Shown: positions 1-64,000 of the stretch, piece by piece | Layout of the letters: every line of letters starts with the position of its first letter | Numbering within the stretch: position 1 is the first letter of the stretch | Translations under genes and position numbers: made by a program | Assembly: GCA_008632985.1 (NCBI GenBank) | Contig: QPGO01000053.1 | Location: forward strand, 1 to 64,000 | Direction: 5' to 3' | DNA: 64,000 nt | Source: Psammoneis japonica | Taxonomy: Eukaryota | The notes under the pieces: model-generated | What the model was told of the DNA's origin: nothing | Seen by the model: the letters and a program-made list of their open reading frames with translations, nothing else | Databases searched by the model: none

Positions 1-156
1 ATCCTTCTCACCGACAAGGGCAAGGCTCTCATTCGCGAAAATGTGGGTCTTCTGACGCACAGACCGTCTGCCACTCCTTGTCTGAGCACGCGCTTGCCTC
101 CACCCGCGCATCTGTCGAGTCCTCCACCCTGCTCACGCACCTGACCACCGCGCGTC

Positions 157-3100
157 TTGGTGATGGCACTTGGAAAGGTCCGACCCACGGTTCATCCTTC
201 ATTGGCAAGATCAGTTGCGCAAGTACGAGGCACTCATCCCGCCAGTGACCACTTCTCTGAAGGACAGAAGCGCGTCATGCTCGAGAATGCCGTGCACCCT
301 GTCGAGGAACTCCGTGCTGTCAAGAACCAAGCTGATCAGCATCGCACGCAGAGTGGCAGAGCTCACATGGATCAACACTGTGGCTTGCTCCTCTCCGCGG
401 CAGCTCAGTGCGACAGCACGTTTCAACCCAAGACGACACCTCGAGCTCCCCGACGCGCCACATGCGCACATGACGTCTGCTCCGAGGAACCGTCCGATGA
501 TGTGTTCTACGACATTGACAGCGACGTTGACGTCCTTCAGGCCAATGCTGCCTACACCCGCGGTCCCAGCCTCACCGGTGTCCAATGGAGACGTCTCCCT
601 CCCGACCACCAACGGCTCTGGGATTCGTTGCCCGATTCCTCCAAGGCGATCATCCTTGAGCATTCTCGTCCACCTCCCCGCAACCCGCGAGCCAGTGACC
701 ACCATGAGTCTGTTACGGCCAACCTTCATGACCAACGCCTTGGGAGTGACGGTGATGTCAACTTGTCCAACACGACTCCTGCGTGCTCTGGTGACTCCGC
801 TCCACATGTGGACGCCACTTCGGACAATCCCATCCTGGCGCACCTCACCAAGCGCAAGCCACTGCCACCCGGTGATCTGCAACGTCTGTTGTCTCCTAAC
901 CAAGCCCACAATGCCAGTCGACCGGGGCCATCCGCCGCTTCCTCTACCCCGCCAGCTTCTGCAGATGACACAGAACTTAACGGCCGCACTTGCCGCCGCG
1001 TCAACAACCACAATGTCATTTGCTCTGCCTCTGCTCATCGCTCCACACGCACTGGTGCTCTAGTCGATCGTGGGGCCAACGGCGGCATTGCTGGCGACGA
1101 CGTTCACGTCATTGCACGCACCTCTCGCCAAGTCGACGTTCAGGGCATTGACGATCATCAGTTGGTGGACATCCCCATTGTCACCGCTGGTGCCGTTGTT
1201 GAGACCCAGCGTGGTCCCGTCATCGCCATCCTCCATCAGTGCGCATGCACGGGCAAGGGCAAGACCATCCATTCCTGCGGCCAGCTCGAATGGTGCAAAC
1301 AGGATGTCAACGATCGCTCTGTCAAGGTGCCCAACGGCTTGCAACGTGTTGCCACTCCTGATGGCTATGTCATCCCCATTGACATCAAGGCTGGCCTGCC
1401 TTGTGTTGCCATGCGACCTTACACTGATGCCGAATGGGACACCCTGCCCCATGTCATCCTCACCGGTGATGACACATGGGACCCTTCCGTCCTCGATCAC
1501 TCTGTCACTGACGACGACCAGTGGTGCGACGCGATCTCTGANNNNNNNNNNNNNNNNNNNNNNNNNNNNNNNNNNNNNNNNNNNNNNNNNNNNNNNNNNN
1601 NNNNNNNNNNNNNNNNNNNNNNNNNNNNNNNNNNNNNNNNNNNNNNNNNNNNNNNNNNNNNNNNNNNNNNNNNNNNNNNNNNNNNNNNNNNNNNNNNNNN
1701 NNNNNNNNNNNNNNNNNNNNNNNNNNNNNNNNNNNNNNNNNNNNNNNNNNNNNNNNNNNNNNNNNNNNNNNNNNNNNNNNNNNNNNNNNNNNNNNNNNNN
1801 NNNNNNNNNNNNNNNNNNNNNNNNNNNNNNNNNNNNNNNNNNNNNNNNNNNNNNNNNNNNNNNNNNNNNNNNNNNNNNNNNNNNNNNNNNNNNNNNNNNN
1901 NNNNNNNNNNNNNNNNNNNNNNNNNNNNNNNNNNNNNNNNNNNNNNNNNNNNNNNNNNNNNNNNNNNNNNNNNNNNNNNNNNNNNNNNNNNNNNNNNNNN
2001 NNNNNNNNNNNNNNNNNNNNNNNTCACTGACGTCTACGGCACTAAGACGGACAAAGAGTTTGTCAACACACTCGAGGATCAGATCCGTGAACGTGGTGCC
2101 CCATCCAAACTCATTAGCGACCGTGCTCAAGTTGAGATCAGCAACAAAGTGCTCGGGATCCTGCGCGCCCTCTTCATCTCTAGCTGGCAAAGTGAGCCTC
2201 ACCAGCAACACCAAAACTTTGCCGAACGTCGACACCAGACCGTGAAGCGCATGGCGAACACTGTCATGGATCGTTTTGGTTCGCCTGCCCATGCATGGCT
2301 GCTGGCGCTCATGCACGTGTGCTTCATGCTCAACCATGCAGCGTCCCCACGTCTCCACTGGCGCACGCCCCTCGAGACTCTCACTGGCTCCACCCCGGAC
2401 ATCAGCCCGTTGCTTCGCTTTCATTGGTGGGAACCCGTGTGCTTCCACCTCGATGACTCCGATTGGCCGTCCGAATCCCGTGAGTTGCGTGGACGCTTCG
2501 TTGGCATTGCTGAGCACGTCGGCCACCAGATGACCTTCAAGATTCTATCTGACGAGACTCAGAAGATCCTCTGCCGGTCCAACGTCCGCTCCGCTACCCC
2601 CGATCCTGCCGTTCGAAACCTGCATCTTGATCCTCCTGATGGGGAGCCACCTGAACCCATCATCAAATCTCGCCATGACGACAACCCCGTCGACTCTCCT
2701 GATGGGGAGATCAGGACACCCAAGATGCCAGTTTTCGATCCGCAAGACATCATTGGACGTACCTTCCTCATGCAGCCACAAGAGGACGGACAACGCCACA
2801 GAGCTCGCATCGTCAAGGCCGTCGAAGACCACGAATGGAAAGTGAACGGCAATCCCGAGCTCACTAAGTTCGTCTGCTCTGTCAACAATGACGAATGCGA
2901 GGAAGTCCTTGCCTGCAATGACATCATGAATCACATTGAGCAAGAAGACGAAGACACCACTGTTTGGAAATTTCGACGCATCGTGTCGCACGAAGGACCT
3001 CTGAAGCCTCATGACCCAACCTGGAAAGGCTCCAGCTACAATGTCATGCTTGAATGGGAAAGTGGGGAGATCACGTCCGAGCCTCTTGCCATCATCGCCA

Positions 3101-5035
3101 AGGACGACCCCGTCACCTGTGCCATCTATGCACGAGAGAACGGACTCCTCGACACGGATGGCTGGAAGCGGTTCCGCACCATCGCGAGGCGCCAAAAGAA
3201 GCTATTTCGCATGGCCAACCAAGCCAAGCTTCGCTCCCTCCGCACTGCACCTCGCCACAAGTGTGGATGCGAAGTTCCCTGGAACTACAAACACGCCATG
3301 TCACTAGACGAACGCAACGGCAACCGCAAGTGGGGAGACGCAACTAATCTCGAGATGGACCAACTCGACGAATACGAAGTCTTCCATGACTGCGGGCCCT
3401 TCAAGTCTTCCACTCCTCCTGCGGGACACAAGAAGATCCGAGTGCACCTAGTGTGCGACGTGAAACACGACGGTCGCCACAAGGCACGACTCGTAGCCGA
3501 CGGGCACCTCACGGACGTACCTGTCGACAGTGTCTACTCCAGAGTAGTCTCCCTCCGTGGCCTTCGGCTGATGATTTTCCTGGCCGAACTCAACGAGTTG
3601 GAGACATGGGCCACCGACATTGGCAATGCCCACCTTGAAGCCACCACCAAGGAGAAGCTTTACATTGTAGCTGGACCCGAGTTCGGCAAACTCGAAGGGC
3701 ACATCCTTGTCATCCACAAGGCACTGCATGGACTGCGCAGCTCCGGTCTCCGCTGGCACGAGCGCTTCACCGACTGCCTGCGAGCTGAAGGCTTCTTCCC
3801 CTGCCGTGCCGAACCCGACATTTGGATGCGCAGGAACGGCGACCACTATGAACACATTGCCGTTTATGTGGATGACCTCGCCATTGCCATGAAGGACCCT
3901 CAATCTTTCGTCGACACTCTCACGGAAAATCACAAGTTCAAGCTCAAGGGTACGGGACCCATTGAGTTCCATCTGGGTTGCGACTTTTCCCGGGAACCCA
4001 ACGGAACCTTGTGCCTGTCTCCGCGCAAGTACATCGAGCGCATGGTCGACAGCTGCCCGACTGTTTGGGGAGAAACCTGCCACCAACGCCCTGTCACCTC
4101 TAGAGAAGGGTGACCACCCCGAACTGGACACTTCCGAACTGCTGGGACCCGATGGCATTCACAAGTTCCAGTCTCTTGTTGGTTCACTCCAATGGGCAGT
4201 GTCCCTTGGTCGAATTGACATTGCCACGGCCGTCATGTCACTCTCTAGCTTCCGAGCTGCGCCCCGTCAAGGCCACTTGGACCGTGCCAAACGCGTCTGT
4301 GGGTGCCTCTCCAAGATGCGACACGGTGCTCTCCGCGTTCGCACGGAAGAGCCCGACTGTTCGGATCTCCCTGCTCCGGCCTGTGAATGGATGCATTCCG
4401 TGTATGGTGAAGCAGAAGAGATGATCCCGAAGGACGCTCCACCGCCCCTTGGCAAGTTCGTCACCACCACCCACTACGTCGATGCAAACTTGTGCCATTG
4501 CATGCTCACCGGACGCTCTGTCATGGGAATGCTCCACTTCCTCAACAAATTCCCGGCTGATTGGTTCTCTAAGAAACAAGCCACCGTGGAGACTGCGACC
4601 TACGGGTCTGAATTTGTTGCCGCAAGGACTTGTGTTGAGCAGATCATTGACCTGCGCATCACCCTGCGCCACCTTGGCGTCCCGATCCGTAACGTTAGTT
4701 ACATGTTCGGTGACAACAAGTTGGTTGTAGACAGTGCCACCATCCCGCACTCCAAGTTACACAAGCGACACACCGCACTATCGTTCCACCGTGTGCGTGA
4801 GGCAATTGCCTCTGGTTGCCTTGAGTTCCACTTCATCGAAGGCTCCCGCAACCCTGCTGACATTCTCAGCAAGCATTGGGGTTACTCCCAAATCTGGGAC
4901 CTTCTCCGCCCCCTCATGTTCTGGAACTTCATTCCATCCAAAGTCGAATCTGTTTCTGTGGATCCTCAAGCAAACTGGGGAGTGACAGGATTTGAACAGG
5001 ATTCAGGTGCGCGCGAAGTATCGCACGCTGTTTAG
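157..5035 (+). pseudogene. Copia gag-pol polyprotein with a frameshift near 4060 and many Tyr->Cys/His substitutions
   Basis: ORFs 157..4113 and 3962..5035 join into a complete pol. The frame changes at VDSC/RLFGEKP. Confidence 0.9.
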
Positions 5036-5191
5036 TTTACCGTGCACAGTTTTGTGTGCTTTAGTTCCGCGCGTTCACGCGCGATGTAGTTTGCTTTCGA
5101 GCCACAAGGCTCACAAGAATGACAACAGTAGCCCGATCATGCCAACTTACACGTCTTTCGGCTCCCGCAACGGTCTCTGAGCGGAGACTCA
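4983..5191 (+). repeat. Putative 3' LTR (TGA...TCA, ~209 bp)
   Basis: Starts TGACAGG right after the polypurine tract and ends GAGACTCA. CpG density collapses immediately after 5191. The 5' LTR is not in the window, so the end cannot be confirmed. Confidence 0.6.
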
Positions 5192-6517
5192 TCTGCCATT
5201 TAGACAGCAGCAAGGAGTTGTTGTTTGAATTCTTGCCATTTGCCTTCAATTTCTGTCAGTCATGCTCCAGAGCCAGTGCCACAGACAGGGCAATGGCAGG
5301 GGGGGAGAGCAGCTCCACAGACTCAAATTTGGTGGCAAAGCAGTGCACAACAGTGCACAGGTCCTCAGCAAATTCTTCCACTGCCACAGCCCATGACCCG
5401 CCTGATGTTGACAAAGAATTGTCATCTGGGGTCAAGTGGGGGATGATGTCAAATTGGAGTCAACACCAGCAAGGTCAGGTGGATGGCCCAAGTGACTCCA
5501 GTTGCTTGGCCCTGCAGTGTCATTGGCAAGCCATTCACCACAAACAGACAAAGGTTGCAGCCAGCTTGCAGAAAATCCGGAGGTGCACTTGACTCAAATT
5601 GCATGTCTGAGGCAGTCTCATTCATCACAAAACCAAGCATCTCATTGGACACTTCAGCGGCAAAGGGGCATGAGTGGTTGCACGTGCAGCGTCTTTGCAT
5701 TGTTGATTGTGGAACTTTCATTTAGAGACAATGGAGGTAACTTTGTTGGTGTTGAGCTTGACAATTTCCAGAAGCAATGCAAAATGGGCCAGTTGAGAGC
5801 AGCTGCAATGACTGTGACCATGTGTGGCACACGCATCACAAAAATCAAGTCCTTGCAGGATTGAAACAATGCACTCTGGCAGTCCAAGAGACCAGACTGA
5901 TTTTGACCATGGCATGCATTCAGCAAGCCCATGGGATCAGTGGAGGCAGCAAGCTTTGGGTCAATCTGTGTGATGAGAGAGACAAGTTGCAGGTCATGTG
6001 GTGATGGAGCAGAGTTGCCAAGTCCATTGAGTTTGTGCTTGAGGAGGAGAGCTGATCCACATGGACCTGCAGGGACAGCCTTGAGGAGCTTCAGCAACTT
6101 GTTGCACTTGGAGTGTGTGCCAGTGGTGCAGACAGGTTGGTCTTGGCAGCGGATTCTTCAGCTGCCACAAAGCAAACAGTGAACTCATCCACCAGTTTGC
6201 ATGGGTTGCCCTTCCAGGATGGCATCTCAACCACTTTCCCAGCAAGAGTGGGAAGACCAATGGAGGCAAGATGGTTTTAATGGCAAAGCCATCCACAGAG
6301 GCAGCACATGTCTTCTTCCAATCATTGCACAAACAATGATCTGGCAGCATGTCATCCTGGAGCAGATGGCAAACTGCTGTTGGCAAGACATGCTCACCAG
6401 CATTGGATCACAGAAGTCAGACTTGTCACAAGTCAAGGTGTCAGGGTCCCAAATCGGAATTTTGGCCTGAGTGCACCAGGTGTGGATGCCTTTGAGGAAG
6501 ACAGCAAGGGGTTTTGG

Positions 6518-6561
6518 CACTGCAGTGCCTTTCCAATGACACTGCAGTGCCTTTCCAATGA
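6518..6561 (+). repeat. Perfect 22-bp tandem duplication CACTGCAGTGCCTTTCCAATGA x2
   Basis: Seen directly. Confidence 0.9.
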
Positions 6562-8719
6562 CAAAGCTGTCTTCGCCCAGCATGCAAGGACAAAGTGCCC
6601 AAAAACTTGTCACCAGATGGAGTTGACAAATCCAAGGATCTGGTGCAAGGCAGTCAGTGACAGAGCCAATGACTCATGCAATGCATTCTGTGGCTGCAGT
6701 GCCCATGGCATTCTTGGTGGCAGGAGCCAGGTCCACAGATTGGGCAGGCATGTTGGCAGTCCTGGATGGATGCAGCACAGAGAGATGTGCAATGGTCCTG
6801 CAGCTCCTTCTGAACACTGGCAACAGTGCATTGTGTGGCTTTGGAGAACTTTGCAGCAGTTTTGAGTTTTTCAGCCTGAATCTGGAGGGCATCACTCTGC
6901 GCAATGAGCTGAGCTTGAATGCCATTAAATTGGCCCCAAAGTGCAGCAGCCACAGCATGCTTTGCAACAAAATGGGGCCGGGGTGCAAGGGGGTTGGTGC
7001 AGATGACAAATCAGAATTGGACATGGGTGTGTGGAGGACATGACAATGTTTTCACAGTCATCCAAAACACCAGTCACAGCATCCACCACAGTGAGGCGCC
7101 ATTCTGGACAGTCTGTTTGGCACCCGCCTCAGTGGATTCTAGGTGTGCAAGTGTGATCTCCAGCTCATCAGTCTGTTGCTTGACACAGACACCTGGATGC
7201 AGGCCCAAAACTTCTTCAAAGTGGTGCTGACAACATTGCTGACAACACGCACAGCTTTGGATGCAGACAATTCAATGCATTGAATGTGGGTGTCCACAAA
7301 CAATTCTGGGTTGTTTTGTGCAACAGTCATCATCTTGCGCACTCATTCCAGAACAGTGGCTTCCATTGACTCATGCACTCTGACAGTGTGTCTGTCTCCA
7401 GTGCTGCCAGAAACTTCTTGTCACAAGCAGTGATTGCTTCATTGGCTGCATTGCCTGCAAGAAAAATGGCGTTGGCTGTTGCAGCCTCCATCTGGGAGTT
7501 CACTTCCATGCAGAAAGTGTCGAAGTCTTGGGAATGACCAAAATCAGTTGCAGCAGTGCTTTGGGAGAGCCCATGTGTCTCAGAGCACAGGTTGCAGACT
7601 TCTTGGTGCTGGAGTTTGCTGACTTCCTCCAAAGATGCAGCAAATGCCACTTTGCATTCATCTGGCTGTTCAATCACAGAGTCAACGTAGCTGTGACATT
7701 GTGAGAGAAGTTCTGAGTCAGGGATGGGTGGTGAATGAGGTGGTTCCGGTGGTTTGGCCAGCGGCGGCGGCACATCTGGTGGTGTGTGAGGCCAGTCAGG
7801 AGGCAGCTCAGGGGGCAAGCAAGGTGGGAGATGAGGCAAAATTGGCTGCAAAGGAGCAATGGCAGCTTGAGGTGTCAGAAAAGGAGTTGCTCCATTGTCA
7901 GGTGTTGCAACAGCCACCTCAGCCTCTGTGGCATTGTCTGCTGCAGGAGACACAGGAGGAGATTTTGTTGTTGCACACGCCGTTGTGACAACCATGGTTG
8001 TTGCAGGCAACATGCAAGGTGCCACTTTGGGGTTTTCAGTGGCTGGTGTTCCATCGGCCGATGACAGAGAGAAATCATCCTGAAGGGATGAGAGTTTGGC
8101 CCATCATGAGGATGCCATTTTGGAGTGGACAATGTCAGCAAGCACCATGGTTGCAAGAGAAGGAAAAATCCATCATCATTGCACCACGCAAGGGCAGCAG
8201 GTCTTGGAACTTGGTGGTGTGCAACCAACAAGAATGCAGTGCACACAGAAGGAATGCTGCAACACGTGCAAGCAGATGCAAAAACAAAAGGCAATGGTGT
8301 GAAGCAGCAACCAATGTGAGTGCACCGTTGTCATTGACAGAGCAGCAGAGTTCACATTGCAAATGCTCTCTGCTGGTGTTGTTGACAATGGGAAAAGAGG
8401 AGAGTGTTGTGTTGCCATTTGTGACCTTGTGCAAGCATTGCTCACCACCTGACAGAGACCCCCATGTCTGTGCAGATCTGTTCAATTGGATCCCAGCTGT
8501 GTGCTTTTGGCAAAGTTGAAAAGAGCCACCCACAACCTCCATTGCCTTGCTGCATTGTTGTTCTTGGTTGCATGCTCCTTCAACAAGCCAGCACTCAAGA
8601 GCTGCAGCCCAGCCCCCTTGATGAGCCACCATCAATCAGCTTGGCCTGGGTCACCCCAGCCATCCTCACCTCATCCCTCATCTCTGACCCTTCTCTCAGT
8701 CTTCTCTGGCCCATCTCTG

Positions 8720-9162
8720 GATTTTGCCCTTTGTCACATGATTTTGCATTTCTTTTGAAAACAGGGCTCACACATTGCTGCCCCTTGTCACATGGTGTTG
8801 CCCTTCATTTGAAAACAGCTGCCCTTTGTTTGAAAACAGCTTGCAGTGTTGCCCTTTCTTGTTGCCCTTCACATCACACAACGTTGCCCTTTTTGTGAAA
8901 ACAGCTGCCCTTCATCACATGATGTTCAACCTCTTTTAAAAAAGTTGCCCTTCTTTTGAAAACGTGGCCCATCACATCATGGTGTTGCTCTTCTTTTGAA
9001 AACAGGGCCCACATTTTTGCCCCCCCCATCACACGATGTTGCCACTCATCACAGCCCCCTTCTTCACATGACCCTTCTTTTGAAAACAGTGCTCACGATG
9101 TTTCCCTTCATCACATGGTGCCCTTCATCACATGGCATTGCCCTTTCTTGTTGCCCTTCATT
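8720..9162 (+). repeat. Array of shuffled short motifs (TTGCCCTT, TTTGAAAACAG, CATCACATG)
   Basis: Each motif recurs many times within ~440 bp. Confidence 0.75.
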
Positions 9163-9613
9163 GTGCAGTGTGCATGCAGACAAAAGGTCATTTTTGTCAC
9201 GCCCTTTGTGACATTTAAAGGCTGTGACACGTCGCCGTGACACATTGGCTCTTGTTGGTGGCTGTACATTGCACTCCTCCCCATGCATCACGCGTCCACA
9301 CGGCTCTTTACTGACGTGCACTGACACTGCACGGTTTTGGCGGAACAGTGTGGGCACGCACGAAGGAACGCACAGAACTGCACAGAGTTTTGCACGTTCG
9401 ACAGTGATCAACGTTGCTGCAGACAACTCCCACTCAGGGTTTCGAACCCCTGGCCTCCTGCCCAATGGTTGCGATGAACCACTCCGTTGTGAATTCACAA
9501 TGCAGTGTGCATGCAGACAAAAGGTTGTTTTTTGCAACGCCCTTTGTGACATTTAAAGGCTGCAACACGTCGCCGTGACACATTGACTCTTGTCAGCAGC
9601 TGCACATTGCACT
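9163..9613. repeat. Two ~112-bp direct repeats (9163-9274 and 9501-9613), each with imperfect terminal inverted repeats (MITE-like), flanking a ~225-bp spacer
   Basis: Both copies read TGCAGTGTGCATGCAGACAAAAGG...CCCTTTGTGACATTTAAAGGCTG...TG(T/C)ACATTGCACT. Confidence 0.8.
9426..9490 (-). other. tRNA-like fragment (SINE head or tRNA pseudogene)
   Basis: Minus strand has GAGTGGTT (A-box-like) and CAGGGGTTCGAAACCCTG (B-box/T-arm hairpin). No complete acceptor stem. Confidence 0.45.
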
Positions 9614-12344
9614 TTCCTGAGGGAGCAACATTTCAAGCAAAAAAAAATGGCGAACGTCAAAGGACCTGCAAATTGCTGGTGGCCTGGCTTCAGCTTCACT
9701 CTCAGCAGCTCAAAGAGCATTCCGTTGAGACAGAGAACAGGGGAAGACTGAAGCAGATCTCCAAATGGAGTCATGTCCTGTGTCTGTTGACTGAAGTTGA
9801 GAAAATCTCTTTGCCCAATTGGGGACAATTGACAAAAGTCATGCTCCATTGGCCCAAACCACTTGCTGCAAACTGCAGCAGCACTTGGCTCCTTCTGATC
9901 CACTGAAGCAGTCTTGGTCACTTCAATGATTGCGTGCGCAACATCCTGTTTTGCCAATTGACCACATCTTCAACAAAACTTCTGCTCACGTTGTCACTTG
10001 TGGCACACTTGAGATGATGTCCAATGACAAGCCATTTGTGCTCACCCTCAGAAAATGCAAGTTTCTTCAACACAGTCACATGCTCAATTTCAATTCATTG
10101 TGCCAGGTCACTCACATGATCACCAGCAAATGGAGACACCAAAAAATTTGGGGATTGCAGAAGACAGCACACACCATCAATTGAGAGACTTCATCTTGGT
10201 GTCATGTGGGAGCGAGGCTTCATTGAGAACAAGTTGCAACAACAGGTTCCAACGGCTCTCCTCTCACAGAGAATGCATCTGCCTCATCCACAGAGATCCC
10301 AAAGCATGGAACACTGCAAAGATTTGAAGCAGGATGACAGCACATGCATGTGGGTTGGAGCAGCAGCACCAAAAAACCCTTGGCCACCGTGTGCCAAGAG
10401 AGTTTTTTGTGTCCAGAAAACTGACACATCACCACAGTTTGAGAAGCCAAATTGAGCTCATTGTTTTTGATCAAGGCAACCACAGCCGGGCAATCTCAAG
10501 CTCAGGCATTGTCGCCACACCACTCTTTGACTGTCCCCTCATTTCCTTGGCCCCTTTGGCAACAATGTGAGGGATGCACCAAGCTCTTCTCAATGTTTTC
10601 TGCAGACCATCTTCTTTTTTGGCCCCAGTTGTCATTGTGCGCTGTGTTGACCAGTCAAATGTTTGGTTCTGCTGTCCTGACAATGATCTCTTCCTGGGGT
10701 GGATTTTCAAGGAATGGCTTTCTCCACAAATGGAACATCAAAAGCATGCCACACCATGTTGGTGAAGAAAGCATGGACCAAGACAGGATTTCGGATGTCA
10801 ATTGTCAAGTTTGAGCATTGCTTTGGAGATGACATTTCACTGGGTCATGATTCCTCTGCATTGACTTGCACCATTGATTCATCACAATGGTTGTTGGAGT
10901 CCAAAGGAGCTTTCTGCTCTTCCTCAGAGGACTCACCACCTGCAAAAGGACTGCCAGCTGTCATGTTGGCAATTGCAACATTGAACTTGATTTTGTCTTT
11001 GTCCTTCTTCTTCTGCTCTTCATCCTTCTTCTTCTGCTCTCTGAAAGCCGCCTCCCAAGTTTGACCATTGCTGTTTTTCCAATCTTTTTTGCAAAACAGT
11101 TGTTGCAATGCATGTCATTGTCACAATGCTTGTGATGCCAAGAGTTTCTGCAACATGGCATTTGCGCTTGTGCACAGTGGATCAGCACTTGTTGAAAACC
11201 AGCTTGAGAGCATTCTTTTCTTTGTCCAGCACACATTGTCAAGGTGAAGTGTTGTTTCACTCCACGTCCCTTGTTCAATTCTTTCTTGCCATTGAGAAAG
11301 TGTGTCTGACATTCTTTGCTTTCAGCCAAATCATTCTCATTTGGCTTGAGGGTTGTGAAAGCCAGAGCACAGTGCTTTTCTTCTGTGCAATGCTGCAGGC
11401 AGTCATTGTCTGCAACAATGATCTCAGAGTGAATGAGAGAACCCAAGGAAGTCAGAAACATTGGATGCTGCAGCTGGCCATCAGAGGGAGGCTGATGGCT
11501 GGCTGGCATTGCGTTCACCAGCCAAGGGGCATGGTGGATCAGAAGTGGGTTGGAAAGGGACACAAAGAGGATCACAAAGGGATTGCAAAGGGATCACAAG
11601 GGATCATTCTTGCATTGAATTTTGCAGATGTGAAGGGGCGCGAAACATTCTTGTGAGGGGGGATGACATCTTCTCTTGGCAACTTCAGCAATGCTGGGGG
11701 GTCCTTTGGCAAAACTTTCAATGAAGTGCATGACAGGCACTGAGGGCCTGGACATCTTCCATGATGAGATTCGCAGCTGCGCTCCGGAGCAGGACTGCCA
11801 GCGTGCTTTGCACACCACAGCTTTGAGGTGAACAAGAAGAAGGCCACCGAGGATGACAAGAAGGCTGCCCCTGACCAACTGCCCCTGCAAGGAAACATTG
11901 GAGAGCCATTCAAAGGTGCCATGAAGCATGAGCAGCACATGTGAAGTCGGAGAAGGAAGGTCATGAAGGTGTGATTGGAGGCATTTCAATTTGCAATGTA
12001 ACACACACAGCAGGATCTGCCAGTTGGATTTCTTGTCACCTGTTGATTTCCATTTGCTGCAAATTGAATGCTCTCTCTAGAGAGTGGAGCAGGGCTGCTG
12101 CACTCTAAAAAACGATGACAGCGGCGGAAACTGGAAGCCATGTTTTTTACTGTTCGGATTTTGAATTTGTCGTTTCAGATTTTGACATTGGTCAAAATCT
12201 GTTTTTCCGCCCCATGTGGGCTATGCCCACCAACATGCTGAAATCACGCGTTGCGCGGATTAATTACCGTATCCAAAATGGCGTTGTTGTTGCACTGCCA
12301 ACAGCCAAGGCTAGCCATCCACCTCGATCGCTGCTATTGTAATT

Positions 12345-14454
12345 ATGACTGAGCGGAGGTGCTTGACTCTTTCAGTGTTTCTATCTGTCATTTTATTTAC
12401 AAGCAGTGGTTTTACAAGAGCTGCACATCATGAAGCAGCAGCATGCCGACGGAGATCGGTCGCATGTTTTGCGGCACAGCAGACTCACCAGCAAAACTCA
12501 AAGAAAGACTACGACTTGATTGTCATTGGCGCGGGTGCATCCGGAATGTTTGCAGCTGGTACCGCTAGTATGTTGGGTTCGAAAACATTGGTGTTGGAAG
12601 AATCTTTTGTGCTGGGTGGCGACTGTACAAACTTTGCCTGTGTGCCGTCCAAGGCCGTGCGCTCGATTGCAAACGTGGCCGTGAAATCAGCAGGCATCGA
12701 GGACTGTACAAAAGCAGGAACAACAAATTGGTTGGACACGGCACAACAACATGCATACGACACAGTCCAAGCTGTGAGTAAGCGTGAAGATCCCAAAGAT
12801 GTTGCAGAAAGAAATCCCAACCTGACGGTACAGTTTGTCGAATCGTGTCGGTTCGTCTCCTCTCATGAAATTGAGTTTGTGCCTGTAAAGAAACTCAACG
12901 AGTCATTCCAAAGAGCAAACTACAACAGTCGTCAGCAGCAAGAAATTCCCAATTGCAACAGGTGCATCACCCACAGTCCCTTCCCACCTGGCAGAACAGG
13001 CGGAGGCCGCAGGCATTCCTGTCTTCACATGTCGTTCCATTCTCAATCCTTGCTTCGCTGGAGACGGAAATGCTGCCTCAATGTGGCAGTTGCCACAACA
13101 ACAATCCAGCATGAAAAGAAACTTGATCGTTGCAGGTGGCGGACCGACTGCGTGTGAACTCGGACAGGCCGTGGCAAGATTGGCCAAGGCCGCAAACGCC
13201 ACGGTTGACATTGCAATTGTGGCACCAACGACATTGCCACGACAAGACGTGGCGTTACGACACGCGGCAATGAAGCTTCTAGTCCATGACGGTGTTTGAT
13301 TGATTCTTGGTCAGCGTGTGACAGAAGTCATGCCCAACAACAGCTCTGACAGCACCTGTTCGGCAACTGTTGAACGCGGCGAGAATGATGAACAACAGAA
13401 GAAGATGGACAATGTGATTGGCTTGGTTTTGTGCATGGGTCGAAGTCCTAAATCATCGCTGCTAGACTGAATCTGGATGCTGCAGATATCAAATGGACAG
13501 ATCGAGACGGTGTCGTGGTGGACAAGTATACCTTGGCATCTCCTTCTGCCAAGCACGTGTATGCGTGTGGTGACTGTTGTTCCGCCACTCAAAACAGTCG
13601 CACGGCAGCTCATGCCGGATGGACTGGGTTTCATGCCGCGCGTAATACTGTTCTGCCATCGTGGCTCTTGTTTCCGAGGTTTCTTGGGAGACGAAAGGCT
13701 TCTGTTCACCAACATGTGCCGAGCGTGACGTTTACACATCCAGAACTTGCGTCCGTTGGATTGTCTCTTGCCGATTGTGTAAGAAAGTACGGAGTTGACG
13801 GATTCGATTGTTTGAATATAGCAGAAAAAGGCAATATGGATAGGGCCGACATGGAGCGATTGGAACGCTTTACCAGTCCGAGCTTTATCGAGCTTCGTGC
13901 AACCAATACGGGAAGGTGCTGGGAATGACGTGTTGTAGTCCAGTTGGATCGGAATTGGCAAATGAAGTGGGACTAGTGTTGGAACATGGCATGACAGTGA
14001 CTGACATTGCACGAGCAATTCATTCGTACCCCTCCCACGGATACATGCTTCATCGAATGGCACTCGCGTTGGCAACCAAGGACACTGTGTGCTTGGCGGA
14101 AGCTGCTGGTGGTCCTTTGGGTAACGTGATCGGGAAAGTTGCAAAAAGGATTCTTCAAACACGTGATACTATCAAGAATAGTTTAGTACCACAGAAACGA
14201 CGGCGAGCCAAGCGGCAACGTGATTGGGAAGCAGCCGGCGTCGACAAGGCCATAATGCTGTTGAGAAACACTGGTGAGGGCGAGAAGAGTGTGTTGGATG
14301 CTTCCAACATAACCATATGGAATTGGTTTCTTTTCTGCAGTTGAAGAAAAATAGTACCATTGAAAGCGAGATATCCCATCAATCAGCAATGACATGGACG
14401 TCCAAAGACGAGAAACTAGAGTTTAGAAATTGGATGGAAAGAAAGCCAATCTGA
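12345..14454 (+). pseudogene. Class I pyridine nucleotide-disulfide oxidoreductase (mercuric reductase/dihydrolipoamide dehydrogenase-like), disrupted
   Basis: Motifs IGAGASG, GGDCTNFACVPSK, GGGPTACELG, VYACGDC, VTFTHPELASVG, IHSYPSHG. Several frameshifts and an in-frame TGA at 13297-13299. Confidence 0.8.
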
Positions 14455-14733
14455 AGTAGACCTTGGGTATATACGTATTCATTAGCGAATAGTGACGTCG
14501 CTTTTTCCTACTGGTACGCCCATGGTCAGTATTACCACACGTATGTAGATCCTCATACAGATCCTACGGCTCAATCCTCTTCGGCTTCTGCCGCCATTTT
14601 TGTCGGAGGGAAGATGGAAGATTCATACTTTCTGCTTTTATTCATCGGCAGAACCGACAGGCAACAGCTCTAAAGGCTATTGCTTTGTTTTGTTGGTTTT
14701 GTAACCTCGCTTTGCCTTTATCATATACGAACC

Positions 14734-16631
14734 ATGTCGGCCTCTAAGCATGACCACTCGTTGCTGATTCTCGTTTCAAGTGTGGTGGCGTCCAGTGTCC
14801 TCACATATGTGACGACGCAATTCATTCAGAAAAAGCAAGAGGAAGCCAAGCTCAGTCGAGAATACGAGAAGAGAACTCTAGATCTTAAGGCCAAGGCACT
14901 GGTCCAAAAGGAAAAAGGCGAGCCCATGGGAAATCTAATCACCGATGTCAGTATTGATGATGTTTACCTATGGGAAGTCGAACACCTGAGTCACCGATTT
15001 CCTTCCAGCTTCAAGGGCGAATCCAACACCATGAAGGGTACGACAGGAGCAACCTCGAGACCTCTGGAACGTCGTGGTTCCGAGAAAGCTGCGTTTTTCC
15101 AGACCATGTCGTCCAGCTTTTATGCGTCGTCCCCTCCAGAGCAGCACACGACAGACTATAATAAGCTGATTGAAGTGAATGAGTGTGTATTGGCTGATTT
15201 AGTACGTAAGCCTCTAGATGAAGCCCATGTAATGGCCGGAAAAAAGCAAACAACGTGCGCCTATATCCGTGCAGGACCACGTAAGAAGTTGCACTTTGAC
15301 CCTGCCAAAGTCAATGCCGCCATTGTCACGTGTGGAGGTTTGTGCCCCGGATTGAACAATGTGGTGCGTGAAATTACAAACACGCTCTTTCAACTCTATG
15401 GAGTGCAGGGCAAGGTTTGGGGCGTTCGAGGTGGATACAAGGGATTTCACAAGGATTCTTCCATGAAGCCCATTGCTCTCACTCCGGATTTGGTGAGCGA
15501 TATTCATCAGCAGGGAGGAACTGTGCTGTGTTCGTCTCGGGGCGGATTTGATCTGGATACGATTATTGGCTTTCTCAAGGATAACAAGATCAGTCAACTA
15601 TACGTAATTGGCGGGGACGGTACTCATCGTGGTGCATTCGCAATCCATGAAGGGTGTATGGAACGCGTAAGTGTGGGGTTCTATGGTCTATTGTCTTCCG
15701 AATTCTCTTGTATCGTAATGCCTGGTCTCACTGTTGCCTGTGATTACCGGTACGCACTATCGCAGGGTCTAAATGTCGCAGTCGCCGGCATTCCCAAACC
15801 ATTGACAACGACGTTGACTACATTGACCGCTCGTTTGGATTTCTTCCGCCGTCGAAGCGGCACAGGGCGCCATTCGCTCCGCCAAGACGGAGGCAACCTG
15901 CAATCTCCCAAACGGCATTGGTATCGTCAAGCTCATGGGTCGCTCGTCTGGCTTTATCGCGGCACATGCCACCATGGCATCCGGTAGTGTCGACTTGTGC
16001 TTGGTACCCGAAGTCCCCATTGTTCTGGAGGGTGACGATGGTTGCCTTCCTCATTTGATGCGTCGAGTAAAAGAGCAGGGATTTGCAGTCGTTGTCGTTG
16101 CCGAGGGTGCTGGAGAGGAATTGTTGGGCACGTCTGCACAGACCGATGCCAGTGGCAACAAGAAGCTCCCAAAGATTGGTGAATTCATGAAGACAAAGAT
16201 CGAGGAGTTCTTTGCCGGAAGTGGAGAGACTGCAACTGTCAAGTAAGTAGAAGTGGGCCCGCGTTATGTATTTTTCCGTTTATGCAATCTCCAGACTAAA
16301 CCTTTTCTTCTCTTTCCCAATTGCTTTCAGATACATTGATCCTTCCTACATGATCCGATCGATTCCTGCCAATGCTGCTGACAGTCTTTACTGTATGCAG
16401 CTTGCACAGAACGCTGTTCATGGTGCCATGGCTGGATTCACGGGTTTCACCGTTGGCCTTTGCAACAATCGCATGGTGTTCTTGCCCATTCCCGAACTCG
16501 TGTCGACCTCACCACGCGTTATGAATCCGTGGGGCCGCACTTGGGAACGTGTCTTGGCTGTCACTCGTCAACCCAACACGACGCCCAAGCATGCTGTCCC
16601 GTACGCGTCCCACGAACCAACCTTGAGGTAA
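14734..16631 (+). CDS. PFK: 6-phosphofructokinase (plant/protist PFK type), 2 introns (15667-15765, 16243-16330)
   Basis: Motifs AIVTCGGLCPGLN, GGDGT, GIPK(T)IDND, MGRSSG, YIDPSYMIRS. Apparent 1-nt indels near 15800 and 15842. Confidence 0.93.
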
Positions 16632-16805
16632 TGTGTAGCAAGTAGCAGCCTTGTGTTTAAATGGTAACACCTATTGTATTCTAAGGTAGGCTTGGTAAGA
16701 ATGATTCATTGTTCGAGAAAGCAGTTTACATTAAGAACCTCCACAATAATCTTAAAATAAACTGCCACCATCCCCATCCCTCTAGCTACTAACAAGAAGA
16801 AAAAG

Positions 16806-18343
16806 CTAATGCTCTTCATCCTCTTGTTTTGAATTTTGTACAATAGGATTCTTCCAGAGTTCCTGCAGCCGCACAACGACGGCTGTAATATCATCCCGAT
16901 AGCTCCCCTCTTCCTCGTGCCATTTCGCAGCCGCAGCTTCAATAAGTTTCTGACAAGCCTTGGTAGAACCTCCACCCGCTTCCAGGCTGTCCGAAACGAT
17001 ATCCACAGCTTCTTGCGATGACACGAATTCCCATACCCCATCAGTGGCAACAATCAACAAGTCGTCTTGGCTTGATACTGAGTGTGTCGTGACGACTGGC
17101 TCGGCAATCACGCCCACCTCCTTGACGGCATGGTCGCCAATGGATCGTGACATGGCCAAGCCAATCATGCTATGGGCACAGTCTAACCATACACGCGCCG
17201 ACAAGCCTTCCTCTGGCGGTGCCGACACGAATCCACCAGCACCTTCAATTCGGCTTTGCTCTTCCGGCAAATCTGGATTCTGATCCACAGTCAAGTCTTG
17301 TGATGTCCATACGGTTCTTCCTTGTGTATTGGTACCCCGCTTCCCCAAAACGGCACGTGAATCACCCGTGTTGGCAATGGACAAGATGTTGTCACGAAGC
17401 AACGCCACACACGCTGTAGTTCCTGCATAGATTGGTTGAATCAACGCTTCGTCTTCCAATGCATTATCGACGGCATCAAAGGTTTCCTTAAAGGCGTTTT
17501 CGATATTGTCCTTGAAATTGGCATGCAATTCGAGCCTCCGCGGCACTTCGTGCACGGCATATTGCGATACCAACTCTCCACCTTGGCCATGCCCATCAAA
17601 GACACCAAAGAGTGCCGTACGAGACGAGTTGCCATAGGGAAAGACGACACAGGCGCGGTCCTGATTAATCTTGGCAGTGGTAGAAGGCTGCTCTTCTTCT
17701 TCTTCATCGTCGTCTCCTTCTGTCGAGTCCTTTTCTTCTGTATTGACTCGGAATACTTTTTCTCCTACTGGAATCCAATCATCATCTTCTTCTTCTTCCT
17801 CCTCATCTGGTTCTTTTTCGTACTCACTATCATAGACTGGTTCAATGCCGTGACAGGAAAAGGTCGCCACAATGTCTCCAGGAAACGGAAGAGTATCTTT
17901 TCCCTTGCTCAAGTGTCGCTTCTTCCAAGCCGGACGTACATTGTCTTTTTGCTCTACTTCTGCCGGTGCAAACGGCCCCTTGTACAAGCGATGATTAGGT
18001 GTGCTGGAGGGGGACGAAAAGCGTCGCATAATTTCTCCCGCATGCAAGACACGACTTTTCAAAGTCTCCTTTTGAGGAGTAGACGACGACTCGGTTCGTG
18101 CGGCTTTTCTGGTCTGGGCGATGCTTCTTCGGATGCATCACTCGCGACGGCTACTCCCAGTTGATGCCTCGCGAGAGTTAAACGTCGCTTACGGAAACTA
18201 TGACTCTTGTCCGTTTTTTCGGGAGTCATTGATTCGATTGCAGGAGTTGCTTCTTTTTCAGAAGACGGAGAGGTTGGTGATTCCATGGTGTTTGTTTTTG
18301 TGCTTGGTAACAAGGTTGTTGTGGTGCTGTTGTCAGTAGTCAT
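16806..18343 (-). CDS. PP2C (PPM-type) protein phosphatase
   Basis: Motifs NQDR, FGVFDGHG, ANTGDSRA, GLAMSRSIGD, ATDGVWE, DDIT. The N-terminal ORF 18343..18059 joins via a probable 1-nt indel near 18110. Confidence 0.92.
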
Positions 18344-18953
18344 GCTCGGCTTACGCAGAAGAAAGTAAAACGCTGAACTTTATGACTGACTTTGAATCAG
18401 TTCTCTCGACTATCAAAACTATCTACTGCTTTATGATCAGTCAAGATGCTTGCGATAGAAAGGAGATAAGAACTAACACGGGTCTTGCTCTCGAGGGTCA
18501 CTCGTCATTGATGTTGCCGTGTTCAAGCCGACGTGTGGTTCATGCTTCATGCGTGTCGCAGTTTGCCCTTGAAGTTTTTCGATTCGGCATTCTTGACGTC
18601 GACATTCTCGGTTTGAATTTATACTGGTTCCCGTCGTAGGATTCCACGTATGTAGGGGCATTAATGTAGAGACATACCGGAGCTTTTGGATATATGTTAT
18701 TATATATATAAAGAATGAATATTCTGGATGCACCTCATTTTTGTTTCAAAAATTCGCGGCGCCATCTGTCTGCTGGCACAACGAACCATGAGTAGCAATC
18801 AACAAAGTTCAACAGACTACAGACCGACACGGGAATGTGCTAAGCGCCTCTTTTGTTTCCTTGCATTGTCTCTTGATTGTTCGTCGACAGAGTTCTTTTC
18901 TGAAAAACTTTGCCGTTCGCAAGAACATTGATTTTAGAAAGCAACCTAACATA

Positions 18954-19235
18954 ATGCATCCGTTGGTTCGAGATTTATACAAACGCGTCTTGTACGTTGC
19001 ACGAGACTACCCCATGGATATCAATAAAGTCAAGTCGAAATGGAAAGGAGCGATACGAAATCCAGACAATTGTCCTGCCTGTGTCGAGAATCCGTCGTCA
19101 CGACAATGTCAAGCCGAAATCAAACGCGCTGTAGCAAAGGGACGGCATTTTGTCAAGGAAATGATTGGAATTATTCAACTCAAAAAGTATCGAGCCATGA
19201 AACAACGTTATAATGGAAAACAAGACATGATTTGA
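18954..19235 (+). CDS. LYR-motif protein, ETFRF1/LYRM5-like
   Basis: LYKRVLYVARDYP...LKKYRAMKQRY matches the ETFRF1 pattern. Confidence 0.8.
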   Translation: MHPLVRDLYKRVLYVARDYPMDINKVKSKWKGAIRNPDNCPACVENPSSRQCQAEIKRAVAKGRHFVKEMIGIIQLKKYRAMKQRYNGKQDMI

Positions 19236-20069
19236 ATAGAGCCATGGCCAACTTGGAAAACAATGCAACGAGACAATAGAAGAACGGGGATGCTGATACA
19301 TAGATACCGGAATTGAACAAGTCCAGGTTTCTGTTGTGCTTACTCCACAAACTTAGAGAGCTCGTAGTTTTTGGTATAGTAATCAGCTTATAGAACGATC
19401 AAGTGCAGTTTGAAGATACGGAAGAAAAAAGCCTTGGCTTCTTGCAGGATCTATGGAAAGACGCCCTCTCCGCGACTGGGACTCCCCTGGGTTTCAGCCA
19501 ACATTGGCTAGATGCTAAGTAAAGATTATTAGTACGAATGATCACTTTGTCGACATCTCATCGCTACTACGCTCTAAATAATGCCATGTACAACAAAATT
19601 ATCTTGACAAGGGGACGACGCCACAAGCCAAGAGACTATCAATCGCGAACTGTTCGCACATTTCCGCCGTTCAAGGCTTCGTGGTCTCATTGACGGAATC
19701 AGCATGTCTTACCTCGACGATAGCTTCTGGTTCTGGGATGCTATGCGCAAAATCGTCGACAGTGGTCGGTACCGGTCTTGGTTTCGTCCCGTGTATGCAG
19801 AGTCGGCGCCTATTGAATTATCTCTCTACTGCGAGACTAGAGAGGTAATATGAGCAAACTGGCGCTATCAAGTGACTTCATCATGTCTCTGGTATCTTCT
19901 AAAATAAAAATGCCGGGTAGGTTAAATGCCCGACCCAAATCGAATGACTCTAGTACGAATGACACCACCCTCAAGGTCAAAATCCTTCGTTGGTACAACC
20001 TGACGCCTCCGTCGACAATACGGTAGCTTCCTCACGTTCGATATAGCCGAGTCGTAGCTTGGCCATATC

Positions 20070-23000
20070 TTACAAACATGTACCATCAACGCAGGAACCT
20101 GATTGGCAGAGGCTATTTGTTGTGCATGGTTCTCCGGACAGTTGCTGAGACTGGCAAAAGGAAAGCGAGCTCGACGACCAAGGAATGCTTGTCGAGGAAA
20201 CGAAAACGTCACCGCTTGGACAGCAAACGAGCTCGGCAGCAGCCGAAAACTTTTCAAATGCACAAGTATTCAGAAGGCAGTCGGAATCATCGTCACAAGA
20301 ACCGAAATTGGCGACAGCTGAACCGACGCAAGCACCGTTAACGCAATGACCACTCTGGCACAAGTTGTTGCGGGGACAGGTTCGTTCACGGGCTGTTGAC
20401 GTTGGCAGAAAGTAAGTGACGAACTGGACCAAGGTATATCCGATGAAGATATGAACTGCTCCCCGTTTGGACAGCACACAAGTTCCGCCGCCTCGGAGAA
20501 ATTCCCGTATCCGCATTGGTTGCTAGAACAGTCGCTGTCGTCGTCGCACTTTCCTAAATCTCCAACAATGCTTGCTACACAAGCGCCATTGACGCATTGG
20601 CCACTTTGGCATAGGTTGTTTCTAGGACACGGCTCATTCACCGGCTGCTGGCGTTGACAGAAGTTAAGCGAGGAACTGGACCATGGTATGCTCGATGCAA
20701 ATATAGACTGCTCCCCGTTTGGACAACACACACGTTCTGCCGCCTCAGAGAAATTTCCGAAACCGCATTGGTTACTAGAACAGTCGCTGTCGTCGTCACA
20801 CTTTCCTAAATCTCCAACTTTTCCCGCCACGCATGCACCGTTAACACATTGGCCACTCTGGCACAAGCTGTTGCGGGGACATGGTTCATTCGCCGGCTGC
20901 TGACGTTGGCAGAAATTTAGCGAGGAACTGGACCAGGGTATATCCGATGCAGAAATGAACTGCTCCCCGTTTGGGCAGCACAGAAGTTCTGCCGCCTCGG
21001 AAAAATTCCCGTAACCGCATTGGGCGCTAGAACAGTCGCTGTCGTCGTCGCACTTGCCCAAATCTCCAACAATGCTTGCTACACAAGCACCGTTGACGCA
21101 TTGGCCACTTTGGCACAAGTTGTTGCGGGGACATGGTTCATTCACTGGCTGCTGACGTTGGCAGAAAGTGAGCGAAGAGCTGGACCATGGTATGCTCGAT
21201 GCAAATATAGACTGCTCCCCGTCTGGACAGCACACAAGCTCTGCCGCCTCGGAGAAATTTCCGTAACCGCATTGACTAGTAGCACAGTCCGAATCATCAT
21301 CGCATGGCTCTAATTCTGAAGCAACGGACTCCGCACATCTGCCGTTCACGCATTGACCACTCTGGCACAGGCTGTTTCTAGGACACGGCTCATTCACCGG
21401 CTGCTGGCGTTGACAGAAGTTCAGAGAGGAACTGGACCAAGGTATATCCGATGCCGATAAGAATTGCTCTCCGTTTGGACAGCACACAAGCTCCGCCGCC
21501 TCGGAGAAATTCCCATAACCGCATTGACTAGTAGAACAGTCCGAATCATCATCGCATGGTTCTAATTCTGAAGCCACGGACTCCGCACATCGGCCATTGA
21601 CGCATTGGCCACTTTGGCACAAGTTGTTGCGGGGACATGGTTCATTCACTGGCTGCTGACGTTGGCAGAAAGTGAGCGAAGAGCTGGACCATGGTATGCT
21701 CGATGCAAATATAGACTGCTCCCCGTCTGGACAGCACACAAGCTCTGCCGCTTCGGAGAAATTTCCGTAACCGCATTGACTAGTAGCACAGTCCGAATCA
21801 TCATCGCATGGCTCTAATTCTGAAGCAACGGACTCCGCACATCTGCCATTGACGCATTGACCACTCTGGCACAAGTTGTTTCTAGGACACGGCTCATTCA
21901 CCGGTTGTTGGCGCTGGCAGAAGTTAAGCGAAGAACTGGACCATGGTATGTCTGACGCGGATATCAACTGTTCCCCATTTGGACAACACACAAGTTCTGC
22001 CACCTCGGAGAAATTTCCGTATCCGCATTGATTACTTGAACAGTCAGTGTCGTCGTCGCACTTTCCTAAATCTGCAACTATTCCCGCCACGCATGCACCG
22101 TTAACACATTGACCACTCTGGCACAAGTTGTTGCGAGGACATGGTTCATTCGCCGGCTGCTGACGCTGGCAGAAAGTAAGCGAAGAACTGGACCAAGGTA
22201 TATCCGATGAAGATATGAACTGCTCCCCGTTTGGACAACACACACGCTCTGCCGCCTCGGAGAAGTTTCCGAAACCGCATTGGTTACTAGAACAGTCCGA
22301 ATCATCATCACATGGCCCCAGTTCAGACGCAATAGACTCCGCACATCTGCCGTTGACGCATTGACCACTTTCGCACAAGTTGTTTCTTGGACACGGCTCA
22401 TTCACCGGCTGCTGACGTTGGCAGAAGTTAAGCGAGGAACTGGACCAAGGTATATCCGATGCAGATATGAACTGCTCCCCGTTTGGACAGCACACAAGCT
22501 CTGCCGCCTCAGAGAAATTTCCAAAACCGCATTGACTACTAGAACAGTCCGAATCATCATCGCAGTTTCCTAAGTCTCCCACAATGCTTGCTACACAAGC
22601 ACCGTTGACGCATTGGCCACTTTGGCACAAGTTGTTTCTAGGACACGGCTCGCCCGCAGGAACCTGTCGCTGACAGAAATTCAACGAGGAAGAGGACCAT
22701 GGTATGTCAGTTGAAGATACAAATTGCTCCCCAGTTGGACAGCACGCAAGCTCCGCCGTTTGAGAGAACGTATTGAAAGCGCAGACGTTGCTCTGGCAGT
22801 CGCTGTCATCATCGCATGCACCAAGATTCGAAACGATGGTAGCCGTGCAAGCACCGTTTACACAGTGACTGCTCTGGCACAAATTGTTGTGGACGCAGGC
22901 TTGTCCTTCTGTTTGTTGAAGTTGGCAGAAGAATAAGGAAGCTGAAGACCATGGAATGCTTGTCGACGATATTCTTATTTCCCCGCTTGGGCAGCAAACA

Positions 23001-24952
23001 AGACTGGCCTGGGGTGAAAATGTTTCAACAGCGCACACCGACGACTGGCAATCCGAATCACTATCGCAAATCCCCAAATTAGGAACCAGAGTAGGGACGC
23101 AGTTACCATTTACGCATACGCCGCCGCCACAGTCCGCGTTCGTTTCGCAAGCATTTCCAGGAGGGACTGTAGGTCGAGGTGATCTAGATTCTTGTGTAAT
23201 CGGCCGTCTCGTTGGCACGCGAGTGGTAGGAGCCGGCGATATCGTGGGTTCTGGAGGGGCGACGACGAACAAAACGTTCTCTTGGAATTCAAAGTCGCCG
23301 CCCTCTGCTAGAATGATGTTACGAGTAGTTCCAAAGTACAAGCGATAAAAGCCTTGATTGATCCCGTCTCCATAGTCATCTTCAATCATAAATTCACACC
23401 CAGCTCCATTATCAACCTCGAACGTTTCAGAAACAAGCAACGACGGGATCGAGTACGTCTTTGTTGGTACAGAGACAATCTCGGTATTGGCGCACTGTAG
23501 ACTCCAACCTATTTCTGCTGGAAACTGATCTAGTTGAATCTCCACCATTATGACACTTGTCCCCTGTGAACTTGTTGGTTCCATTGACAATGTCGGAGCC
23601 GGTGAAACTGTAGGCGCCTCTGTGAAAGCAAAATCCGCTTGGAAGGAAACGACGCGGGCATCTGCAAAGTCTCCAGTACCATCCACAAGAATAGCGTCAA
23701 CGTTGTTAATGTCATTTCCATTATAAACTTGGAATGAGCCACCCGCGATTCCGTCACCTCCAGTGTCTGTAATTGTAAACTGACACTCCTTTCCCACGGG
23801 CACTTGGACGTCCTCGGTCACGAGCCTACTATTGAGGCCGGCATACGTTGTAGCGGGGACGCTTTCAATTGTGGTATCGGAATCGCATTGTATGCTCCAT
23901 CCCGTTTCCTGAGGGTTATCATCCAAACGAAGCACGACTGTAACATCAACTTCATCATTGGCATTATCACCTCCAGACGATCCGCCACCCGTAACGAGTA
24001 CTACCACAACCACAACAATGGCTGCCACGAGAAGTACAGCCACCAAACCCAACATGTAAACAAGTCGTTTGTTGCGAGCAGGAGGCTCATCTACAAGAGT
24101 CGTTGCTTCTGCAATGGGTACATCTCTTGTAGCAGTTGCCGTTGGTACGGTCGTTTCATCTTCTGAAGGCTCTACAAGAAAAGCACTTACAAGGCGCGTG
24201 TCCGAAGAGGAAGGAGGGCCTTTTTCAGATAATTATCTTCTTCTTCTTCTTCTTCTTCTTCGAGGTCTAGCGGTGGTCGCGAAAAACATTCTCATCGGAA
24301 ACACGTGATCCCCCTCCGATTCCCGGCACGGCTACGCGCCCGGAGACATGTCGTCGCTTTGGGATTTCAACGCCCCGTGGTTTCCAGCTTCTTCGTCCAC
24401 CGCCACGACGACCCCGTCTCTCTGTGGATCAGTGCCAGTGCTAGCACTAGCAGCCTTGGCTTTCTTCTTTTTCATGCCTTGCTTCTTGAGTTTGGCATCC
24501 AGTAGCTCTTGATCCATGTTGCTGCTCGCGATCGACTCGTTTGAAAGCGCCCACGGCACTTCACGCGGTTCATTCTCGAGAGCGACCGAAGCCACGGTTG
24601 TCGCTGCCGCAGCAACTGCAACGGATCTTCGTTCTTTTTCCTTCAGTTTTGCATCCTCCATTTCCTTATTGGAGAGTCCCTTGGAATCAGGGAACGTCGG
24701 CATTTGACTCGGTTGGAAGGAATTGTCGTACGATTCGGTGGTTGCTGTTTTCGTTTCACCGGGACGCGTGTCACCAGTCGTGCTGGATTTCTTGCGTGCC
24801 GGTGGTTTTAACGAAGACCTCGCCCCGACTTCTTCGCGTCTGAGACGGCTGCTACTGCTATCGTCCATTGCGTCTTGGCTGGCACGACTGGTGATGCGCG
24901 GATCCGATGCGTTTCTCGTCGGAAAACCACCTCCATTATTTGTCTCACTCAT
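20070..24952 (-). CDS. Large type II membrane protein with ~12 tandem 84-aa, 10-Cys repeats
   Basis: Cytoplasmic N-terminus (ORF 24952..24332), TM LGLVAVLLVAAIVVVVVVLV, two E[TI]GWS.QC domains, P/T/S linker, then 252-bp repeats. Apparent indels at ~24335-24230 and ~20380. Confidence 0.8.
20075..23140 (-). repeat. 252-bp coding tandem repeat, ~12 units
   Basis: IPWSS occurs 12 times. Near-identical DNA segments recur at multiples of 252 bp. Confidence 0.92.
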
Positions 24953-25344
24953 GATGAAATCTCAGCCTTATGGAGCTTGTCAAGAACGAATCTACAGTAA
25001 TGAATGCCTACTAGAGGGCCCTACTGTAACAACTGGCGTGTTTCTTTTATCAGCGGAATAAGCTTTCCAATCGCTCACACCAGCAAGAATACAGTATGAA
25101 GAACAAATGAGATCAAGAAGTAGAAATCGAATGTTGTTGTGGGAATGGATATTGCGGAATTGCGGATTGCGGAATGTTGAAGATGATTCTTTCGGCGATA
25201 ATGATGCTTTCGTATGGTACGTGCATGCATGCGCGGTGTTGCTGATGACGCGGCCTCAGGGCTGATAGACAGACAGACAGACAGACAGACATCATGCATC
25301 TGAAAAGAAAAACGACGCGATCGACGATGAACTGAAAACCCAGA

Positions 25345-26481
25345 ATGGCGGCGGCTACATTGCGATCATTCGTCCAACCAACCATGCCAAAGGATGAACC
25401 TAGTAATAGCTGTAATACCGAGGGGAATGAAAAGAGAACACAAAGCACGAAAGATGCGAAACGAGCAAAGTTCGAAGCAAAACAAAAAGCACACGAAATG
25501 CATCTGTGCAAGCAAGCCGAGCAACTTGAATGGATGAATCAAAACTCGCATTATTGCTTTCATGTCAGTGTCGAGGATGTCTTGAAAACCAAAAATCAAG
25601 TTGGTGTGATTAGAGAGTCGCCATCATCACTGGAAGGCTTACTGAATCCATACTTTGATCTAAAGGACGGCAAAGGTCAAACACAACAAGATCGACAACT
25701 CTTCATCGCCGAAGGTACCGAAACAGTTCGTCTTCTCATTCAGCAATGTCACAGAATACAGGTCGAATCAATTATGGTTAGACCGACGTTACTGTTTGAT
25801 CCGCCTGTTCTTTTGTTAAAAGATATTGAAAAAGCAACATCAACAACAACAAAGGCACCACCCTTTTCTGTTCTGGTGGCGTCGGAACAGGCGCAAAGTG
25901 AATGCGCAGGCTTTCATATATCTCGTGGTGCTCTTGCTTGTGGTGTGTTCCAACTGTAACAGAAGAATGGCTGAAGGATTTGCTGGAGCAAAACAGATTT
26001 CCTTAGGGTACTCGCAATGGATGGCATCTCCGACACGGCCAACATGGGGTCCATGATTCGCTGTGCCGCAGCGTTTGGTGTAGACGTACTGGTACTGAGT
26101 GACGCTTGTTGCGATGCATGGTATAGACGGTCCGTTCGTGTGAGCATGGGCCATGTTTTTCATGTGCCAATTGTTCGAGTCAAGGACTTGTCTGATACCA
26201 TACGCCGAATGAACAACGATCACAAGATTTCGTCCTTTGCGGCGGTGGTGGAGAGTCATGAGAAGAAATTGCTTGTACTGGAAAACATGGAAAAGGGCGA
26301 TATTCCAGCAAGGTGGTGCTGCGTTGTGGGTAACGAAGGGAACGGCATTTCCAAGCCAGTGGTTGAGGCTTGCACGCACGAGCTGCGTATTGGCATGGTG
26401 AGCGGTGTTGACTCTTTGAGCGTGCCGATTGCTACGGGCATACTTCTTCACGGGTTAAAAGAGAGGGAAGCTCGGGTTTGA
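25345..26481 (+). CDS. SpoU/TrmH-family RNA 2'-O-methyltransferase
   Basis: Motifs FIAEG, DTANMGSMIR, VGNEGNGIS, VDSLSV. One indel near 25950. Confidence 0.88.
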
Positions 26482-26562
26482 GGTGATAGCAGCAATGAAG
26501 TCCTATCCTACGTATGAATGTGTACATATTTTCCGAGAAGGAAGGTTGTTTAGTGTTTTATG

Positions 26563-28307
26563 CTAAACGAGAGAGCAGCTAAGCGTTAGTTGCTGATGAA
26601 GCGACCACGTCGGTTTCTGCGAATGCCGCACTTGATCGCGCTCTTCTCCAACGGCAAACCGTTCGGTTTCGTCGGCACTGTCTTCTTGTGAGGGTAGTGC
26701 AGAAGGAAGGATCCAGTGTGGGTTGAGGAGTTGGTGGCGGTGTCTGTGCCGGGTCGGTGCCGGTGTCATCATTTCCGGGAGCATCGGTTGCGGAGTCGGA
26801 GGTGGGGTGTTTGTGATTGGATGCGCACCCGTGATTTCAACTTCTGCAAAGCCTGGACTCGAGGACGTGTCAATGTTTGTGACCTTGATGGTCAGAGTGT
26901 GCTGCGTCCGCCAAAGCTTGGGACGGAGTGTTCTTGTCCGTTGCTAACTTTGCAAGTAATGTCGAGGCAGCATATCCCGTTCCGGGCGCACGAGATGTCA
27001 CTAGAACCTGATTGGCACCTTCCTTTGTACCAGAGTTGAAGCCAGTCTTGCGGTTGAAGTTGACATAGTATTCTTTTGCTTGATCCCCAACTATTCTGAC
27101 AACAATGGCTTCATCCTGGGAGACACTGTAGTCAACGGCACCAACCATCCGGCCGCTCCAAGATTCATCGAGAGGATTGAATGTCACATGCCGATCGCTA
27201 TACCAACCCAATTGATAAGTCTTGGCGCCGTTGAAGCACATTTTCGTATCGCTCACACCATATGAGTATCCCATCATACCGCTAAAGAAAATGACGCGTA
27301 AGTACAGAGCGTGAGTCTCAATGTGGCCATGTTTAGCTCAACTTACGGGTGTTATCCAACTTCCGTTTTTATCTTACCTTTGATCGTCGTAGTCCTGGGA
27401 CTCTCCTGAGTGCGCAAGATTAAGGTTGTGTCCTGTCATGAAAAAAAAAATGAGCGGGGTTGTTAGTCAAGTATAGCAATGGTAGATCTTCTATCAACGC
27501 GACAAGCCTCAATCACTCACCAAGTTCATGCATTTGAGCAGAGACGAACTTGCACCATTCATTGTTGTAAACCGAAAGCCAGCTGTTGACGTATGCGTAG
27601 GCAATCCAATTTCCTGAAGTTCCTGGCGGCAGACACAGCATGACATGGTCATAGTCGCTTGCTAGGCTTCCAAGCGCTGCATTGGCTGCGTTTCGAATGA
27701 CGCTATTGCTCGCTCCAGAAACAGTTTCGCTGATGCTGACAGTATCGACCGTCCCCGTAATGTTTAGTTGGCTATGAGAGCACGCACTGTACTGGGAGGC
27801 GAGATTGACTTGGTCGCTGCCGGTGCCAAAGACTGCGTCTTGGATAATCTCGACATTGCTGGTAGTTGAGGAATCAGGAGCTTCGACTCTGACAGCCAAG
27901 ATGCTCTTTTGGCCGGTAGTTACCGCTAGGTTTCGTCGACCATGATCCATCGATTCAATGACTGGAATAGCACCGACAGGAGGCTCGATTCGACCATCTT
28001 CGGTAAACACTGCACCCTCGACGTAGAGGGTCGCTCCGCCACTTACCACGTCCATGTCCGAAGTAATCATGGTATCGACATCATACATTTGATTCATGCC
28101 CATGGATGCCATGTCCGTGCCTTGGAGTTCGCACGTCCATTCGCTGCGATGCTCAATGACGCCATTGTTATAGAACATGGTTTCTTTGAGATACAACACA
28201 CATGGTGATGTCATCTCAAGTCGCCTTCTACGAACGCCATTGTCGTTCCCCTTACCTTCCCCCATTGTAAGAGAGAGGGCTGCGAGAGCGTAACTGAGTA
28301 CTTTCAT
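26563..28307 (-). CDS. Secreted gametolysin-like (peptidase M11) zinc metalloprotease, 2 introns
   Basis: Signal peptide. HELG/HNLNLAHSGE zinc motif is split by intron 27433-27520. MMGYS Met-turn and P/T-rich tail. The C-terminal frame is uncertain. Confidence 0.82.
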
Positions 28308-28910
28308 GCTTACTTTGTTCGTTCCCTGACGAGAAAGAAATTGTGAGACGATTCTGGCATTTTCTGATCAAGCCGCAGCTGACGCTGCTCGAGCAATATC
28401 CGATTTTGGGTGACGTTGCGGCTGATGTTATAGTGAAGTTTCTTGCAAAAATTAAAATAGTTTTTGTTGTGTTAACTAGAGTACGAAATCGGAAACAAAC
28501 CTTGCCAAAGCTGACACTATCGCATCGGCGGCGCGAAGGACCAACCTTACGGTATGTATTACGGTGTGATATATTCGAGCTCGCTCGGAGCTCGCTCACG
28601 GGACAGTCTGTCCACCAGCCAATAATTTATTATCATTATTAAAAGCTATTTATAACTAATTAATATATACACATCAGATTGTATACGGAAACGTTATGTT
28701 AATATGCTGCCACGCACGTTCAGAATTGGCGGGAAAGTTTGTACGTAAAATTATAACAAAACTTTTGCACGTAGAACCCAGTACAGGTAGCTACGAAATT
28801 TTCGAATGCAACTGCACCATCCGCGCCACACTTTTTATTCCGGAACAAAGACACGACGTGCATGATCACGTGGCCCATTGCGTTCACGGCAAGCGTCTTT
28901 GTAAACAAGC

Positions 28911-30514
28911 ATGTTCTTTGGTGGTGATCCGTTTGAGCACTTTGCTCATGGTAGTGGACGAGGAAGTGCAAGAGGTCCTCCAAAAGACGTAGATACAACT
29001 AAATTGTATGAGACTTTGGGGGTGAGTTGGTTGCTCCATGCATGATTCATTTTTCTCGTTTGTCTGTCATTCGTGGCTCCATTCTTCACTGGAAAAGTGT
29101 AGCGATTATACGCACGCTATGGAATCTTGGGTGTCGCTGCATTGTTTGTTCTGAATTTTGACGAGAAGACAAGGCTTGGTTGCCGAGTGCGGTGTGTGTC
29201 GCAGCTTCTTTTGATACTCGACCGGAACTGCGAATTTTTCCCATCTCGTACGCTTTTGCCTCGATGCTACTATTTTCTCACTATAAATTGCGTTCCCCGG
29301 CTGTTTGAAACAGGTTGCAAAGAGTGCTGACGAAAAGGAAATCAAGAAAGCGTACAGGTAAGTCGTCGAAAAGCCGCACATGTCTCGTCTCGCTGCTTCT
29401 ATCCTTTAACAGAAGCACTTATTGGCTTGTTCGTATACCGCAGAAAACTCGCTGTAAAGCACCATCCGGATAAGGGAGGCGACGAGCACACCTTTAAGGA
29501 GATCAACGCCGCATATGAAATTCTGAGTGACCCAGAGAAACGTCAAAAATACGACAAGTATGGCTTGGAGGGTGTCGCAGACGACGGTGGTGGGCCCGGG
29601 GGAACGCGGATGATTTATTCAGCATGTTTTTCGGTGGCAGCCGTCGTCGATCTGCGGGTCCCCGTCGTGGAGAGGATGTCAATCACCCTCTTCGCGTATC
29701 GTTGGAAGATTTGTATAATGGAAAGACTGTGAAGTTGGCCATTAATAGACAAGTCATTGTCGGCGAAGCAAAACAGTGTGAAACGTGTGATGGGCAGGGA
29801 GTTGTTCTCGAATTGCGGCAGATCGCCTTGGGCATGGTTCAGCAGATCCAACGCAACTGTCAAGATTGTAACGGGGAGGGGTACCGTGCCCAAACGAAAA
29901 AGGAACGTAAGGTATTGGAGGTACTGATTGAGAAGGGCATGAAACACAAACAACGGATTGTATTTCGCGGTATGGCGGACGAGAAGCCCAACATGGAGGC
30001 TGGTAACATCAACTTTATTGTAGATGAGAAAGATCATGATGTGTTCAAAAGAAAGGGGGCCGATTTACTCATCACCAAGACCCTTTCTCTCAACGAGGCT
30101 CTGACAGGATTCGAATGGAAAATCACACATCTAGATGGCAGGGAAGTGATTATCAAATCGAAACCCGGTGAAGTCATCAAGGCAGAAGGACTCGGAGGCA
30201 AGCCATTTGTAAAGATTGTTCCAAATGAGGGCATGCCATCGCACGGCAATCCGTTTGTAAAGGGTAACCTCTATGTATTGTTTACCGTTGAATTCCCCGA
30301 AGACGGAGAGTTGGAGGAAGCTGCCGTCAAGACACTCCGCGAGACATTACCTAATCCTTCCATGAATGTGGATTACGACGAAGAGACGGCAGAAATTTGC
30401 CATTTGGAACATGCTGATGTCAAGAGCTTTGGAAAAGGTGGTATTCAGAACCATGATTCTGCATATGATTCGGACGAAGATGGCCAACAAGGAGTCCAAT
30501 GTCAGCAATCCTAG
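28911..30514 (+). CDS. Type I Hsp40 co-chaperone (DNAJA/Ydj1-like), 2 introns
   Basis: [11 protein letters not shown] start, [16 protein letters not shown] and [12 protein letters not shown] CaaX end. Introns 29022-29313 and 29358-29443; indel near 29605. Confidence 0.92.
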
Positions 30515-30841
30515 TTTGGCGACGTTGATGTCTAATAATAGGTAGAGAGCCTGTTTGTTTTCTGTCTTTTGCGGTCGAGTTAGAGATACGGTAGCGAATG
30601 CTTGTTTCAGCTCAACTGTCCGTTCTCCTATCTCTCTACTCTAGTAGAATAGCTCTGGAGCAGTAGCGAATGTTAGTTACTCTGGTAGTTTGTTTTGCAG
30701 GAGCTTGGCAGGAGTGCGTGAGATTTGTTCGACTTTGACGTCCGTCCAGTGTTCGTCACAGCCCTCGCAACGCAGGCAACTCACAGTATGGTAGCACACA
30801 GCACGCACAGAGCATTAGCACGGCACACAACGACCAAAACC

Positions 30842-32621
30842 ATGGCGGACGCGAATAATCCAGAAGAGAGCGCTGCTGCTGGCGGTGCTCCTCTCATGAC
30901 ATCGTTTGACTTGGAAACATACATTGGTCGATACAATGCAACTTCTGAAACACGGCTGCAGCGGCTTTTGTTTATCGGAGAAAAATCTAAAGATCCAGCG
31001 GTATCTCGCCTGGCGTACAACTTGGCTGAAAAGCAAATGAAGGAAACCGGAAACGTTCGACGATACAAGGAGGTATTTGCACCTCGACTTGGTAAGTTTG
31101 GCCGGTTGACCGGTTGAATCGTCAGTCATCAAGTGAAGGAATACTATTCTTACGTAAATGCCCTGCTCTCTTTGCAACGCGTACAGAATCAGAATCTACA
31201 TCTAACAACACGGGTGTAGTGTACGATTCAAAGTGGGCTGATGAGACCGAAGCCATGAGTCAAACGCAGCTCGACATGTTGGAGGGACGGTTGTCTGCGG
31301 CGCAGTCCCAATTGAACAAGGAGGCAATTCGTGCTGCTTTATTAGCGTTGGGAGAGTTCTGCCGCAAACGTGGGGACCTGCGAGAGGCTCTCCGTGCGAT
31401 TCTTCGGAGCCGGGATTATTGCACAAGCCGTGCCCAAACCGGGCAGGTGTGTTTGCTCGTCATTGAGATGGCAATCGACTGTCGTAAGTATTGATGAATG
31501 TCACGGGGTTTCTAGTTATTCTTCTTTGCAATTTGCTAACACATTGTTTGATGCCAATGTTAACTCATGTGAAGGGGATTACACTCGAGTTCGTGATTAT
31601 GTCCAAAAGGCAGACCACATCAACATTGAAGGAGATAACTACTTTCATTACAAACCTCGTGCCGCTGCTGGATTGGTGCATTTGGTCGAAGGTCGCTATC
31701 ACGAGGCTGCCCTCAAGTTTACCTCTGTTTCTGGGCCGTTGGACAGCTTCAACACTGTACTAAGCACGGAAGACGTTGCGCTGTATGGTGCTCTTTTGGC
31801 ACTTGCAACAATGAAAAGAACCCAGCTTTGCTCCATGTTGGTGCCACCGTCAGCAACTAGTACAGCTGTGCTTGCCGATGGAAATTCAATGGGGCGATTC
31901 GCTGCTGGACTGGAATTGGTTCCCTCGATTCGTGATGCTCTCCGTCACTTTAGCCGTGCCGAGTACAAGTTGTGCATGGACAAGCTTCAGGAGCTTAAAC
32001 CACAGCTTCTACTTGACCTGCATTTGTGCTCCCATGTCAACGTCTTGCTTGATAAGATTCGGGACAGGTGCTTGGTCGAGTACCTTTCTCCCTACCGGCG
32101 TGTGCGACTCGACGTAATGTGTCACAATTTTGGTTTGACAACCGACAAGTTGCAGGCCATCTTGGCCGGATTGATCAAGGACGGATCTGTGGCCCATGCT
32201 CGTATTGATTGCCGAACCCAGACTCTCACCAAGGAGTCAGATTTGGAAGCGAATCAGCGACGTTCTGCTCGTCACCGAGTATCAAAGCTGGAGGAGAACG
32301 TGTTGAACGACGCTCACGCCATGATTATCCGTAAGTAATTTCCTATTATCAAAACGTGTGCACCTAGATCAATGGCTGATCTCTCACTTCTTTACCATGT
32401 CCCTACCGTAACGACGAACGAATCCAGGAATGGCGTGTTTAGAGCACGACTTGGTGGTTCGAGGAGACAAGAAACGAGGTGATGCAAGGTCGAAATGGGG
32501 CGCTCGTCCGGCTCCTGAAATGGGAGACAGCGCTGAAGAGATTTTCGATGCGGATGACAGCAGTGATGACGATGAGCTCATGGTTGACCTTGATGCCATG
32601 AATCCAGAAGATTTGTACTAA
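30842..32621 (+). CDS. CSN1: COP9 signalosome subunit 1 (RPN7/PCI domains), 3 introns
   Basis: Motifs FDLETYI, RLLFI, KEAIR, RSRDYCTS, YLSPY, ARID. Confidence 0.85.
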
Positions 32622-32773
32622 ATCACCGTGGGGGGCAAATCTGTGGCGGATGCCGTTGTTCCTAGCAGAATAGAGCATGTATGTTTATAAAGGACCTCTA
32701 GGTACTCTGTATGCAATCCCGTCTCCAAATCCATTTCACAAGTGTGGGTACATCGGGTAGATGATACCATAGA

Positions 32774-33799
32774 TCAAGGTACACTGCAATCACCAGATTT
32801 TGCCTGTGGTTCAGTAGCATCGAGAAGCTCCTGCATGTCTGCATCCGACAACTCGAACGAAAAGATGTCACGATTCGATTCAATATGAGATACATTGTTG
32901 CTTTTCGGAATGACTCCACCCATGAACGGTTGGTGTATCGCTTGTTGTACAATGAAGCGCAGTGAAACTTGAGAGCCCGACACACCGTACTTTCGCCCAA
33001 TTCTAGTAACCATCTCGCCATTTATCAGCGAATCGGAAGCATCTTCCAACTTGCATTCACCACATAGCGGAGAGTAACTCATGAATGTAATGTTTGAGGC
33101 TTGACATTTCTCAACGACATTGTTCACATCACCTGACCCAACGTGGTATCCCACTTGATTGATTGACGGCGGAATGGTGGCCACCTCTAGGATGTCATCA
33201 ATATGCCGCGAGCAATAGTGACTGACTCCGATAGACCTCGCTTCCCCTGTGTTGTAGATATTCTCTAAAGCAATCCACTCTGCTTGTCGTGCTGATTTGG
33301 AAGATTTGGAAGGCGTTTGCGCCCAATCAGCCGGATAATGGATCAAGAGATGATCAACGTAGGCCAGATTGAGCTCTTCCAAGTTTTCACCATGCGCCTT
33401 CAGGGCTTCTTCCAAATCTAGTCCTCCGGGTATTTTAGTAAGGATGAACAGTTCGTCACGAGAACCCTCCCAACAATCTCGAATCGCCTTTCCTACAGCC
33501 TTTTGAGTCTTGTAGCTCCAAGCAGTATCCACCATTGAATAACCGGCTGCAAAAGCCTTGCACAACGATTCATATACAATTTCGTTGTTCCCTTTCCATG
33601 AACTTCCTGTCCCAGCCCCTACTAAAGGCATACGAACAGAGTTTCCATATACATCCCGACCAATCGTGACTCTTGGAACGGTGTCTTTTGACTTGTTTTC
33701 GTATCCAGTCTCCCTTTCGAAACTCTTTCGAAGATGGACGGCTACGCACGAGCAGAGGAGGAGAAACAGCAAGTTCACGTGCATCAGGTGCTCCATCAT
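32774..33799 (-). CDS. Aldo-keto reductase with N-terminal signal peptide (paralog B)
   Basis: Motifs DTAWSY, LFILTK, LLIHYP, RSIGVSH, IPKS. Confidence 0.9.
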   Translation of the reverse strand: MMEHLMHVNLLFLLLCSCVAVHLRKSFERETGYENKSKDTVPRVTIGRDVYGNSVRMPLVGAGTGSSWKGNNEIVYESLCKAFAAGYSMVDTAWSYKTQKAVGKAIRDCWEGSRDELFILTKIPGGLDLEEALKAHGENLEELNLAYVDHLLIHYPADWAQTPSKSSKSARQAEWIALENIYNTGEARSIGVSHYCSRHIDDILEVATIPPSINQVGYHVGSGDVNNVVEKCQASNITFMSYSPLCGECKLEDASDSLINGEMVTRIGRKYGVSGSQVSLRFIVQQAIHQPFMGGVIPKSNNVSHIESNRDIFSFELSDADMQELLDATEPQAKSGDCSVP

Positions 33800-34282
33800 T
33801 CTTGTTCCTTTGAACTGTAAAATTGGTAGGCTTTTCGGACGGTTGATAGCCTTTCACCTTTCCCAACCAGTTATATCTACGTTCAACAACTAATCAGACG
33901 GCGGCGGCGGAGGGCCTTGATCATCGTTGGATTCTTCACCTGCTGTTGGCTCTTTCGACAAAAATGGCGGGCAGGACAGTCGATTGAGTCGGATCGATGG
34001 AACGCGTTGAATCGAATACATGGTGTGTTTCTTTCGAAGCTTCACAAAAAAGTAATATGGGCCCTACAAGTTATTCTCTCTAGAGCGAGCCATTGGACGT
34101 TTACCTGTTGAAGTATGGTTGGGTAGTTCAACTGCCATCGAAAGATCCAGTCGAACGGCTACAACTGCTACGTGGTAAATACGAAGAATTTCTAGAGCGA
34201 TTCCTTCTGTCATTTTATGGGGTGGTTTCTACAATGCGTTTCCCGAAAAAGAACGAGGAAAGCGCGTTGATCTTCGCCACAC

Positions 34283-35278
34283 TTAAGGCACATTGCAATC
34301 GCCAGGTTCGGCAGCAGGTTGGTTCGCAGCTTTAAGGTCTTCCATATCTTTTTCAGACAGTTCAAATGAGAACAAATCAAGATTTGATCTGATGTGATCG
34401 GCGTTGTTGCTCTTTGGAATCACTCCCCCGATGAACGGTTGGTGTAGTGCTTGTTGTACGATGAAACGAAGCGAGACTTGAGAGCCAGTGACCCCGTACT
34501 GATGGCCAATTCTAGTAACCAATTCGCCGTCAAGAAGAGAATCTGATTCCTTTTCCAGCTCACATGGACCACAAAGGGGGGAGAAGCTCATAAAGGTGAT
34601 GTTGGCGACTCGGCATTTTTCAATTACATTGTCCACATCACCAGATCCCACATGATATTCGACTTGATTGAGAGATGGAGGGATTGTTGCGACCTGTAAA
34701 ATGTCATCAATGTGCTGAGAACAATAATGGCTCAGTCCGATTGATCTCGCTTCGCCAGTCATAAAGATATTCTCCAACGCAATCCATTCGTTCTGACGCG
34801 CAGCACTAGAAGATTTGGAAGGCGTTTGAGACCAATCAGCAGGAAAGTGCACCATAAGGTGATCCACATAGGCTAAATTGAGATCTACCAAGTTTTCTCG
34901 ATGAGCCTTTAGTGCTTCGTCCAGATTTAGCCCCCCGGGAATTTTGGTGAGAACAAAGAGTTCCTCCCGCGTCCCCTTCCAACAGTCGCGAATTGCCTGC
35001 CCCACACCCTTTTGATTCTTGTAGCCCCAAGCAGTATCTACCATAGTATACCCAGCGTCGAAAGCTTTACACAACGATTCATATGCAACAGTGTCATTGT
35101 ATTGCCATGTACCAGCGCCAACCAATGGCATGTCAACCGAGTTGCCGTGAAGATCCGTGGCGATCGTTATTTTCGGAACGTTTTCACGCCCCGCTATCGC
35201 AGAGGCAACGACAGTAGATGAACATGGGATTATGAGAAGAATAAGTAAACCAAGAAGCGAGTGAAACGGAAACACCAT
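34283..35278 (-). CDS. Aldo-keto reductase with N-terminal signal peptide (paralog A)
   Basis: Motifs GAGTWQY, DTAWGY, LFVLTK, LMVHFP, NQVEYH, IPKS. Tandem duplicate of the previous gene. Confidence 0.92.
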   Translation of the reverse strand: MVFPFHSLLGLLILLIIPCSSTVVASAIAGRENVPKITIATDLHGNSVDMPLVGAGTWQYNDTVAYESLCKAFDAGYTMVDTAWGYKNQKGVGQAIRDCWKGTREELFVLTKIPGGLNLDEALKAHRENLVDLNLAYVDHLMVHFPADWSQTPSKSSSAARQNEWIALENIFMTGEARSIGLSHYCSQHIDDILQVATIPPSLNQVEYHVGSGDVDNVIEKCRVANITFMSFSPLCGPCELEKESDSLLDGELVTRIGHQYGVTGSQVSLRFIVQQALHQPFIGGVIPKSNNADHIRSNLDLFSFELSEKDMEDLKAANQPAAEPGDCNVP

Positions 35279-35997
35279 GGTGGAAATTGGTGCTGTTATA
35301 ATGTTGGGATGAGTTTGTGTGTCCGTCAAGTGGCTGGATAGCACGAAACACGACGCACGACGCACGAATATCCAAAACGACGGGTTTTTGGATTTTGTTG
35401 TATTGTCCGGCAAAAAGGACGTCGACTGCCCGAGAAGGTACGGGCCGGAGCATAAACAATGAGGACCAACTACATGCGGGTGTCGACTGCTTTGGTCGGC
35501 TCAAAATAGAGATAGAGAGTATCGAGGCCATAGTTCATAAATGTTACTTGTCGTCGTAAAGGATTGTTGAGAACAAGCCCCTTATTTTGTTCGCGTTGGA
35601 AGTGAATCAGATTAGGGTTTTAGACTGCTTTCAGCTTGAAGAATTCCCTACCAAGAGATTCACGTTCGGGCTTTTTCGTCGCGTCGGGAAACTTCAAAGG
35701 GAGAAATGAAGGGGCATCTGAAGAAAGGCAAGCAGAAACTGATTTAGCGGTAGGTTTAAGAGTCATAAATAATTTTCGTGTCGTAATCAAGCGGCCGTGA
35801 CTGTCGGTGGTTGTAAATGGCGGCGCGGCGCCTTTGCGGATTCGTGCTGTTTCAACTTGTGCAGGTCGAAAGGAGCTGTGTATGGTAATATCTTTCAAAT
35901 AGAACACACACTTGCATATGACTGAAGCTTGGGCTTTCCTTTATGTTTCCTCGTCGTGGATGTTTCAAATTGAGTAATGTATCTGCTGAGAATCAAA

Positions 35998-36837
35998 TCA
36001 GAATATTGGAAGCGTGCCCGGTTTCAACACCATTATCGCGTACAGGAGCACAACAAACACGCATGACACCACATTGCTTATCCTACGAAACATGACAACC
36101 CTTGGTAATGATTCGTTATTGCCGTCAGAGTCCGATTCCACCCATTCTCTTATTTGAAGTTGCGATTCACCTTGAGTAGTTAAATCCGTACTCGCCCACC
36201 AAGCTGCAAATGCCAGCAACGTGTAAAACACCATTTTAACATGCGGTGGTGCCAAATCTAGGCTCTCATAGTAATGCACAGTTAAACCAATCCCAGAAAC
36301 CATAGACACTGTCAACCCCGGCAATACGATAGAGCTATCGAGCAAAGACACATTGTCGAACCAGAAGCGCATCACTGACGAGTCTCTTTGTGAAACCACC
36401 AACCACTCAATGGCTGTAGTTAGTAAGATACCACCGCCAAATAGTACGCTTCCAAGCATGTGAAGGAGAAACCAAATGCGCTCGGGCACATGTTGCAATT
36501 GTTCTGGCCAGGGACCGACGAGATCGTTCACTACAATAAATCCTGACATTGTAACACTCCACACTATGAGAGCAACCTGTTCGATCAGTTTCGAGTCGAA
36601 TTCTTGACTATCTGTTGAAGCTTCATTCTCTCCATCCTGGGAACTCAGAGATACCTGGAGACGCCCGCACATTTTGCTCTCAAGTGACAGAGACTCTGTG
36701 TTGGACAGAGGTATGGCACGGTGCCTAATCAGAAAACCCTCATGACACACCTTGGTCGACCCGACGTAAGGAGCCAACGCATCGCTACGAAAGAGGATCC
36801 AGATCAATATTATATAAGCAAGGAATCGATCCATCAT
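35998..36837 (-). CDS. Multi-pass membrane protein (DUF2269-like), probable plastid/secretory presequence
   Basis: Hydrophobic N-terminus, several TM segments (LLHMLGSVLFGGG), C-terminal MVLKP motif. Confidence 0.65.
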   Translation of the reverse strand: MMDRFLAYIILIWILFRSDALAPYVGSTKVCHEGFLIRHRAIPLSNTESLSLESKMCGRLQVSLSSQDGENEASTDSQEFDSKLIEQVALIVWSVTMSGFIVVNDLVGPWPEQLQHVPERIWFLLHMLGSVLFGGGILLTTAIEWLVVSQRDSSVMRFWFDNVSLLDSSIVLPGLTVSMVSGIGLTVHYYESLDLAPPHVKMVFYTLLAFAAWWASTDLTTQGESQLQIREWVESDSDGNNESLPRVVMFRRISNVVSCVFVVLLYAIMVLKPGTLPIF

Positions 36838-37177
36838 ACAAACGAGTACTGTAATCAACCTGTTGACATCAAGGAGCACTTCTTTCCATCGTTGAAGGTC
36901 TCCGCTGTGATTGGATGGATCTTTGTGTCCGCATAGATCATTTCGAAATTTCACATCGAACATTTATTCATATAAATCTTTTTATTATATATCAAAAATA
37001 CGGTATTTATATTCAGATACTTAGATAAAGAGTTCCTTTTTCCCGCGCAAAATCCTGTCCGTCCACTCAACTCTCTGCTTTCTGTTGTCCTGTGTTGACG
37101 GTTTCTGTGTGGAAAATGCATCGGCGATGACCCGGCTACCGTTGAATTGCTTCAGCAGCGAAAGAGATCAATGAAGT

Positions 37178-38554
37178 ATGGATCCTCTAAGTGAAACCCC
37201 ATTAAACTTTGAAAGCAGCAGAGGAAGACTTGTAGATTTCGACGATGGGCATGTTCCAGAAACTCACTTATCTTCAACGTGCAAATCTCGGTTCGTGAAG
37301 TACCCCCAACATGAAAATCCTCCAGAGGCGCATGTATATGACAATGTTTTGCCGCTTTACCTGGTGAATGCTCTTTATAAAACGACTGTTGAAACAGAAA
37401 AGAATCTAACCGGGTCCACCCCACTTCCCTGGGGCTCTTACGTTACTCTGGACGAAGCAAGAAATTACAAGGACAAGCAACAGTACCAACAAGCCGCTTC
37501 ATCATCTCTAGACGAGTATCGAAAAGACCTGAGCGTACAAGCAGTGCATTGCTTCTTATCGCGAGTCATGTCATCACCAGGAACTACCTGGAACAACAAA
37601 CCAACTCATCCTATGTTTTCATCCTGGGACGAACTGAAGCAAATGGATATTCACGGTGTAGCGGTTTGGTGTTTGGCGTCCGCGGTATCCTCCCAGGTTC
37701 AGTATCACTTGGACTATGCAGAGCTGATTCGTTATGAGCACAATGTCATTGTTCCCCCTATTTTTGCTGGTACGGTCCAATGTTGTCCAGCGCCTATAGC
37801 CGGCGGTGACTTTTGTGTTGCGACTGAGATTGGACACTACAATCGTCATGGTTACAAAGGAAGCAAGAGTGACGATGAATTCGGCGGCTGGACGACGCCA
37901 GACCAAACTCAGAATGTTGACTTTAACAATCAAACCTCGTGGATAACTATTCCCTATAAGTTCAACCGCGGTATTTGTCATTCCGGGCATTTGCCACACC
38001 TGAGTACCCCGGTTTCAAAACTAGAAGAGGGACAATGGAGAGTTATCATGGGATTTAATGTTTTCTGCAATGACATTGGGCCCGTTGTTATGCGTGCACC
38101 AGAGCATTCCAATGCCTTTCGACGTCGCATACAGTTGCATCGATCAATATTACAAAAGAACACTTCTGCTGATGGCTCATTCACCGGTGTCTCTTTAGAC
38201 CAAATCCGAAACAACAAGGGATTCACAAAACTACTCGTTCTTGCAAAACGGGAGCGGATCAAGCAAGGGCTGCGAAAGGCCCAGAAGCAACTGGACCAAG
38301 ACATAGAGGAGACTCTCTTGGTGGCGGGGAGCGACGGCGTTTCAGTAGAGTCGCTTTCAGAGACGTTTGGAAAAACCAACGGAACCTGGCCATCCAAAGC
38401 TGATGTTCAGGTGCACTTGCATCATAGAGTCAAGAATCAGACTGAACTTTCATCCTCCTATTTCAAGATACGTGTTGCCCAAGATCCGGCCAAGAATGAT
38501 CTTGACAAGCTTGGGCTGCTTTCTCCTGATGTAATTTTGGTTGTAGAAGAATGA
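37178..38554 (+). CDS. Hypothetical protein, probable 2OG-Fe(II) oxygenase fold
   Basis: 458-aa ORF with HxD (YHLD), distal His (LPHLS) and RVIMGFN. Confidence 0.6.
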   Translation: MDPLSETPLNFESSRGRLVDFDDGHVPETHLSSTCKSRFVKYPQHENPPEAHVYDNVLPLYLVNALYKTTVETEKNLTGSTPLPWGSYVTLDEARNYKDKQQYQQAASSSLDEYRKDLSVQAVHCFLSRVMSSPGTTWNNKPTHPMFSSWDELKQMDIHGVAVWCLASAVSSQVQYHLDYAELIRYEHNVIVPPIFAGTVQCCPAPIAGGDFCVATEIGHYNRHGYKGSKSDDEFGGWTTPDQTQNVDFNNQTSWITIPYKFNRGICHSGHLPHLSTPVSKLEEGQWRVIMGFNVFCNDIGPVVMRAPEHSNAFRRRIQLHRSILQKNTSADGSFTGVSLDQIRNNKGFTKLLVLAKRERIKQGLRKAQKQLDQDIEETLLVAGSDGVSVESLSETFGKTNGTWPSKADVQVHLHHRVKNQTELSSSYFKIRVAQDPAKNDLDKLGLLSPDVILVVEE

Positions 38555-39029
38555 TACGCTAAGCTTTGTTGATTGCAAAATGATCCTTCGTCACCGACCA
38601 AAACAATCTCGACCAGAAACAATTCCGTTAGTGCTCCAGATGTAGATGGCGTTGAGCACCATGACAATTTTCGAAAACACCGCTTCTTGCATGATACGCC
38701 AGACAAAGCAGCTGCCCTTGAATCATCGGTCGCTACCTTACGTTCATTTCGTTTCTGCCTGCTATTACATGACTTGCATCCAGGATCATGTCGGAAAACC
38801 ACAAAGATCATGTCACAAAAATCTCTAGTTGGATGAAACGGACCTGAAGAACGAGTGCTCTGTTGAGTTAGTATGAAAGCGGGGACCCTTAATGATTCAA
38901 TGCCGCATGCCGGTACGAGTGGAAGTATCTTGGTGAAATCTATGAAATCTATCCCCCAAACCAGAGAACGAGAGGTTGGCTACACTCTTCTCTATCGAAC
39001 TCGGTGGGCTTCTGTGTGCTCTTAACCCT

Positions 39030-39251
39030 CTGCTCTAGCAGCTAGCTAATAGTAGTAGGGCCCTCTAGAGCTACCGGTAGAGGTAGATGGTAGCTCTACT
39101 CTCTCTAGCTACTAGTAGCTACTACTTCTACTCTAGTAGCTACTCTCCAGTAGCAGGGGGCACAGAGTAGAGAGCTACTCTAGAGCTAGAGAGTAGCTAT
39201 CTACCGTAACAGAGAGTACCGGTAGAAGTACAGTACTTGTAGTACTTGTAG
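39030..39251. repeat. CTAG/TAG/CTA-rich low-complexity tract
   Basis: Built from CTAG, GTAG, CTAC, AGAG and ACCGGT words. Confidence 0.85.
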
Positions 39252-39259
39252 TTAAGGTT

Positions 39260-39990
39260 CCGATGGGACCTGCAACCCGGATATACTCCGTTGAAAAATG
39301 TACTGACGCTACGTGAAGGGAAACTCGTTGAAAGCTACACAAACATACCACGGTTCTCAGAAATCGTGAGAATCTCAGGATCAGTACGAATGACAATGGC
39401 GTTTGCAACGCTGTGTCGACAGTGCTCCTTCACCTTCCACCCAATATTAAGGGGTATTGGATGGACAACTCAATGACACACACAGTTCTGAAGCGTGATG
39501 GCTGACGGTTGCCCCCCCTCTGTGATGTGGTTAATGCAATGCGTGGGAAGCGTGATGCAGCCGTGCTGAACGAGTCCGATTCAACAACCACGACGCTCAT
39601 CATACTCACTGTAAGTTTGGATTTCGAGAAAATGGTTTCAAGTGTTATGAAGAACAGTATGATGGGTTTGTCACCATTCCAAAGATTGTGCCAAACTACT
39701 TTATTTGAAACAAGACGCTGTTTCTTTCTGCTCACAAAGTGTTGGAGAATGTCGGCTGCACTGCTCGTGCCCCGAATCGAAATAGAAAGACGGGAGATGC
39801 TGTGTCCAAGACAAGTGTGACAAGTACATCAAATGGGAACGACTCTAGATTCAACCATGATATGGAGGAGGGTGTCTACGAAATGGAGGAGGGTGACAGC
39901 TCTCCTGCAACTCCTCATGAGAGTGGAAGAATCGGTTCCACTACAGACAACAAAGAAAATTATGCTGCGCGTCAGACACTCATTATTTGA
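39260..39990 (+). pseudogene. Disrupted ORF, possibly a C-terminal DDE transposase fragment
   Basis: Coding-like fragments across frames with stops; converges on the 40403-41277 relic. Family assignment is weak. Confidence 0.25.
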
Positions 39991-40142
39991 CAACATGACT
40001 GGCTATAAGAATTCCAGCATTCAAAATATATTCAATCATAACCGAAAGTGCGGTCATGATTCATGATACGAGCTTGGTGGCTAGCAATAATCTATCATTC
40101 GTCTCGAAAGAAGTTTTGGCGATGGACGACATAGTTAGAATA

Positions 40143-40402
40143 ATGTTTGGTAATTAGACAGTTGAAAAGCTTGTTAATTTTAAACCTGCTACTAAACACT
40201 TCAAAGAGCCCTTGCGTCCAATGTGGTTGAAAGCACTTTAAACGAGACTGTCCCGAATCAAAATGCCAGACCGTGCACGAGTGGTACCGAGGAAGCAAGG
40301 TAGGTGACGAGTGAAGATTGGACAGAAGACGATATAGGCCTATTTGGAATGTTCGATAATTAGACAGTTGAAAAGCTTCATAATTTGTACCTGCTGCTAG
40401 AT
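40143..40402 (+). repeat. ~55-bp imperfect direct repeat (core TAATTAGACAGTTGAAAAGCTT) at ~40143 and ~40349
   Basis: Seen directly. Confidence 0.8.
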
Positions 40403-41277
40403 CTAAGTTCCCGGTATCTTTGTGTCCTTTGTAGATTGGGAATCGTTTCGGGACGGCAGAGATGATGCAGCCCGGCGTAGCCTTGCTCGATTATTCGGTC
40501 CATTCACATGAAAGACATTTATTGCATACAAGCAATAAAGCAAAAAGCACTTTTCAGCTAAAGTCATGTGGAATACTTCTTTATCTACCAATTGGTGGTC
40601 AAAAGCCAATTCTCTCATAACAAGAGAATCGATACCCCACGTCTCAAATGCGCACCCACTGCCAACCAAAAAGCTAGTACAAGTACAGATTGGATTGAAA
40701 TCCGCCTTTTCATCAGAATCGCCACCATATTGAGACTTCTCACTATCACAGCTATCATTACTTGCCTTCTCCCCTGTCTTGAGCTGTCTTCTGACCGAGA
40801 CATGTACTTCTTGTCGACCGCTTCCAATCCGATAACTTCAAATTTGGAAACCAGCAACCCGACACGTCGATCGGTAAGATTGCTAAAGCTGAAATAAATT
40901 GGACCAAAATCTAGCAGCTTCAATACAGAACCACTCTGAATGAGAGAAGAAGAAGGATTGAGAAAAGCACTGAGTTTGATTGTCACAATATCATTGTTGC
41001 CGTCCAAAGCGTGGGGTGTCACTTTTGTAAAATCTTTCTTGTTGTGTCGTCGCTCGGTTCTTTTGTCCTTGACGGGAACTTTTACAACAATGGGGGCAGG
41101 AGATAAAGATTCTCGAGCTGTCAGACATTTTGCAATGTCTTTGGTCAAAGCAAAAGTCTCTGATCCGGCGTTGGATGGCAATTGCGCCGCTTCTCTGGGG
41201 CGCAATGGTGGATGCCGTTCAGGGTGATGGGACACGGTGCACACGAACTGTCTCAGCCGTGCAAACTTGTCATTCAA
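40403..41277 (-). pseudogene. Frameshifted gene with an OB-fold-like segment and a P2X7-ballast-like C-terminal domain
   Basis: FLLYCLYAINVFHVNGPNNRARL is followed, in a shifted frame, by PGCIISAVPKRFP. Confidence 0.45.
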
Positions 41278-42030
41278 CCAGGGAATAGATTAAGTCCCAA
41301 TAGTCATAAGAGCCATATTTAAACGTTGTAGGAGCTTCTCTGACTCTCCTTGTTCTCGACGCTGCAGCTATGCCGTGTAATCGCCGGCATCATCGTCACT
41401 TTTCCAGAACCCCGTAAAATCATAGCAAACAAGTGGGTGAGTGTTGACATTCCAATGGATATGAAATAAGCACATTAGAAACGACAATATATATCAAAAA
41501 TGTCAACACTCACGGGTGTGGATTTTCCGCATTGTCGTCCGGAACCGCCATGGTCAAAACCACGATGATGTCTCGTGCTGTTCACTTTTCATTTTGATGC
41601 TTGCGAGGTCATTCTACCCTGACGTCATTCTCCAGTATGATGCCACGAGAATGGGTCGTATGTGAGCAAATGTATATAAGTACTGAGAGTTGGCCGGTTA
41701 GAAGGTCCGTTCGGAACCTTAAAGTAGTACATAAGGACGGGCCATGCATGCTGAGTTCGTGATTCGATTTGACGCGCCACGGATTCGTGACTGGATGACG
41801 TGGCAAGACTTCCTTCCGTTTTCCTATTGCCCCAGGCGGAGAATCCGAACCCCAATCTTTTTTGTGATGCGAATCCCGAGTGCTTCCATGACTGAGAGGT
41901 GGCGAATTTCTCATCCGGTGCAGATAAGCCCCGGGCTCTGCTTCTCATTATTTCATTCTACTGCATACAGTACAACAAAGCTTTTCCATCTCCACATTCT
42001 TTTCCGAACAACCAAAATCCTATTGCAAAC

Positions 42031-42956
42031 ATGGCAGGCACCTGCATTAGGTGAGATCAAATCTGGGAATGAATTTGATTGTGATGCCTCATGTTTCTGC
42101 GCAAGAGGGGCGCAGCGTGTCAGGCGTTACGCGTCGATTTGCGAAGCCGAAACCCTCAACGTTTTGTCTCCTTTTACTCTATTTTGCCTGAGCCAGTTGG
42201 ACGATATTTTCATTCTCCATTGTCACGTTCGCCCTTGCTGTAACGTCCGTAGCTCATTGCAGCTTCCTAAAGCTAGGAGATTCCAGCATCAGCTATAGCG
42301 ATTATATCGGTTTTGGGCTCTACAACTTTGAATTTGAAGGCGCATGTGAATCGTACCCCGACTTCTTCAAGGAGGAATTCGAGTGGAGCGAAAAACTACC
42401 AAGAGCTATGGGCGTCATTGCTGCCGTGTTGACGGGAATCGGCATGCTTGTGGTGGCAGCTCTGCAACTCGTGCTTAACATGGAACGAGTTAACAATATT
42501 TTGTGGAAGGCAGTGCGTATCACTTATTCCAGCGCCGTTGTGGCGCAGGTCTTAACGTTTACCTTCTTTGCCAATGAAACTTGCCAAGACACCTTCGACA
42601 CCGATTCAGAATTAATCTGCGCGGCAGGTCCAGCTGGGATTGTATCCTTTGCCAATTGCATATTCTTGCTTGCCTTGAGCATTATGACATGCTGCAGCCC
42701 GCCTCTCACCGGCGTTATAACTAGCGCTACAGGGACTCCCGCATACGAAGACAAGTTCACGGAAGATCGGTATCCCCAAGAAATGGAGGAGGCTCGCAGC
42801 GACAATTTTCATGCTCCCCAACCTCGCAGTGGCGGTGATGCAGCGGTTGAAACGGAAGTGATTATCTCACCCGATGGTACACGCAAAACTACCAAGAAAG
42901 TCATGAATCCCGATGGCTCTGTCACCGTTACCACGACTATCGAAAACAATCTTTGA
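42031..42956 (+). CDS. Small tetraspan (claudin-like) membrane protein, 5' intron from 42051
   Basis: FGLYNF...C loop, several TM helices, T-rich tail. The 5' exon structure is approximate. Confidence 0.6.
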
Positions 42957-43521
42957 TAAGAAAGCTTCGTCGCTGGAATACACCAGGTATGTTCCCACAT
43001 GGCTCAACGCTCTCAAACGCTAGAGTTGTCAAGTGTTCTCACTCTCTAATTCTGGTTTCAATGATGTACAATAGTTGGCAAGCTTCACGGGAATCAAATT
43101 GTGCAATGATGCGAGTTTATTCCGGTTTGGTTTTTCCTCCCGACCTACATAGTTTGCATGCAATTTTTCAACTCTTAGTTATCAGTACAAATACAAAATT
43201 TAGGAACACGTTTATGATGAAGAGTCAACTTGACGTCTCATACTCTTTTCCTGCGATGCTGCATGACGATGCTCTACAGAGAATTCGTTCCTGGCAAGCA
43301 ACATGGCATTCAACACCATAATACTGCAGCCGCGAAAAGAAACACGATCATAGCATCTTTTTGCGAGGATCAAAAAGTTCCTTCGCGATGTCCTATTGAC
43401 CACGCACCGCATTTGGATACCTCCCACCATTGCATGCGGGCTTTCCGACAGGATGCTATCCCTACGATATTCGCTACAACGAAAGTGACAATCTACGATA
43501 GCAGCGAAAAGAAAAAATCAT

Positions 43522-45085
43522 CTATAATCTAAACGCGTTCGCTGAGAACTCAGCGAAAGGGTCTTCTTTCACCGGCTCGGGCTCCTTCTGCGGCGCCTGA
43601 CCCGGCATGCCTTGTTGCATTTGCCCTCCCATGGCAGCTTGTCCGCCCATGGGCTGCTGAGGAAAACCGAATGCATCCTGCGTCATCATGTTACCGCCAT
43701 TCATCGCATTGCCGTTTTGCTGCTGTTGTACGTTCTGCATTCCCGTGTTGTTTTGCATCATCATGTTCGGATTGACAAATCCACCGCCTTGTTGCATCAT
43801 CATCATATTCTGTTGCTGCATCATGGTCGGGTTCATGTTCATGTTGGGGTTCATTCCTCCTCCCTGCGGCTGCTGAGGCATCATTCCTCCGCCTCCCATC
43901 ATCATTCCATTGTTCTGCATCATCATAATGTTGGGTTGCGCTTGCTGCATCATGGCGGGATTCATACCTTGCTGCTGAGGCGGCATCATTGCCGCTGGCC
44001 CCCCCATCATAGCATTGTTTGGCATCATCATTCCGTTCATTCCCATTCCAAACGGATTCTGCGGCTGAGCCGGTGTATTGAACATTGCCAGGATTTGTTC
44101 ATTAGACTGCCCCCGATTCTGCACTTGCTTGTCTGCGGCGGGTGCTTGTGCTGCAGGCTCAGTGCTCTGCGTTTGACTATCCCCAGACATGGTCATGTTG
44201 GCAAAAAGATCGACAGGGGCAGACGCGGGAGCGGGGGCAACGGTAGTTGCAGGCGTGACGGTGGTTGCAGGAGCAGGAGCCGCATCAGGAGCCTGGGAAA
44301 AATCGGCGCTAAAGTCAAGCAAATCGACCTGTGGAGCAGGTTCTGGAGCAGGCTGTTTGGGTGCCTTCGGTTTGGGCTTTGTTGGAATCTGGTTGACTCT
44401 GGGCAAATCGCTGGGCATAGATGCGGAGCGACGCGCTTGGCGGCTTTCCACTCGCCTCCTCGCTACTTCTGAAGGAGGCGCGCGAACAATTTTCTTCGAA
44501 GTCCTCCTAGGAGCCCTCTGCTCTTCTTCCGAGCTGCTCTCTTCTTCGGAGCTTTCATACTCCTCGATCGCAGAGGCGTCATAGAACTTCCGCCTCTCGT
44601 ACTTGTCGCGAATGAAACGCTCCCTAGTTTGCCCATCGGCGCCAGCTGAAGGTTTTCTAGCACCCGAAGAAGCAAGTCGAGCTTCAAAGATGGCATTCAC
44701 CTTTCTGTTTCCGCCGTTTTCCATCGCAAGCACCTCACGTTCCTTCCCTGGATAATTTCAAAAGGTATGTTGGTGCGAAAAAGTGAGCTCGACGCGTTCA
44801 AGCTAACCCACCAATATCATAACTCTAGAGAGACGTATCTCACTTACAAGAATCTAGGTTGACACTGCGAACAAAACTAATGTGCACACCAAGACGTCTG
44901 TGTGACCCCGAGCACTCTAGACAGCAGAAGGCTCCAATTGGTAGTGTACCAGGAGGGCTTCCCGGTGGGGGAACAATGAGAGAAGCCCATCGTGGCTGCC
45001 GCTCAGGACAATCAGAACACACCTGGTTCTCAGGCTTGTTCATAAGGACCTTCAGTCGCTTCTTGAGTGCCGTCTGGGACGCCAT
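43522..45085 (-). CDS. ArfGAP domain protein (SMAP/AGD5-like), one intron (~44750-44844)
   Basis: CSDC...[34 protein letters not shown]-rich tail, DPF motif. Confidence 0.92.
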
Positions 45086-45654
45086 TTTCTGAAACACTCT
45101 TTTACACGAAACAGTGTCGGTCTCCAATGCAAAAATTTCGACAAAAGACGTTATCGACCGTTAAACTTGAAAATGACCCGAAAAAAGGCAATGATGAAGC
45201 AAACCGTTGCTTTCACCTGGCTTTCGAGGAAAATCGTTTGCAACCTCAGCGTCGGTGGTCTATCCGACTGAAACAGCACCGATGCGACCCCTCTTCTCTA
45301 CGGCCTCGCGTCGCAATCTCGCTGCAAGAGCAGAGAGTCTACTTGTAACAACACGATCGTGGTGTGTTGTCGTGTGTTGCGTGTGTGCGTTTTGGATGGA
45401 GCTCTCGCACGTAAAAACTCCGTAAGAAATGTAAATACAGTCTGTACGTCGAAAGGTACCTCAACGTGTGTCGATAGAATGGAGCTCGCATAGCTCGAGC
45501 GAGATTACCCGAATACCGAATAACCAAAATGAGGTTCTGGTTCAAAGGTGGGAAACAAGCTTTACAACAATCTCTCTCTAGTTTTTACATGTATTCCTCA
45601 CACATTTGTTTGCTCCAGTTAGACCTCCAATCCAGAAGAAACCACAAAACCTTT

Positions 45655-46245
45655 TCAGGCGTCCCCAGCCGCCTCAGTGGCTTCATCTTCTTCCGGTTCC
45701 TCCTTTCCAATAAGTTTTGCTACAACAGGAGTCAAGAGAACCGTAGGAGGAAACCGAATGGGACTAGCTGCCTTGTGAGCAGCATACGCAATGGCAAAAG
45801 TTCCAGCCTTTTCCGAGGTGTCACCTTCAATCCCAACCTTTGCAAGAAGAGCACCCACATCAACACCCGCGCTAACCAAAAAGTAGCAAATCGTAAAGGA
45901 AACAATCGCCAACGGGATCGAAGTCGCCAGGTAAGCAATGCCATACTTTTTTAATAGCGACTTGGCCGTTTCACCGCCATCATCTTTCTTGAGTGATTCA
46001 AACAAACCTGCTTCGAGGCCGTACTTTTCCGTAGTCGACTCCACACTGGTATCCTCCACCTTTGGTTTATCCAGAGTAGCCGTGTCGGCTTGATCATCAT
46101 TTCCAAAGAAATAAAGGGAAGTCTTTCGAGAGTAAGCCGCCGATCTCGAGGTGTACGTTGGACGAGAAACGGATGGAACGACCGGTTGCCACGACAGAAC
46201 AGAGGCAGCCGCCAGAGAAAGAATAATGAATCGAAGAGCCGCCAT
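45655..46245 (-). CDS. DUF1279/FAM210-like protein, probably plastid-targeted
   Basis: Signal plus transit-like N-terminus; LKKYGIAYL and FAIAYAAHKAASPIRFP. Confidence 0.8.
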   Translation of the reverse strand: MAALRFIILSLAAASVLSWQPVVPSVSRPTYTSRSAAYSRKTSLYFFGNDDQADTATLDKPKVEDTSVESTTEKYGLEAGLFESLKKDDGGETAKSLLKKYGIAYLATSIPLAIVSFTICYFLVSAGVDVGALLAKVGIEGDTSEKAGTFAIAYAAHKAASPIRFPPTVLLTPVVAKLIGKEEPEEDEATEAAGDA

Positions 46246-46442
46246 CTTTTCCACAAACGCTTCAAAGAAATATAAAACCTAGAGAACGGATCCGATTCAA
46301 CGAATCTCGACAAGCCTTGATTGCAACGAACACAAGCTGTTGAGCTGTCCGTGCTGTCAACTTCTTTCTCGATTGTGTAGGGATGTCAGATGCGATGTTG
46401 AATGTAATGGCATGTTGATGTTCGATGCCATTGACGTCAGTT

Positions 46443-46995
46443 GACGTGGAAGTTTTTGGGTTATGGGGTGAAACAGATTCTTGCGGGCTGCTACTCTCTA
46501 CCGGTGCCGGTGCTACTCTGCTCTCTACCAGGCTCTAGCAGCTAGAGTGGTGGCTGCTCTCTAGAGCTAGCTAGAGAGAGTAGAAATCCGGATAAATGTG
46601 GTGAAGTGTCAAAAATCTTCTGCATCCGCATCGCGCTTCGATGACCACATGATGTGTGATGTGTGTGACATCTTCACACAACATGTCACATCACTTCTTG
46701 CTTGTCAGCTTCTGGCTGTGCACTGTTGTTCCATGTTCATTTTTTGTGTGTTTCATTTTCCTTCACATGCCTGGTGTCTCCAGAGAAGCCTGCTTGACTC
46801 AAATCCTTCAGACTCACACAGAAGATGCTCTGTCTGCACTGCAGCAGTGTGCTCAGCAGCAGTTGTTGGGGCAAACGGAGGCCTCTGCTGACAATGAATG
46901 CCGCGGTGTGTGGCGGTCTTGTGGGGGGGATCTCAATCACTGTCTTTCAATGACAGTGAGCCATCAAGGGCCAAGAAATGTAGAAAATTCATGGA
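46443..46995 (+). pseudogene. Mutated duplicate of the promoter and 5' coding end of the gene at 52857
   Basis: Colinear with 52568-~52992 (GGGTTATGGGGTGA, CCTGGTGTCTCCAGAG, TCAAATCCTTCAGACT, ATCTCAATCACTGTCTTTC). The start ATG is lost. Confidence 0.88.
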
Positions 46996-47444
46996 TGAGG
47001 AGCCACCAGCTCTCAACGACACACTTGGCAGCCTGGCTGATTGACAGAAAGCAAGTGGCGCACTCCAGCCCCAGGTGGGGCTCCATGCGACATGGGCTTG
47101 CAGAACTCTGCGTGCAAGCTCTGCAGCTCAAGAGCTTGGTCAATGGACACATTTTTGTCTTCAACATCCAAACAAACAACCAAGCTTGTGGCGTGGTTGT
47201 GCCTCCCCTCAGCCCGCCTGCTCTGCTCCGCTCTTGACAGACAATTTTAAGAGCGGCACTGTGAAAACAAATGTCAAAAGTTGTTGAATGGACAGCCCAA
47301 CAATCGCACTGCAAAATGGCACAAAAATGCAACCAAAGTCATGCAGAAATGCATGTGCATGACATGCGGAGCATGACAAGACAACTTCAATGTGTCGCAG
47401 TCCAGCACTGCGAGGTCCCACCCAGAGCTGGAGCATGGCTGCAG

Positions 47445-47925
47445 TGACAAACTTGCCAAATGGCTTGGACATGTGTCAGAAAGATCTCCTTCACATGATC
47501 TTCACCACAAATGGCATGCATCCAGTCATGATGCGCAGGCTTGAGAATGTCCAAGTGGTCAGGCTCTTTGTTGCACACATGTGTGCAAGGCACCATGTTG
47601 CATCTTGGACAAGTGTCTGCAGACATGTTTGGCACAATCAAAGATTGCAGCTTGGCTTGGCTGACCATGTGGAACAGCTTCTTCTGTCACCTTGCAGCTG
47701 CGCAAAAATGTTTCCAGCCTTTGGCATTGAGAAAGCCATTCTTGTGTGCACAGATGATGGCACAGGTGACAGGGTTGCCCTTGGCAACAACTGTTGGAGG
47801 CTTGGCAGCAAGGATCTGCCTGCTCTCACACTCAAACAAGACATTGCAGCTTGAGCCTTTCCACACAGGCTCTCATGAGATTCCAGCCCTTTGTGTGACA
47901 ACATGCAGCAGAACTTTCACTGAAC
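47445..47925 (-). mobile_element. Decayed, internally deleted copia fragment of the same family as 1-5191
   Basis: Minus strand reads WKGSSCNVLFE...NPVTCAIICAHKNGFLNAKGWKHF...QKKLFHMVSQAKLQSL, then DCAKHVCRHLSKMQHGAL, KEPDH, DWMHAICGE, FGKFVT. Confidence 0.88.
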
Positions 47926-47962
47926 CCCACCATGATGACTCATCAAATTTGTGGATTGGGGG

Positions 47963-48632
47963 GATCAGGACATCCAAGAAGCCATTTTTTGATCCTGCAG
48001 ACATGTTGCCTGATGCACCTTTCTCGTGAAGCCTCAAGAAGGCATGCCATGGAGCTTGCATTGTCAAAGTTGGTGAGAACCATGACAGCTTGTCATTGAA
48101 CATGTCTGGGACAGGGGCTCGTGGAGGCTTTGAGAGGCACTTCTTGGGCTGAATTTGACAATGTCCACAGGACGCTCATGACCATGGTGGGGCAATGGCT
48201 GTGGAGCCAGCGGTGCTGTCAGGAGCTTCCAGCATGTTTGTCAACAAAGCTGTCCAGCCCACCGACACCGCCAAAGCAACAACAAAGCAACAGATGGGGA
48301 GATCAGGACATCCAAGAAGCCATTTTTTGATCCTGCGGACATGTTGCCTGATGCACCTTCCTCATGAAGCCTCAAGAAGGCATGCCATGGAGCTTGCATT
48401 GTCAAAGCTGGTGAGGACCATGACAGCTTGTCATTGAACATGTCTGGGACAGGGGCTCGTGGAGGCTTTGAGAGCACTTCTTGGGCTGAGTTTGACAATG
48501 TCCACAGAGGACGCTCATGAACATGGTGGGGCAATGGCTTTGGAGCCAGCGGCACTGTCAGGAGCTTCCAGCATGTTTGTCAACAAAGCTGCCACAGCCC
48601 ACCAACACTGCCAAAGCAACAACAAAGCAACA
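47963..48632 (+). repeat. ~338-bp tandem duplication whose first ~140 bp is a plus-strand copia fragment
   Basis: GATGGGGAGATCAGGACATCCAAGAAGCC at ~48293 matches copia 2701 GATGGGGAGATCAGGACACCCAAGATGCC. Confidence 0.88.
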
Positions 48633-49366
48633 ACGTTGCTGTGCCAACCAGGCAAAAGCTCGGCCAAAGAAGAAGGTGGCAGCTCACCCCATGTGTGGCC
48701 ACAAGCCCCCCCTTGCCCCCCCCCCTTTGGGTTGACAGGCTGTTGTGGTGAAAGGGAAGGAGAAATTCATTCTTCACCAGGTTGAGGCAATGTGGCCTTT
48801 GTTGCCTTGGGTTTTGGTCGGCTGCAGGGGGGGCTCCAACCTCGGAGCACTGCCAGGCTTGGACCCAACACACCATTGAGAAGAGAGCTGAAAGCACCGG
48901 TGGCTGTTGCTTTTTCTCTTCTAGTTTTCTCTTCTAGAAAAGAATGAACATCAACAATCTACCCCTGCGAGCCAGCGAGTGAATTTTGAAAGGGGCAGGC
49001 AGTGCGAGTGGCATGGCCCAGGTCCGCAGAAAAAAGGGCGCTCGAAAACATGACGGTTGGAATGCGGACCTATTCCCACGCAGACCCCGCGGAGTGTCCA
49101 TGCCGCGCCGGAAAAAATGAAACGCGGGTTGTCGTTCGTGCCAAGTGCCAAGTTGCTCACGTGCTCACAAAGCGAAAGCGTCGCTGATGTCCACAATCCT
49201 TGTCATCTGTGCCGGTAAGCTGTGCGTACACGGCCCTTCATTTGTTGTGATCGCAGTGCAAAAACTGCCCTTGAGAGCGCCCTAGTAGCTGGGAATGCTC
49301 GACAGGCCGTAGCAGGGTAGCAGGCCATACAACGAAGCCATTTGCACCTTCTTCTTTTCCTCAGAA

Positions 49367-51415
49367 ATGAGCAACAACAAGAAGAAGAGGAGCACGAACC
49401 ATTCGGAGGACTCCGATGGTGGCGGAAACAATTTTGCGTCAGAAATTCCATGGCTCACGGAAAGAGAGAAGGCGGCGAAACCAGCAGCCCATGCTTTCAA
49501 TGAAGAAGAGGATTTTCACATCACTAAGATAGGAAAACAAGTCAACAAGGGTGAGGCTGGGGGCTTTTTGGCACCAACGGTAGCTCAGGGAGCATCTGCC
49601 ACCAGCAGTTCTTCACATCGCAGGCGCCGTGGTACCAGCAGCAATAGAGTCGATGAAGGTGATACCCAGCCTGCAGTTGGTGGAATTCAAATCCTAGACG
49701 AAAGAATGATGGACCATAACATGACTTCTCCTAACGGTGCAAGCATCTCTCTTACTGCTGCTGGCGTTGTTGGTGAGCCTGAAGAACGCATTGGACTCTC
49801 TGTCCATCCTGGAGCAGTTCACGTTCCGGGACCTGGAGGAGGGGAGGACCGAGAGGAGGAGGATTCCACATGGCAGCAAGCTTCTCAAAGTGGTTCTCAC
49901 CTCCACGGTGGAGAGAGCACAACATTGGTGCCACCAGTGCTTGAAGCACAATTGGTGGACGATGACCGAACATACATTCTTGAAGAAAACCGCCGGTTGA
50001 GAGAACGGGTAGCTCAGATGGAAAGTGAACCGCAAAGGCAAGAAATCGTTGCAGCAGGAGTCGTTACAAACAGAAGCAGCATAATTCTATCATGGTTTGC
50101 AAAGCACAAACGGTTTGTTGGAGGGTGTGTTCTACTTTTGTTGGTTGGTGTTATTGTTGCCATTGTGTTGGGCGTTGTGATTGGTGAAAATGGGTCAACG
50201 CCGACAACATTAGCCTCTGTGTCTTTAAGTCCCACAATATCGTTTCAGCCAACGGACGGGCCATCTCCAACGGACAACACCACGGAATCGCCAATGCCTA
50301 GTAACACACCGTCGATAACAGAGACTCCTCAAGGGTATAACTGTGAACCTCTCAATGCTGACTTCCAAGTACGCTGGAAAGTAGATGGGGAGCATATTGC
50401 GGTCGAGCTCTTAGGTCTGATTGGTGAATCAGAATACATGGCTTTTGGTATTTCAGGCGACGATACATCCACCAGCATGATAGGGGCTGACGCAGTTGTT
50501 GCGTATGCCTTTAACGGTGCATTTCGTGCCCGTGACTATTACATGAATATCCGTGCCCAATGCAACAACGGCGACGGGGTGTGTCCTGATGACACCACTG
50601 GCATTTTCGACAACGACGTCACCAAAGTCTCAGGAGAAGAAGATTCTGGTATCACCTTGATCAGATACACGCTTCCGTTAACTCCCTCTAATATAGGTGA
50701 AGACGCGGGGGGTCGAACGGTAGATCGAGCCATTTCGGTAGAACCTGCCGTCTTCACTTTCATCGTGTGGGCGCTGGGACCATTTGATCCGAACACGGGG
50801 TTGCCATTTTTTCACTCCATCGGGTTCCCTCGGAATGACGTAAGCCTCGAGTTTGGACGAGCCGTGGTGGACAACTGCAGCCCATATATAGGAGAAGCAA
50901 CGGAGCCGCCCATGGAAGCGGAAGTCGACTGTTCCAACTTAAATGACAGCCCGATGGAGCTGGCGGCCGGTTTGACCCTCAGCGCTGGTATCGATCCTGT
51001 CGCAAACACATTGATTGCTGAACTTGTTTACGACGGTGTCGGATGGCTGGCCATGGGTTTTACGGCGGGAACCGCGTTGATGGTAGGATCAGAGGCAGTT
51101 ATTGGTTTACCCGACCAACAAAATAGTCAATCAAACCCGGGCAAGTACAATCTGAATGCTAGAGCTTTCTCCGGAGTACAACTTATGCCTGACAGCCAGC
51201 AGACTCTAATCAACTCGTCTGTTGTTCAAGAAAATGGGCAGACCATCCTGAAGTTTACGAAGCTCTTATACGAACCAGATGAATACCAGATCTCCGAGAC
51301 TGAGAAGAATACCTTTTTGTTCGCCTACGGATTTGATAACAATCTAGGGATACATGCAGTGCGCGGGGGGTTTTCTTTAGCCCCAAGGCATTGTAAGGGT
51401 GGCAAACCCGATTGA
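49367..51415 (+). CDS. Type II membrane protein with two DOMON domains
   Basis: TM VGGCVLLLLVGVIVAIVLGVVI. YMAFGISG...MIGADAVV...FH and GWLAMGF...MVGSEAVIG...IH give the Met/His haem-ligand pattern. Confidence 0.85.
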   Translation: MSNNKKKRSTNHSEDSDGGGNNFASEIPWLTEREKAAKPAAHAFNEEEDFHITKIGKQVNKGEAGGFLAPTVAQGASATSSSSHRRRRGTSSNRVDEGDTQPAVGGIQILDERMMDHNMTSPNGASISLTAAGVVGEPEERIGLSVHPGAVHVPGPGGGEDREEEDSTWQQASQSGSHLHGGESTTLVPPVLEAQLVDDDRTYILEENRRLRERVAQMESEPQRQEIVAAGVVTNRSSIILSWFAKHKRFVGGCVLLLLVGVIVAIVLGVVIGENGSTPTTLASVSLSPTISFQPTDGPSPTDNTTESPMPSNTPSITETPQGYNCEPLNADFQVRWKVDGEHIAVELLGLIGESEYMAFGISGDDTSTSMIGADAVVAYAFNGAFRARDYYMNIRAQCNNGDGVCPDDTTGIFDNDVTKVSGEEDSGITLIRYTLPLTPSNIGEDAGGRTVDRAISVEPAVFTFIVWALGPFDPNTGLPFFHSIGFPRNDVSLEFGRAVVDNCSPYIGEATEPPMEAEVDCSNLNDSPMELAAGLTLSAGIDPVANTLIAELVYDGVGWLAMGFTAGTALMVGSEAVIGLPDQQNSQSNPGKYNLNARAFSGVQLMPDSQQTLINSSVVQENGQTILKFTKLLYEPDEYQISETEKNTFLFAYGFDNNLGIHAVRGGFSLAPRHCKGGKPD

Positions 51416-51522
51416 CTTGGGTCTACTATGTCTCACCAAGCCCAACAATAGGAAATCGCAAACATATGAGTATATGCTTAGAGTCTCTGCCAATCTCCCA
51501 ACCAATATATCAAAAACACACA

Positions 51523-52445
51523 TCAAGTCAAGCTTTGCTTCAAAAATGACTCTAATGCTTTGCCAACCTGGTCTCGGCCACCGCGAGCTGGAAAGTGTGA
51601 ACCACCTTCAATAATATCCAGCATGACAGCATGCTGATCTCCAAGGGCGGCTTGAATATCGTCGAATGATTCATTCGCTTCCGAAACAGGAATACACTTG
51701 TCGAGGTTGCCATGCAAAATCAAAAAGGGAAACTTAAAACCGGGATATGCCTTGATTCTGTTCAAAGCCTCGTCACCACGCCACGCAATGTTGTAGTACA
51801 TGGATTCCTGACAGGCTTCCGGACGCTCCTCCAAAATGCCCGAAATCACTTGCTGTGCTTCATCACTATCGATAGATGGCAACGGCTCATTGCTGCTGTA
51901 CACAATGGCGTTCCAAAGATTATAACATGCCTCGCTTGACTTGGATTGAATCAAACTCACTGCCGAAGCGGACAAGAGCGTGTCGCATTCCTCGCGAGAC
52001 ATGATGATTCCGTCTGCTTTACGCCCATACCGAAGTCCCCGCGTAGAGACGGACGCGTACAGCACAACTCCACGGACTCGGTCCGGCAACATGGCAGCCA
52101 CTTCCATCACAACGGGTCCACCGGTGGACCAACCAAGCAGTACAAACTGTTGCAAACTTAAATGTTCTAACAGCGCTGAAACGTCCTTGGCGTTGCCTTT
52201 ATGGCTTCCTGGAGATGTATTATGAGTAGATTGTCCAAAACCACGGAGTTCGGGAGCCACAACTCGCACGATGCAAAGCAAGGCAGTTCCATTTTATCTT
52301 TCAGGCCGTAGGCATTGCTCAAATTTCCGTGAATCACAACCAGAGTGTCTGCACCGTGTTGTTGTTGTTGTTTGCCAGGAATATCAAGGTAGCTCAACAC
52401 TTCGCCGTACATCTCTACAAATTGTCGATTAGGAAGCAGCGTCAT
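51523..52445 (-). CDS. Alpha/beta hydrolase
   Basis: Motifs VVIHGN, APELRGFGQS, GWSTGG, HGNLD, GGSH. Indel near 52280. Confidence 0.85.
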
Positions 52446-52856
52446 TGCTATACAGTATCGAGGACGCAGCCGACAAGCGACGCTAGATGATAGCGATATG
52501 ACTAGGTTTGGCATCGCATCTTCTTTTTCTTCGAAAGAGGAATTAGAAATTGGTCGCGGATGCATCAGACGTGAAATTTTGGGTTATGGGGTGATACGGA
52601 TTCGCGCGGGAAACTAATTCACTTCTACAAATCCGAATAAATAGAATGAATTATCAAAAATCTTCCCATCGCGCTTCGACGACATGATGATGTTATGTGT
52701 GATGTGCGACATTATCAGAACACCATCTGCTTTCCATCGTTCTGTGTTCATTTGTTGTGTATTTCGTTTTGCGTTACGTGCCTGGTGTCTCCAGAGTAGA
52801 AGCCCGGTTGATTCAAATCCTTCAGACTGATAGAAGATACTGTCTGTGCTACAACC

Positions 52857-54836
52857 ATGTTCGAAAATTGGGGCGAATGGAGGCCCCCGACCATGAAGAC
52901 CGCGGTGTATGGTGGTCTCGTGGGGGTCATCTCAATCACTGTCTTTCGATACCGTCGAGCCATCCAGCGAGAAATGCAGAAAGTTCAGGACGAATCATTG
53001 ATATTTGGTGGCCTGACGATGGTCAGGCAAAAACCTTCGGTCGATAATGTCAGTACACGTTCTCTTGGGCGCACCATGGTTTTGGAGTTAAACCCAGATT
53101 TTGTTGAGCTTCACAACGAAAAATGGCGTTTCACGAGTTTGGGCGACTACTTATCGAGTCTTCGTCCCGGAGTCATACCAGGAAACATCGAGACAAAGGA
53201 TCTTCCAGGTTGGATTCAGACCGAATTAGAGGCGGGGTTGGCGACTTCTCTTGTCAAACTGCTTGGCCCAACCGCAGGGAGAGCTTTGCTTCCCGCATTA
53301 GGCATGGGACCGGTGCCTTCGGTTGTCAGTACGGTGGCATCGAATCTCGTGTCCCGCTTCTGGTCAAAGAGCTCCAAGGAAGGCGGCGAAGATCAAGGAC
53401 TCCTTTCTCTGACCTTGTACAATGCTCTTGGATTCTCAGATATGAACGCAACACGTGTGTCAAACAAAAAGAAGCGCGACCCGGAAAGCACTACCAACGA
53501 AGATCTCACAGCCATGGACAAGATGAAAATAGGTGAATACGGACCGACACCATCATATGGGTCCTCCTTTCTAGCAAAAGATGAGGAGTCTTCCGAACAG
53601 GAAAAGCCATTGATACCAAACCCGTTTGTCGTGTCTGAACACTGGGAGCCTGCGATTCGTGGGATGGAAGAACTTATATCCAGTTCGGCGAGTTATCAAG
53701 GCGCTGCGACTCGGATGGAGGTCGATGCTAGGAATGACATTGATCCTTCAAAAGAAGAGAATGTCGTTGAAGTTATCAAGTATGACCCGAACGGAAAAGA
53801 GTTGATCGAGCCAGTTCCCGTGGACGAGAAGATTTTCCCTGACCTTCACCTTGGGTTTGGTGGCGCAAAGTGTACACACACTCATCGAGAAATCGTCCAG
53901 AACCGTCTCATTGCGGTACTGCTAAACCGCCTGGCGGCTAACTATCACGACTTCTACACTGATGGAGAGACAGAGGAGAAGTTTATACTCCAAATGGATA
54001 AGGCTGGAAAGCAAATTTCTCGCCCACATGAGTTCTTTGATGCTCTAATTGAAAGTGGTCACGATGTGACAATGCAGGTCGCGACGCAGCCGACAACTTT
54101 CGGGGTAGCGTTGTGCATCAAAGAGGAGGACGGGAGTTGGACAAATGTTCCACTCTCATATTTCTTTGGAAGTGGATACGAAACTGACTCTGGGCAAAAA
54201 GTGCCAGCATTGCTGCCACACAGTGGGGTGAATCTCGAGTTGACGGGTCCTCTAATTGGGTCCTCTTCCAGGTGCAGTCTTCAGCACTACATGGCAATTG
54301 AAGGAATGTGTGGGTGGCACTCCAATCATGACGCCGATGTCCCGTGGCTCCAAAGAACGTACTGCGGGCCTTCCTTGAAAGGGGTGGATGTGTCGCGTGC
54401 CGCGAGAGTTGCAGCGTTGTACGGTGTCTTGCTGAACACTGTCGGTACTGAAATGGATCTTCCATTTGGAGGCTATGGCTTGACAGCAGTTTGTAATGAT
54501 ACTGCGGCGGTTCTGGAGCACTCACTCCATGGTTCAACCAATATATATCCTCTTACATCTATTGGTCGATTTTCTATGCATGTGATTCGATATGCGAAAC
54601 AAGTAAGAGACAACATGTCAAATGACGAATCCATGGCAGCCGAGGTAAAAGATTTGAATTCTCTTATGCGCTCAATCCGAAGCATTCCCTCTGACTTGGC
54701 TCCCTCGCCAAGAAATGTTGAGGATGCAGGGAAAAGAATGCTTCACTGTCTCCCCGATGATTTACCATTTGAGCTCATGTTGCAAACAGAGAAAAACATG
54801 GGTGTCATCATGGAGGAATACGAACATTTTGGATGA
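52857..54836 (+). CDS. Hypothetical 659-aa protein with N-terminal membrane anchor
   Basis: Long uninterrupted ORF; PFGGYG..VCND motif; function not recognised. Confidence 0.8.
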   Translation: MFENWGEWRPPTMKTAVYGGLVGVISITVFRYRRAIQREMQKVQDESLIFGGLTMVRQKPSVDNVSTRSLGRTMVLELNPDFVELHNEKWRFTSLGDYLSSLRPGVIPGNIETKDLPGWIQTELEAGLATSLVKLLGPTAGRALLPALGMGPVPSVVSTVASNLVSRFWSKSSKEGGEDQGLLSLTLYNALGFSDMNATRVSNKKKRDPESTTNEDLTAMDKMKIGEYGPTPSYGSSFLAKDEESSEQEKPLIPNPFVVSEHWEPAIRGMEELISSSASYQGAATRMEVDARNDIDPSKEENVVEVIKYDPNGKELIEPVPVDEKIFPDLHLGFGGAKCTHTHREIVQNRLIAVLLNRLAANYHDFYTDGETEEKFILQMDKAGKQISRPHEFFDALIESGHDVTMQVATQPTTFGVALCIKEEDGSWTNVPLSYFFGSGYETDSGQKVPALLPHSGVNLELTGPLIGSSSRCSLQHYMAIEGMCGWHSNHDADVPWLQRTYCGPSLKGVDVSRAARVAALYGVLLNTVGTEMDLPFGGYGLTAVCNDTAAVLEHSLHGSTNIYPLTSIGRFSMHVIRYAKQVRDNMSNDESMAAEVKDLNSLMRSIRSIPSDLAPSPRNVEDAGKRMLHCLPDDLPFELMLQTEKNMGVIMEEYEHFG

Positions 54837-54940
54837 CTAGAGGGATATATCGAAACGATTTCGTTTTACGTTTACTGTCGAACTGATCTACGTCTAGTGA
54901 CAGCGCTCGTGTTCATCTGCATCTCCTTTCACTATAGTAA

Positions 54941-56632
54941 TTACTTGTGCTCTTCATATGCTTCCATAACTTCTTCCACAATTTTCTTGGAACCCATAAT
55001 GATTGGGACACGCTGGTGAACTGTAGTGGGATGAATATCCATGACGCGTTCTGTTCCTGTTGTACACCAGCCACCCGCTTGTTCCATTAAGAATGCCATG
55101 GGTGCACCTTCGTATAGAAGACGCAGTTTGCCGTTTGGGTTCTTACCGGCCAATGCTGGATAGCCAAAGATGCCCCCATACAGAAGGCTGCGATGAACAT
55201 CTGCTACCATGCTTCCAATATATCGACTTGAGAACTTTTCACCAGATTTGCCTGTTCCTCTTTTCCATTTGTCGTAAACTTCTTGAAGTGGCTCGTCCCT
55301 ATCATTGCATAAGGTAGAAAATGCTGAGCAAACCTTGGCCGTAATGAATGCACGCCGTCTTTCCTTACGTACACATTGTCGTAGCTCAGATACTCACCAC
55401 AGGTAGCTGTGTGCCTCGTTGAAACTCATAATAGACGCTGTTTCTGGAATTTTTATGTTTGGATGGGATAAGACGAACTCTCCTAGCTCTTCATCTAATG
55501 TAAAGCCATACACCCCGCATCCCTTTTGATCGCATTGGCAAAACAATGTGAGACAAAAAGGAGATCCTCAACGATACGATGGAATTGGAGACTTACTATT
55601 GTCATGACGAAGAAGGTAGAGGAACTATAAAGACAATAACCCGATGCCACCAAGTTGTTGCCCGGCTGCAAGGTGTTGACCAAGCACGTGACATCGTCTT
55701 CGTTCAAATCGTCGTGTTCACCATCCAGGAAATCGGATATATCGCAGCTGTCGTCATGATGAAAGATCCCGAAAATTGTTCCAGTTGGGATTCCTGCATC
55801 GACGTTAGATGACCCGTCCAACGGATCAAACACGGCAACAAATCTTGAGCCCTCATCGTACAAGAGTCCTTGTTCACCACCGAGGGCATTCACCTGGGAT
55901 GTTGCGTGCAACCACCGTCCGTGTTAGAATTGTTGAGCTCAACTCTGGACAACCACTGAAACGTTCCTTGAAAACTTACAGGTTTTTCCTCTTCTTCTGA
56001 TGCAATAACTCCAAGTCTCCCTGTAAATCTAAGGGCTCTCTTGAGAACGTCATTCGTAATCACATCGAGTTTCTGAAGTACAGTACAGTACGAGAAACGA
56101 GAAAGAAATTTATATCTTGCAGTTGAATAGCAAATTGCGGGAAAAAATTCCCCATTGACGCACCTTTTGCTCTTCGCCCTGAATGTTTATAATTCCTTCG
56201 CATCCCAGCACAGAACTGCATGGCAGATGGCTCCTTTTTACTAGACTTGTGATAGCTTTGCATGCGGTTTGAATACCACTGAACAGAGTTGCCAACTCCT
56301 GTAACTCAGGATTGAGACGTTCAACTTCTAGCATGAACCTGGTATCATAAAGATACGCGAAGCTTTAAAAAATCTGTATCATATGCGCTTCAGATTCATT
56401 GACTACCAAGAAAAGCTTACCGTGTCAAGGTGATCCCTGTCGTTTCGCACACTTCGTCAAAGACTGGACTCAAGGGTCCTTTATTTCTGCCGTTGACAAC
56501 ATCGGAATCCATCGACAACGTCATTCTTCTTTCGCCAAAGCGGACCGCATCATGTAAATGTTTACTGCGTTGGACAAAACAGAAAGCCGGTGATAGCAGG
56601 ACTGTCCCTGACCAAAGGATGCAGTTTCTCAT
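54941..56632 (-). CDS. FBP: Fructose-1,6-bisphosphatase class 1, probably plastid-targeted, multi-exon
   Basis: Motifs [43 protein letters not shown]; bipartite-like presequence. Confidence 0.93.
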
Positions 56633-56980
56633 GCTGGCAGCTCGATGATTCTTGTTCGGATTTTGACTCTTTTGCTACAGTACAGAGGGAGGACGCAACT
56701 ACAATAAAAAAAAATGTGTGAGAGAATGAAAATAAAAATGAAAGTGATGTCTATGTCACGTTGCGATTATTTTACTTAGGGGCTTTCTGCCACGTCATTC
56801 ATCTCAATCCGAACTGCTCGTGCGTCCGTCATTGGTCCGTGTGGGAAAGAAAACTTCCCGCCACCCTGCTTGCTTTTTTCTTGATGCAATTTCAAATTTC
56901 TCGTCGTCTGCGCCACCACATCAACATCAGAGAATGAAAGGGTTTTTATCGTCTGTCACCATAAATTGTGCTCAAATATC

Positions 56981-58679
56981 ATGACATCGCAAGAAATCGA
57001 CGCACTGCTGGATCAGCAGCTCAAACATAGAAACCATGAACATGGAAAGATAGAAGAATACGGCTCAATTGCTGTGACTGTTATTGAGAATGAAGATCAC
57101 GACCCCGTCGTTGTTCACGACTTCAGTGGTCCTGTCCTTCTTGAAACAGACACAGTTGAACGACGCGATTCCTTGATTGATGAAATTAGTTTGGTTCAAG
57201 ATGAAGGATCTGTTGATACGCTTCCAGAACACCCTTCCGCGGACCTTGGTGGTCAAGCCACGCTAGCTTCAGAGATTGCAAGCATGACGAAGAATTTGAT
57301 TGGATGTGGCGCATTGAGTCTCTGCAATGGGATCGCCCTTTGCTCGAATGCTCCCGCCGCTATAGTGGCTGCAAACTTTTGGATTGTTATCATGGGAGTT
57401 ATATTCGGTTACTTTTGTTGGTTGATTGCTAAAGTTTGCGAAATGACGGGACGTCACACGTACCGTGGTATTTGGCAGGAAACAATGGGTCATCAAGGTT
57501 CAATGGTGGTTAGTATGGCAAACGCATTGAAAGCCGCACTTGCTGATCTAGCTTACGCCACGATCTTGGCAGATACCTTGAACTCACTCTTTGCATCTGC
57601 TGGATGGGAGGTGTCTCGTACGGTTTGCTTGTTTCTCATATCGGTGACGGCCATCCTTCCGCTCTGCCTACTCAAAAACTTACACGTACTCGCTCCCTTC
57701 TCCGTTGTGGGAACAGCAGGAATCATCTTTACTGCTTTTGCCATGGCTATCAGATACCTGGACGGCTCGTACCAAAAAGGCGGTCGGTTCCATGACGACA
57801 TAGACCGGTCCTTTCAACCATACTTTGGAAAGACCAATGGTTCATGGACGACCGGAATCCTCCCCTTTGTTTGCATGCTGTACGAAGTAAGTGCCAAGAA
57901 GAGCGTACTCGATGCAAGTCACGGTTTCCCTCACCACATTGAAAGCTAACCTCTTATTTTTTATGGATTTCTTTTGAATAGGCATATGTGATGCACTACA
58001 ATTCACCGCGTAAGTTATCGGTGGTTCGGTCTAGGAACGACCTTCGCTACTGTTGGCTAACAAACATGTGTTCTGTTTGATGTCCACAGGCTTTTACACG
58101 GAATTAAAAGACCGAAGCCTGCCACGCTTTGGAATTGCTGTATCTTCCTCCTTTGGCTTATCTGCGTTGCTCTACTGTGGAATCGCTTGTTTTGGTTATC
58201 TCACTTTCGGGGGTAACTCTTCCAGCTACATTCTCAACAATTACAGTCCCCATGATCCACTTGCCACCGTATGCCGTATAGCAGTTGGCCTTTCGACGTT
58301 GATGGCCTATCCGATTGTGTTTATGGGGGTACGCGACGGCGTGTTGGATATCTTTGAAGTTCCAGTTGTGGATCAAACACACCAGAAATTGAATTCCTTG
58401 ACGTTGATACTGCTGAGTATCTTGACGATAATAGCCGTCTTTGTGACAGACTTGGGTCTCATCAACGCAGTTGGGGGTGGGCTAGTTTCAACCATGATTG
58501 TCTTTGTATTCCCAACTCTCATTTTCCGATCGGCGGTCAAACAACTGTTGGGGGACGCCTCGAAAGAAGATTTGAGTGCAGCAATCATGTCCACAGGACT
58601 GACTGTTGTTGGTGTCATACTCGGAGTGATTGGTGCCTTGCTTGCAGTTGTTGGGCCGGCGGAAACTACCTCGGAATAG
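56981..58679 (+). CDS. Amino acid transporter (Aa_trans/SLC38-like), 2 introns (57887-57981, 58010-58090)
   Basis: KNLIGCGALSL, ~11 TM segments, GYLTFG, ILNNY. Confidence 0.88.
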
Positions 58680-58878
58680 CCGTGCCTGAACTTAAAACTA
58701 CCCTCCTCGAGAGTTTAGATGTATGGTGCTGTCTCGAAGAGTCCGCCTTCAAAAAACCGCTTTCATATAAAAGTTAATATCTATTTATTGCATGCTGTAG
58801 CGTTATCTCTCTATTTTTCTAGGCCGTTTGTTGCTCCGCAATTTGTTGCTCTCGCCACATCATGCATGAAGCTTAGGA

Positions 58879-59889
58879 TTACTTCCCAGGAGGTCCACTA
58901 GTTGTGCCGCCAGGACGGCCGGGAGGTCCACCTCCAGATCGTGATCCTAGATGAAGCCCCCCATCAACGGACAAGCTGATTCCAGTGATGAAACGGCCTC
59001 CGCCATTTCCAGCAAGAAACGCGACAACATCACCAATTTCCTTTGGATCAATTTCTTCTTGCATTGGCACCGCTGACTGGACGAGCCGATTGAACAGTTT
59101 CCCATCATCAACTCCACGACTCTTTTCTATGCGATTCCAAGCTTCGGTGTTGGTTGCACCAGGAATAATGACATTGCAGTTGACCCCCAACTTTGCTGCT
59201 CTGAGAGCGAATAGTCTCATCGAGTACTCCATGACGCACTTGCCAGAGCCCGGCATATCGTAGCCTGGGTTGGCTCGTTGCATTATATTACAACCGGGAG
59301 AACTGATCCCAATCAATGTGCCGCGGTAGGGAGTATTTAAGCCTTCAGCAGCCTTTCTCATGCGAGCCAAGCCTCTTTCGCACATGTCAACGTATGCGTC
59401 ACCATACATTCGTTGGTAGTAATGCATCATGTCCAGGTTGACTTTCCCGTCATCATCCAACAAAGTACCATCTCCAAACCCCAAGGATGCCTTAGATAAG
59501 CCGTCTGCATTATCCGAGGTGATGCCCACGTACTGACCCGCGTTGTGTACCACAGCAGCCAAACAACAGCCATCACCAAACTTGTCGTCGAAACAAGAAA
59601 AGACGTCATCACGCGTCGATGAAAGCGAAATATCACCACCCACAAGTTCCACTTGTAGAGACTCATGCTTCTTGCACAATTCAGCTGCAAACGCTTCTGC
59701 TGCTTCTCTGTTGGTGTTGTAAGAAAGAAGAAATCCCTGAAATTCGCCACTCTCTGCCAAAGCTTGTGTTATACCTCGACCAATTCCACGACTTCCGCCT
59801 GTAATAATAGCGATACGTTTGGGGGTATCAGACATGACAGTAGACGTTGCCAAGCACAAAAAGAAGAAGAGGACCGCCAAATCGATCAT
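58879..59889 (-). CDS. Short-chain dehydrogenase/reductase with Y-x6-K (enoyl-reductase-like) motif
   Basis: Motifs TGGSRGIG, HNAG, YDMPGSGK, FITG..LSVDGG. Confidence 0.85.
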   Translation of the reverse strand: MIDLAVLFFFLCLATSTVMSDTPKRIAIITGGSRGIGRGITQALAESGEFQGFLLSYNTNREAAEAFAAELCKKHESLQVELVGGDISLSSTRDDVFSCFDDKFGDGCCLAAVVHNAGQYVGITSDNADGLSKASLGFGDGTLLDDDGKVNLDMMHYYQRMYGDAYVDMCERGLARMRKAAEGLNTPYRGTLIGISSPGCNIMQRANPGYDMPGSGKCVMEYSMRLFALRAAKLGVNCNVIIPGATNTEAWNRIEKSRGVDDGKLFNRLVQSAVPMQEEIDPKEIGDVVAFLAGNGGGRFITGISLSVDGGLHLGSRSGGGPPGRPGGTTSGPPGK

Positions 59890-60191
59890 CTAAAGCGTGA
59901 TAACAACAACAATTCTGTCGCAACAGATCTTTTTTGTGCTCGCGCGTAGTCTACGTATGCGTATCGACACCTCTCACATCCGGGTGTCGCGATGCCAAAG
60001 CTGCCCACCTCAACTCAGATCGCTACAGTACCGGTATGCCATCACAAAAGAAGATATTCTAGCAACGGTATTTTAGACACTAAACCAACTCTGAAATGTG
60101 TTAGGCCTTTTCAATTAACGGATTAGGTCGAGAGAGTGATCAGTCGGTTCTGAAGTGCTACGTGTCGTGAGGATTGAACGTTGAAGACCCA

Positions 60192-61624
60192 TCAAACTCG
60201 AACTTCGCGAAAAAGAAACCAACAACAAGGAATAGATACCGGTACGTGAGAAAAGTTCAGCAGAACAACACAGAACGGCAAGCATGAATTCATTTTCACT
60301 TACGGATTTGTAACTTGTCCTTGAATGCAATCGATACCCAATCCGGTTGGCTGGCACTCCACTGGAGGTTGTTGATTTCTGCCTGAGCATTGTACGCAAG
60401 AATGGGGTCCTCCACAGGTCGTTTTGGCATGGACGACAAATCCCATATAAGTGCCTGAGCATCGTCGGCAGCCGTACATATATGACACGAGGAATGAGGC
60501 GCCCACGCGGTGGCATTGACACAGCCGACGTGGCCACCCAACTCTGCTACTGGAAGACTCGGGACTCGAATATCCAATATTATTGTTCGACGAGAGTCCA
60601 CCATGAATGTTGCAAGATAGTTGGGATCTTGTTTGTTCCATTCTAACCGAAGCAAGGGATCAAGATTTGGACTTTCATAAATGATTGTGGAGTGTTCCAA
60701 GCTCCGCAAATCAAACATGCGAACCGATCCATCGGCTCCAACAGAAGCAAACACATCTTTACCGCGAGCAAACGCCAAATCAAATACTTCTCGATCGTGT
60801 GCAATCAGCTGAGTCCTAGCCGTTTGTGTTGTAACATCCCAAATAGTGCATGTTGTGTCAATAGAAGAAGTCCCCACTATATTCGGTTCCGACACATTCC
60901 AGTCAAATGAAGTGAGAGGTGCGCAATATTCACTCGTTTTGTTCTTTCATTGACAAATCAACGGGCATGGTCATTGCGACAGGAAGGAAATGACGTTAGA
61001 TGACAACAGATAATCTTCTCCATATATACAACTGAACTGGAGTGCAAAGAATATCATAAACTCACGTTGTTCAGAAGCGCCTCTTTCTTTGGAATCATGC
61101 TACCACGACCCGAACCGTCGTCTGTCAAGTTCCATATCCGCAAGTAGTCCCCCGTCGTGGCCAGCAAGTCTTTTGAACCTAGATTTCTTGAGTCGGGTGA
61201 CCATAATATTTTAGTGCATGGATAAGGATGGTCAAACTCACAGGCCTTGAAGAGCTGACTGTCGGGATTCCCGTCGCCTCCGCCGTGTTGCTTCTTCACA
61301 ATCTGAACCGAGTTGGAGTACTGTTCGACATAGGAACCAATCGCTAATCGAAATTGCGACGATGGGTCGATTCTTGAAGAAAACACAATAAATTGAGCAG
61401 AAGAAAGCGTATAAGCGTAACAAACAGATGAGTGAGACAAACGGTACTTTTCTGGGAAAACAGCGACCTCGGATATTTTCTGAACTTAATCGACAATTCA
61501 CTTACCGATTCGACCATGCGGTTGCAAACACCGTCCATGGGGCCTTGTACGTATATATTTCTTTCTTTTGTGTTCCAATGGCAGAACCATCGGGAGCTCC
61601 GCCAGCAGAACGGGGATCGGCCAT
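60192..61624 (-). CDS. DCAF7: WD40 protein of the DCAF7/WDR68/LWD/TTG1 family, 3 introns
   Basis: Motifs [52 protein letters not shown]. Confidence 0.92.
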
Positions 61625-62233
61625 GGTCTTCAATCCTGCAAGATGCGAAAGTGTTCGATTTTGTGTAGCTTCTACGTGATCCAATACCGTGGCACTTTCA
61701 TCGCAAACCGGCGAAGGCAGATTGTCATATGAATATTTATGACTGAATACTATATATCAGTATGACATTCTCGTACAATGAATCACCGTGCGATGCCACC
61801 CTCTGTCCGTCGTCCAATGTCAGTGCTTCTCATTGTTTCCCGCCAAAAATGGCCACATCATGTCCAAAGCTTACCCTCCTAGAGAAGTAGGTAGTTTTGG
61901 TTAGAAGAGTAGACCTACTACTAGGGAATCTAGAATATATGACTAGAAGTAGCTCAATAGCTACATTACACCGGGAACAGTTCCGAAGAAACGCACTCGC
62001 TGAGCACAGTTGAGAGAACCAACGAGAGACTACAGTTTCGTAAGGTATGTACCCGAAGTTTCTGTCTATAACGTGCTATAATGACCGATACCATATCACA
62101 CACTTCAATAAACTATTGAAGGCATAAGAGTCGTCTAAAAAACTCGTTTCGTTATTTCACCATGGTGACACTGAAGTATGCATCCGTGTAGAAAGTCATA
62201 CAACAATCATTTCGAGGTCCAGCATGACTACCT

Positions 62234-62998
62234 TTACCTCCTCTTAGGAGGACCTCCACGCGTGACACCACCCGATTTCTTCTGGGACCCTGCAGCGGTC
62301 TTGCTCTTTGTGGGAGCAGATGACTTCTTACCGGGTCGCGGGAGTTTGCATCCCAACTTTCGTTCCATTTTAGAAATAATCTGAGGGTTCGGAACAGCTT
62401 TGCCAGATTCATACTCGGCGATAACCTGGGGCTTTTCGTTAATGGCCGTGGCCAATTCTTTCTGTGTCATTTTCTTGGCTGTACGGGCTTGCATTAATGC
62501 TTTGGAAAGGGATTTGTCTACCTTTGCAATCTTTCCCACGTCATCCGCCTCTTCCAACTTTCTTGCAGACATGACGGTGGCCGTGTGGGCAGATGAGTTT
62601 GTGGCAGCTCCATACCTACAGAAAAATTCGAAATGAAACAGAAGGACGCGTTAGTCATTCCGTTTCGTCAGTGGTAGTCCCAACGGCACAGTAGGTATTT
62701 TGGTAGCTGGGAGATAAACGGGTTATCTGCCGACCATGCGGGTCGAAACAACGCCTCCAGTATTGTGCTTCTCGCCGTAATCCCCATGCCGACTTGATCA
62801 ATACAATAATACATCTGATGCGATCAAACAGCACAGACGGTGATGCACAACTTACTTTCGTTCAGTGCTTAGCTTCCCCGCCGCTTTGGCGGCCGTGATC
62901 TCTCGAGCCGTTTTTGGCGCAGACGTTCTTCCACCGGAAGCTCTTCCGACGTTCACCGTACCCCAGTCCTGACCCGTTTGAATGTTGGTATTCGGCAT
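62234..62998 (-). CDS. MBF1: Multiprotein bridging factor 1 (EDF1), one intron (~62616-62855)
   Basis: GQDWGTV N-terminus and TQKELATAINEKPQVIAEYESGKAVPN helix-turn-helix. Confidence 0.93.
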
Positions 62999-63560
62999 TG
63001 TTCAGAGCGTATCGTTCACAAGATTATGAGAGGCAGAGGTGCGATTGAACTCAAGAAGTATCGCTATGTCTCGTCATCGAAGAAGCTCGGAGAAGACGTG
63101 CGAGGTGCGAGGTTGGAGGCGAGACGACGAGCGAAGCACGAAGCACGGTAGTACGTGAAACGAAAGACGACCGACGGACCGACACTGAACACGAATTTTT
63201 TGTTTTTCGCTTTTCTCTGCGCGCTTTTTTAGTTTTTTTACTTTTCCCTCCGACGCAATACGCAATGCCACCCAGTATGCCACCATGATACTTCAGTCTA
63301 ATGCGATGCTCCAACAGTGATACTGACAAATTTCACTCGGCATGCAACGGATGTAACCCAACGACATGCTTTCAATGTGGCTTATCCAGGGAACAGAACG
63401 GTCGATAGTATGTGTTTCTGCCGGCTTGCAAATATATGTGTAAAGGAAGCCGTTGAGCATTCAGGTTTTTCTTGAATGCCGTTGAACTCAGACAAGGCTC
63501 TCAAAATGCCTCACAAGTTGACTTAGTCACACTTCGTTTCTCAGGCTTCTCTGCGGCAAC

Positions 63561-64000
63561 ATGTACTCTCCATCGCTGCGGCGTCGATCGCAGCGACTTG
63601 CTCAAAAGCGCATCGACTCCAACGCTGCTGATCTGCCGCTAAGAGTGATTGTCGAGAGTCCAAGCAATGCTCCAGAACGCGCTCCTCGCTTCTCTAGTGG
63701 TTTTCCGGGAACTCGTCAAGAGCTTCTCAAGTATGTGGAAGAAAATGCTCAAATACTAAGCTCTGCAACAGGCTGTGATGCGCTTCGTCGAGCAATGATG
63801 GACTGGTTTCCAATGTTGGGCAACGATGATGGCCTAGACTACACGTGCCCAATATGCTCTGGTACGTTTGACTTTAACATGCGTCTTTCAAGCATTTGCC
63901 ATTACCAATCGCCTACTCATTGGTGTTATCACGCTTTAGGCCGACTAGAAGACCCAGCTGGCTGCGGACACTGCTCCTTCCGATCTTGTCACAGTTGCCT
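63561..64000 (+). CDS. 5' part of a RING-finger-like protein (truncated by window end), intron 63862-63939
   Basis: Spliced read gives YTCPICSGRLEDPAGCGHCSFRSCHSC. Confidence 0.65.
   Translation, partial: MYSPSLRRRSQRLAQKRIDSNAADLPLRVIVESPSNAPERAPRFSSGFPGTRQELLKYVEENAQILSSATGCDALRRAMMDWFPMLGNDDGLDYTCPICSGTFDFNMRLSSICHYQSPTHWCYHALGRLEDPAGCGHCSFRSCHSC

Follow-up and report, generated by a model that had tools for sequence, protein, structure and literature searches.

Probable TpA-specific hypermutation footprint on both DNA strands of a copia retrotransposon and gene-free tracts in a probable diatom

The first kilobases of the window, i.e., the whole stretch of 64,000 nucleotides analyzed here, hold a retrotransposon whose polyprotein reads cysteine or histidine in motifs that carry tyrosine in its relatives, and this raises the question of whether a process acting on DNA converts TpA to TpG or CpA in such elements, as the original prediction proposed, or whether the pattern has some other origin. 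The element and its parts are as follows.

1..~5259, plus strand: Ty1/copia-type LTR retrotransposon copy (RVT_2 match, collinearity with polyprotein P0177, contig depth)
157..4113, plus strand: open frame of 1318 codons covering a gag part, protease, integrase and reverse transcriptase (RT), and spanning a run of N
3418..4053, plus strand: reverse transcriptase domain RVT_2 (at residues 465-676 when the protein is translated from position 2026)
3962..5035, plus strand: second open frame with the end of RT and RNase H, entered via a frame change near 4060

The assignment to Ty1/copia is based on an RVT_2-type RT (Pfam match, E = 3e-27) with the integrase upstream of it in one polyprotein (PF07727 is present in 909 homologues), and in tblastn the element is collinear with P0177, a polyprotein of 1857 aa, over its residues 213-1850, passing through frames 3, 2, 1 and 2. 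The copy is degenerate, with three frame changes (near 191, 241 and 4060), and contains a run of N at 1542-2023. It is truncated by the window start, its first bases lying inside gag; its 5' end is beyond the window, and no internal repeat of 5036-5259 was found. Summed contig depth over the element reaches 50,000-300,000 vs. ca. 35-60 for unique DNA and drops at ~5233-5259, where other copies continue with different sequence. Named relatives that bear on the host are without exception diatom proteins, from Fistulifera solaris (59% identity) and Seminavis robusta (35%), and a diatom host is probable; a DOMON protein had no close relative with a name, a PP2C matched broad eukaryotic clusters only, and the clusters of six proteins carried no organism names. 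Among metagenome contigs there is a single weak related locus (30% identity).

The dinucleotide composition of the element, compared throughout with the genic background of the window, is strongly skewed. Positions 157-5035 contain 51 TpA vs. 184 expected at the background frequency, i.e., an observed/expected ratio (o/e) of 0.25 (background 0.61), while TpG and CpA stand at 1.49 and 1.26. The depletion extends to all three codon phases (0.28, 0.31 and 0.22), and the coding pieces hold no ATA codon, 19 Tyr, 36 Cys and 73 His. CpG is intact (o/e 0.90), in agreement with the original argument that CpG deamination does not explain the element.

At the protein level, we aligned the RT/RNase H pieces with 120 homologues and considered the columns in which Tyr is conserved at ≥70%. 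The window copy carries His at seven and Cys at three of 25 such columns, whereas it differs at merely 30 of 497 other conserved columns (~6%; Fisher p = 3.2e-6). Together with the TpA deficit, these replacements bear out the predicted TpA to TpG/CpA transition in the element, and the occurrence of both Tyr>His and Tyr>Cys bears out the claim that both strands are affected. Cys or His occupies no more than 8% of conserved Tyr columns in 118 of the 120 homologues; the other two, which come from other data sets, share the footprint of the window copy (P0052 with Cys/His at 15 of 20 conserved Tyr columns, P0073 at 9 of 23). By codon position, in an alignment that includes the poorly aligned N-terminal piece, first-position T>C affects 8/31 Tyr columns vs. 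1/92 Phe/Ser/Cys/Trp columns (p = 6e-5), and second-position A>G 3/31 Tyr vs. 7/193 other columns, which is not significant (p = 0.15). All 13 Cys/His motifs quoted originally can be read against Tyr in a separate 8-sequence alignment, used for the N-terminal motifs, or in its member P0177 (e.g., HQYA, EWYK, GLPY, ERRYQ, KIIYRS, NDxYEE..YN, KYKYG, GYKKIRVHLV(F/Y)DVK, GNAYL, KALYGL, CSYLYRM, DANLYH and LRYLG); one of the quoted changes, F>C in 'KCGC', does not involve TpA.

Other copies of the family were compared as well. We used k-mer contigs from four public sequencing runs of one sample (X1-X4), in which X2-X4 are small shares covering repeats only. Run X1 gave 428 variable places within the family (A>G 97, T>C 98, C>T 77, G>A 76, transversions 78); the context counts are partial and refer to the 40 places best supported. 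Among these 40, 37 are transitions, and 15 of the 37 sit on TpA that the window copy has retained, the other copies reading TG (9) or CA (6) there, which again represents both strand versions; the expected share is 94/3236 (p = 5e-14 for the 15 of 37). At six further places of the 40 the reverse is seen, with TG or CA in the window and TA in other copies. Cys is also read by other copies where the window keeps a conserved Tyr (58% at 3536, 99% at 3848, 55% at 4404 and 95% at 4602). These comparisons show that thousands of family copies differ from the window copy mainly at TA/TG/CA sites and that they carry differing TpA losses. A family consensus with Cys or His, which would have spoken against the original prediction, is not seen at the three window Cys/His codons among the 40 places, where part of the family depth reads TAC (38% at 2896, window TGC; 81% at 3256, window CAC; 46% at 4670, window CAC). 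The shares of 95-99% at 3848 and 4602 look inherited, so that some changes predate the amplification of the family, or mutated copies kept multiplying.

The same depletion, much further advanced, is found outside the element.

5261..11998, no strand: tract A, single-copy gene-free DNA (composition, unique contigs)
9190..9584, no strand: high-copy repeat of 395 bp inserted in tract A (depth, contig breaks, composition)
46594..48921, no strand: tract B (composition)
47555..47944, minus strand: copia-type polyprotein remnant inside tract B (tblastn, DNA similarity)

Tract A contains 7 TpA in 6343 bp vs. 265 expected at background frequency (TA o/e 0.02, TpA frequency 0.0011), and tract B 2 in 2328 bp vs. 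97 expected (0.01 and 0.0009, respectively), with TpA-free runs of 2445 bp (the longest in tract A), 1674 and 1249 bp. TpG and CpA rise to 1.70 and 1.97 in tract A and to 1.82 and 1.84 in tract B; AA, AT and TT stay close to background (1.10-1.15, 0.88-0.89 and 1.19-1.28 in the tracts; 1.12, 0.97 and 1.12 in the background). The domains end sharply, at 5201/11999 and 46593/48922, ca. 350-450 bp short of the neighboring start codons, and in 500-bp windows across 5501-12000 the TA o/e is 0.00-0.11 with TG and CA at 1.5-2.2, and likewise across 47001-49000. Unique contigs of tract A have a depth of 33-35 with no other letters. Among its 39 six-frame ORFs of ≥90 aa no Pfam family reached the cut-off (there were just three matches, at chance level, E 0.006-0.017), tblastn with 40 copia homologues gave no match, and a 257-aa ORF (7333-8103, minus strand) had no relatives among 1.84 billion representatives. 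In tract B, 39 of the 40 query proteins matched the copia remnant in tblastn (33-50% identity), as did P0177, and the remnant has weak DNA similarity to 2701-3230. The 395-bp insert has a depth of 28,000-70,000 (bins 8824-9623), contigs break at 9190 and 9584, and a 113-bp direct repeat flanks it (9164-9275 / 9501-9613); with a TpA o/e of 0.18 and a CpG o/e of 0.87 its pattern is that of the copia element, and it is younger than the surrounding tract A. Confinement of the process to transposons and silenced DNA, as originally claimed, thus stands for the copia element, the insert and tract B with its remnant, while for tract A these searches gave no assignable similarity. The claim that chromosomal DNA rather than RNA is the substrate is upheld by the two strands and by single-copy tract A being the most depleted.

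What has become of the missing TpA is indicated by mass balance. The summed frequency of TA, CG, TG and CA is flat (0.250 in the element, 0.239 in tract A, 0.245 in tract B and 0.2445 in the background), and because it is constant, TA and CG must have been converted into TG and CA. CpG decay (CpG down, TpG and CpA up) is recognizable in the tracts, where CpG o/e falls to 0.15 (A) and 0.24 (B) as in methylated transposons, and it is absent from the element; however, CpG decay cannot remove TpA. The copia element has lost TpA but kept its CpG, so that these two kinds of loss can be told apart, that of TpA being the faster one here. The order of TG and CA along the DNA gave runs-test z values of +1.0 to +2.5, i.e., no strand clustering, and the strand-coordinated TG/CA clusters that processive single-strand editing would leave were not found by this test.

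Context, direction, the involvement of two strands, mass balance and sharp domain limits are thus observed features of this DNA, and we consider it probable that they reflect a DNA-level, two-strand, TpA-specific transition hypermutation restricted to silenced or mobile DNA. Such a chromosomal-DNA process would be a very fast one, turning TpA into TpG or CpA (A:T>G:C, on one strand or the other). Recently amplified repeats (the copia copy and the 395-bp insert) would have lost ~40-60% of their TpA with CpG still intact, and older gene-free tracts ~97-98%, their CpG being down by 75-85% through a slower loss that is presumably ordinary 5-methylcytosine decay. As the premutagenic step, adenine at 5'-TA may be deaminated to hypoxanthine in the DNA itself; a putative adenine deaminase, TadA/ADAT-like or of another type, is a plausible enzyme. 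Targeting would be by chromatin domain, as the tracts' distance from neighboring start codons suggests. Missense changes (Tyr>Cys/His, Ile>Met/Val/Thr) would inactivate the elements with their frames remaining open, because TpA>TpG/CpA never makes a stop codon, and by the genetic code the same reasoning would account for the open frame at 157..4113. As the original prediction did, we infer a role in genome defense.

Five other readings deserve comparison with adenine deamination, the least unlikely being that thymine is the modified base, i.e., that a TET/JBP-like oxygenase oxidizes T in silenced TpA to 5-hydroxymethyl- or 5-formyluracil, which mispairs with G and yields T>C. The footprint would be identical (TpA>CpA, and TpA>TpG from the other strand), the hydroxymethyluracil of dinoflagellate DNA lies preferentially before A and C, and 5-formyluracil promotes T>C mutation. 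TpC, however, is without depletion (o/e 0.95-1.17), and we know of no TET/JBP-like T-oxidizing enzyme or such base in diatoms; we regard this route as unlikely. Somewhat more doubtful still is editing during retrotransposition, in which an ADAR/ADAT-like enzyme would act on RNA, or a deaminase on cDNA, before integration. A retroelement with thousands of copies is indeed the main object, ADAR prefers a 5' U, and at some sites 95-99% of copies agree in one state, as would be expected from inheritance via copying, but the strand versions are about equal (Tyr>His 7 and Tyr>Cys 3; TG 9 and CA 6), and the depletion covers whole sharp-edged intergenic domains, not element bodies, being greatest in tract A, which is single-copy and without retroelement similarity. 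Error-prone patch synthesis at silenced DNA by a Y-family polymerase of the Pol-eta type, an option that the original prediction had offered, appears very unlikely: Pol eta makes A>G at WA, TA included, but AA is not depleted (1.02 in the element, 1.10 and 1.15 in tracts A and B vs. 1.12 in the background), which disfavors it, AG stands at 0.85 in the element without a matching enrichment, and the WA signature as it is known is far less specific than a loss that takes out 97-98% of TpA and leaves other contexts alone.

It could also be supposed that heterochromatic modified bases were miscalled and that the true DNA reads TA, the more so as the assembly may have been built from this very run and the library type of the runs is not on record. 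A k-mer contig of 3958 bp at depth 33 is nevertheless identical to 5233-9190, which takes in part of tract A (0 differences); this is not expected from noisy long reads and suggests that the reads are accurate, although the run excludes a consensus or base-calling artefact only if its reads are accurate short or HiFi reads. Moreover, different family copies read TA, TG or CA at the same site, two unrelated database proteins share the Tyr>Cys/His footprint, and miscalling would not leave the sum of the YpR frequencies unchanged and at the same time spare the 350-450 bp next to the promoters, so that we hold a sequencing or assembly artefact, which the original prediction had itself named as a risk, to be highly improbable. 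The notion that no special mutator exists, and that the Tyr changes are ordinary decay in an element beside tracts intrinsically poor in TA and CG (through selection or a foreign source), has next to no chance in our judgment. A mild deficit of TpA exists throughout (0.61 in the background), but this hardly leads to 7 TpA where 265 are expected, to 2.4-kb runs without any, to depletion in all codon phases or to Cys/His at 10 of 25 conserved Tyr columns against 6% change elsewhere, and random decay would recreate TpA.

Known systems differ from the proposed TpA hypermutation in instructive ways. RIP, in ascomycete fungi, changes C>T at CpA, enriches TpA, needs duplicated sequence and creates stop codons; the present case resembles it in that transitions at one dinucleotide ruin repeated or mobile DNA through hypermutation and can be recognized afterwards from the composition, but here TpA is destroyed (A:T>G:C), tract A is now single-copy and no stop codons can be created. 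The composition is accordingly the opposite of the RIP expectation (TpA o/e 0.01-0.25, CpA up to 1.26-1.97). APOBEC3, in vertebrates, acts C>U on the minus strand of retroelement cDNA only, seen as plus-strand G>A. Deaminase-type retroelement hypermutation recorded in integrated copies is common to both, although strand-asymmetric G>A is absent here, the excess consisting of A>G and T>C within TpA, in both strand versions, and extending to non-retroelement DNA. ADAR is an animal enzyme family acting on RNA, and retroelement changes fixed from it would be one-stranded. Its hyper-editing is similar in being A>I (read as G) with a 5' U preference, yet here the changes fall on both strands and in intergenic domains that do not look transcribed, and Tyr>His (7) is at least as common as Tyr>Cys (3), where A>G on the RNA strand only would be expected.

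The closest match comes from the chlorarachniophyte Bigelowiella natans, in which integrated DNA of giant viruses and virophages undergoes TpA hypermutation (Mettrop et al., bioRxiv 10.64898/2026.01.13.699255). In its mutation-accumulation lines the de novo spectrum is TpA-only and two-stranded, at a rate ~1000-fold over the rest of the genome and on in some lines only; a hypermutable giant-virus region retains 3.3% TpA, low-TpA coding sequences have a mean TpA frequency of 0.0018, with reverse transcriptase and DDE domains over-represented among them, and the Discussion quotes the 5' U preference of ADAR (bioRxiv 10.64898/2026.01.13.699255). Tracts A and B, with 0.0011 and 0.0009, are comparable to those sequences. 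The two cases share nearly exclusive A>G/T>C changes, all on TpA and in both strand versions, a regional action on foreign or mobile DNA (here the copia element, the insert and tract B with its remnant), and TpA depletion with CpA and TpG gain in clustered windows as the long-term footprint. They differ in host, a rhizarian there and probably a diatom (stramenopile) here; in target, viral insertions there, and here mainly a copia family present in thousands of copies, together with gene-free DNA that is single-copy; in extent, saturation over multi-kb domains here; in evidence, de novo mutation there and the long-term footprint here; and in the coincidence with CpG loss, which that study does not report. 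As to novelty, the kind of process was reported in 2026, and our literature searches, including passages of PMC2806351 and PMC6604790, returned no report of TpA hypermutation in diatoms. It is possible, albeit doubtful, that diatoms, and perhaps much of SAR together with Bigelowiella, use a chromatin-directed dsDNA adenine deaminase at 5'-TA for genome defense, one that outpaces mCpG decay and cripples elements by missense with their frames open.

Such a footprint has practical consequences. DNA that lacks TpA stays open in each of the six frames, and hypermutated elements keep long open frames and therefore pass as intact genes, which is a warning for annotation; transposon insertion dating and dinucleotide-based inference of methylation are likewise biased by TpA loss. 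A second, independent host becomes available for the enzyme search, possibly for a natural DNA adenine deaminase of interest to base editing. Targeted hypermutation defense has been known as C>T systems (RIP, APOBEC), and an A:T>G:C, TpA-specific system was first reported in 2026 from one rhizarian alga (bioRxiv 10.64898/2026.01.13.699255). In silenced DNA the loss of TpA outruns that of CpG, and the occurrence of this footprint, at saturation, in a probable diatom would mean that such a system is widely distributed within a major phytoplankton group.

The copia element at the start of the window contains 51 TpA dinucleotides versus 184 expected at the frequency of the background (i.e., the genic DNA of the window), with observed/expected ratios (o/e) of 0.25 for TA, 0.90 for CG, 1.49 for TG and 1.26 for CA. 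TA is depleted whichever codon phase is considered (0.28, 0.31 and 0.22), and the codons comprise 19 for Tyr, 36 for Cys, 73 for His and no ATA. Alignment of the RT/RNase H portion to 120 homologues gave 25 columns with Tyr in at least 70% of sequences, at which the window copy carries His seven times, Cys three times, Phe twice, Trp once and Tyr 12 times, compared with 30 changes at 497 conserved columns other than Tyr (Fisher p = 3.2e-6); Cys or His reaches at most 8% at the Tyr columns in 118 of the 120 homologues. Dinucleotide counts and conserved Tyr columns thus both confirm the TpA loss put forward in the original prediction. All 13 motifs quoted in its favor lie opposite Tyr in an eight-sequence alignment or its full-length member, but one residue is a Phe to Cys replacement that entails no TpA change. 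The depletion is also found far beyond the element, in two gene-free tracts that adjoin genes, single-copy tract A and tract B.

Features of the window with TpA depletion or retroelement sequence
1 to about 5259, plus strand: Ty1/copia-type retrotransposon (RVT_2 match, collinearity with a homologue, contig depth)
5261-11998: tract A, 6343 bp without the insert at 9190-9584; 7 TpA versus 265 expected; longest TpA-free run 2445 bp
9190-9584: high-copy insert in tract A, 395 bp, copia-like pattern (TA 0.18, CG 0.87)
46594-48921: tract B, 2328 bp; 2 TpA versus 97 expected; longest TpA-free run 1674 bp
47555-47944, minus strand: copia remnant in tract B

The element has an RVT_2 domain (E = 3e-27) and its protein 909 database homologues (identity up to 66%), the only named relative being from Fistulifera solaris (59%). 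Residues 213-1850 of P0177, a copia polyprotein homologue of 1857 aa, align collinearly with it, so the window begins inside gag. The copy is degenerate: its reading frame shifts near 191, 241 and 4060, and in its integrase region a run of 482 N (1542-2023), which represents a gap in the assembly or masked sequence, takes the place of ~142 residues of the full-length homologue. In contigs from a public run, summed depth over the element is 50,000-300,000 versus about 35-60 for unique DNA, so the copy number of the family lies roughly in the thousands; depth drops at about 5233-5259, where other copies run on differently.

These copies vary in the same manner. Contigs of one public run and the window disagree at 428 places (A>G 97, T>C 98, C>T 77, G>A 76, transversions 78), and context was classified for the 40 with the highest support.

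Context of the 40 best-supported differences between the window and other copies
Window TpA, other copies TG (9) or CA (6): 15
Window TG or CA, other copies TA: 6
Window TG or CA, other copies CG: 9
Window CG, other copies TG: 2
Other transitions: 5
Transversions: 3

Window TpA accounts for 15 of the 37 transitions among these places versus 94 of 3236 positions, a 14-fold excess (p = 5e-14). At three altered codons of the window, Cys or His is not the state of the family as a whole: TAC makes up 38% of family depth at 2896 (Cys in the window), 81% at 3256 (His) and 46% at 4670 (His). Conversely, where the window keeps Tyr, Cys is found in 58% (3536), 99% (3848), 55% (4404) and 95% (4602) of other copies. 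As copies differ in both directions, each has lost a different subset of TpA and the ancestral state was Tyr; shares as high as 95-99% point to inheritance of some losses through later amplification.

A 3958-bp k-mer contig (depth 33) covers 5233-9190 without a single difference, and further contigs cover the remainder of tract A with no other letters and one or two gaps. Modified bases do not cause miscalls in accurate reads, and long exact contigs are not expected from noisy ones. The reads thus reproduce tract A exactly, an agreement that amounts to consistency and not fully independent proof, as a single sample gave rise to the four runs, and the assembly may have been built from them.

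Both tracts have sharp edges (5201/11999 and 46593/48922), about 350-450 bp upstream of the start codons of neighboring genes as placed from ORFs. CpG is also low here (o/e 0.15 in tract A, 0.24 in tract B), TG and CA are raised to 1.7-2.0, and AA, AT and TT are not altered. The summed frequency of pyrimidine-purine steps stays constant (background 0.2445, copia 0.250, tract A 0.239, tract B 0.245), thus TA and CG became TG and CA via transitions. Since the copia element and the insert are TpA-poor with CpG intact, whereas the tracts are poor in both, TpA was lost first and fast, and CpG later. The insert is bracketed by a 113-bp direct repeat (9164-9275 and 9501-9613, 88% identity), and could represent a small element with terminal repeats or a solo LTR whose end was duplicated. 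No domain or relative was recognized in tract A by a Pfam search of six-frame ORFs or, for one ORF, a representatives database. Two copies of a short dispersed repeat share 75% identity, one at the edge of tract B (46728-46991) and one beside a gene (52739-52987). Just past tract A, in otherwise normal genic DNA, there is a 335-bp TpA-free run at 12921-13256 (TA o/e 0.17 in 13001-13500) that could be due to chance, to an intron or to a small remnant of hypermutation. The opposite, a local excess of 50 TpA (o/e 1.45), occurs at 39001-39500 and is probably TA-rich simple sequence.

Deamination of 5-methylcytosine, already set aside in the original prediction, is separated from the TpA process by the intact CpG of the copia element (0.90). 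The evidence also speaks against edited RNA or cDNA as the source: the two strand versions of the change are about equally frequent, successive TG and CA show no strand clustering (z +1.0 to +2.5), and depletion is strongest in single-copy DNA without retroelement similarity. Together these argue for hits on both strands of chromosomal DNA, as had been claimed, and for their accumulation over time, rather than for changes made during retrotransposition. The Pol-eta-type synthesis offered as one source is disfavored, as AA is not depleted, contrary to its WA signature. The core of the interpretation is supported, and two candidate steps remain: adenine could be deaminated at 5'-TA, or thymine in TpA could undergo a mutagenic modification.

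A change of TpA to TpG or CpA makes no new stop codon and removes TAG and half of TAA. This explains the open frame of 1318 codons within the crippled copia element, and why tract A is open in six frames. TAA and TAG are nearly missing from 5100-12100 and 46400-49400, where all six frames stay open for hundreds of codons and ORFs of at least 90 aa number 39 and 12, respectively, so ORF length there is no evidence of a gene. Elsewhere on the minus strand, a 1320-codon ORF (20270-24232) contains about ten tandem Cys-rich units of ~252 bp (84 aa; 77-82% DNA identity), and the adjacent paralogous ORFs at 32774-33853 and 34283-35500 (74% identity over 804 bp) are a tandem gene duplicate.

The footprint recurs in two of the 120 homologues, both from other public data sets, with Cys or His at 15 of 20 (P0052) and 9 of 23 (P0073) conserved Tyr, and additionally I>V, I>M, V>A and T>A changes; P0052 matches the window copy in five states over the first six Tyr columns. 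Thus, the process extends beyond the copia family of the window. We found no TpA hypermutation described for diatoms in the literature searched, in keeping with the original prediction: the main-text passages of a diatom retrotransposon paper (PMC2806351) mention cytosine methylation alone, and in a Phaeodactylum mutation-rate paper (PMC6604790) they describe mutation biased toward GC>AT, without a TpA-type hotspot. The same spectrum is, however, described in passages of a 2026 preprint on Bigelowiella natans mutation-accumulation lines (bioRxiv 10.64898/2026.01.13.699255), where A>G or T>C, always at TpA, made up 230 of 231 mutations across two viral regions integrated in the genome, where genome-wide TpA-depleted, CpA+TpG-enriched clusters and low-TpA coding sequences are enriched for reverse transcriptase and DDE domains, and where an ADAT2 homologue is proposed as candidate enzyme. 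Our case fits that process at the sequence level, and the host is another organism, probably a diatom; the window has long ORFs that lack introns, and the only named relatives are diatom proteins, that of the copia protein being from Fistulifera solaris and that of a host protein from Seminavis robusta (35%). The present case adds to this very recently described kind of hypermutation, and is striking for its saturation, its separability from CpG decay, its sharp domain edges and frames that stay open though the element is inactivated.

Follow-up and report, generated by a model that had tools for sequence, protein, structure and literature searches.

Classical RIP of ascomycete fungi converts CpA to TpA, so that it makes TpA, and it needs duplicated DNA. 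A RIP variant in the basidiomycete Microbotryum is said to be TCG-targeted. Methylated vertebrate transposons undergo CpG decay. Among the deaminases that restrict retroelements and viruses, APOBEC3 acts on cDNA (C>U) and ADAR on dsRNA (A>I).

In diatoms, CpG methylation of transposons is established (PMC9998398; PMC2806351), with DNMT5a as the methyltransferase (PMC9998398). ADAR/ADAT-type enzymes prefer a 5' U (bioRxiv 10.64898/2026.01.13.699255), and amphioxus BjADAT2, the one natural ADAT2 with demonstrated DNA editing, deaminates C at TCG and for A prefers GAA, not TA (PMC10354150). The closest described process is that of Bigelowiella natans, for which the available text of a preprint (Mettrop et al., 2026, bioRxiv 10.64898/2026.01.13.699255) reports that 231 of 302 new substitutions in mutation-accumulation lines fell within two single-copy integrated viral regions, at a rate ~1000 times the background. 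All but one of these (230 of 231) were A>G or T>C, every one on TpA. The same text describes 124 genomic clusters of TpA-poor, CpA- and TpG-rich windows and proposes an ADAT2-like deaminase. No published report of TpA hypermutation in diatoms was found. The locus described here belongs to a raphid pennate diatom and lies in a 64-kb window, the whole stretch of DNA that was analysed (64,000 nt).

Composition of domain 1

An earlier note on this DNA had estimated about 13 TA in ~6.8 kb, none of them from ~9560 to ~11995, where base composition predicted several hundred, and had described CG as scarce and TG/CA as dominant. Dinucleotide counts confirmed the depletion of 5192-12070 (6879 nt). TA occurred exactly 13 times (o/e 0.03; Table 1) and CG 81 times (o/e 0.20), with CA at 821 (o/e 1.97) and TG at 749 (o/e 1.69); CA and TG taken together were enriched 1.7-1.9-fold. 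The estimated TA-free interval was also accurate, at 9555-11998 (a 2445-nt gap, the longest without TA in the window). Mononucleotide shuffles of the domain (n = 1000) gave TA counts of 445 ± 16 (minimum 381) and CG counts of 415 ± 16 (minimum 369). Within the window, ordinary 1-kb windows had a TA o/e of 0.45-0.92, against 0.03 in the domain; the entire 64 kb had a TA o/e of 0.50 and a CG o/e of 0.85. CG loss was uneven within domain 1, a point absent from the earlier note: the block at 9190-9600, a young high-copy insert, retained CG.

Stop triplets on both strands of 5259-12075 comprised 14 TAA, 4 TAG and 355 TGA, so that TAA and TAG made up 18 of 373. Their loss accounts for the carpet of open reading frames (ORFs) in all six frames, which the earlier note had taken for such a by-product; ORFs of at least 100 aa occurred at 4.69 per kb in domain 1, whereas the gene-dense background had 1.9-2.5 per kb.

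Table 1 Features of the 64-kb window
Feature	Coordinates	Strand	Description	Evidence
Ty1/copia retrotransposon interior	145..5035	+	truncated by window start	Pfam RVT_2, E 3e-27
copia 3' LTR	4968..5258	+	start approximate, end 5258	word depth and contig ends
Domain 1	5259..12075	.	single-copy, TpA erased, CpG depleted	dinucleotide counts
TA sites of 5192-12070	5201, 5723, 5738, 6278, 6926, 7140, 7688, 8937, 9216, 9265, 9309, 9554, 11999
Loose direct-repeat array	8720..9160	+	inside domain 1; ~80-240-nt units, ttgccctt...ttttgaaaacag
Short very high-copy repeat insert	9164..9613	.	inside domain 1; 338-nt period
Oxidoreductase-gene flank	12078..14350	+	TA o/e 0.37-0.38, partial loss	composition
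Domain 2	46600..48920	.	scrambled fragments	TA o/e 0.02-0.05, CG o/e 0.22-0.24
Converted copy of first codons of the gene at 52,857, with its upstream region	46581..46991	+		blastn 75% to 52626-52987
Converted copia fragment	47568..47872	-		tblastn E 4e-20; blastn 70% to 3230-3022
338-nt tandem duplication, another converted copia fragment	47957..48632	+		units match copia 2701-2834
Normal-composition paralogue	52626..52987	+	promoter and start of ORF 52857-54836	polarises domain 2 changes

Edges and flanks of domain 1

The earlier note had called both edges sharp, with normal composition from 12.1-12.3 kb. This holds for the right edge, which lies at ~12,000-12,078 and is followed by 14 TA between 12,078 and 12,398. 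The left edge proved to be the end of the copia LTR at 5258, where a contig of run X2 departs from the window; the unique contig begins at 5233. These breaks place the true unique domain 1 at ~5259-12,075, and it may continue past the copia insertion, beyond the window start.

Partial TA loss extended across 1-2 kb in the flanks of both domains. The TA o/e of the 1-kb windows at 12001, 13001, 46001 and 49001 was 0.38, 0.37, 0.41 and 0.35, all four lower than in any other window outside transposons, where the minimum was 0.45. The right flank encodes a pyridine-nucleotide-disulphide oxidoreductase (Pfam Pyr_redox_2), the reading frame of which is broken in the window copy, with pieces spread over four frames; a 1-nt length difference from another contig at 12887 would rejoin two of these. 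Other contigs here represent a second haplotype or a paralogue, and differences from them were listed for 40 of 178 places. Among the 22 listed for 12.4-14.1 kb, 15 were TA<>TG/CA, 12 having TA in the window and TG/CA in the other contig and 3 the reverse. Across the whole compared stretch, the places of difference comprised 162 transitions and 16 transversions.

Copy number and ancestry of domain 1

Domain 1 was single-copy by word depth at a likeness of at least 85%, being matched by three contigs with 0 differences at a depth of 33-46. Run X1 is probably the window's own source sample, and its 0-difference contigs are not independent confirmation.

Pfam searches with 32 ORFs and six read-through frames of domain 1 gave no match reaching the curated cut-off (three were sub-threshold), Rfam returned 0 families and the tRNA search 0 genes. 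Phmmer with the longest ORF against 1.84 billion representatives found 0 relatives, and tblastn with 42 copia queries 0 matches. Comparison with the rest of the window in a purine/pyrimidine alphabet gave no similarity above the reversed-sequence null, and none of the reading frames was poor in stops. The direct-repeat array (repeat family D11) gave blastn self-matches of 73-93% identity, one exact 23-nt match and purine/pyrimidine-alphabet diagonals. Any coding, RNA or repeat ancestry of domain 1 thus appears not recoverable by these searches, and its probable history is read here from its composition and from neighbouring elements. The buried elements that the earlier note had expected were present in domain 2, as copia and gene fragments, and were not found in domain 1 by Pfam, copia or phmmer searches.

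Partly converted elements

The copia interior has reading frames at 145-4113 and 3893-5035, which overlap, and a 482-N gap at ~1540-2030. Its summed word depth of 72,000-105,000 indicates thousands of copies, and its protein had 2251 relatives with E ≤ 0.001, the best 120 of which shared 50-73% identity. Composition at 1-5035 was intermediate (TA o/e 0.17-0.37, CG o/e 0.79-1.02); in the LTR region up to ~5200, TA and CG density was normal. Over the stretch, summed depth peaked in the bin at 4968-5334 (344,641), and the X2 contig matched the LTR over 5221-5258 before diverging.

Conserved tyrosines of the copia RT were kept in 8 of 17 columns and replaced by His in 5, Cys in 3 and Trp in 1, whereas 230 of 252 conserved non-Tyr residues were kept. 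With stricter columns, Tyr was kept in 7 of 11, Arg in 11 of 11 and other residues in 181 of 185. The conversion of Tyr codons to His or Cys is thus directly visible. This loss may belong to the whole family rather than to the window copy. Over 3500-5334, five majority differences from the family were listed; at three the window shows CpG decay, one is a transversion, and at the fifth the family is 99% TG but the window reads TA. A single Tyr>His/Cys replacement occurred in only 2 of 79 related copia metagenome loci; five of the 79 combined a CG o/e of 0.16-0.24 with a TA o/e of 0.49-0.66, and none had a 1-kb window with TA o/e < 0.12. In related copia of other diatoms, CG o/e fell to 0.16 over the whole locus and 0.07 in the matched region only.

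The insert at 9164-9613 (summed word depth ~50,000) consists of 112-nt direct repeats flanking a core rich in CG. Conversion of the insert is partial, with most TA gone and most CG retained. TA makes up 24-68% of family depth at 8 sites that read CA/TG in the window, and 4 more sites read CA there but CG in other copies (37-98% of family depth). Between the two 112-nt arms there are four TG<>CA doublet differences and one TA<>CA; each doublet is best read as a presumed ancestral TA converted on opposite strands. The insert resembled a tRNA on visual inspection only, with no hit from ARAGORN or Rfam, and it is possibly SINE-like.

In both copia and the 9190-9600 insert, TA loss is more advanced than CG loss, and copia relatives in other diatoms have lost CG but not TA, so that two separate processes are indicated. 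The CG remaining in the domains, relative to background, depended on context, at 0.10 for TCG/CGA, 0.17 for ACG, 0.22 for CCG and 0.32 for GCG (chi-square p 8e-7).

Domain 2 and polarised comparisons

Domain 2 was absent from the earlier note, as was the partial TA loss of copia and of the flanks. It is TA-free from 47248 to 48922. Alignment of its minus-strand copia fragment to the window copia shows Tyr>Cys and Arg>His/Cys/stop. The units of the tandem duplication are 94.7% identical to each other; of their differences, 4 are CG<>TG/CA, 2 are transversions and 8 are further transitions, including one TG<>CA doublet.

Changes were polarised in three alignments of domain 2 pieces with normal-composition relatives in the window. 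None of 12 TA of the normal copies was retained (6 became CA and 4 TG), and 2 of 42 CG were (23 became TG and 12 CA). In total, 45 of these 54 TA and CG are now TG or CA, while the remaining 14 dinucleotides were 42-82% retained. With 10 of 12 TA and 35 of 42 CG changed in this way, the earlier reading, in which TpA and CpG were both driven to TpG/CpA until an end state was reached, is supported. These polarised comparisons, with those of the high-copy insert, copia and the flanking gene, show mutation rather than selection or chance. Four pooled paralogue alignments contained 57 TA/CG conversions, 86 transversions and 72 other transitions, so that conversion is not the sole divergence in these old comparisons. 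The 3' neighbours of the changed A (C 10, T 7, A 2, G 2; n = 21) did not differ significantly from availability and thus show no extended ADAT-like motif.

Discussion

Taken together, it is likely that two region-restricted transition processes have acted on silent DNA, with the TpA step dominant and CpG decay slower. The domains are read as silent junk DNA, most likely old mobile or foreign DNA, into which the younger copia and short-repeat elements would have inserted later. The dominant, faster process would change A:T to G:C at 5'-TpA-3' in a strand-symmetric manner, turning TA into TG or CA. Family TA sites, arm doublets and the replacement of Tyr by both His and Cys suggest that it works on both strands of DNA in place, and the single-copy depth of domain 1 (33-46) suggests that no repeat is required. 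It would leak 1-2 kb into flanks and appears still active, as indicated by flank windows below 0.45 and by TA<>TG/CA differences between contigs. The slower process would be CpG>TpG/CpA decay, as from 5-methylcytosine deamination in diatom transposons that are methylated, and strongest at TCG. As candidate chemistry for the TpA step, an ADAT/TadA-like enzyme that prefers a 5' T would deaminate adenine in DNA to hypoxanthine, and silent chromatin or small RNA may direct the process to its targets. Its role would be to defend the genome, a function already suggested for B. natans, where the signature is the same.

A homology-dependent, RIP-like defence, recognising repeats and mutating them, though at TpA and CpG where RIP uses CpA, would suit domain 2, which is duplicated material (copia fragments, the copy of a gene 5' end, the tandem duplication), as well as the effect on both high-copy families of the window, copia and the 9190-9600 repeat. 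Diatoms as a group also have a DNMT4 related to fungal RID (PMC9998398). We nevertheless regard this as unlikely, because domain 1 is single-copy and nothing related to it was detected in the window, even with a purine/pyrimidine alphabet. Composition is normal in the aldo-keto reductase genes that lie in tandem at 32.8 and 34.3 kb, and eleven tandem units of 252 nt at 20.1-22.9 kb, which share 60-88% identity (mostly 77-88%) with the reference copy, are unaffected (TA o/e 0.47-0.55, CG o/e 0.89-1.06). The direction is also opposite, TpA being destroyed where RIP makes it, and in B. natans the targets are single-copy (bioRxiv 10.64898/2026.01.13.699255). Somewhat less probable again is A-to-I editing of transposon transcripts by an ADAR- or ADAT-like enzyme with a 5' U preference, fixed through reverse transcription, so that the composition would come from edited retro-copies rather than arise in situ. 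UA is a favoured ADAR/ADAT context (bioRxiv 10.64898/2026.01.13.699255) and the recognisable affected sequences are retroelements (copia, possibly the SINE-like repeat), but the copia sense strand carries both TA>TG (3 Cys) and TA>CA (5 His), and the arms of one insert differ by TG<>CA doublets. Editing of transcripts also fits poorly with conversion of a non-transposon gene fragment and promoter, with partial conversion of both domains' flanks and of a single-copy gene, and with a single-copy domain 1 without retroelement features.

An untargeted, genome-wide TA and CG mutation bias, with the domains as the oldest unconstrained DNA and selection preserving the rest, is about as improbable as transcript editing. 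TA is low throughout the window (o/e 0.50), and most of the listed differences in the flanking gene, an ordinary one, involve TA. Such a bias would not readily produce an edge with 14 TA in 320 nt after 12,078 versus 1 in 2,500 nt before, or TA-rich intergenic DNA elsewhere (o/e 1.45 at 39001-39500), or young insertions in and beside the domain that are TA-poor yet CG-rich. Some viral RNAs jointly avoid UpA and CpG. Selection on a functional non-coding element or transcript to avoid UA and CG, as many RNA viruses do in evading host nucleases and sensors, could draw on that precedent and on the TA-poor state of an active-looking copia family; it is very unlikely, given a domain 1 without Rfam family, conserved ORF or homologue, converted domain 2 pieces that are broken fragments with stops, converted codons for conserved Tyr and Arg, and equal purging of both strands. 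Least credible is an error of sequencing or assembly, such as the miscalling of modified bases as G or C. The sole run containing the stretch is probably the source sample, but its 31-mer contigs of up to 3958 nt match domain 1 with 0 differences at even depth, which needs accurate reads. The same conversions are moreover graded across transposon copies and appear as coding changes, and the N gap is typical of short-read scaffolding.

Comparison with known systems

The two transition processes proposed here resemble RIP in being local, dinucleotide-specific hypermutation that ruins mobile DNA, with flank leakage and skewed blocks, and the TCG bias of the diatom CpG loss recalls the targeting reported for the basidiomycete variant. 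They differ from RIP in that TpA is destroyed and CpA/TpG made, domain 1 is single-copy and other repeats of the window are spared. The CG o/e of 0.20, the TG/CA excess and the association with transposons are likewise those of CpG decay in methylated transposons, which cannot explain the TA loss, here the larger and faster effect. Context-specific editing as a defence is shared with the deaminases, and TA>TG/CA would follow if the product of A>I were read as G. However, APOBEC3, ADAR and ADAT use single-stranded intermediates and leave one-strand signatures, whereas resident chromosomal DNA of the diatom is changed on both strands; the adenine context of BjADAT2 also differs, being GAA and not TA (PMC10354150).

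A TpA-targeted local mutation footprint has so far been described once, in an unrelated alga. The diatom lineage is stramenopile and B. natans a rhizarian (chlorarachniophyte), the diatom blocks contain no recognisable viral genes, and the diatom process is deduced from comparisons rather than, as in B. natans, from newly arisen mutations. TA depletion is saturated in the diatom (o/e 0.03) against 0.45 in the B. natans NCLDV region, and CpG loss is coupled to it, the available text of that preprint mentioning neither CpG nor diatoms. With the window thresholds given there (bioRxiv 10.64898/2026.01.13.699255), 9 of 63 windows passed, in clusters at 5001-12000 and 47001-49000. On sequence comparison, the diatom process appears to match the TpA hypermutation of B. 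natans as described there, with TpA>TpG on one strand and TpA>CpA on the other, discrete regions beside ordinary DNA, single-copy targets, clustered TpA-poor, CpA- and TpG-rich windows, and transposon-type sequences among the targets.

Data and alignments

Word depths and contigs were all taken from one sequencing run, the only one in which the stretch was found, probably of the source sample of the assembly, and the family of an element is understood here as all of its copies in the contigs of that run, weighted by word depth. The listing of runs with the stretch contains no RNA run, which points neither towards expression nor away from it. Pieces of domain 2, the second TA-erased block (~46,600-48,920, made of scrambled fragments), were aligned to their relatives of normal composition within the window. 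The RT region of the copia, the Ty1/copia element adjoining domain 1, was aligned with its best 80 relatives, and conserved tyrosine columns were those in which tyrosine was the majority residue (at least 60%). Differences between the window and other contigs in the flank of domain 1 were drawn from the 40 listed out of 178 difference places; over the whole stretch these places comprise 162 transitions and 16 transversions.

Features located in the window
Feature	Position	Strand	Match or identity
Ty1/copia element, two overlapping frames	145-5035		Pfam RVT_2, E 3e-27
Pyridine-nucleotide-disulphide oxidoreductase gene, four frames in the window copy	within 12.4-14.1 kb		
Eleven tandem 252-nt (84-aa) units, in ORF 20270-24055	20072-22946	minus	60-88% identity to reference copy, most 77-88%
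Two tandem aldo-keto reductase genes	32774-33799 and 34283-35278	minus	~71% identity over 300 nt
Copied 5' end, promoter plus first codons, of the gene at 52,857	46581-46991 (vs 52626-52987)		75% identity
Copia fragment in domain 2	47568-47872	minus	
Copia fragment in domain 2, itself tandemly duplicated	47957-48632		

Dinucleotide composition and coding potential

The window belongs to a raphid pennate diatom, and the genes on it are long open frames with ordinary metabolic functions; the best relatives of the PP2C gene at 16.8-18.0 kb (48-66% identity) lie in Nitzschia, Seminavis, Fistulifera, Cylindrotheca and others. Within domain 1, the TA-erased and CG-poor block, direct counting over 5192-12070 gave 13 TA (observed/expected, o/e, 0.03) and 81 CG (o/e 0.20), together with 821 CA (o/e 1.97) and 749 TG (o/e 1.69), and TA is absent from 9555-11998. 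Base shuffling of the domain (1000 shuffles) produced a mean of 445 TA (minimum 381) and 415 CG (minimum 369). In ordinary 1-kb windows elsewhere in the sequence, TA o/e is 0.45-0.92 and CG o/e ~0.7-1.25, so that comparison with the background within this stretch bears out the depletion described in the earlier note; its TA count and TA-free gap were likewise accurate. Stop codons on both strands comprise 355 TGA, 14 TAA and 4 TAG. Because TAA and TAG are nearly absent, as had been noticed at first reading, open reading frames (ORFs) of at least 100 aa form a dense carpet, at 4.69 per kb where the background has 1.9-2.5. Residual CpG relative to background, calculated over 5259-12075 and 46650-48920, was 0.10 for TCG/CGA, 0.17 for ACG, 0.22 for CCG and 0.32 for GCG.

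The thresholds for TpA-poor, CpA+TpG-rich windows used in a preprint on the chlorarachniophyte alga Bigelowiella natans were passed by 9 of 63 windows, which fall into two groups. The group at 5001-12000, with seven consecutive windows, is long enough to count as a cluster in that paper, and the group at 47001-49000, with two, is too short. Intermediate states are also present: the copia has TA o/e of 0.17-0.37 with CG o/e of 0.79-1.02, and the 1-kb windows adjoining both domains have TA o/e of 0.35-0.41, compared with at least 0.45 in all other non-transposon windows. The sole 500-nt window with an excess of TA lies at 39001-39500 (50 TA, o/e 1.45) and has low CG (0.61); it is presumably an AT-rich spacer, the opposite extreme to the domains.

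Direction and relative rate of change

Domain-2 copies kept none of the 12 TA of their normal relatives (6 became CA, 4 TG and 2 something else) and only 2 of the 42 CG (23 became TG and 12 CA), while the remaining 14 dinucleotides were kept at 42-82%. The earlier proposal that both TpA and CpG had been driven to TpG/CpA thus holds for 10 of 12 TA and 35 of 42 CG. The pooled alignments further contain 86 transversions and 72 other transitions, so conversion has run to completion at TA and CG and is superimposed on ordinary divergence; judged from these alignments, the domain-2 copies are old. At the protein level, the fragments carry Tyr>Cys replacements and Arg>His, Cys or stop. The gene at 49367-51415 was considered as a paralogue of that at 52857-54836, split by domain 2, and this was rejected as the two have no similarity.

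Inside domain 1, the 9164-9613 repeat is a short, very-high-copy repeat with 112-nt direct arms spaced 338 nt apart. The window copy reads CA or TG at eight sites where 24-68% of the family depth has TA, and CA at four sites where other copies read CG (37-98% of family depth); at one site it retains CG where most of the family depth has CA. About 20 CG are left in this copy and only 3 TA, which puts the loss of TA at several times the speed of that of CG. The two arms differ from each other at 12 positions; four TG<>CA doublets account for eight of these, and one is TA<>CA. Such a doublet is what would be expected if one ancestral TA had been converted on opposite strands in the two copies. 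Each domain contains one direct duplication (9164/9501 and 47957/48295), and their periods are nearly equal at 337-338 nt. The two duplications showed no similarity in sequence, and the shared period is possibly a coincidence.

Origin of domain 1

Searches for the source of domain 1 returned no database match that reached threshold. No real Pfam match came from the 32 ORFs of at least 100 aa or from the six frames read through with X in place of stops; the former had only two sub-threshold chance matches and the latter one sub-threshold match. Comparison of 42 copia proteins with the domain by tblastn gave 0 matches, and a phmmer search with its longest ORF, the 257-aa ORF 7330-8103 on the minus strand, found 0 relatives among 1.84 billion representatives. 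Rfam (E <= 0.1) and ARAGORN each gave 0 hits in the domain, and it has no stop-poor reading frame. When domain 1 was compared with the whole window in an ungapped, transition-blind purine/pyrimidine alphabet, only its internal repeats exceeded the reversed-sequence null. The buried elements anticipated at first reading were recovered in domain 2, as copia fragments and a gene fragment, and not by the searches of domain 1. Links to foreign DNA consist of the copia fragments in domain 2 and of the effects on the copia and the high-copy repeat; host material has also been converted, namely a fragment of a host gene and the flank of another.

Copy number, edges and flanks

Word depth across domain 1 outside 9005-9738 is 33-46, and the three contigs that cover it show 0 differences; domain 1 is therefore single-copy. 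Summed word depths were 72,000-105,000 for the interior of the copia, 345,000 for its LTR and ~50,000 for the block 9005-9738. The flanking genes have a depth of 45-92, split over two contig versions of ~35-55 each. The depth of 33-46 (5335-12307) matches that of a single contig version of the genes at 12308-14500. Domain 1 is possibly present at one-allele depth, and may be hemizygous or have a partner allele that is more than 15% diverged.

Domain 1 is bordered by a very abundant transposon on one side and by a gene on the other. Both edges are sharp, as the earlier note had described them, and the left one is an insertion boundary, since it coincides with the end of the copia LTR at 5258; the domain may continue beyond the copia, outside the window. 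On the right, 22 differences between the window and other contigs were listed at 12.4-14.1 kb: at 12 the window has TA and the other contig TG or CA, at 3 the opposite holds, 4 involve CG<>TG/CA and 3 are other changes. The other contig version may be a second haplotype or a paralogue, and the TA<>TG/CA differences appear, from this comparison of contigs, to reflect leakage and ongoing activity. At 12887 the other contig is one base shorter, which would rejoin two oxidoreductase frames that are separate in the window copy. Possible readings are a window allele that is a pseudogene and an indel error of the assembly at this position.

Two sets of repeated sequence elsewhere in the window, the 252-nt array and a gene pair, are unconverted. 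The ORF with the 252-nt units (minus strand, 1261 aa, match to DUF7107) has a normal composition (TA o/e ~0.5, CG o/e ~1), and the pair of aldo-keto reductase genes offers an internal control for the alternative that repetition alone induces the process.

The neighbouring copia element

The copia has 2251 relatives with E <= 0.001, and the best 120 of these 2251 are at 50-73% identity. A scaffold gap of 482 N (1540-2030) lies within it where the integrase core would be expected. Tyrosine was kept in 8 of 17 conserved columns, the others being five His, three Cys and one Trp, compared with 230 of 252 columns for other conserved residues. Under stricter columns (at least 80% of 26 sequences), retention was 7 of 11 for Tyr, 11 of 11 for Arg and 181 of 185 for the other residues. 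Among 79 related copia loci from metagenomes, only 2 have even a single Tyr>His/Cys; their TA o/e ranges over 0.49-1.15, and none contains a 1-kb window below 0.12. Five loci (L009, L028, L030, L060 and L069) have CG o/e of 0.16-0.24 with TA o/e of 0.49-0.66, and the two ratios are correlated over the 79 loci (Spearman 0.43, p 9e-5). These values indicate that CpG decay is common among the copia elements of diatoms, occurring without TpA loss in other diatoms, and that TpA loss to this extreme is peculiar to this genome. At three of these loci (L069, L077 and L074), 3-5 of 11 conserved Arg are replaced by Cys, His, Gln, Trp or a stop.

Of the five differences between the window copy and the family majority listed for 3500-5334, three are CpG decays, a fourth is a transversion and the fifth is a TA at a site where 99% of the family depth has TG. 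On the aligned sequences, the tyrosine losses could belong either to this copy or to the whole family. Should the whole family share them, an element present in thousands of copies would have multiplied in a TA-poor state, and such spread would fit escape from a TA-directed attack.

Discussion

Comparison of copies demonstrates, at the level of sequence, a strand-symmetric A:T>G:C change confined to TpA together with a change of CpG to TpG/CpA. Both are confined to sharp-edged blocks with 1-2 kb of leakage, the TpA change is the faster, and present-day repetition is not needed for conversion. The loss of CpG fits deamination of 5-methylcytosine: diatom transposons are CpG-methylated in species other than this one, and DNMT5a maintains CpG methylation in Phaeodactylum (PMC9998398, PMC2806351, in the parts available). 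For TpA, the most economical explanation by analogy with B. natans would be the same chemistry, in which the A of one or the other strand becomes hypoxanthine and is then read as G. T>C cannot be obtained by deamination, and both outcomes would arise because the A of the palindromic TA is edited on one strand or the other, giving TG or CA. Mutagenesis of the polymerase-eta type (WA>WG) is unlikely given that AA is undepleted (o/e 1.10), and a single 5'-T-specific A/C deaminase responsible for both losses is not favoured, as TC is undepleted outside TCG (o/e 0.99). No significant extended motif was found at the edited A, with a 3' C or T at 17 of 21 sites vs 55 of 84 available.

Several other processes were weighed against this reading. 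Fungal repeat-induced point mutation (RIP) changes C to T at CpA in duplicated sequence only, raising TpA and the TpA/ApT index, and needs a RID/DNMT4-type methyltransferase as well as a premeiotic stage. A RIP-like, repeat-induced trigger is disfavoured here on both counts, as the diatom changes run in the reverse direction (TpA depleted, CpA in excess) and as the affected domain 1 is single-copy while the 252-nt array and the paralogous genes are untouched. RNA editing of the ADAR type, fixed by retrotransposition, is also disfavoured. It would be expected to leave A>G on one strand, but the copia sense strand carries both T>C (TA>CA, the five His) and A>G (TA>TG, the three Cys), which argues against one-strand editing of RNA or cDNA, and non-retroelement sequence (the gene fragment and the flanks) has been converted too.

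A genome-wide neutral bias acting without local targeting is difficult to reconcile with the sharp domain edges and with TA-rich spacers elsewhere (such as 39.0-39.5 kb), and is disfavoured. An artefact of sequencing or assembly is unlikely, as exact 31-mer contigs from the run, itself probably of the source sample, reproduce domain 1, and selection on a functional RNA found no support.

Deamination of A within TpA could form part of a genome defence. We hold it possible, although on balance somewhat improbable, that diatoms, or this lineage, possess a DNA-level, TpA-directed defence of the deaminase type that is the same system as that of the chlorarachniophyte and that is evaded by TpA-purged transposons. 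Such an activity would be aimed at silent, mobile or foreign chromatin and would convert every TA to TG or CA, at the cost of tyrosine codons, of signals of the TATA and AATAAA types and of every TAA and TAG stop. If shared with a chlorarachniophyte, such a system could have an ancient origin and a wide distribution across the SAR supergroup. The copia would survive by purging its own TpA, even at conserved tyrosines, in a dinucleotide arms race.

No description of TpA loss in diatoms was found in the main-text literature searched, and the available parts of PMC2806351, PMC9998398, PMC4504042, PMC8147415 and PMC6604790 do not mention it. The sole report of TpA-specific regional hypermutation found in that literature is the 2026 preprint on B. 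natans, a rhizarian alga, and a saturated diatom case would place the process in a second, ecologically dominant SAR lineage. The window displays the end state, TA-free blocks with a six-frame ORF carpet, which will mislead gene finders and repeat annotators, and the TpA process is cleanly separable from the slower CpG-methylation decay of the same DNA. Such regions can be sought in any assembly by a simple signature: TA o/e of ~0 with CA+TG of ~2, replacement of Tyr by His or Cys in the proteins of transposons, and TG<>CA doublets when copies are compared. The enzyme question becomes directly testable in genetically manipulable diatoms.

The DNA-editing ADAT2/3 of amphioxus favours TCG when it acts on C and GAA when it acts on A, according to the part of the source available (PMC10354150), and offers no more than a loose analogy, as its A context differs from the TA of the diatom blocks. 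The closer comparison is with B. natans, as described in the available part of the preprint (bioRxiv 10.64898/2026.01.13.699255), which mentions neither diatoms nor CpG. In mutation accumulation lines of that alga, two single-copy regions of integrated viral DNA received 231 of the 302 new substitutions, and 230 of these 231 were A>G or T>C, every one at TpA, at a rate of ~6e-7 per site per generation, or ~1000x background. Its genome has 124 clusters of TpA-poor, CpA+TpG-rich windows, its TpA-poor genes are enriched in transposon domains, and its authors proposed adenine deamination by an ADAT2-like enzyme. The diatom blocks share with B. natans the conversion of TpA to TpG/CpA, by A>G or T>C, and the effect on a single-copy target, although the change was measured there as new mutations and is read here from comparisons of sequence. 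They differ from it in belonging to another major lineage, in being saturated and in carrying an overlay of CpG decay.

Follow-up and report, generated by a model that had tools for sequence, protein, structure and literature searches.

A duplicated gene start straddling the edge of a TpA-free tract points to DNA mutation confined by chromosome position

When transposon-bearing DNA is stripped of its TpA and CpG dinucleotides, is the extent of the damage set by the bases that are repeated or by their place on the chromosome? This question is raised by a stretch of 64,000 nucleotides (i.e. the window), in which the upstream region and 5' end of a host gene are found a second time, next to a copia relic. 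The two ends of this copy differ in the fate of their TA and CG sites. Our main reading, held with a probability of roughly 0.6, is that the copy was mutated in place at the DNA level and that the extent of this mutation was set by chromosome position and not by the duplicated bases. The features concerned are collected in Table 1.

Table 1. Coordinates of the features discussed, in order along the window
Feature	Position	Strand	Basis or main values
Better-preserved copia-type ORF, reference for the relic	145..4113	+	RVT_2 (Ty1/copia reverse transcriptase), E=3.2e-27
Second TA-free, CG-poor block	5202..11998		TA 11 vs 438 expected; CG 81 vs 411
Flanking gene, FAM210A/B-like domain	45655..46245	-	First ATG 349 bp from left edge of tract
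Dead copy of upstream region and first ~45 codons of the 52857 gene	46443..46996	+	Alignments, repeat families, outgroup alignment
Left part of copy, outside tract	46443..46593	+	TA kept 4/4; CG kept 3/5 clean sites
CTAG-rich, partly palindromic 86-nt insertion, copy only	46495..46580	.	Alignments; absent from source
Right part of copy, inside tract	46594..46996	+	TA converted 8/8 clean sites; CG 14/16 from 46642
TA-free, CG-poor tract	46594..48921	.	2,328 bp; TA 2 observed vs 138 expected
Repeat DNA with rearranged copia relic	46997..48921	.	blastn, alignments
Flanking gene, DOMON domain	49367..51415	+	ATG 445 bp from right edge of tract
Source: upstream region and 5' end of intact 659-aa gene (52857-54836)	52568..52991	+	Diatom homologues, composition

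The duplication of a host gene start, on which the original prediction was built, was borne out by local and global alignments and blastn (~78-80% identity of copy to source), by MAFFT (mean column identity of 78%) and by six repeat families (i.e. D3, D5, D7, D10, D12 and D13) that join copy and source in register. The window is eukaryotic, with diatom homologues of its genes; the source ORF has 50 homologues, the sole named one being that of Seminavis robusta. The composition of the source segment is normal, with observed/expected ratios of 0.55 for TA and 1.17 for CG; the corresponding ratios for gene-rich DNA of the window are 0.60 and 0.95-0.98. Homology between the two ends at 46996, with repeat DNA from there on, and the copy has in-frame stops at the positions of source residues Y32 and R34. 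The copy is old (about 9-12% transversions) and the background of ordinary divergence is substantial, so that the order of events has no direct readout.

The structure of the locus was compared with a DNA run (X1) consisting of contigs of one sample, perhaps the assembly's own and hence a non-independent proof of the assembly. One contig of 5,623 letters is identical to the window throughout 45600-47298; the differences observed were an A>G at 47544 and a small number of indels within the repeat. One contig (depth 60) lies over 46353-46854, 177 contigs, of which 130 are 90-95% alike, pile up on 46855-48611, and the last ~300 bp to 48921 are at single depth. The absence of this pile-up from 46353-46854 indicates that the repeat present in many copies does not include the converted gene fragment, and no other copy of the fragment at a likeness of at least 90% was found in X1.

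All six conversions quoted in the original prediction, and the three motifs described as retained (i.e. TTATGG, GGATAAAT and CATCGCGCTTCG), were found in the sequence. Between 46450-46996 and the source there are 84 mismatches, comprising 25 sites with TA or CG in the source and TG or CA in the copy, three in the reverse direction, 16 other transitions and 40 transversions. The forward conversions divide into nine CG>TG, seven CG>CA, six TA>TG and three TA>CA, and their excess over the reverse class is significant (binomial p=2.7e-5). Within the right part of the copy, transitions affected 9 of 19 bases lying in TA but 12 of 154 other A/T bases (p=4e-5), and 14 of 40 bases lying in CG but 5 of 113 other G/C bases (p=4e-6). 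The conversion signal is thus far above chance.

The direction of change was polarised at the protein level, with 16 homologues aligned of which the nearest are 42-44% identical; the sites polarised in this way are three codons. Source Y32 (TAC) is invariant in all 16 outgroup proteins, R31 (CGA) is an arginine in 13 of 16 and R33 (CGT) in 14 of 16. At conserved source residues the copy encodes C, Q or a stop; the codons for Y32, R31 and R33 read stop, Q and Q, respectively, and the copy has additional stops. The outgroup residues and the stops in the copy together identify the copy as the derived one, in agreement with the claim that the intact gene polarises the change; for Y32, R31 and R33, TA and CG are ancestral and TG and CA derived.

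The source had also been described as looking untouched, and the asymmetry implied by that claim is real: of the 12 TA sites in the source that face the converted part, all are kept, ten of them non-coding and upstream of the first ATG, and forward conversions outnumber reverse ones by 25 to 3. Untouched is nevertheless too strong a word, given the three reverse sites (46876, 46914 and 46981) and two double differences. The latter, at 46732-46733 and 46837-46838, have TG in the source and CA in the copy, and are best explained by an ancestral CG or TA that changed on opposite strands in the two copies; on this basis the source too has had slight ordinary decay. Its few changes are what ordinary mutation would give.

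Conversion had been predicted to follow a gradient rising toward the copia relic. The sites show a step instead. All four TA sites in the left part are kept (46462, 46492, 46581 and 46593) and all eight cleanly aligned sites to the right are converted (46597, 46607, 46749, 46764, 46819, 46840, 46909 and 46951), placing the change between 46593 and 46597, within 4 bp. Of the 12 source TA sites that face the tract, the copy has retained none: besides the eight clean sites, two are converted under other alignments only (source 52713 by MAFFT and 52838 by another alignment) and two fall in indels. Fisher's test for the step gave p=0.0014 with nine converted sites (52713 included), and with the eight clean sites the exact value is 1/495 (~0.002). 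The best-fitting CG step falls between 46639 and 46642, ~45 bp deeper into the tract than the TA step, with 2 of 8 sites converted to its left and 14 of 16 to its right (Fisher p=0.0047). To the right of 46642, CG conversion showed no positional trend (Mann-Whitney p=0.82). A step gave a higher log-likelihood than a logistic slope both for CG alone (-10.5 vs -13.35) and for all sites (-15.1 vs -18.1). Three features account for the appearance of a gradient: the 45-bp spacing of the two steps, a CCGCGG at 46902-5 that escaped conversion, and two isolated CG conversions in the left part. These isolated conversions (46474 and 46482) are two of the five cleanly aligned CG sites of the left part, in which one further site is altered otherwise. 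The right part as a whole has one TA against 27 expected and eight CG against 23. Surviving CG sites within the converted part fall in CGCG-type clusters (i.e. CCGCGG at 46902-46905 and TCGCGCTTCG at 46632-46639), which may reflect either context dependence of CpG decay or chance.

The step could in principle be a boundary of age, the left part having been restored by gene conversion from the source or added later. A precedent within the window is the sharp edge near 5200, which looks like younger copia against an older tract. However, the left part is at least as diverged as the right, with transversions in 8 of 64 aligned columns (12.5%) and 28 of 326 (8.6%), respectively. Such similar loads on the two sides argue that the step marks neither an age boundary nor the limit of a gene-conversion event, and we regard this explanation as very improbable.

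The converted part of the copy forms the first 400 bp of a tract that continues unbroken through the relic to 48921 and fills the middle between two divergently oriented genes. This tract has 37 CG against 153 expected, and TG and CA at ~1.8 times expectation. That a copia relic is present, as had been claimed, was confirmed by DNA homology to the ORF at 145-4113, which itself matches RVT_2. Three pieces (47649-47863, which is inverted, 47957-48067 and 48293-48423) are 70-74% identical to this ORF, and it is by this DNA homology that the relic is assigned to Ty1/copia; Pfam searches of eight of the 35 listed frames (at least 60 aa) from the 46.5-49 kb block detected no transposon domain. A 338-bp unit of the relic is tandemly duplicated (47957-48292 and 48295-48632). 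The two units differ at 14 sites, four being CG against TG or CA and none at TA, so that the duplication would postdate the erasure of TA or would have had no TA left to lose; as additional evidence on timing these units were uninformative and were set aside.

The reference copia is a 1,322-codon open frame broken by a run of 482 N (1542-2023). Its TA ratio is 0.17-0.27 and its CG ratio 0.91-0.94, and the whole element (145-5201) is similar, with TA at 0.17-0.34, CG at 0.89-0.94 and a GC content of 55-59%. Being TA-poor but CG-intact, it indicates that TA loss comes first and is separable from CG loss, and it looks like an early stage in which CpG decay is yet to come. At aligned sites, CG in the copia faces TG or CA in the relic in 13, 8 and 5 cases for the three comparisons, as against 1, 0 and 1 in reverse, the third comparison (5; reverse 1) being derived from the tandem copy of the second and so not independent of it. 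Near 5200, where copia abuts an older tract (i.e. the second block), TA and CG both change abruptly, and the abutting copia looks like the younger DNA. Within that block, Pfam searches of 22 stop-to-stop frames (at least 120 aa; 5-12 kb) gave no matches, and blastn of 1-12400 against the window did not find a second pair of host fragments. CA exceeds TG in the second block (1.96 vs 1.69), a hint of strand bias that is absent from the 46.6-48.9 kb block.

Three tract edges (46594, 48922 and 11999, the last being the right edge of the second block) lie 349, 445 and 346 bp upstream of the start codons at 46245, 49367 and 12345, respectively. These distances comprise three edges only and are counted from ORF-based start codons, not from mapped transcription starts; they suggest that promoter-proximal DNA of active genes may be protected, as if by a zone of fixed size.

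The sequence of events that we propose begins with the duplication of a ~550-bp upstream and 5' piece of the 52857 gene, which came to lie beside the present copia relic. The putatively silent intergenic middle (46594-48921) would then have been mutated in place at the DNA level by two processes. One would be a fast and near-saturating change of TpA to TpG or CpA (i.e. an A:T to G:C transition on either strand), for which the likeliest cause would be deamination of the adenine after T by an ADAT2/TadA-like enzyme. Because TpA is self-complementary, modifying the thymine that precedes A would leave a trace identical to that of deaminating the adenine that follows T; adenine deamination is considered the more likely, with modest confidence. 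The other process would be slower and turn CpG into TpG or CpA, the simplest route being that methylated cytosines are deaminated. Each would end abruptly ~350-450 bp upstream of the flanking start codons and so leave unaffected both the source, 6 kb away, and the leftmost 150 bp of the copy. On the simplest reading the limit would be that of a silent domain nucleated by the transposon, everything inside being converted, unique host DNA included. The existence of a chromatin or silencing domain, the chemistry of the two changes and the role of methylation in CpG loss are all matters that we infer from base composition and site patterns.

The principal competitor to mutation limited by position is mutation triggered by homology or pairing, as in RIP, in which case the converted stretch would start where uninterrupted homology starts and the source would survive through selection or through an asymmetric mechanism. 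The geometry of the left edge fits such a trigger and may be relevant: uninterrupted homology begins where the 86-nt insertion ends, and the TA step (46594-46597) follows 13-16 nt to the right of that point. Most of the 1.9 kb of the tract beyond the gene fragment is also multi-copy repeat (the X1 pile-up at 46855-48611). A functional source gene could also appear spared because lineages with a mutated source were removed by selection, but 10 of the 12 TA sites that it kept are non-coding, upstream of the first ATG. Nor does pairing account well for the mere three reverse sites or for CG conversion beginning 45 bp further in than TA conversion, and the hypermutated NCLDV region of Bigelowiella is described as single-copy (10.64898/2026.01.13.699255, from the part of the preprint available). 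Given a spared source and a step inside the duplicated segment, symmetric targeting defined by pairing is disfavoured, and we consider mutation triggered by homology or pairing unlikely. The original prediction had preferred chromatin- or proximity-based over pairing-based targeting; what stands of this is that conversion is asymmetric and position-bound, while chromatin as the agent is something that we only infer.

A bias against TA and CG acting on the whole genome, with selection keeping both dinucleotides in functional DNA, would need the left part to be constrained, and this part could now serve as promoter of the FAM210-like gene, the unconverted portion being no more than 349 bp from the start codon of this gene. 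The left part is, however, only loosely constrained: despite an 86-nt insertion and transversions in 8 of 64 columns it has kept 4 of 4 TA sites, and the TA-rich insertion region itself retains nine TA. A change completed within 4 bp, and ratios of 0.60 for TA and 0.95-0.98 for CG in gene-rich DNA with silent codon positions included, also speak against such a bias, which we judge improbable. Less probable still is the possibility that an ADAR-like enzyme edited a chimeric RNA of transposon and gene, which was then reverse-transcribed and integrated in an already mutated form. Copia is a retroelement and adenosine deaminases acting on RNA prefer an A after U, so that enzyme preference and element type would both fit. 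Against it, homology to the source crosses the step without a break and continues into the unconverted upstream part, both strands are affected (six TA>TG, three TA>CA), no other copy of the gene fragment at a likeness of at least 90% is present in X1, and CG loss would be left unexplained.

RIP, the functional analogue of the present process, as known from Neurospora changes C:G to T:A, mainly at CpA, and leaves TpA-rich, AT-rich DNA. It mutates both copies of a duplication over their shared length and depends on RID/DIM-2 and a premeiotic stage. The present tract resembles its products in having permanent, dinucleotide-targeted transitions in transposon DNA. The direction is nevertheless opposite, TpA being destroyed and GC content raised, one copy of two is affected, the left 150 bp of that copy are unconverted, the limit falls inside the duplicated segment and the lineage is non-fungal. 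Membership in RIP was rejected on direction (TA 2 vs 138 expected; TG and CA 1.8-fold) and on the fate of the two copies (source TA kept 12/12; 25 vs 3 conversions). The contrast with RIP drawn in the original prediction was correct as to the spared source copy but too sharp, as the DIM-2 branch in Neurospora mutates single-copy DNA next to RIPed repeats (PMC11969663, in the portion available). Spill-over into neighbouring unique DNA therefore has a precedent there, and by itself fails to separate RIP from the present system.

The CG component has a more familiar counterpart. Methylation-driven CpG decay is known for silenced transposons, and the changes at this locus are similar in that CG gave rise to TG or CA in both orientations (9:7), is depleted within the transposon block (14 of 16 sites converted from 46642; 37 vs 153 in the tract) and was lost more slowly than TA. 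Loss of TA lies outside the reach of such decay, and methylation is here presumptive.

A published parallel to the TA component was found only for Bigelowiella natans, an unrelated alga, in a preprint of 2026 (Mettrop et al., bioRxiv 10.64898/2026.01.13.699255). As described in the part of the preprint available, integrated giant-virus and virophage DNA undergoes TpA-restricted hypermutation with a transcriptionally silent, single-copy region as its main target, new mutations arise at about 1000-fold the background rate and an ADAT2-like adenine deaminase is proposed from a candidate gene only. To the extent covered by that text, the two systems share A:T to G:C changes confined to TpA and giving TpG or CpA according to strand (here six and three), a long-term trace of low TpA with high CpA+TpG, and confinement to blocks, which are silent foreign DNA in Bigelowiella and here a discrete, putatively silent interval (46594-48921) that includes a fragment without repeats of at least 90% likeness. 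A single-copy target in Bigelowiella fits targeting by place and not by repetition. On the same partial basis the systems differ in organism (a chlorarachniophyte vs a diatom-like one), in target (here retrotransposon relics and adjoining host DNA), in the degree of depletion (near total here, with TA at 0.01 as compared to a Rho of 0.45), in the CpG loss that accompanies TpA loss here and in the nature of the record, which here is a sequence trace without de novo events. The terms 'CpG', 'boundar', 'flank' and 'diatom' are absent from the preprint text available, and a description of a TpA-erasing process in diatoms was not found in the literature searched at abstract level.

The locus adds an edge defined to a single site inside a contiguous duplicate, a 45-bp offset between TA and CG and regular distances from edges to start codons. 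Because the copy straddles the tract edge and the source was spared, the pair provides a before and after in which the starting point of the mutator is visible site by site. The way in which a TpA-erasing process recognises foreign DNA thereby becomes a testable choice between position (i.e. chromatin) and homology, and the converted gene fragment suggests that such a process may damage host sequence adjoining a transposon. A wider proposal, which we put forward tentatively and hold somewhat less likely than mutation limited by position as such, is that diatoms may have a DNA-editing defence that erases TpA and is aimed by position and not by homology. A transposon-nucleated silent domain would be rewritten to saturation, unique host DNA included, with edges sharp to a few bp and ~350-450 bp upstream of active genes, and methylation-driven CpG decay would follow more slowly within nearly the same limits. 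If true, such a defence would correspond, at the level of mutation, to position-effect silencing.

The 86-nt insertion next to the TA step has features of its own. Of the nine TA in the insertion region, eight lie within 46495-46580 and one (46492) at its left edge. The insertion is akin to an element at 39000-39260 (local score of 65 vs a maximum of 38 among 200 shuffles), and the stability of its fold showed no excess over shuffled sequences (z=-1.09). The motif GCTACTCTCTACC, allowing up to two mismatches, occurs six times in the window as compared to 0.6 expected. This CTAG-rich family is small, and TA is retained in every copy, one of which immediately borders the tract; the family may represent a young mobile element or else a sequence associated with boundaries.
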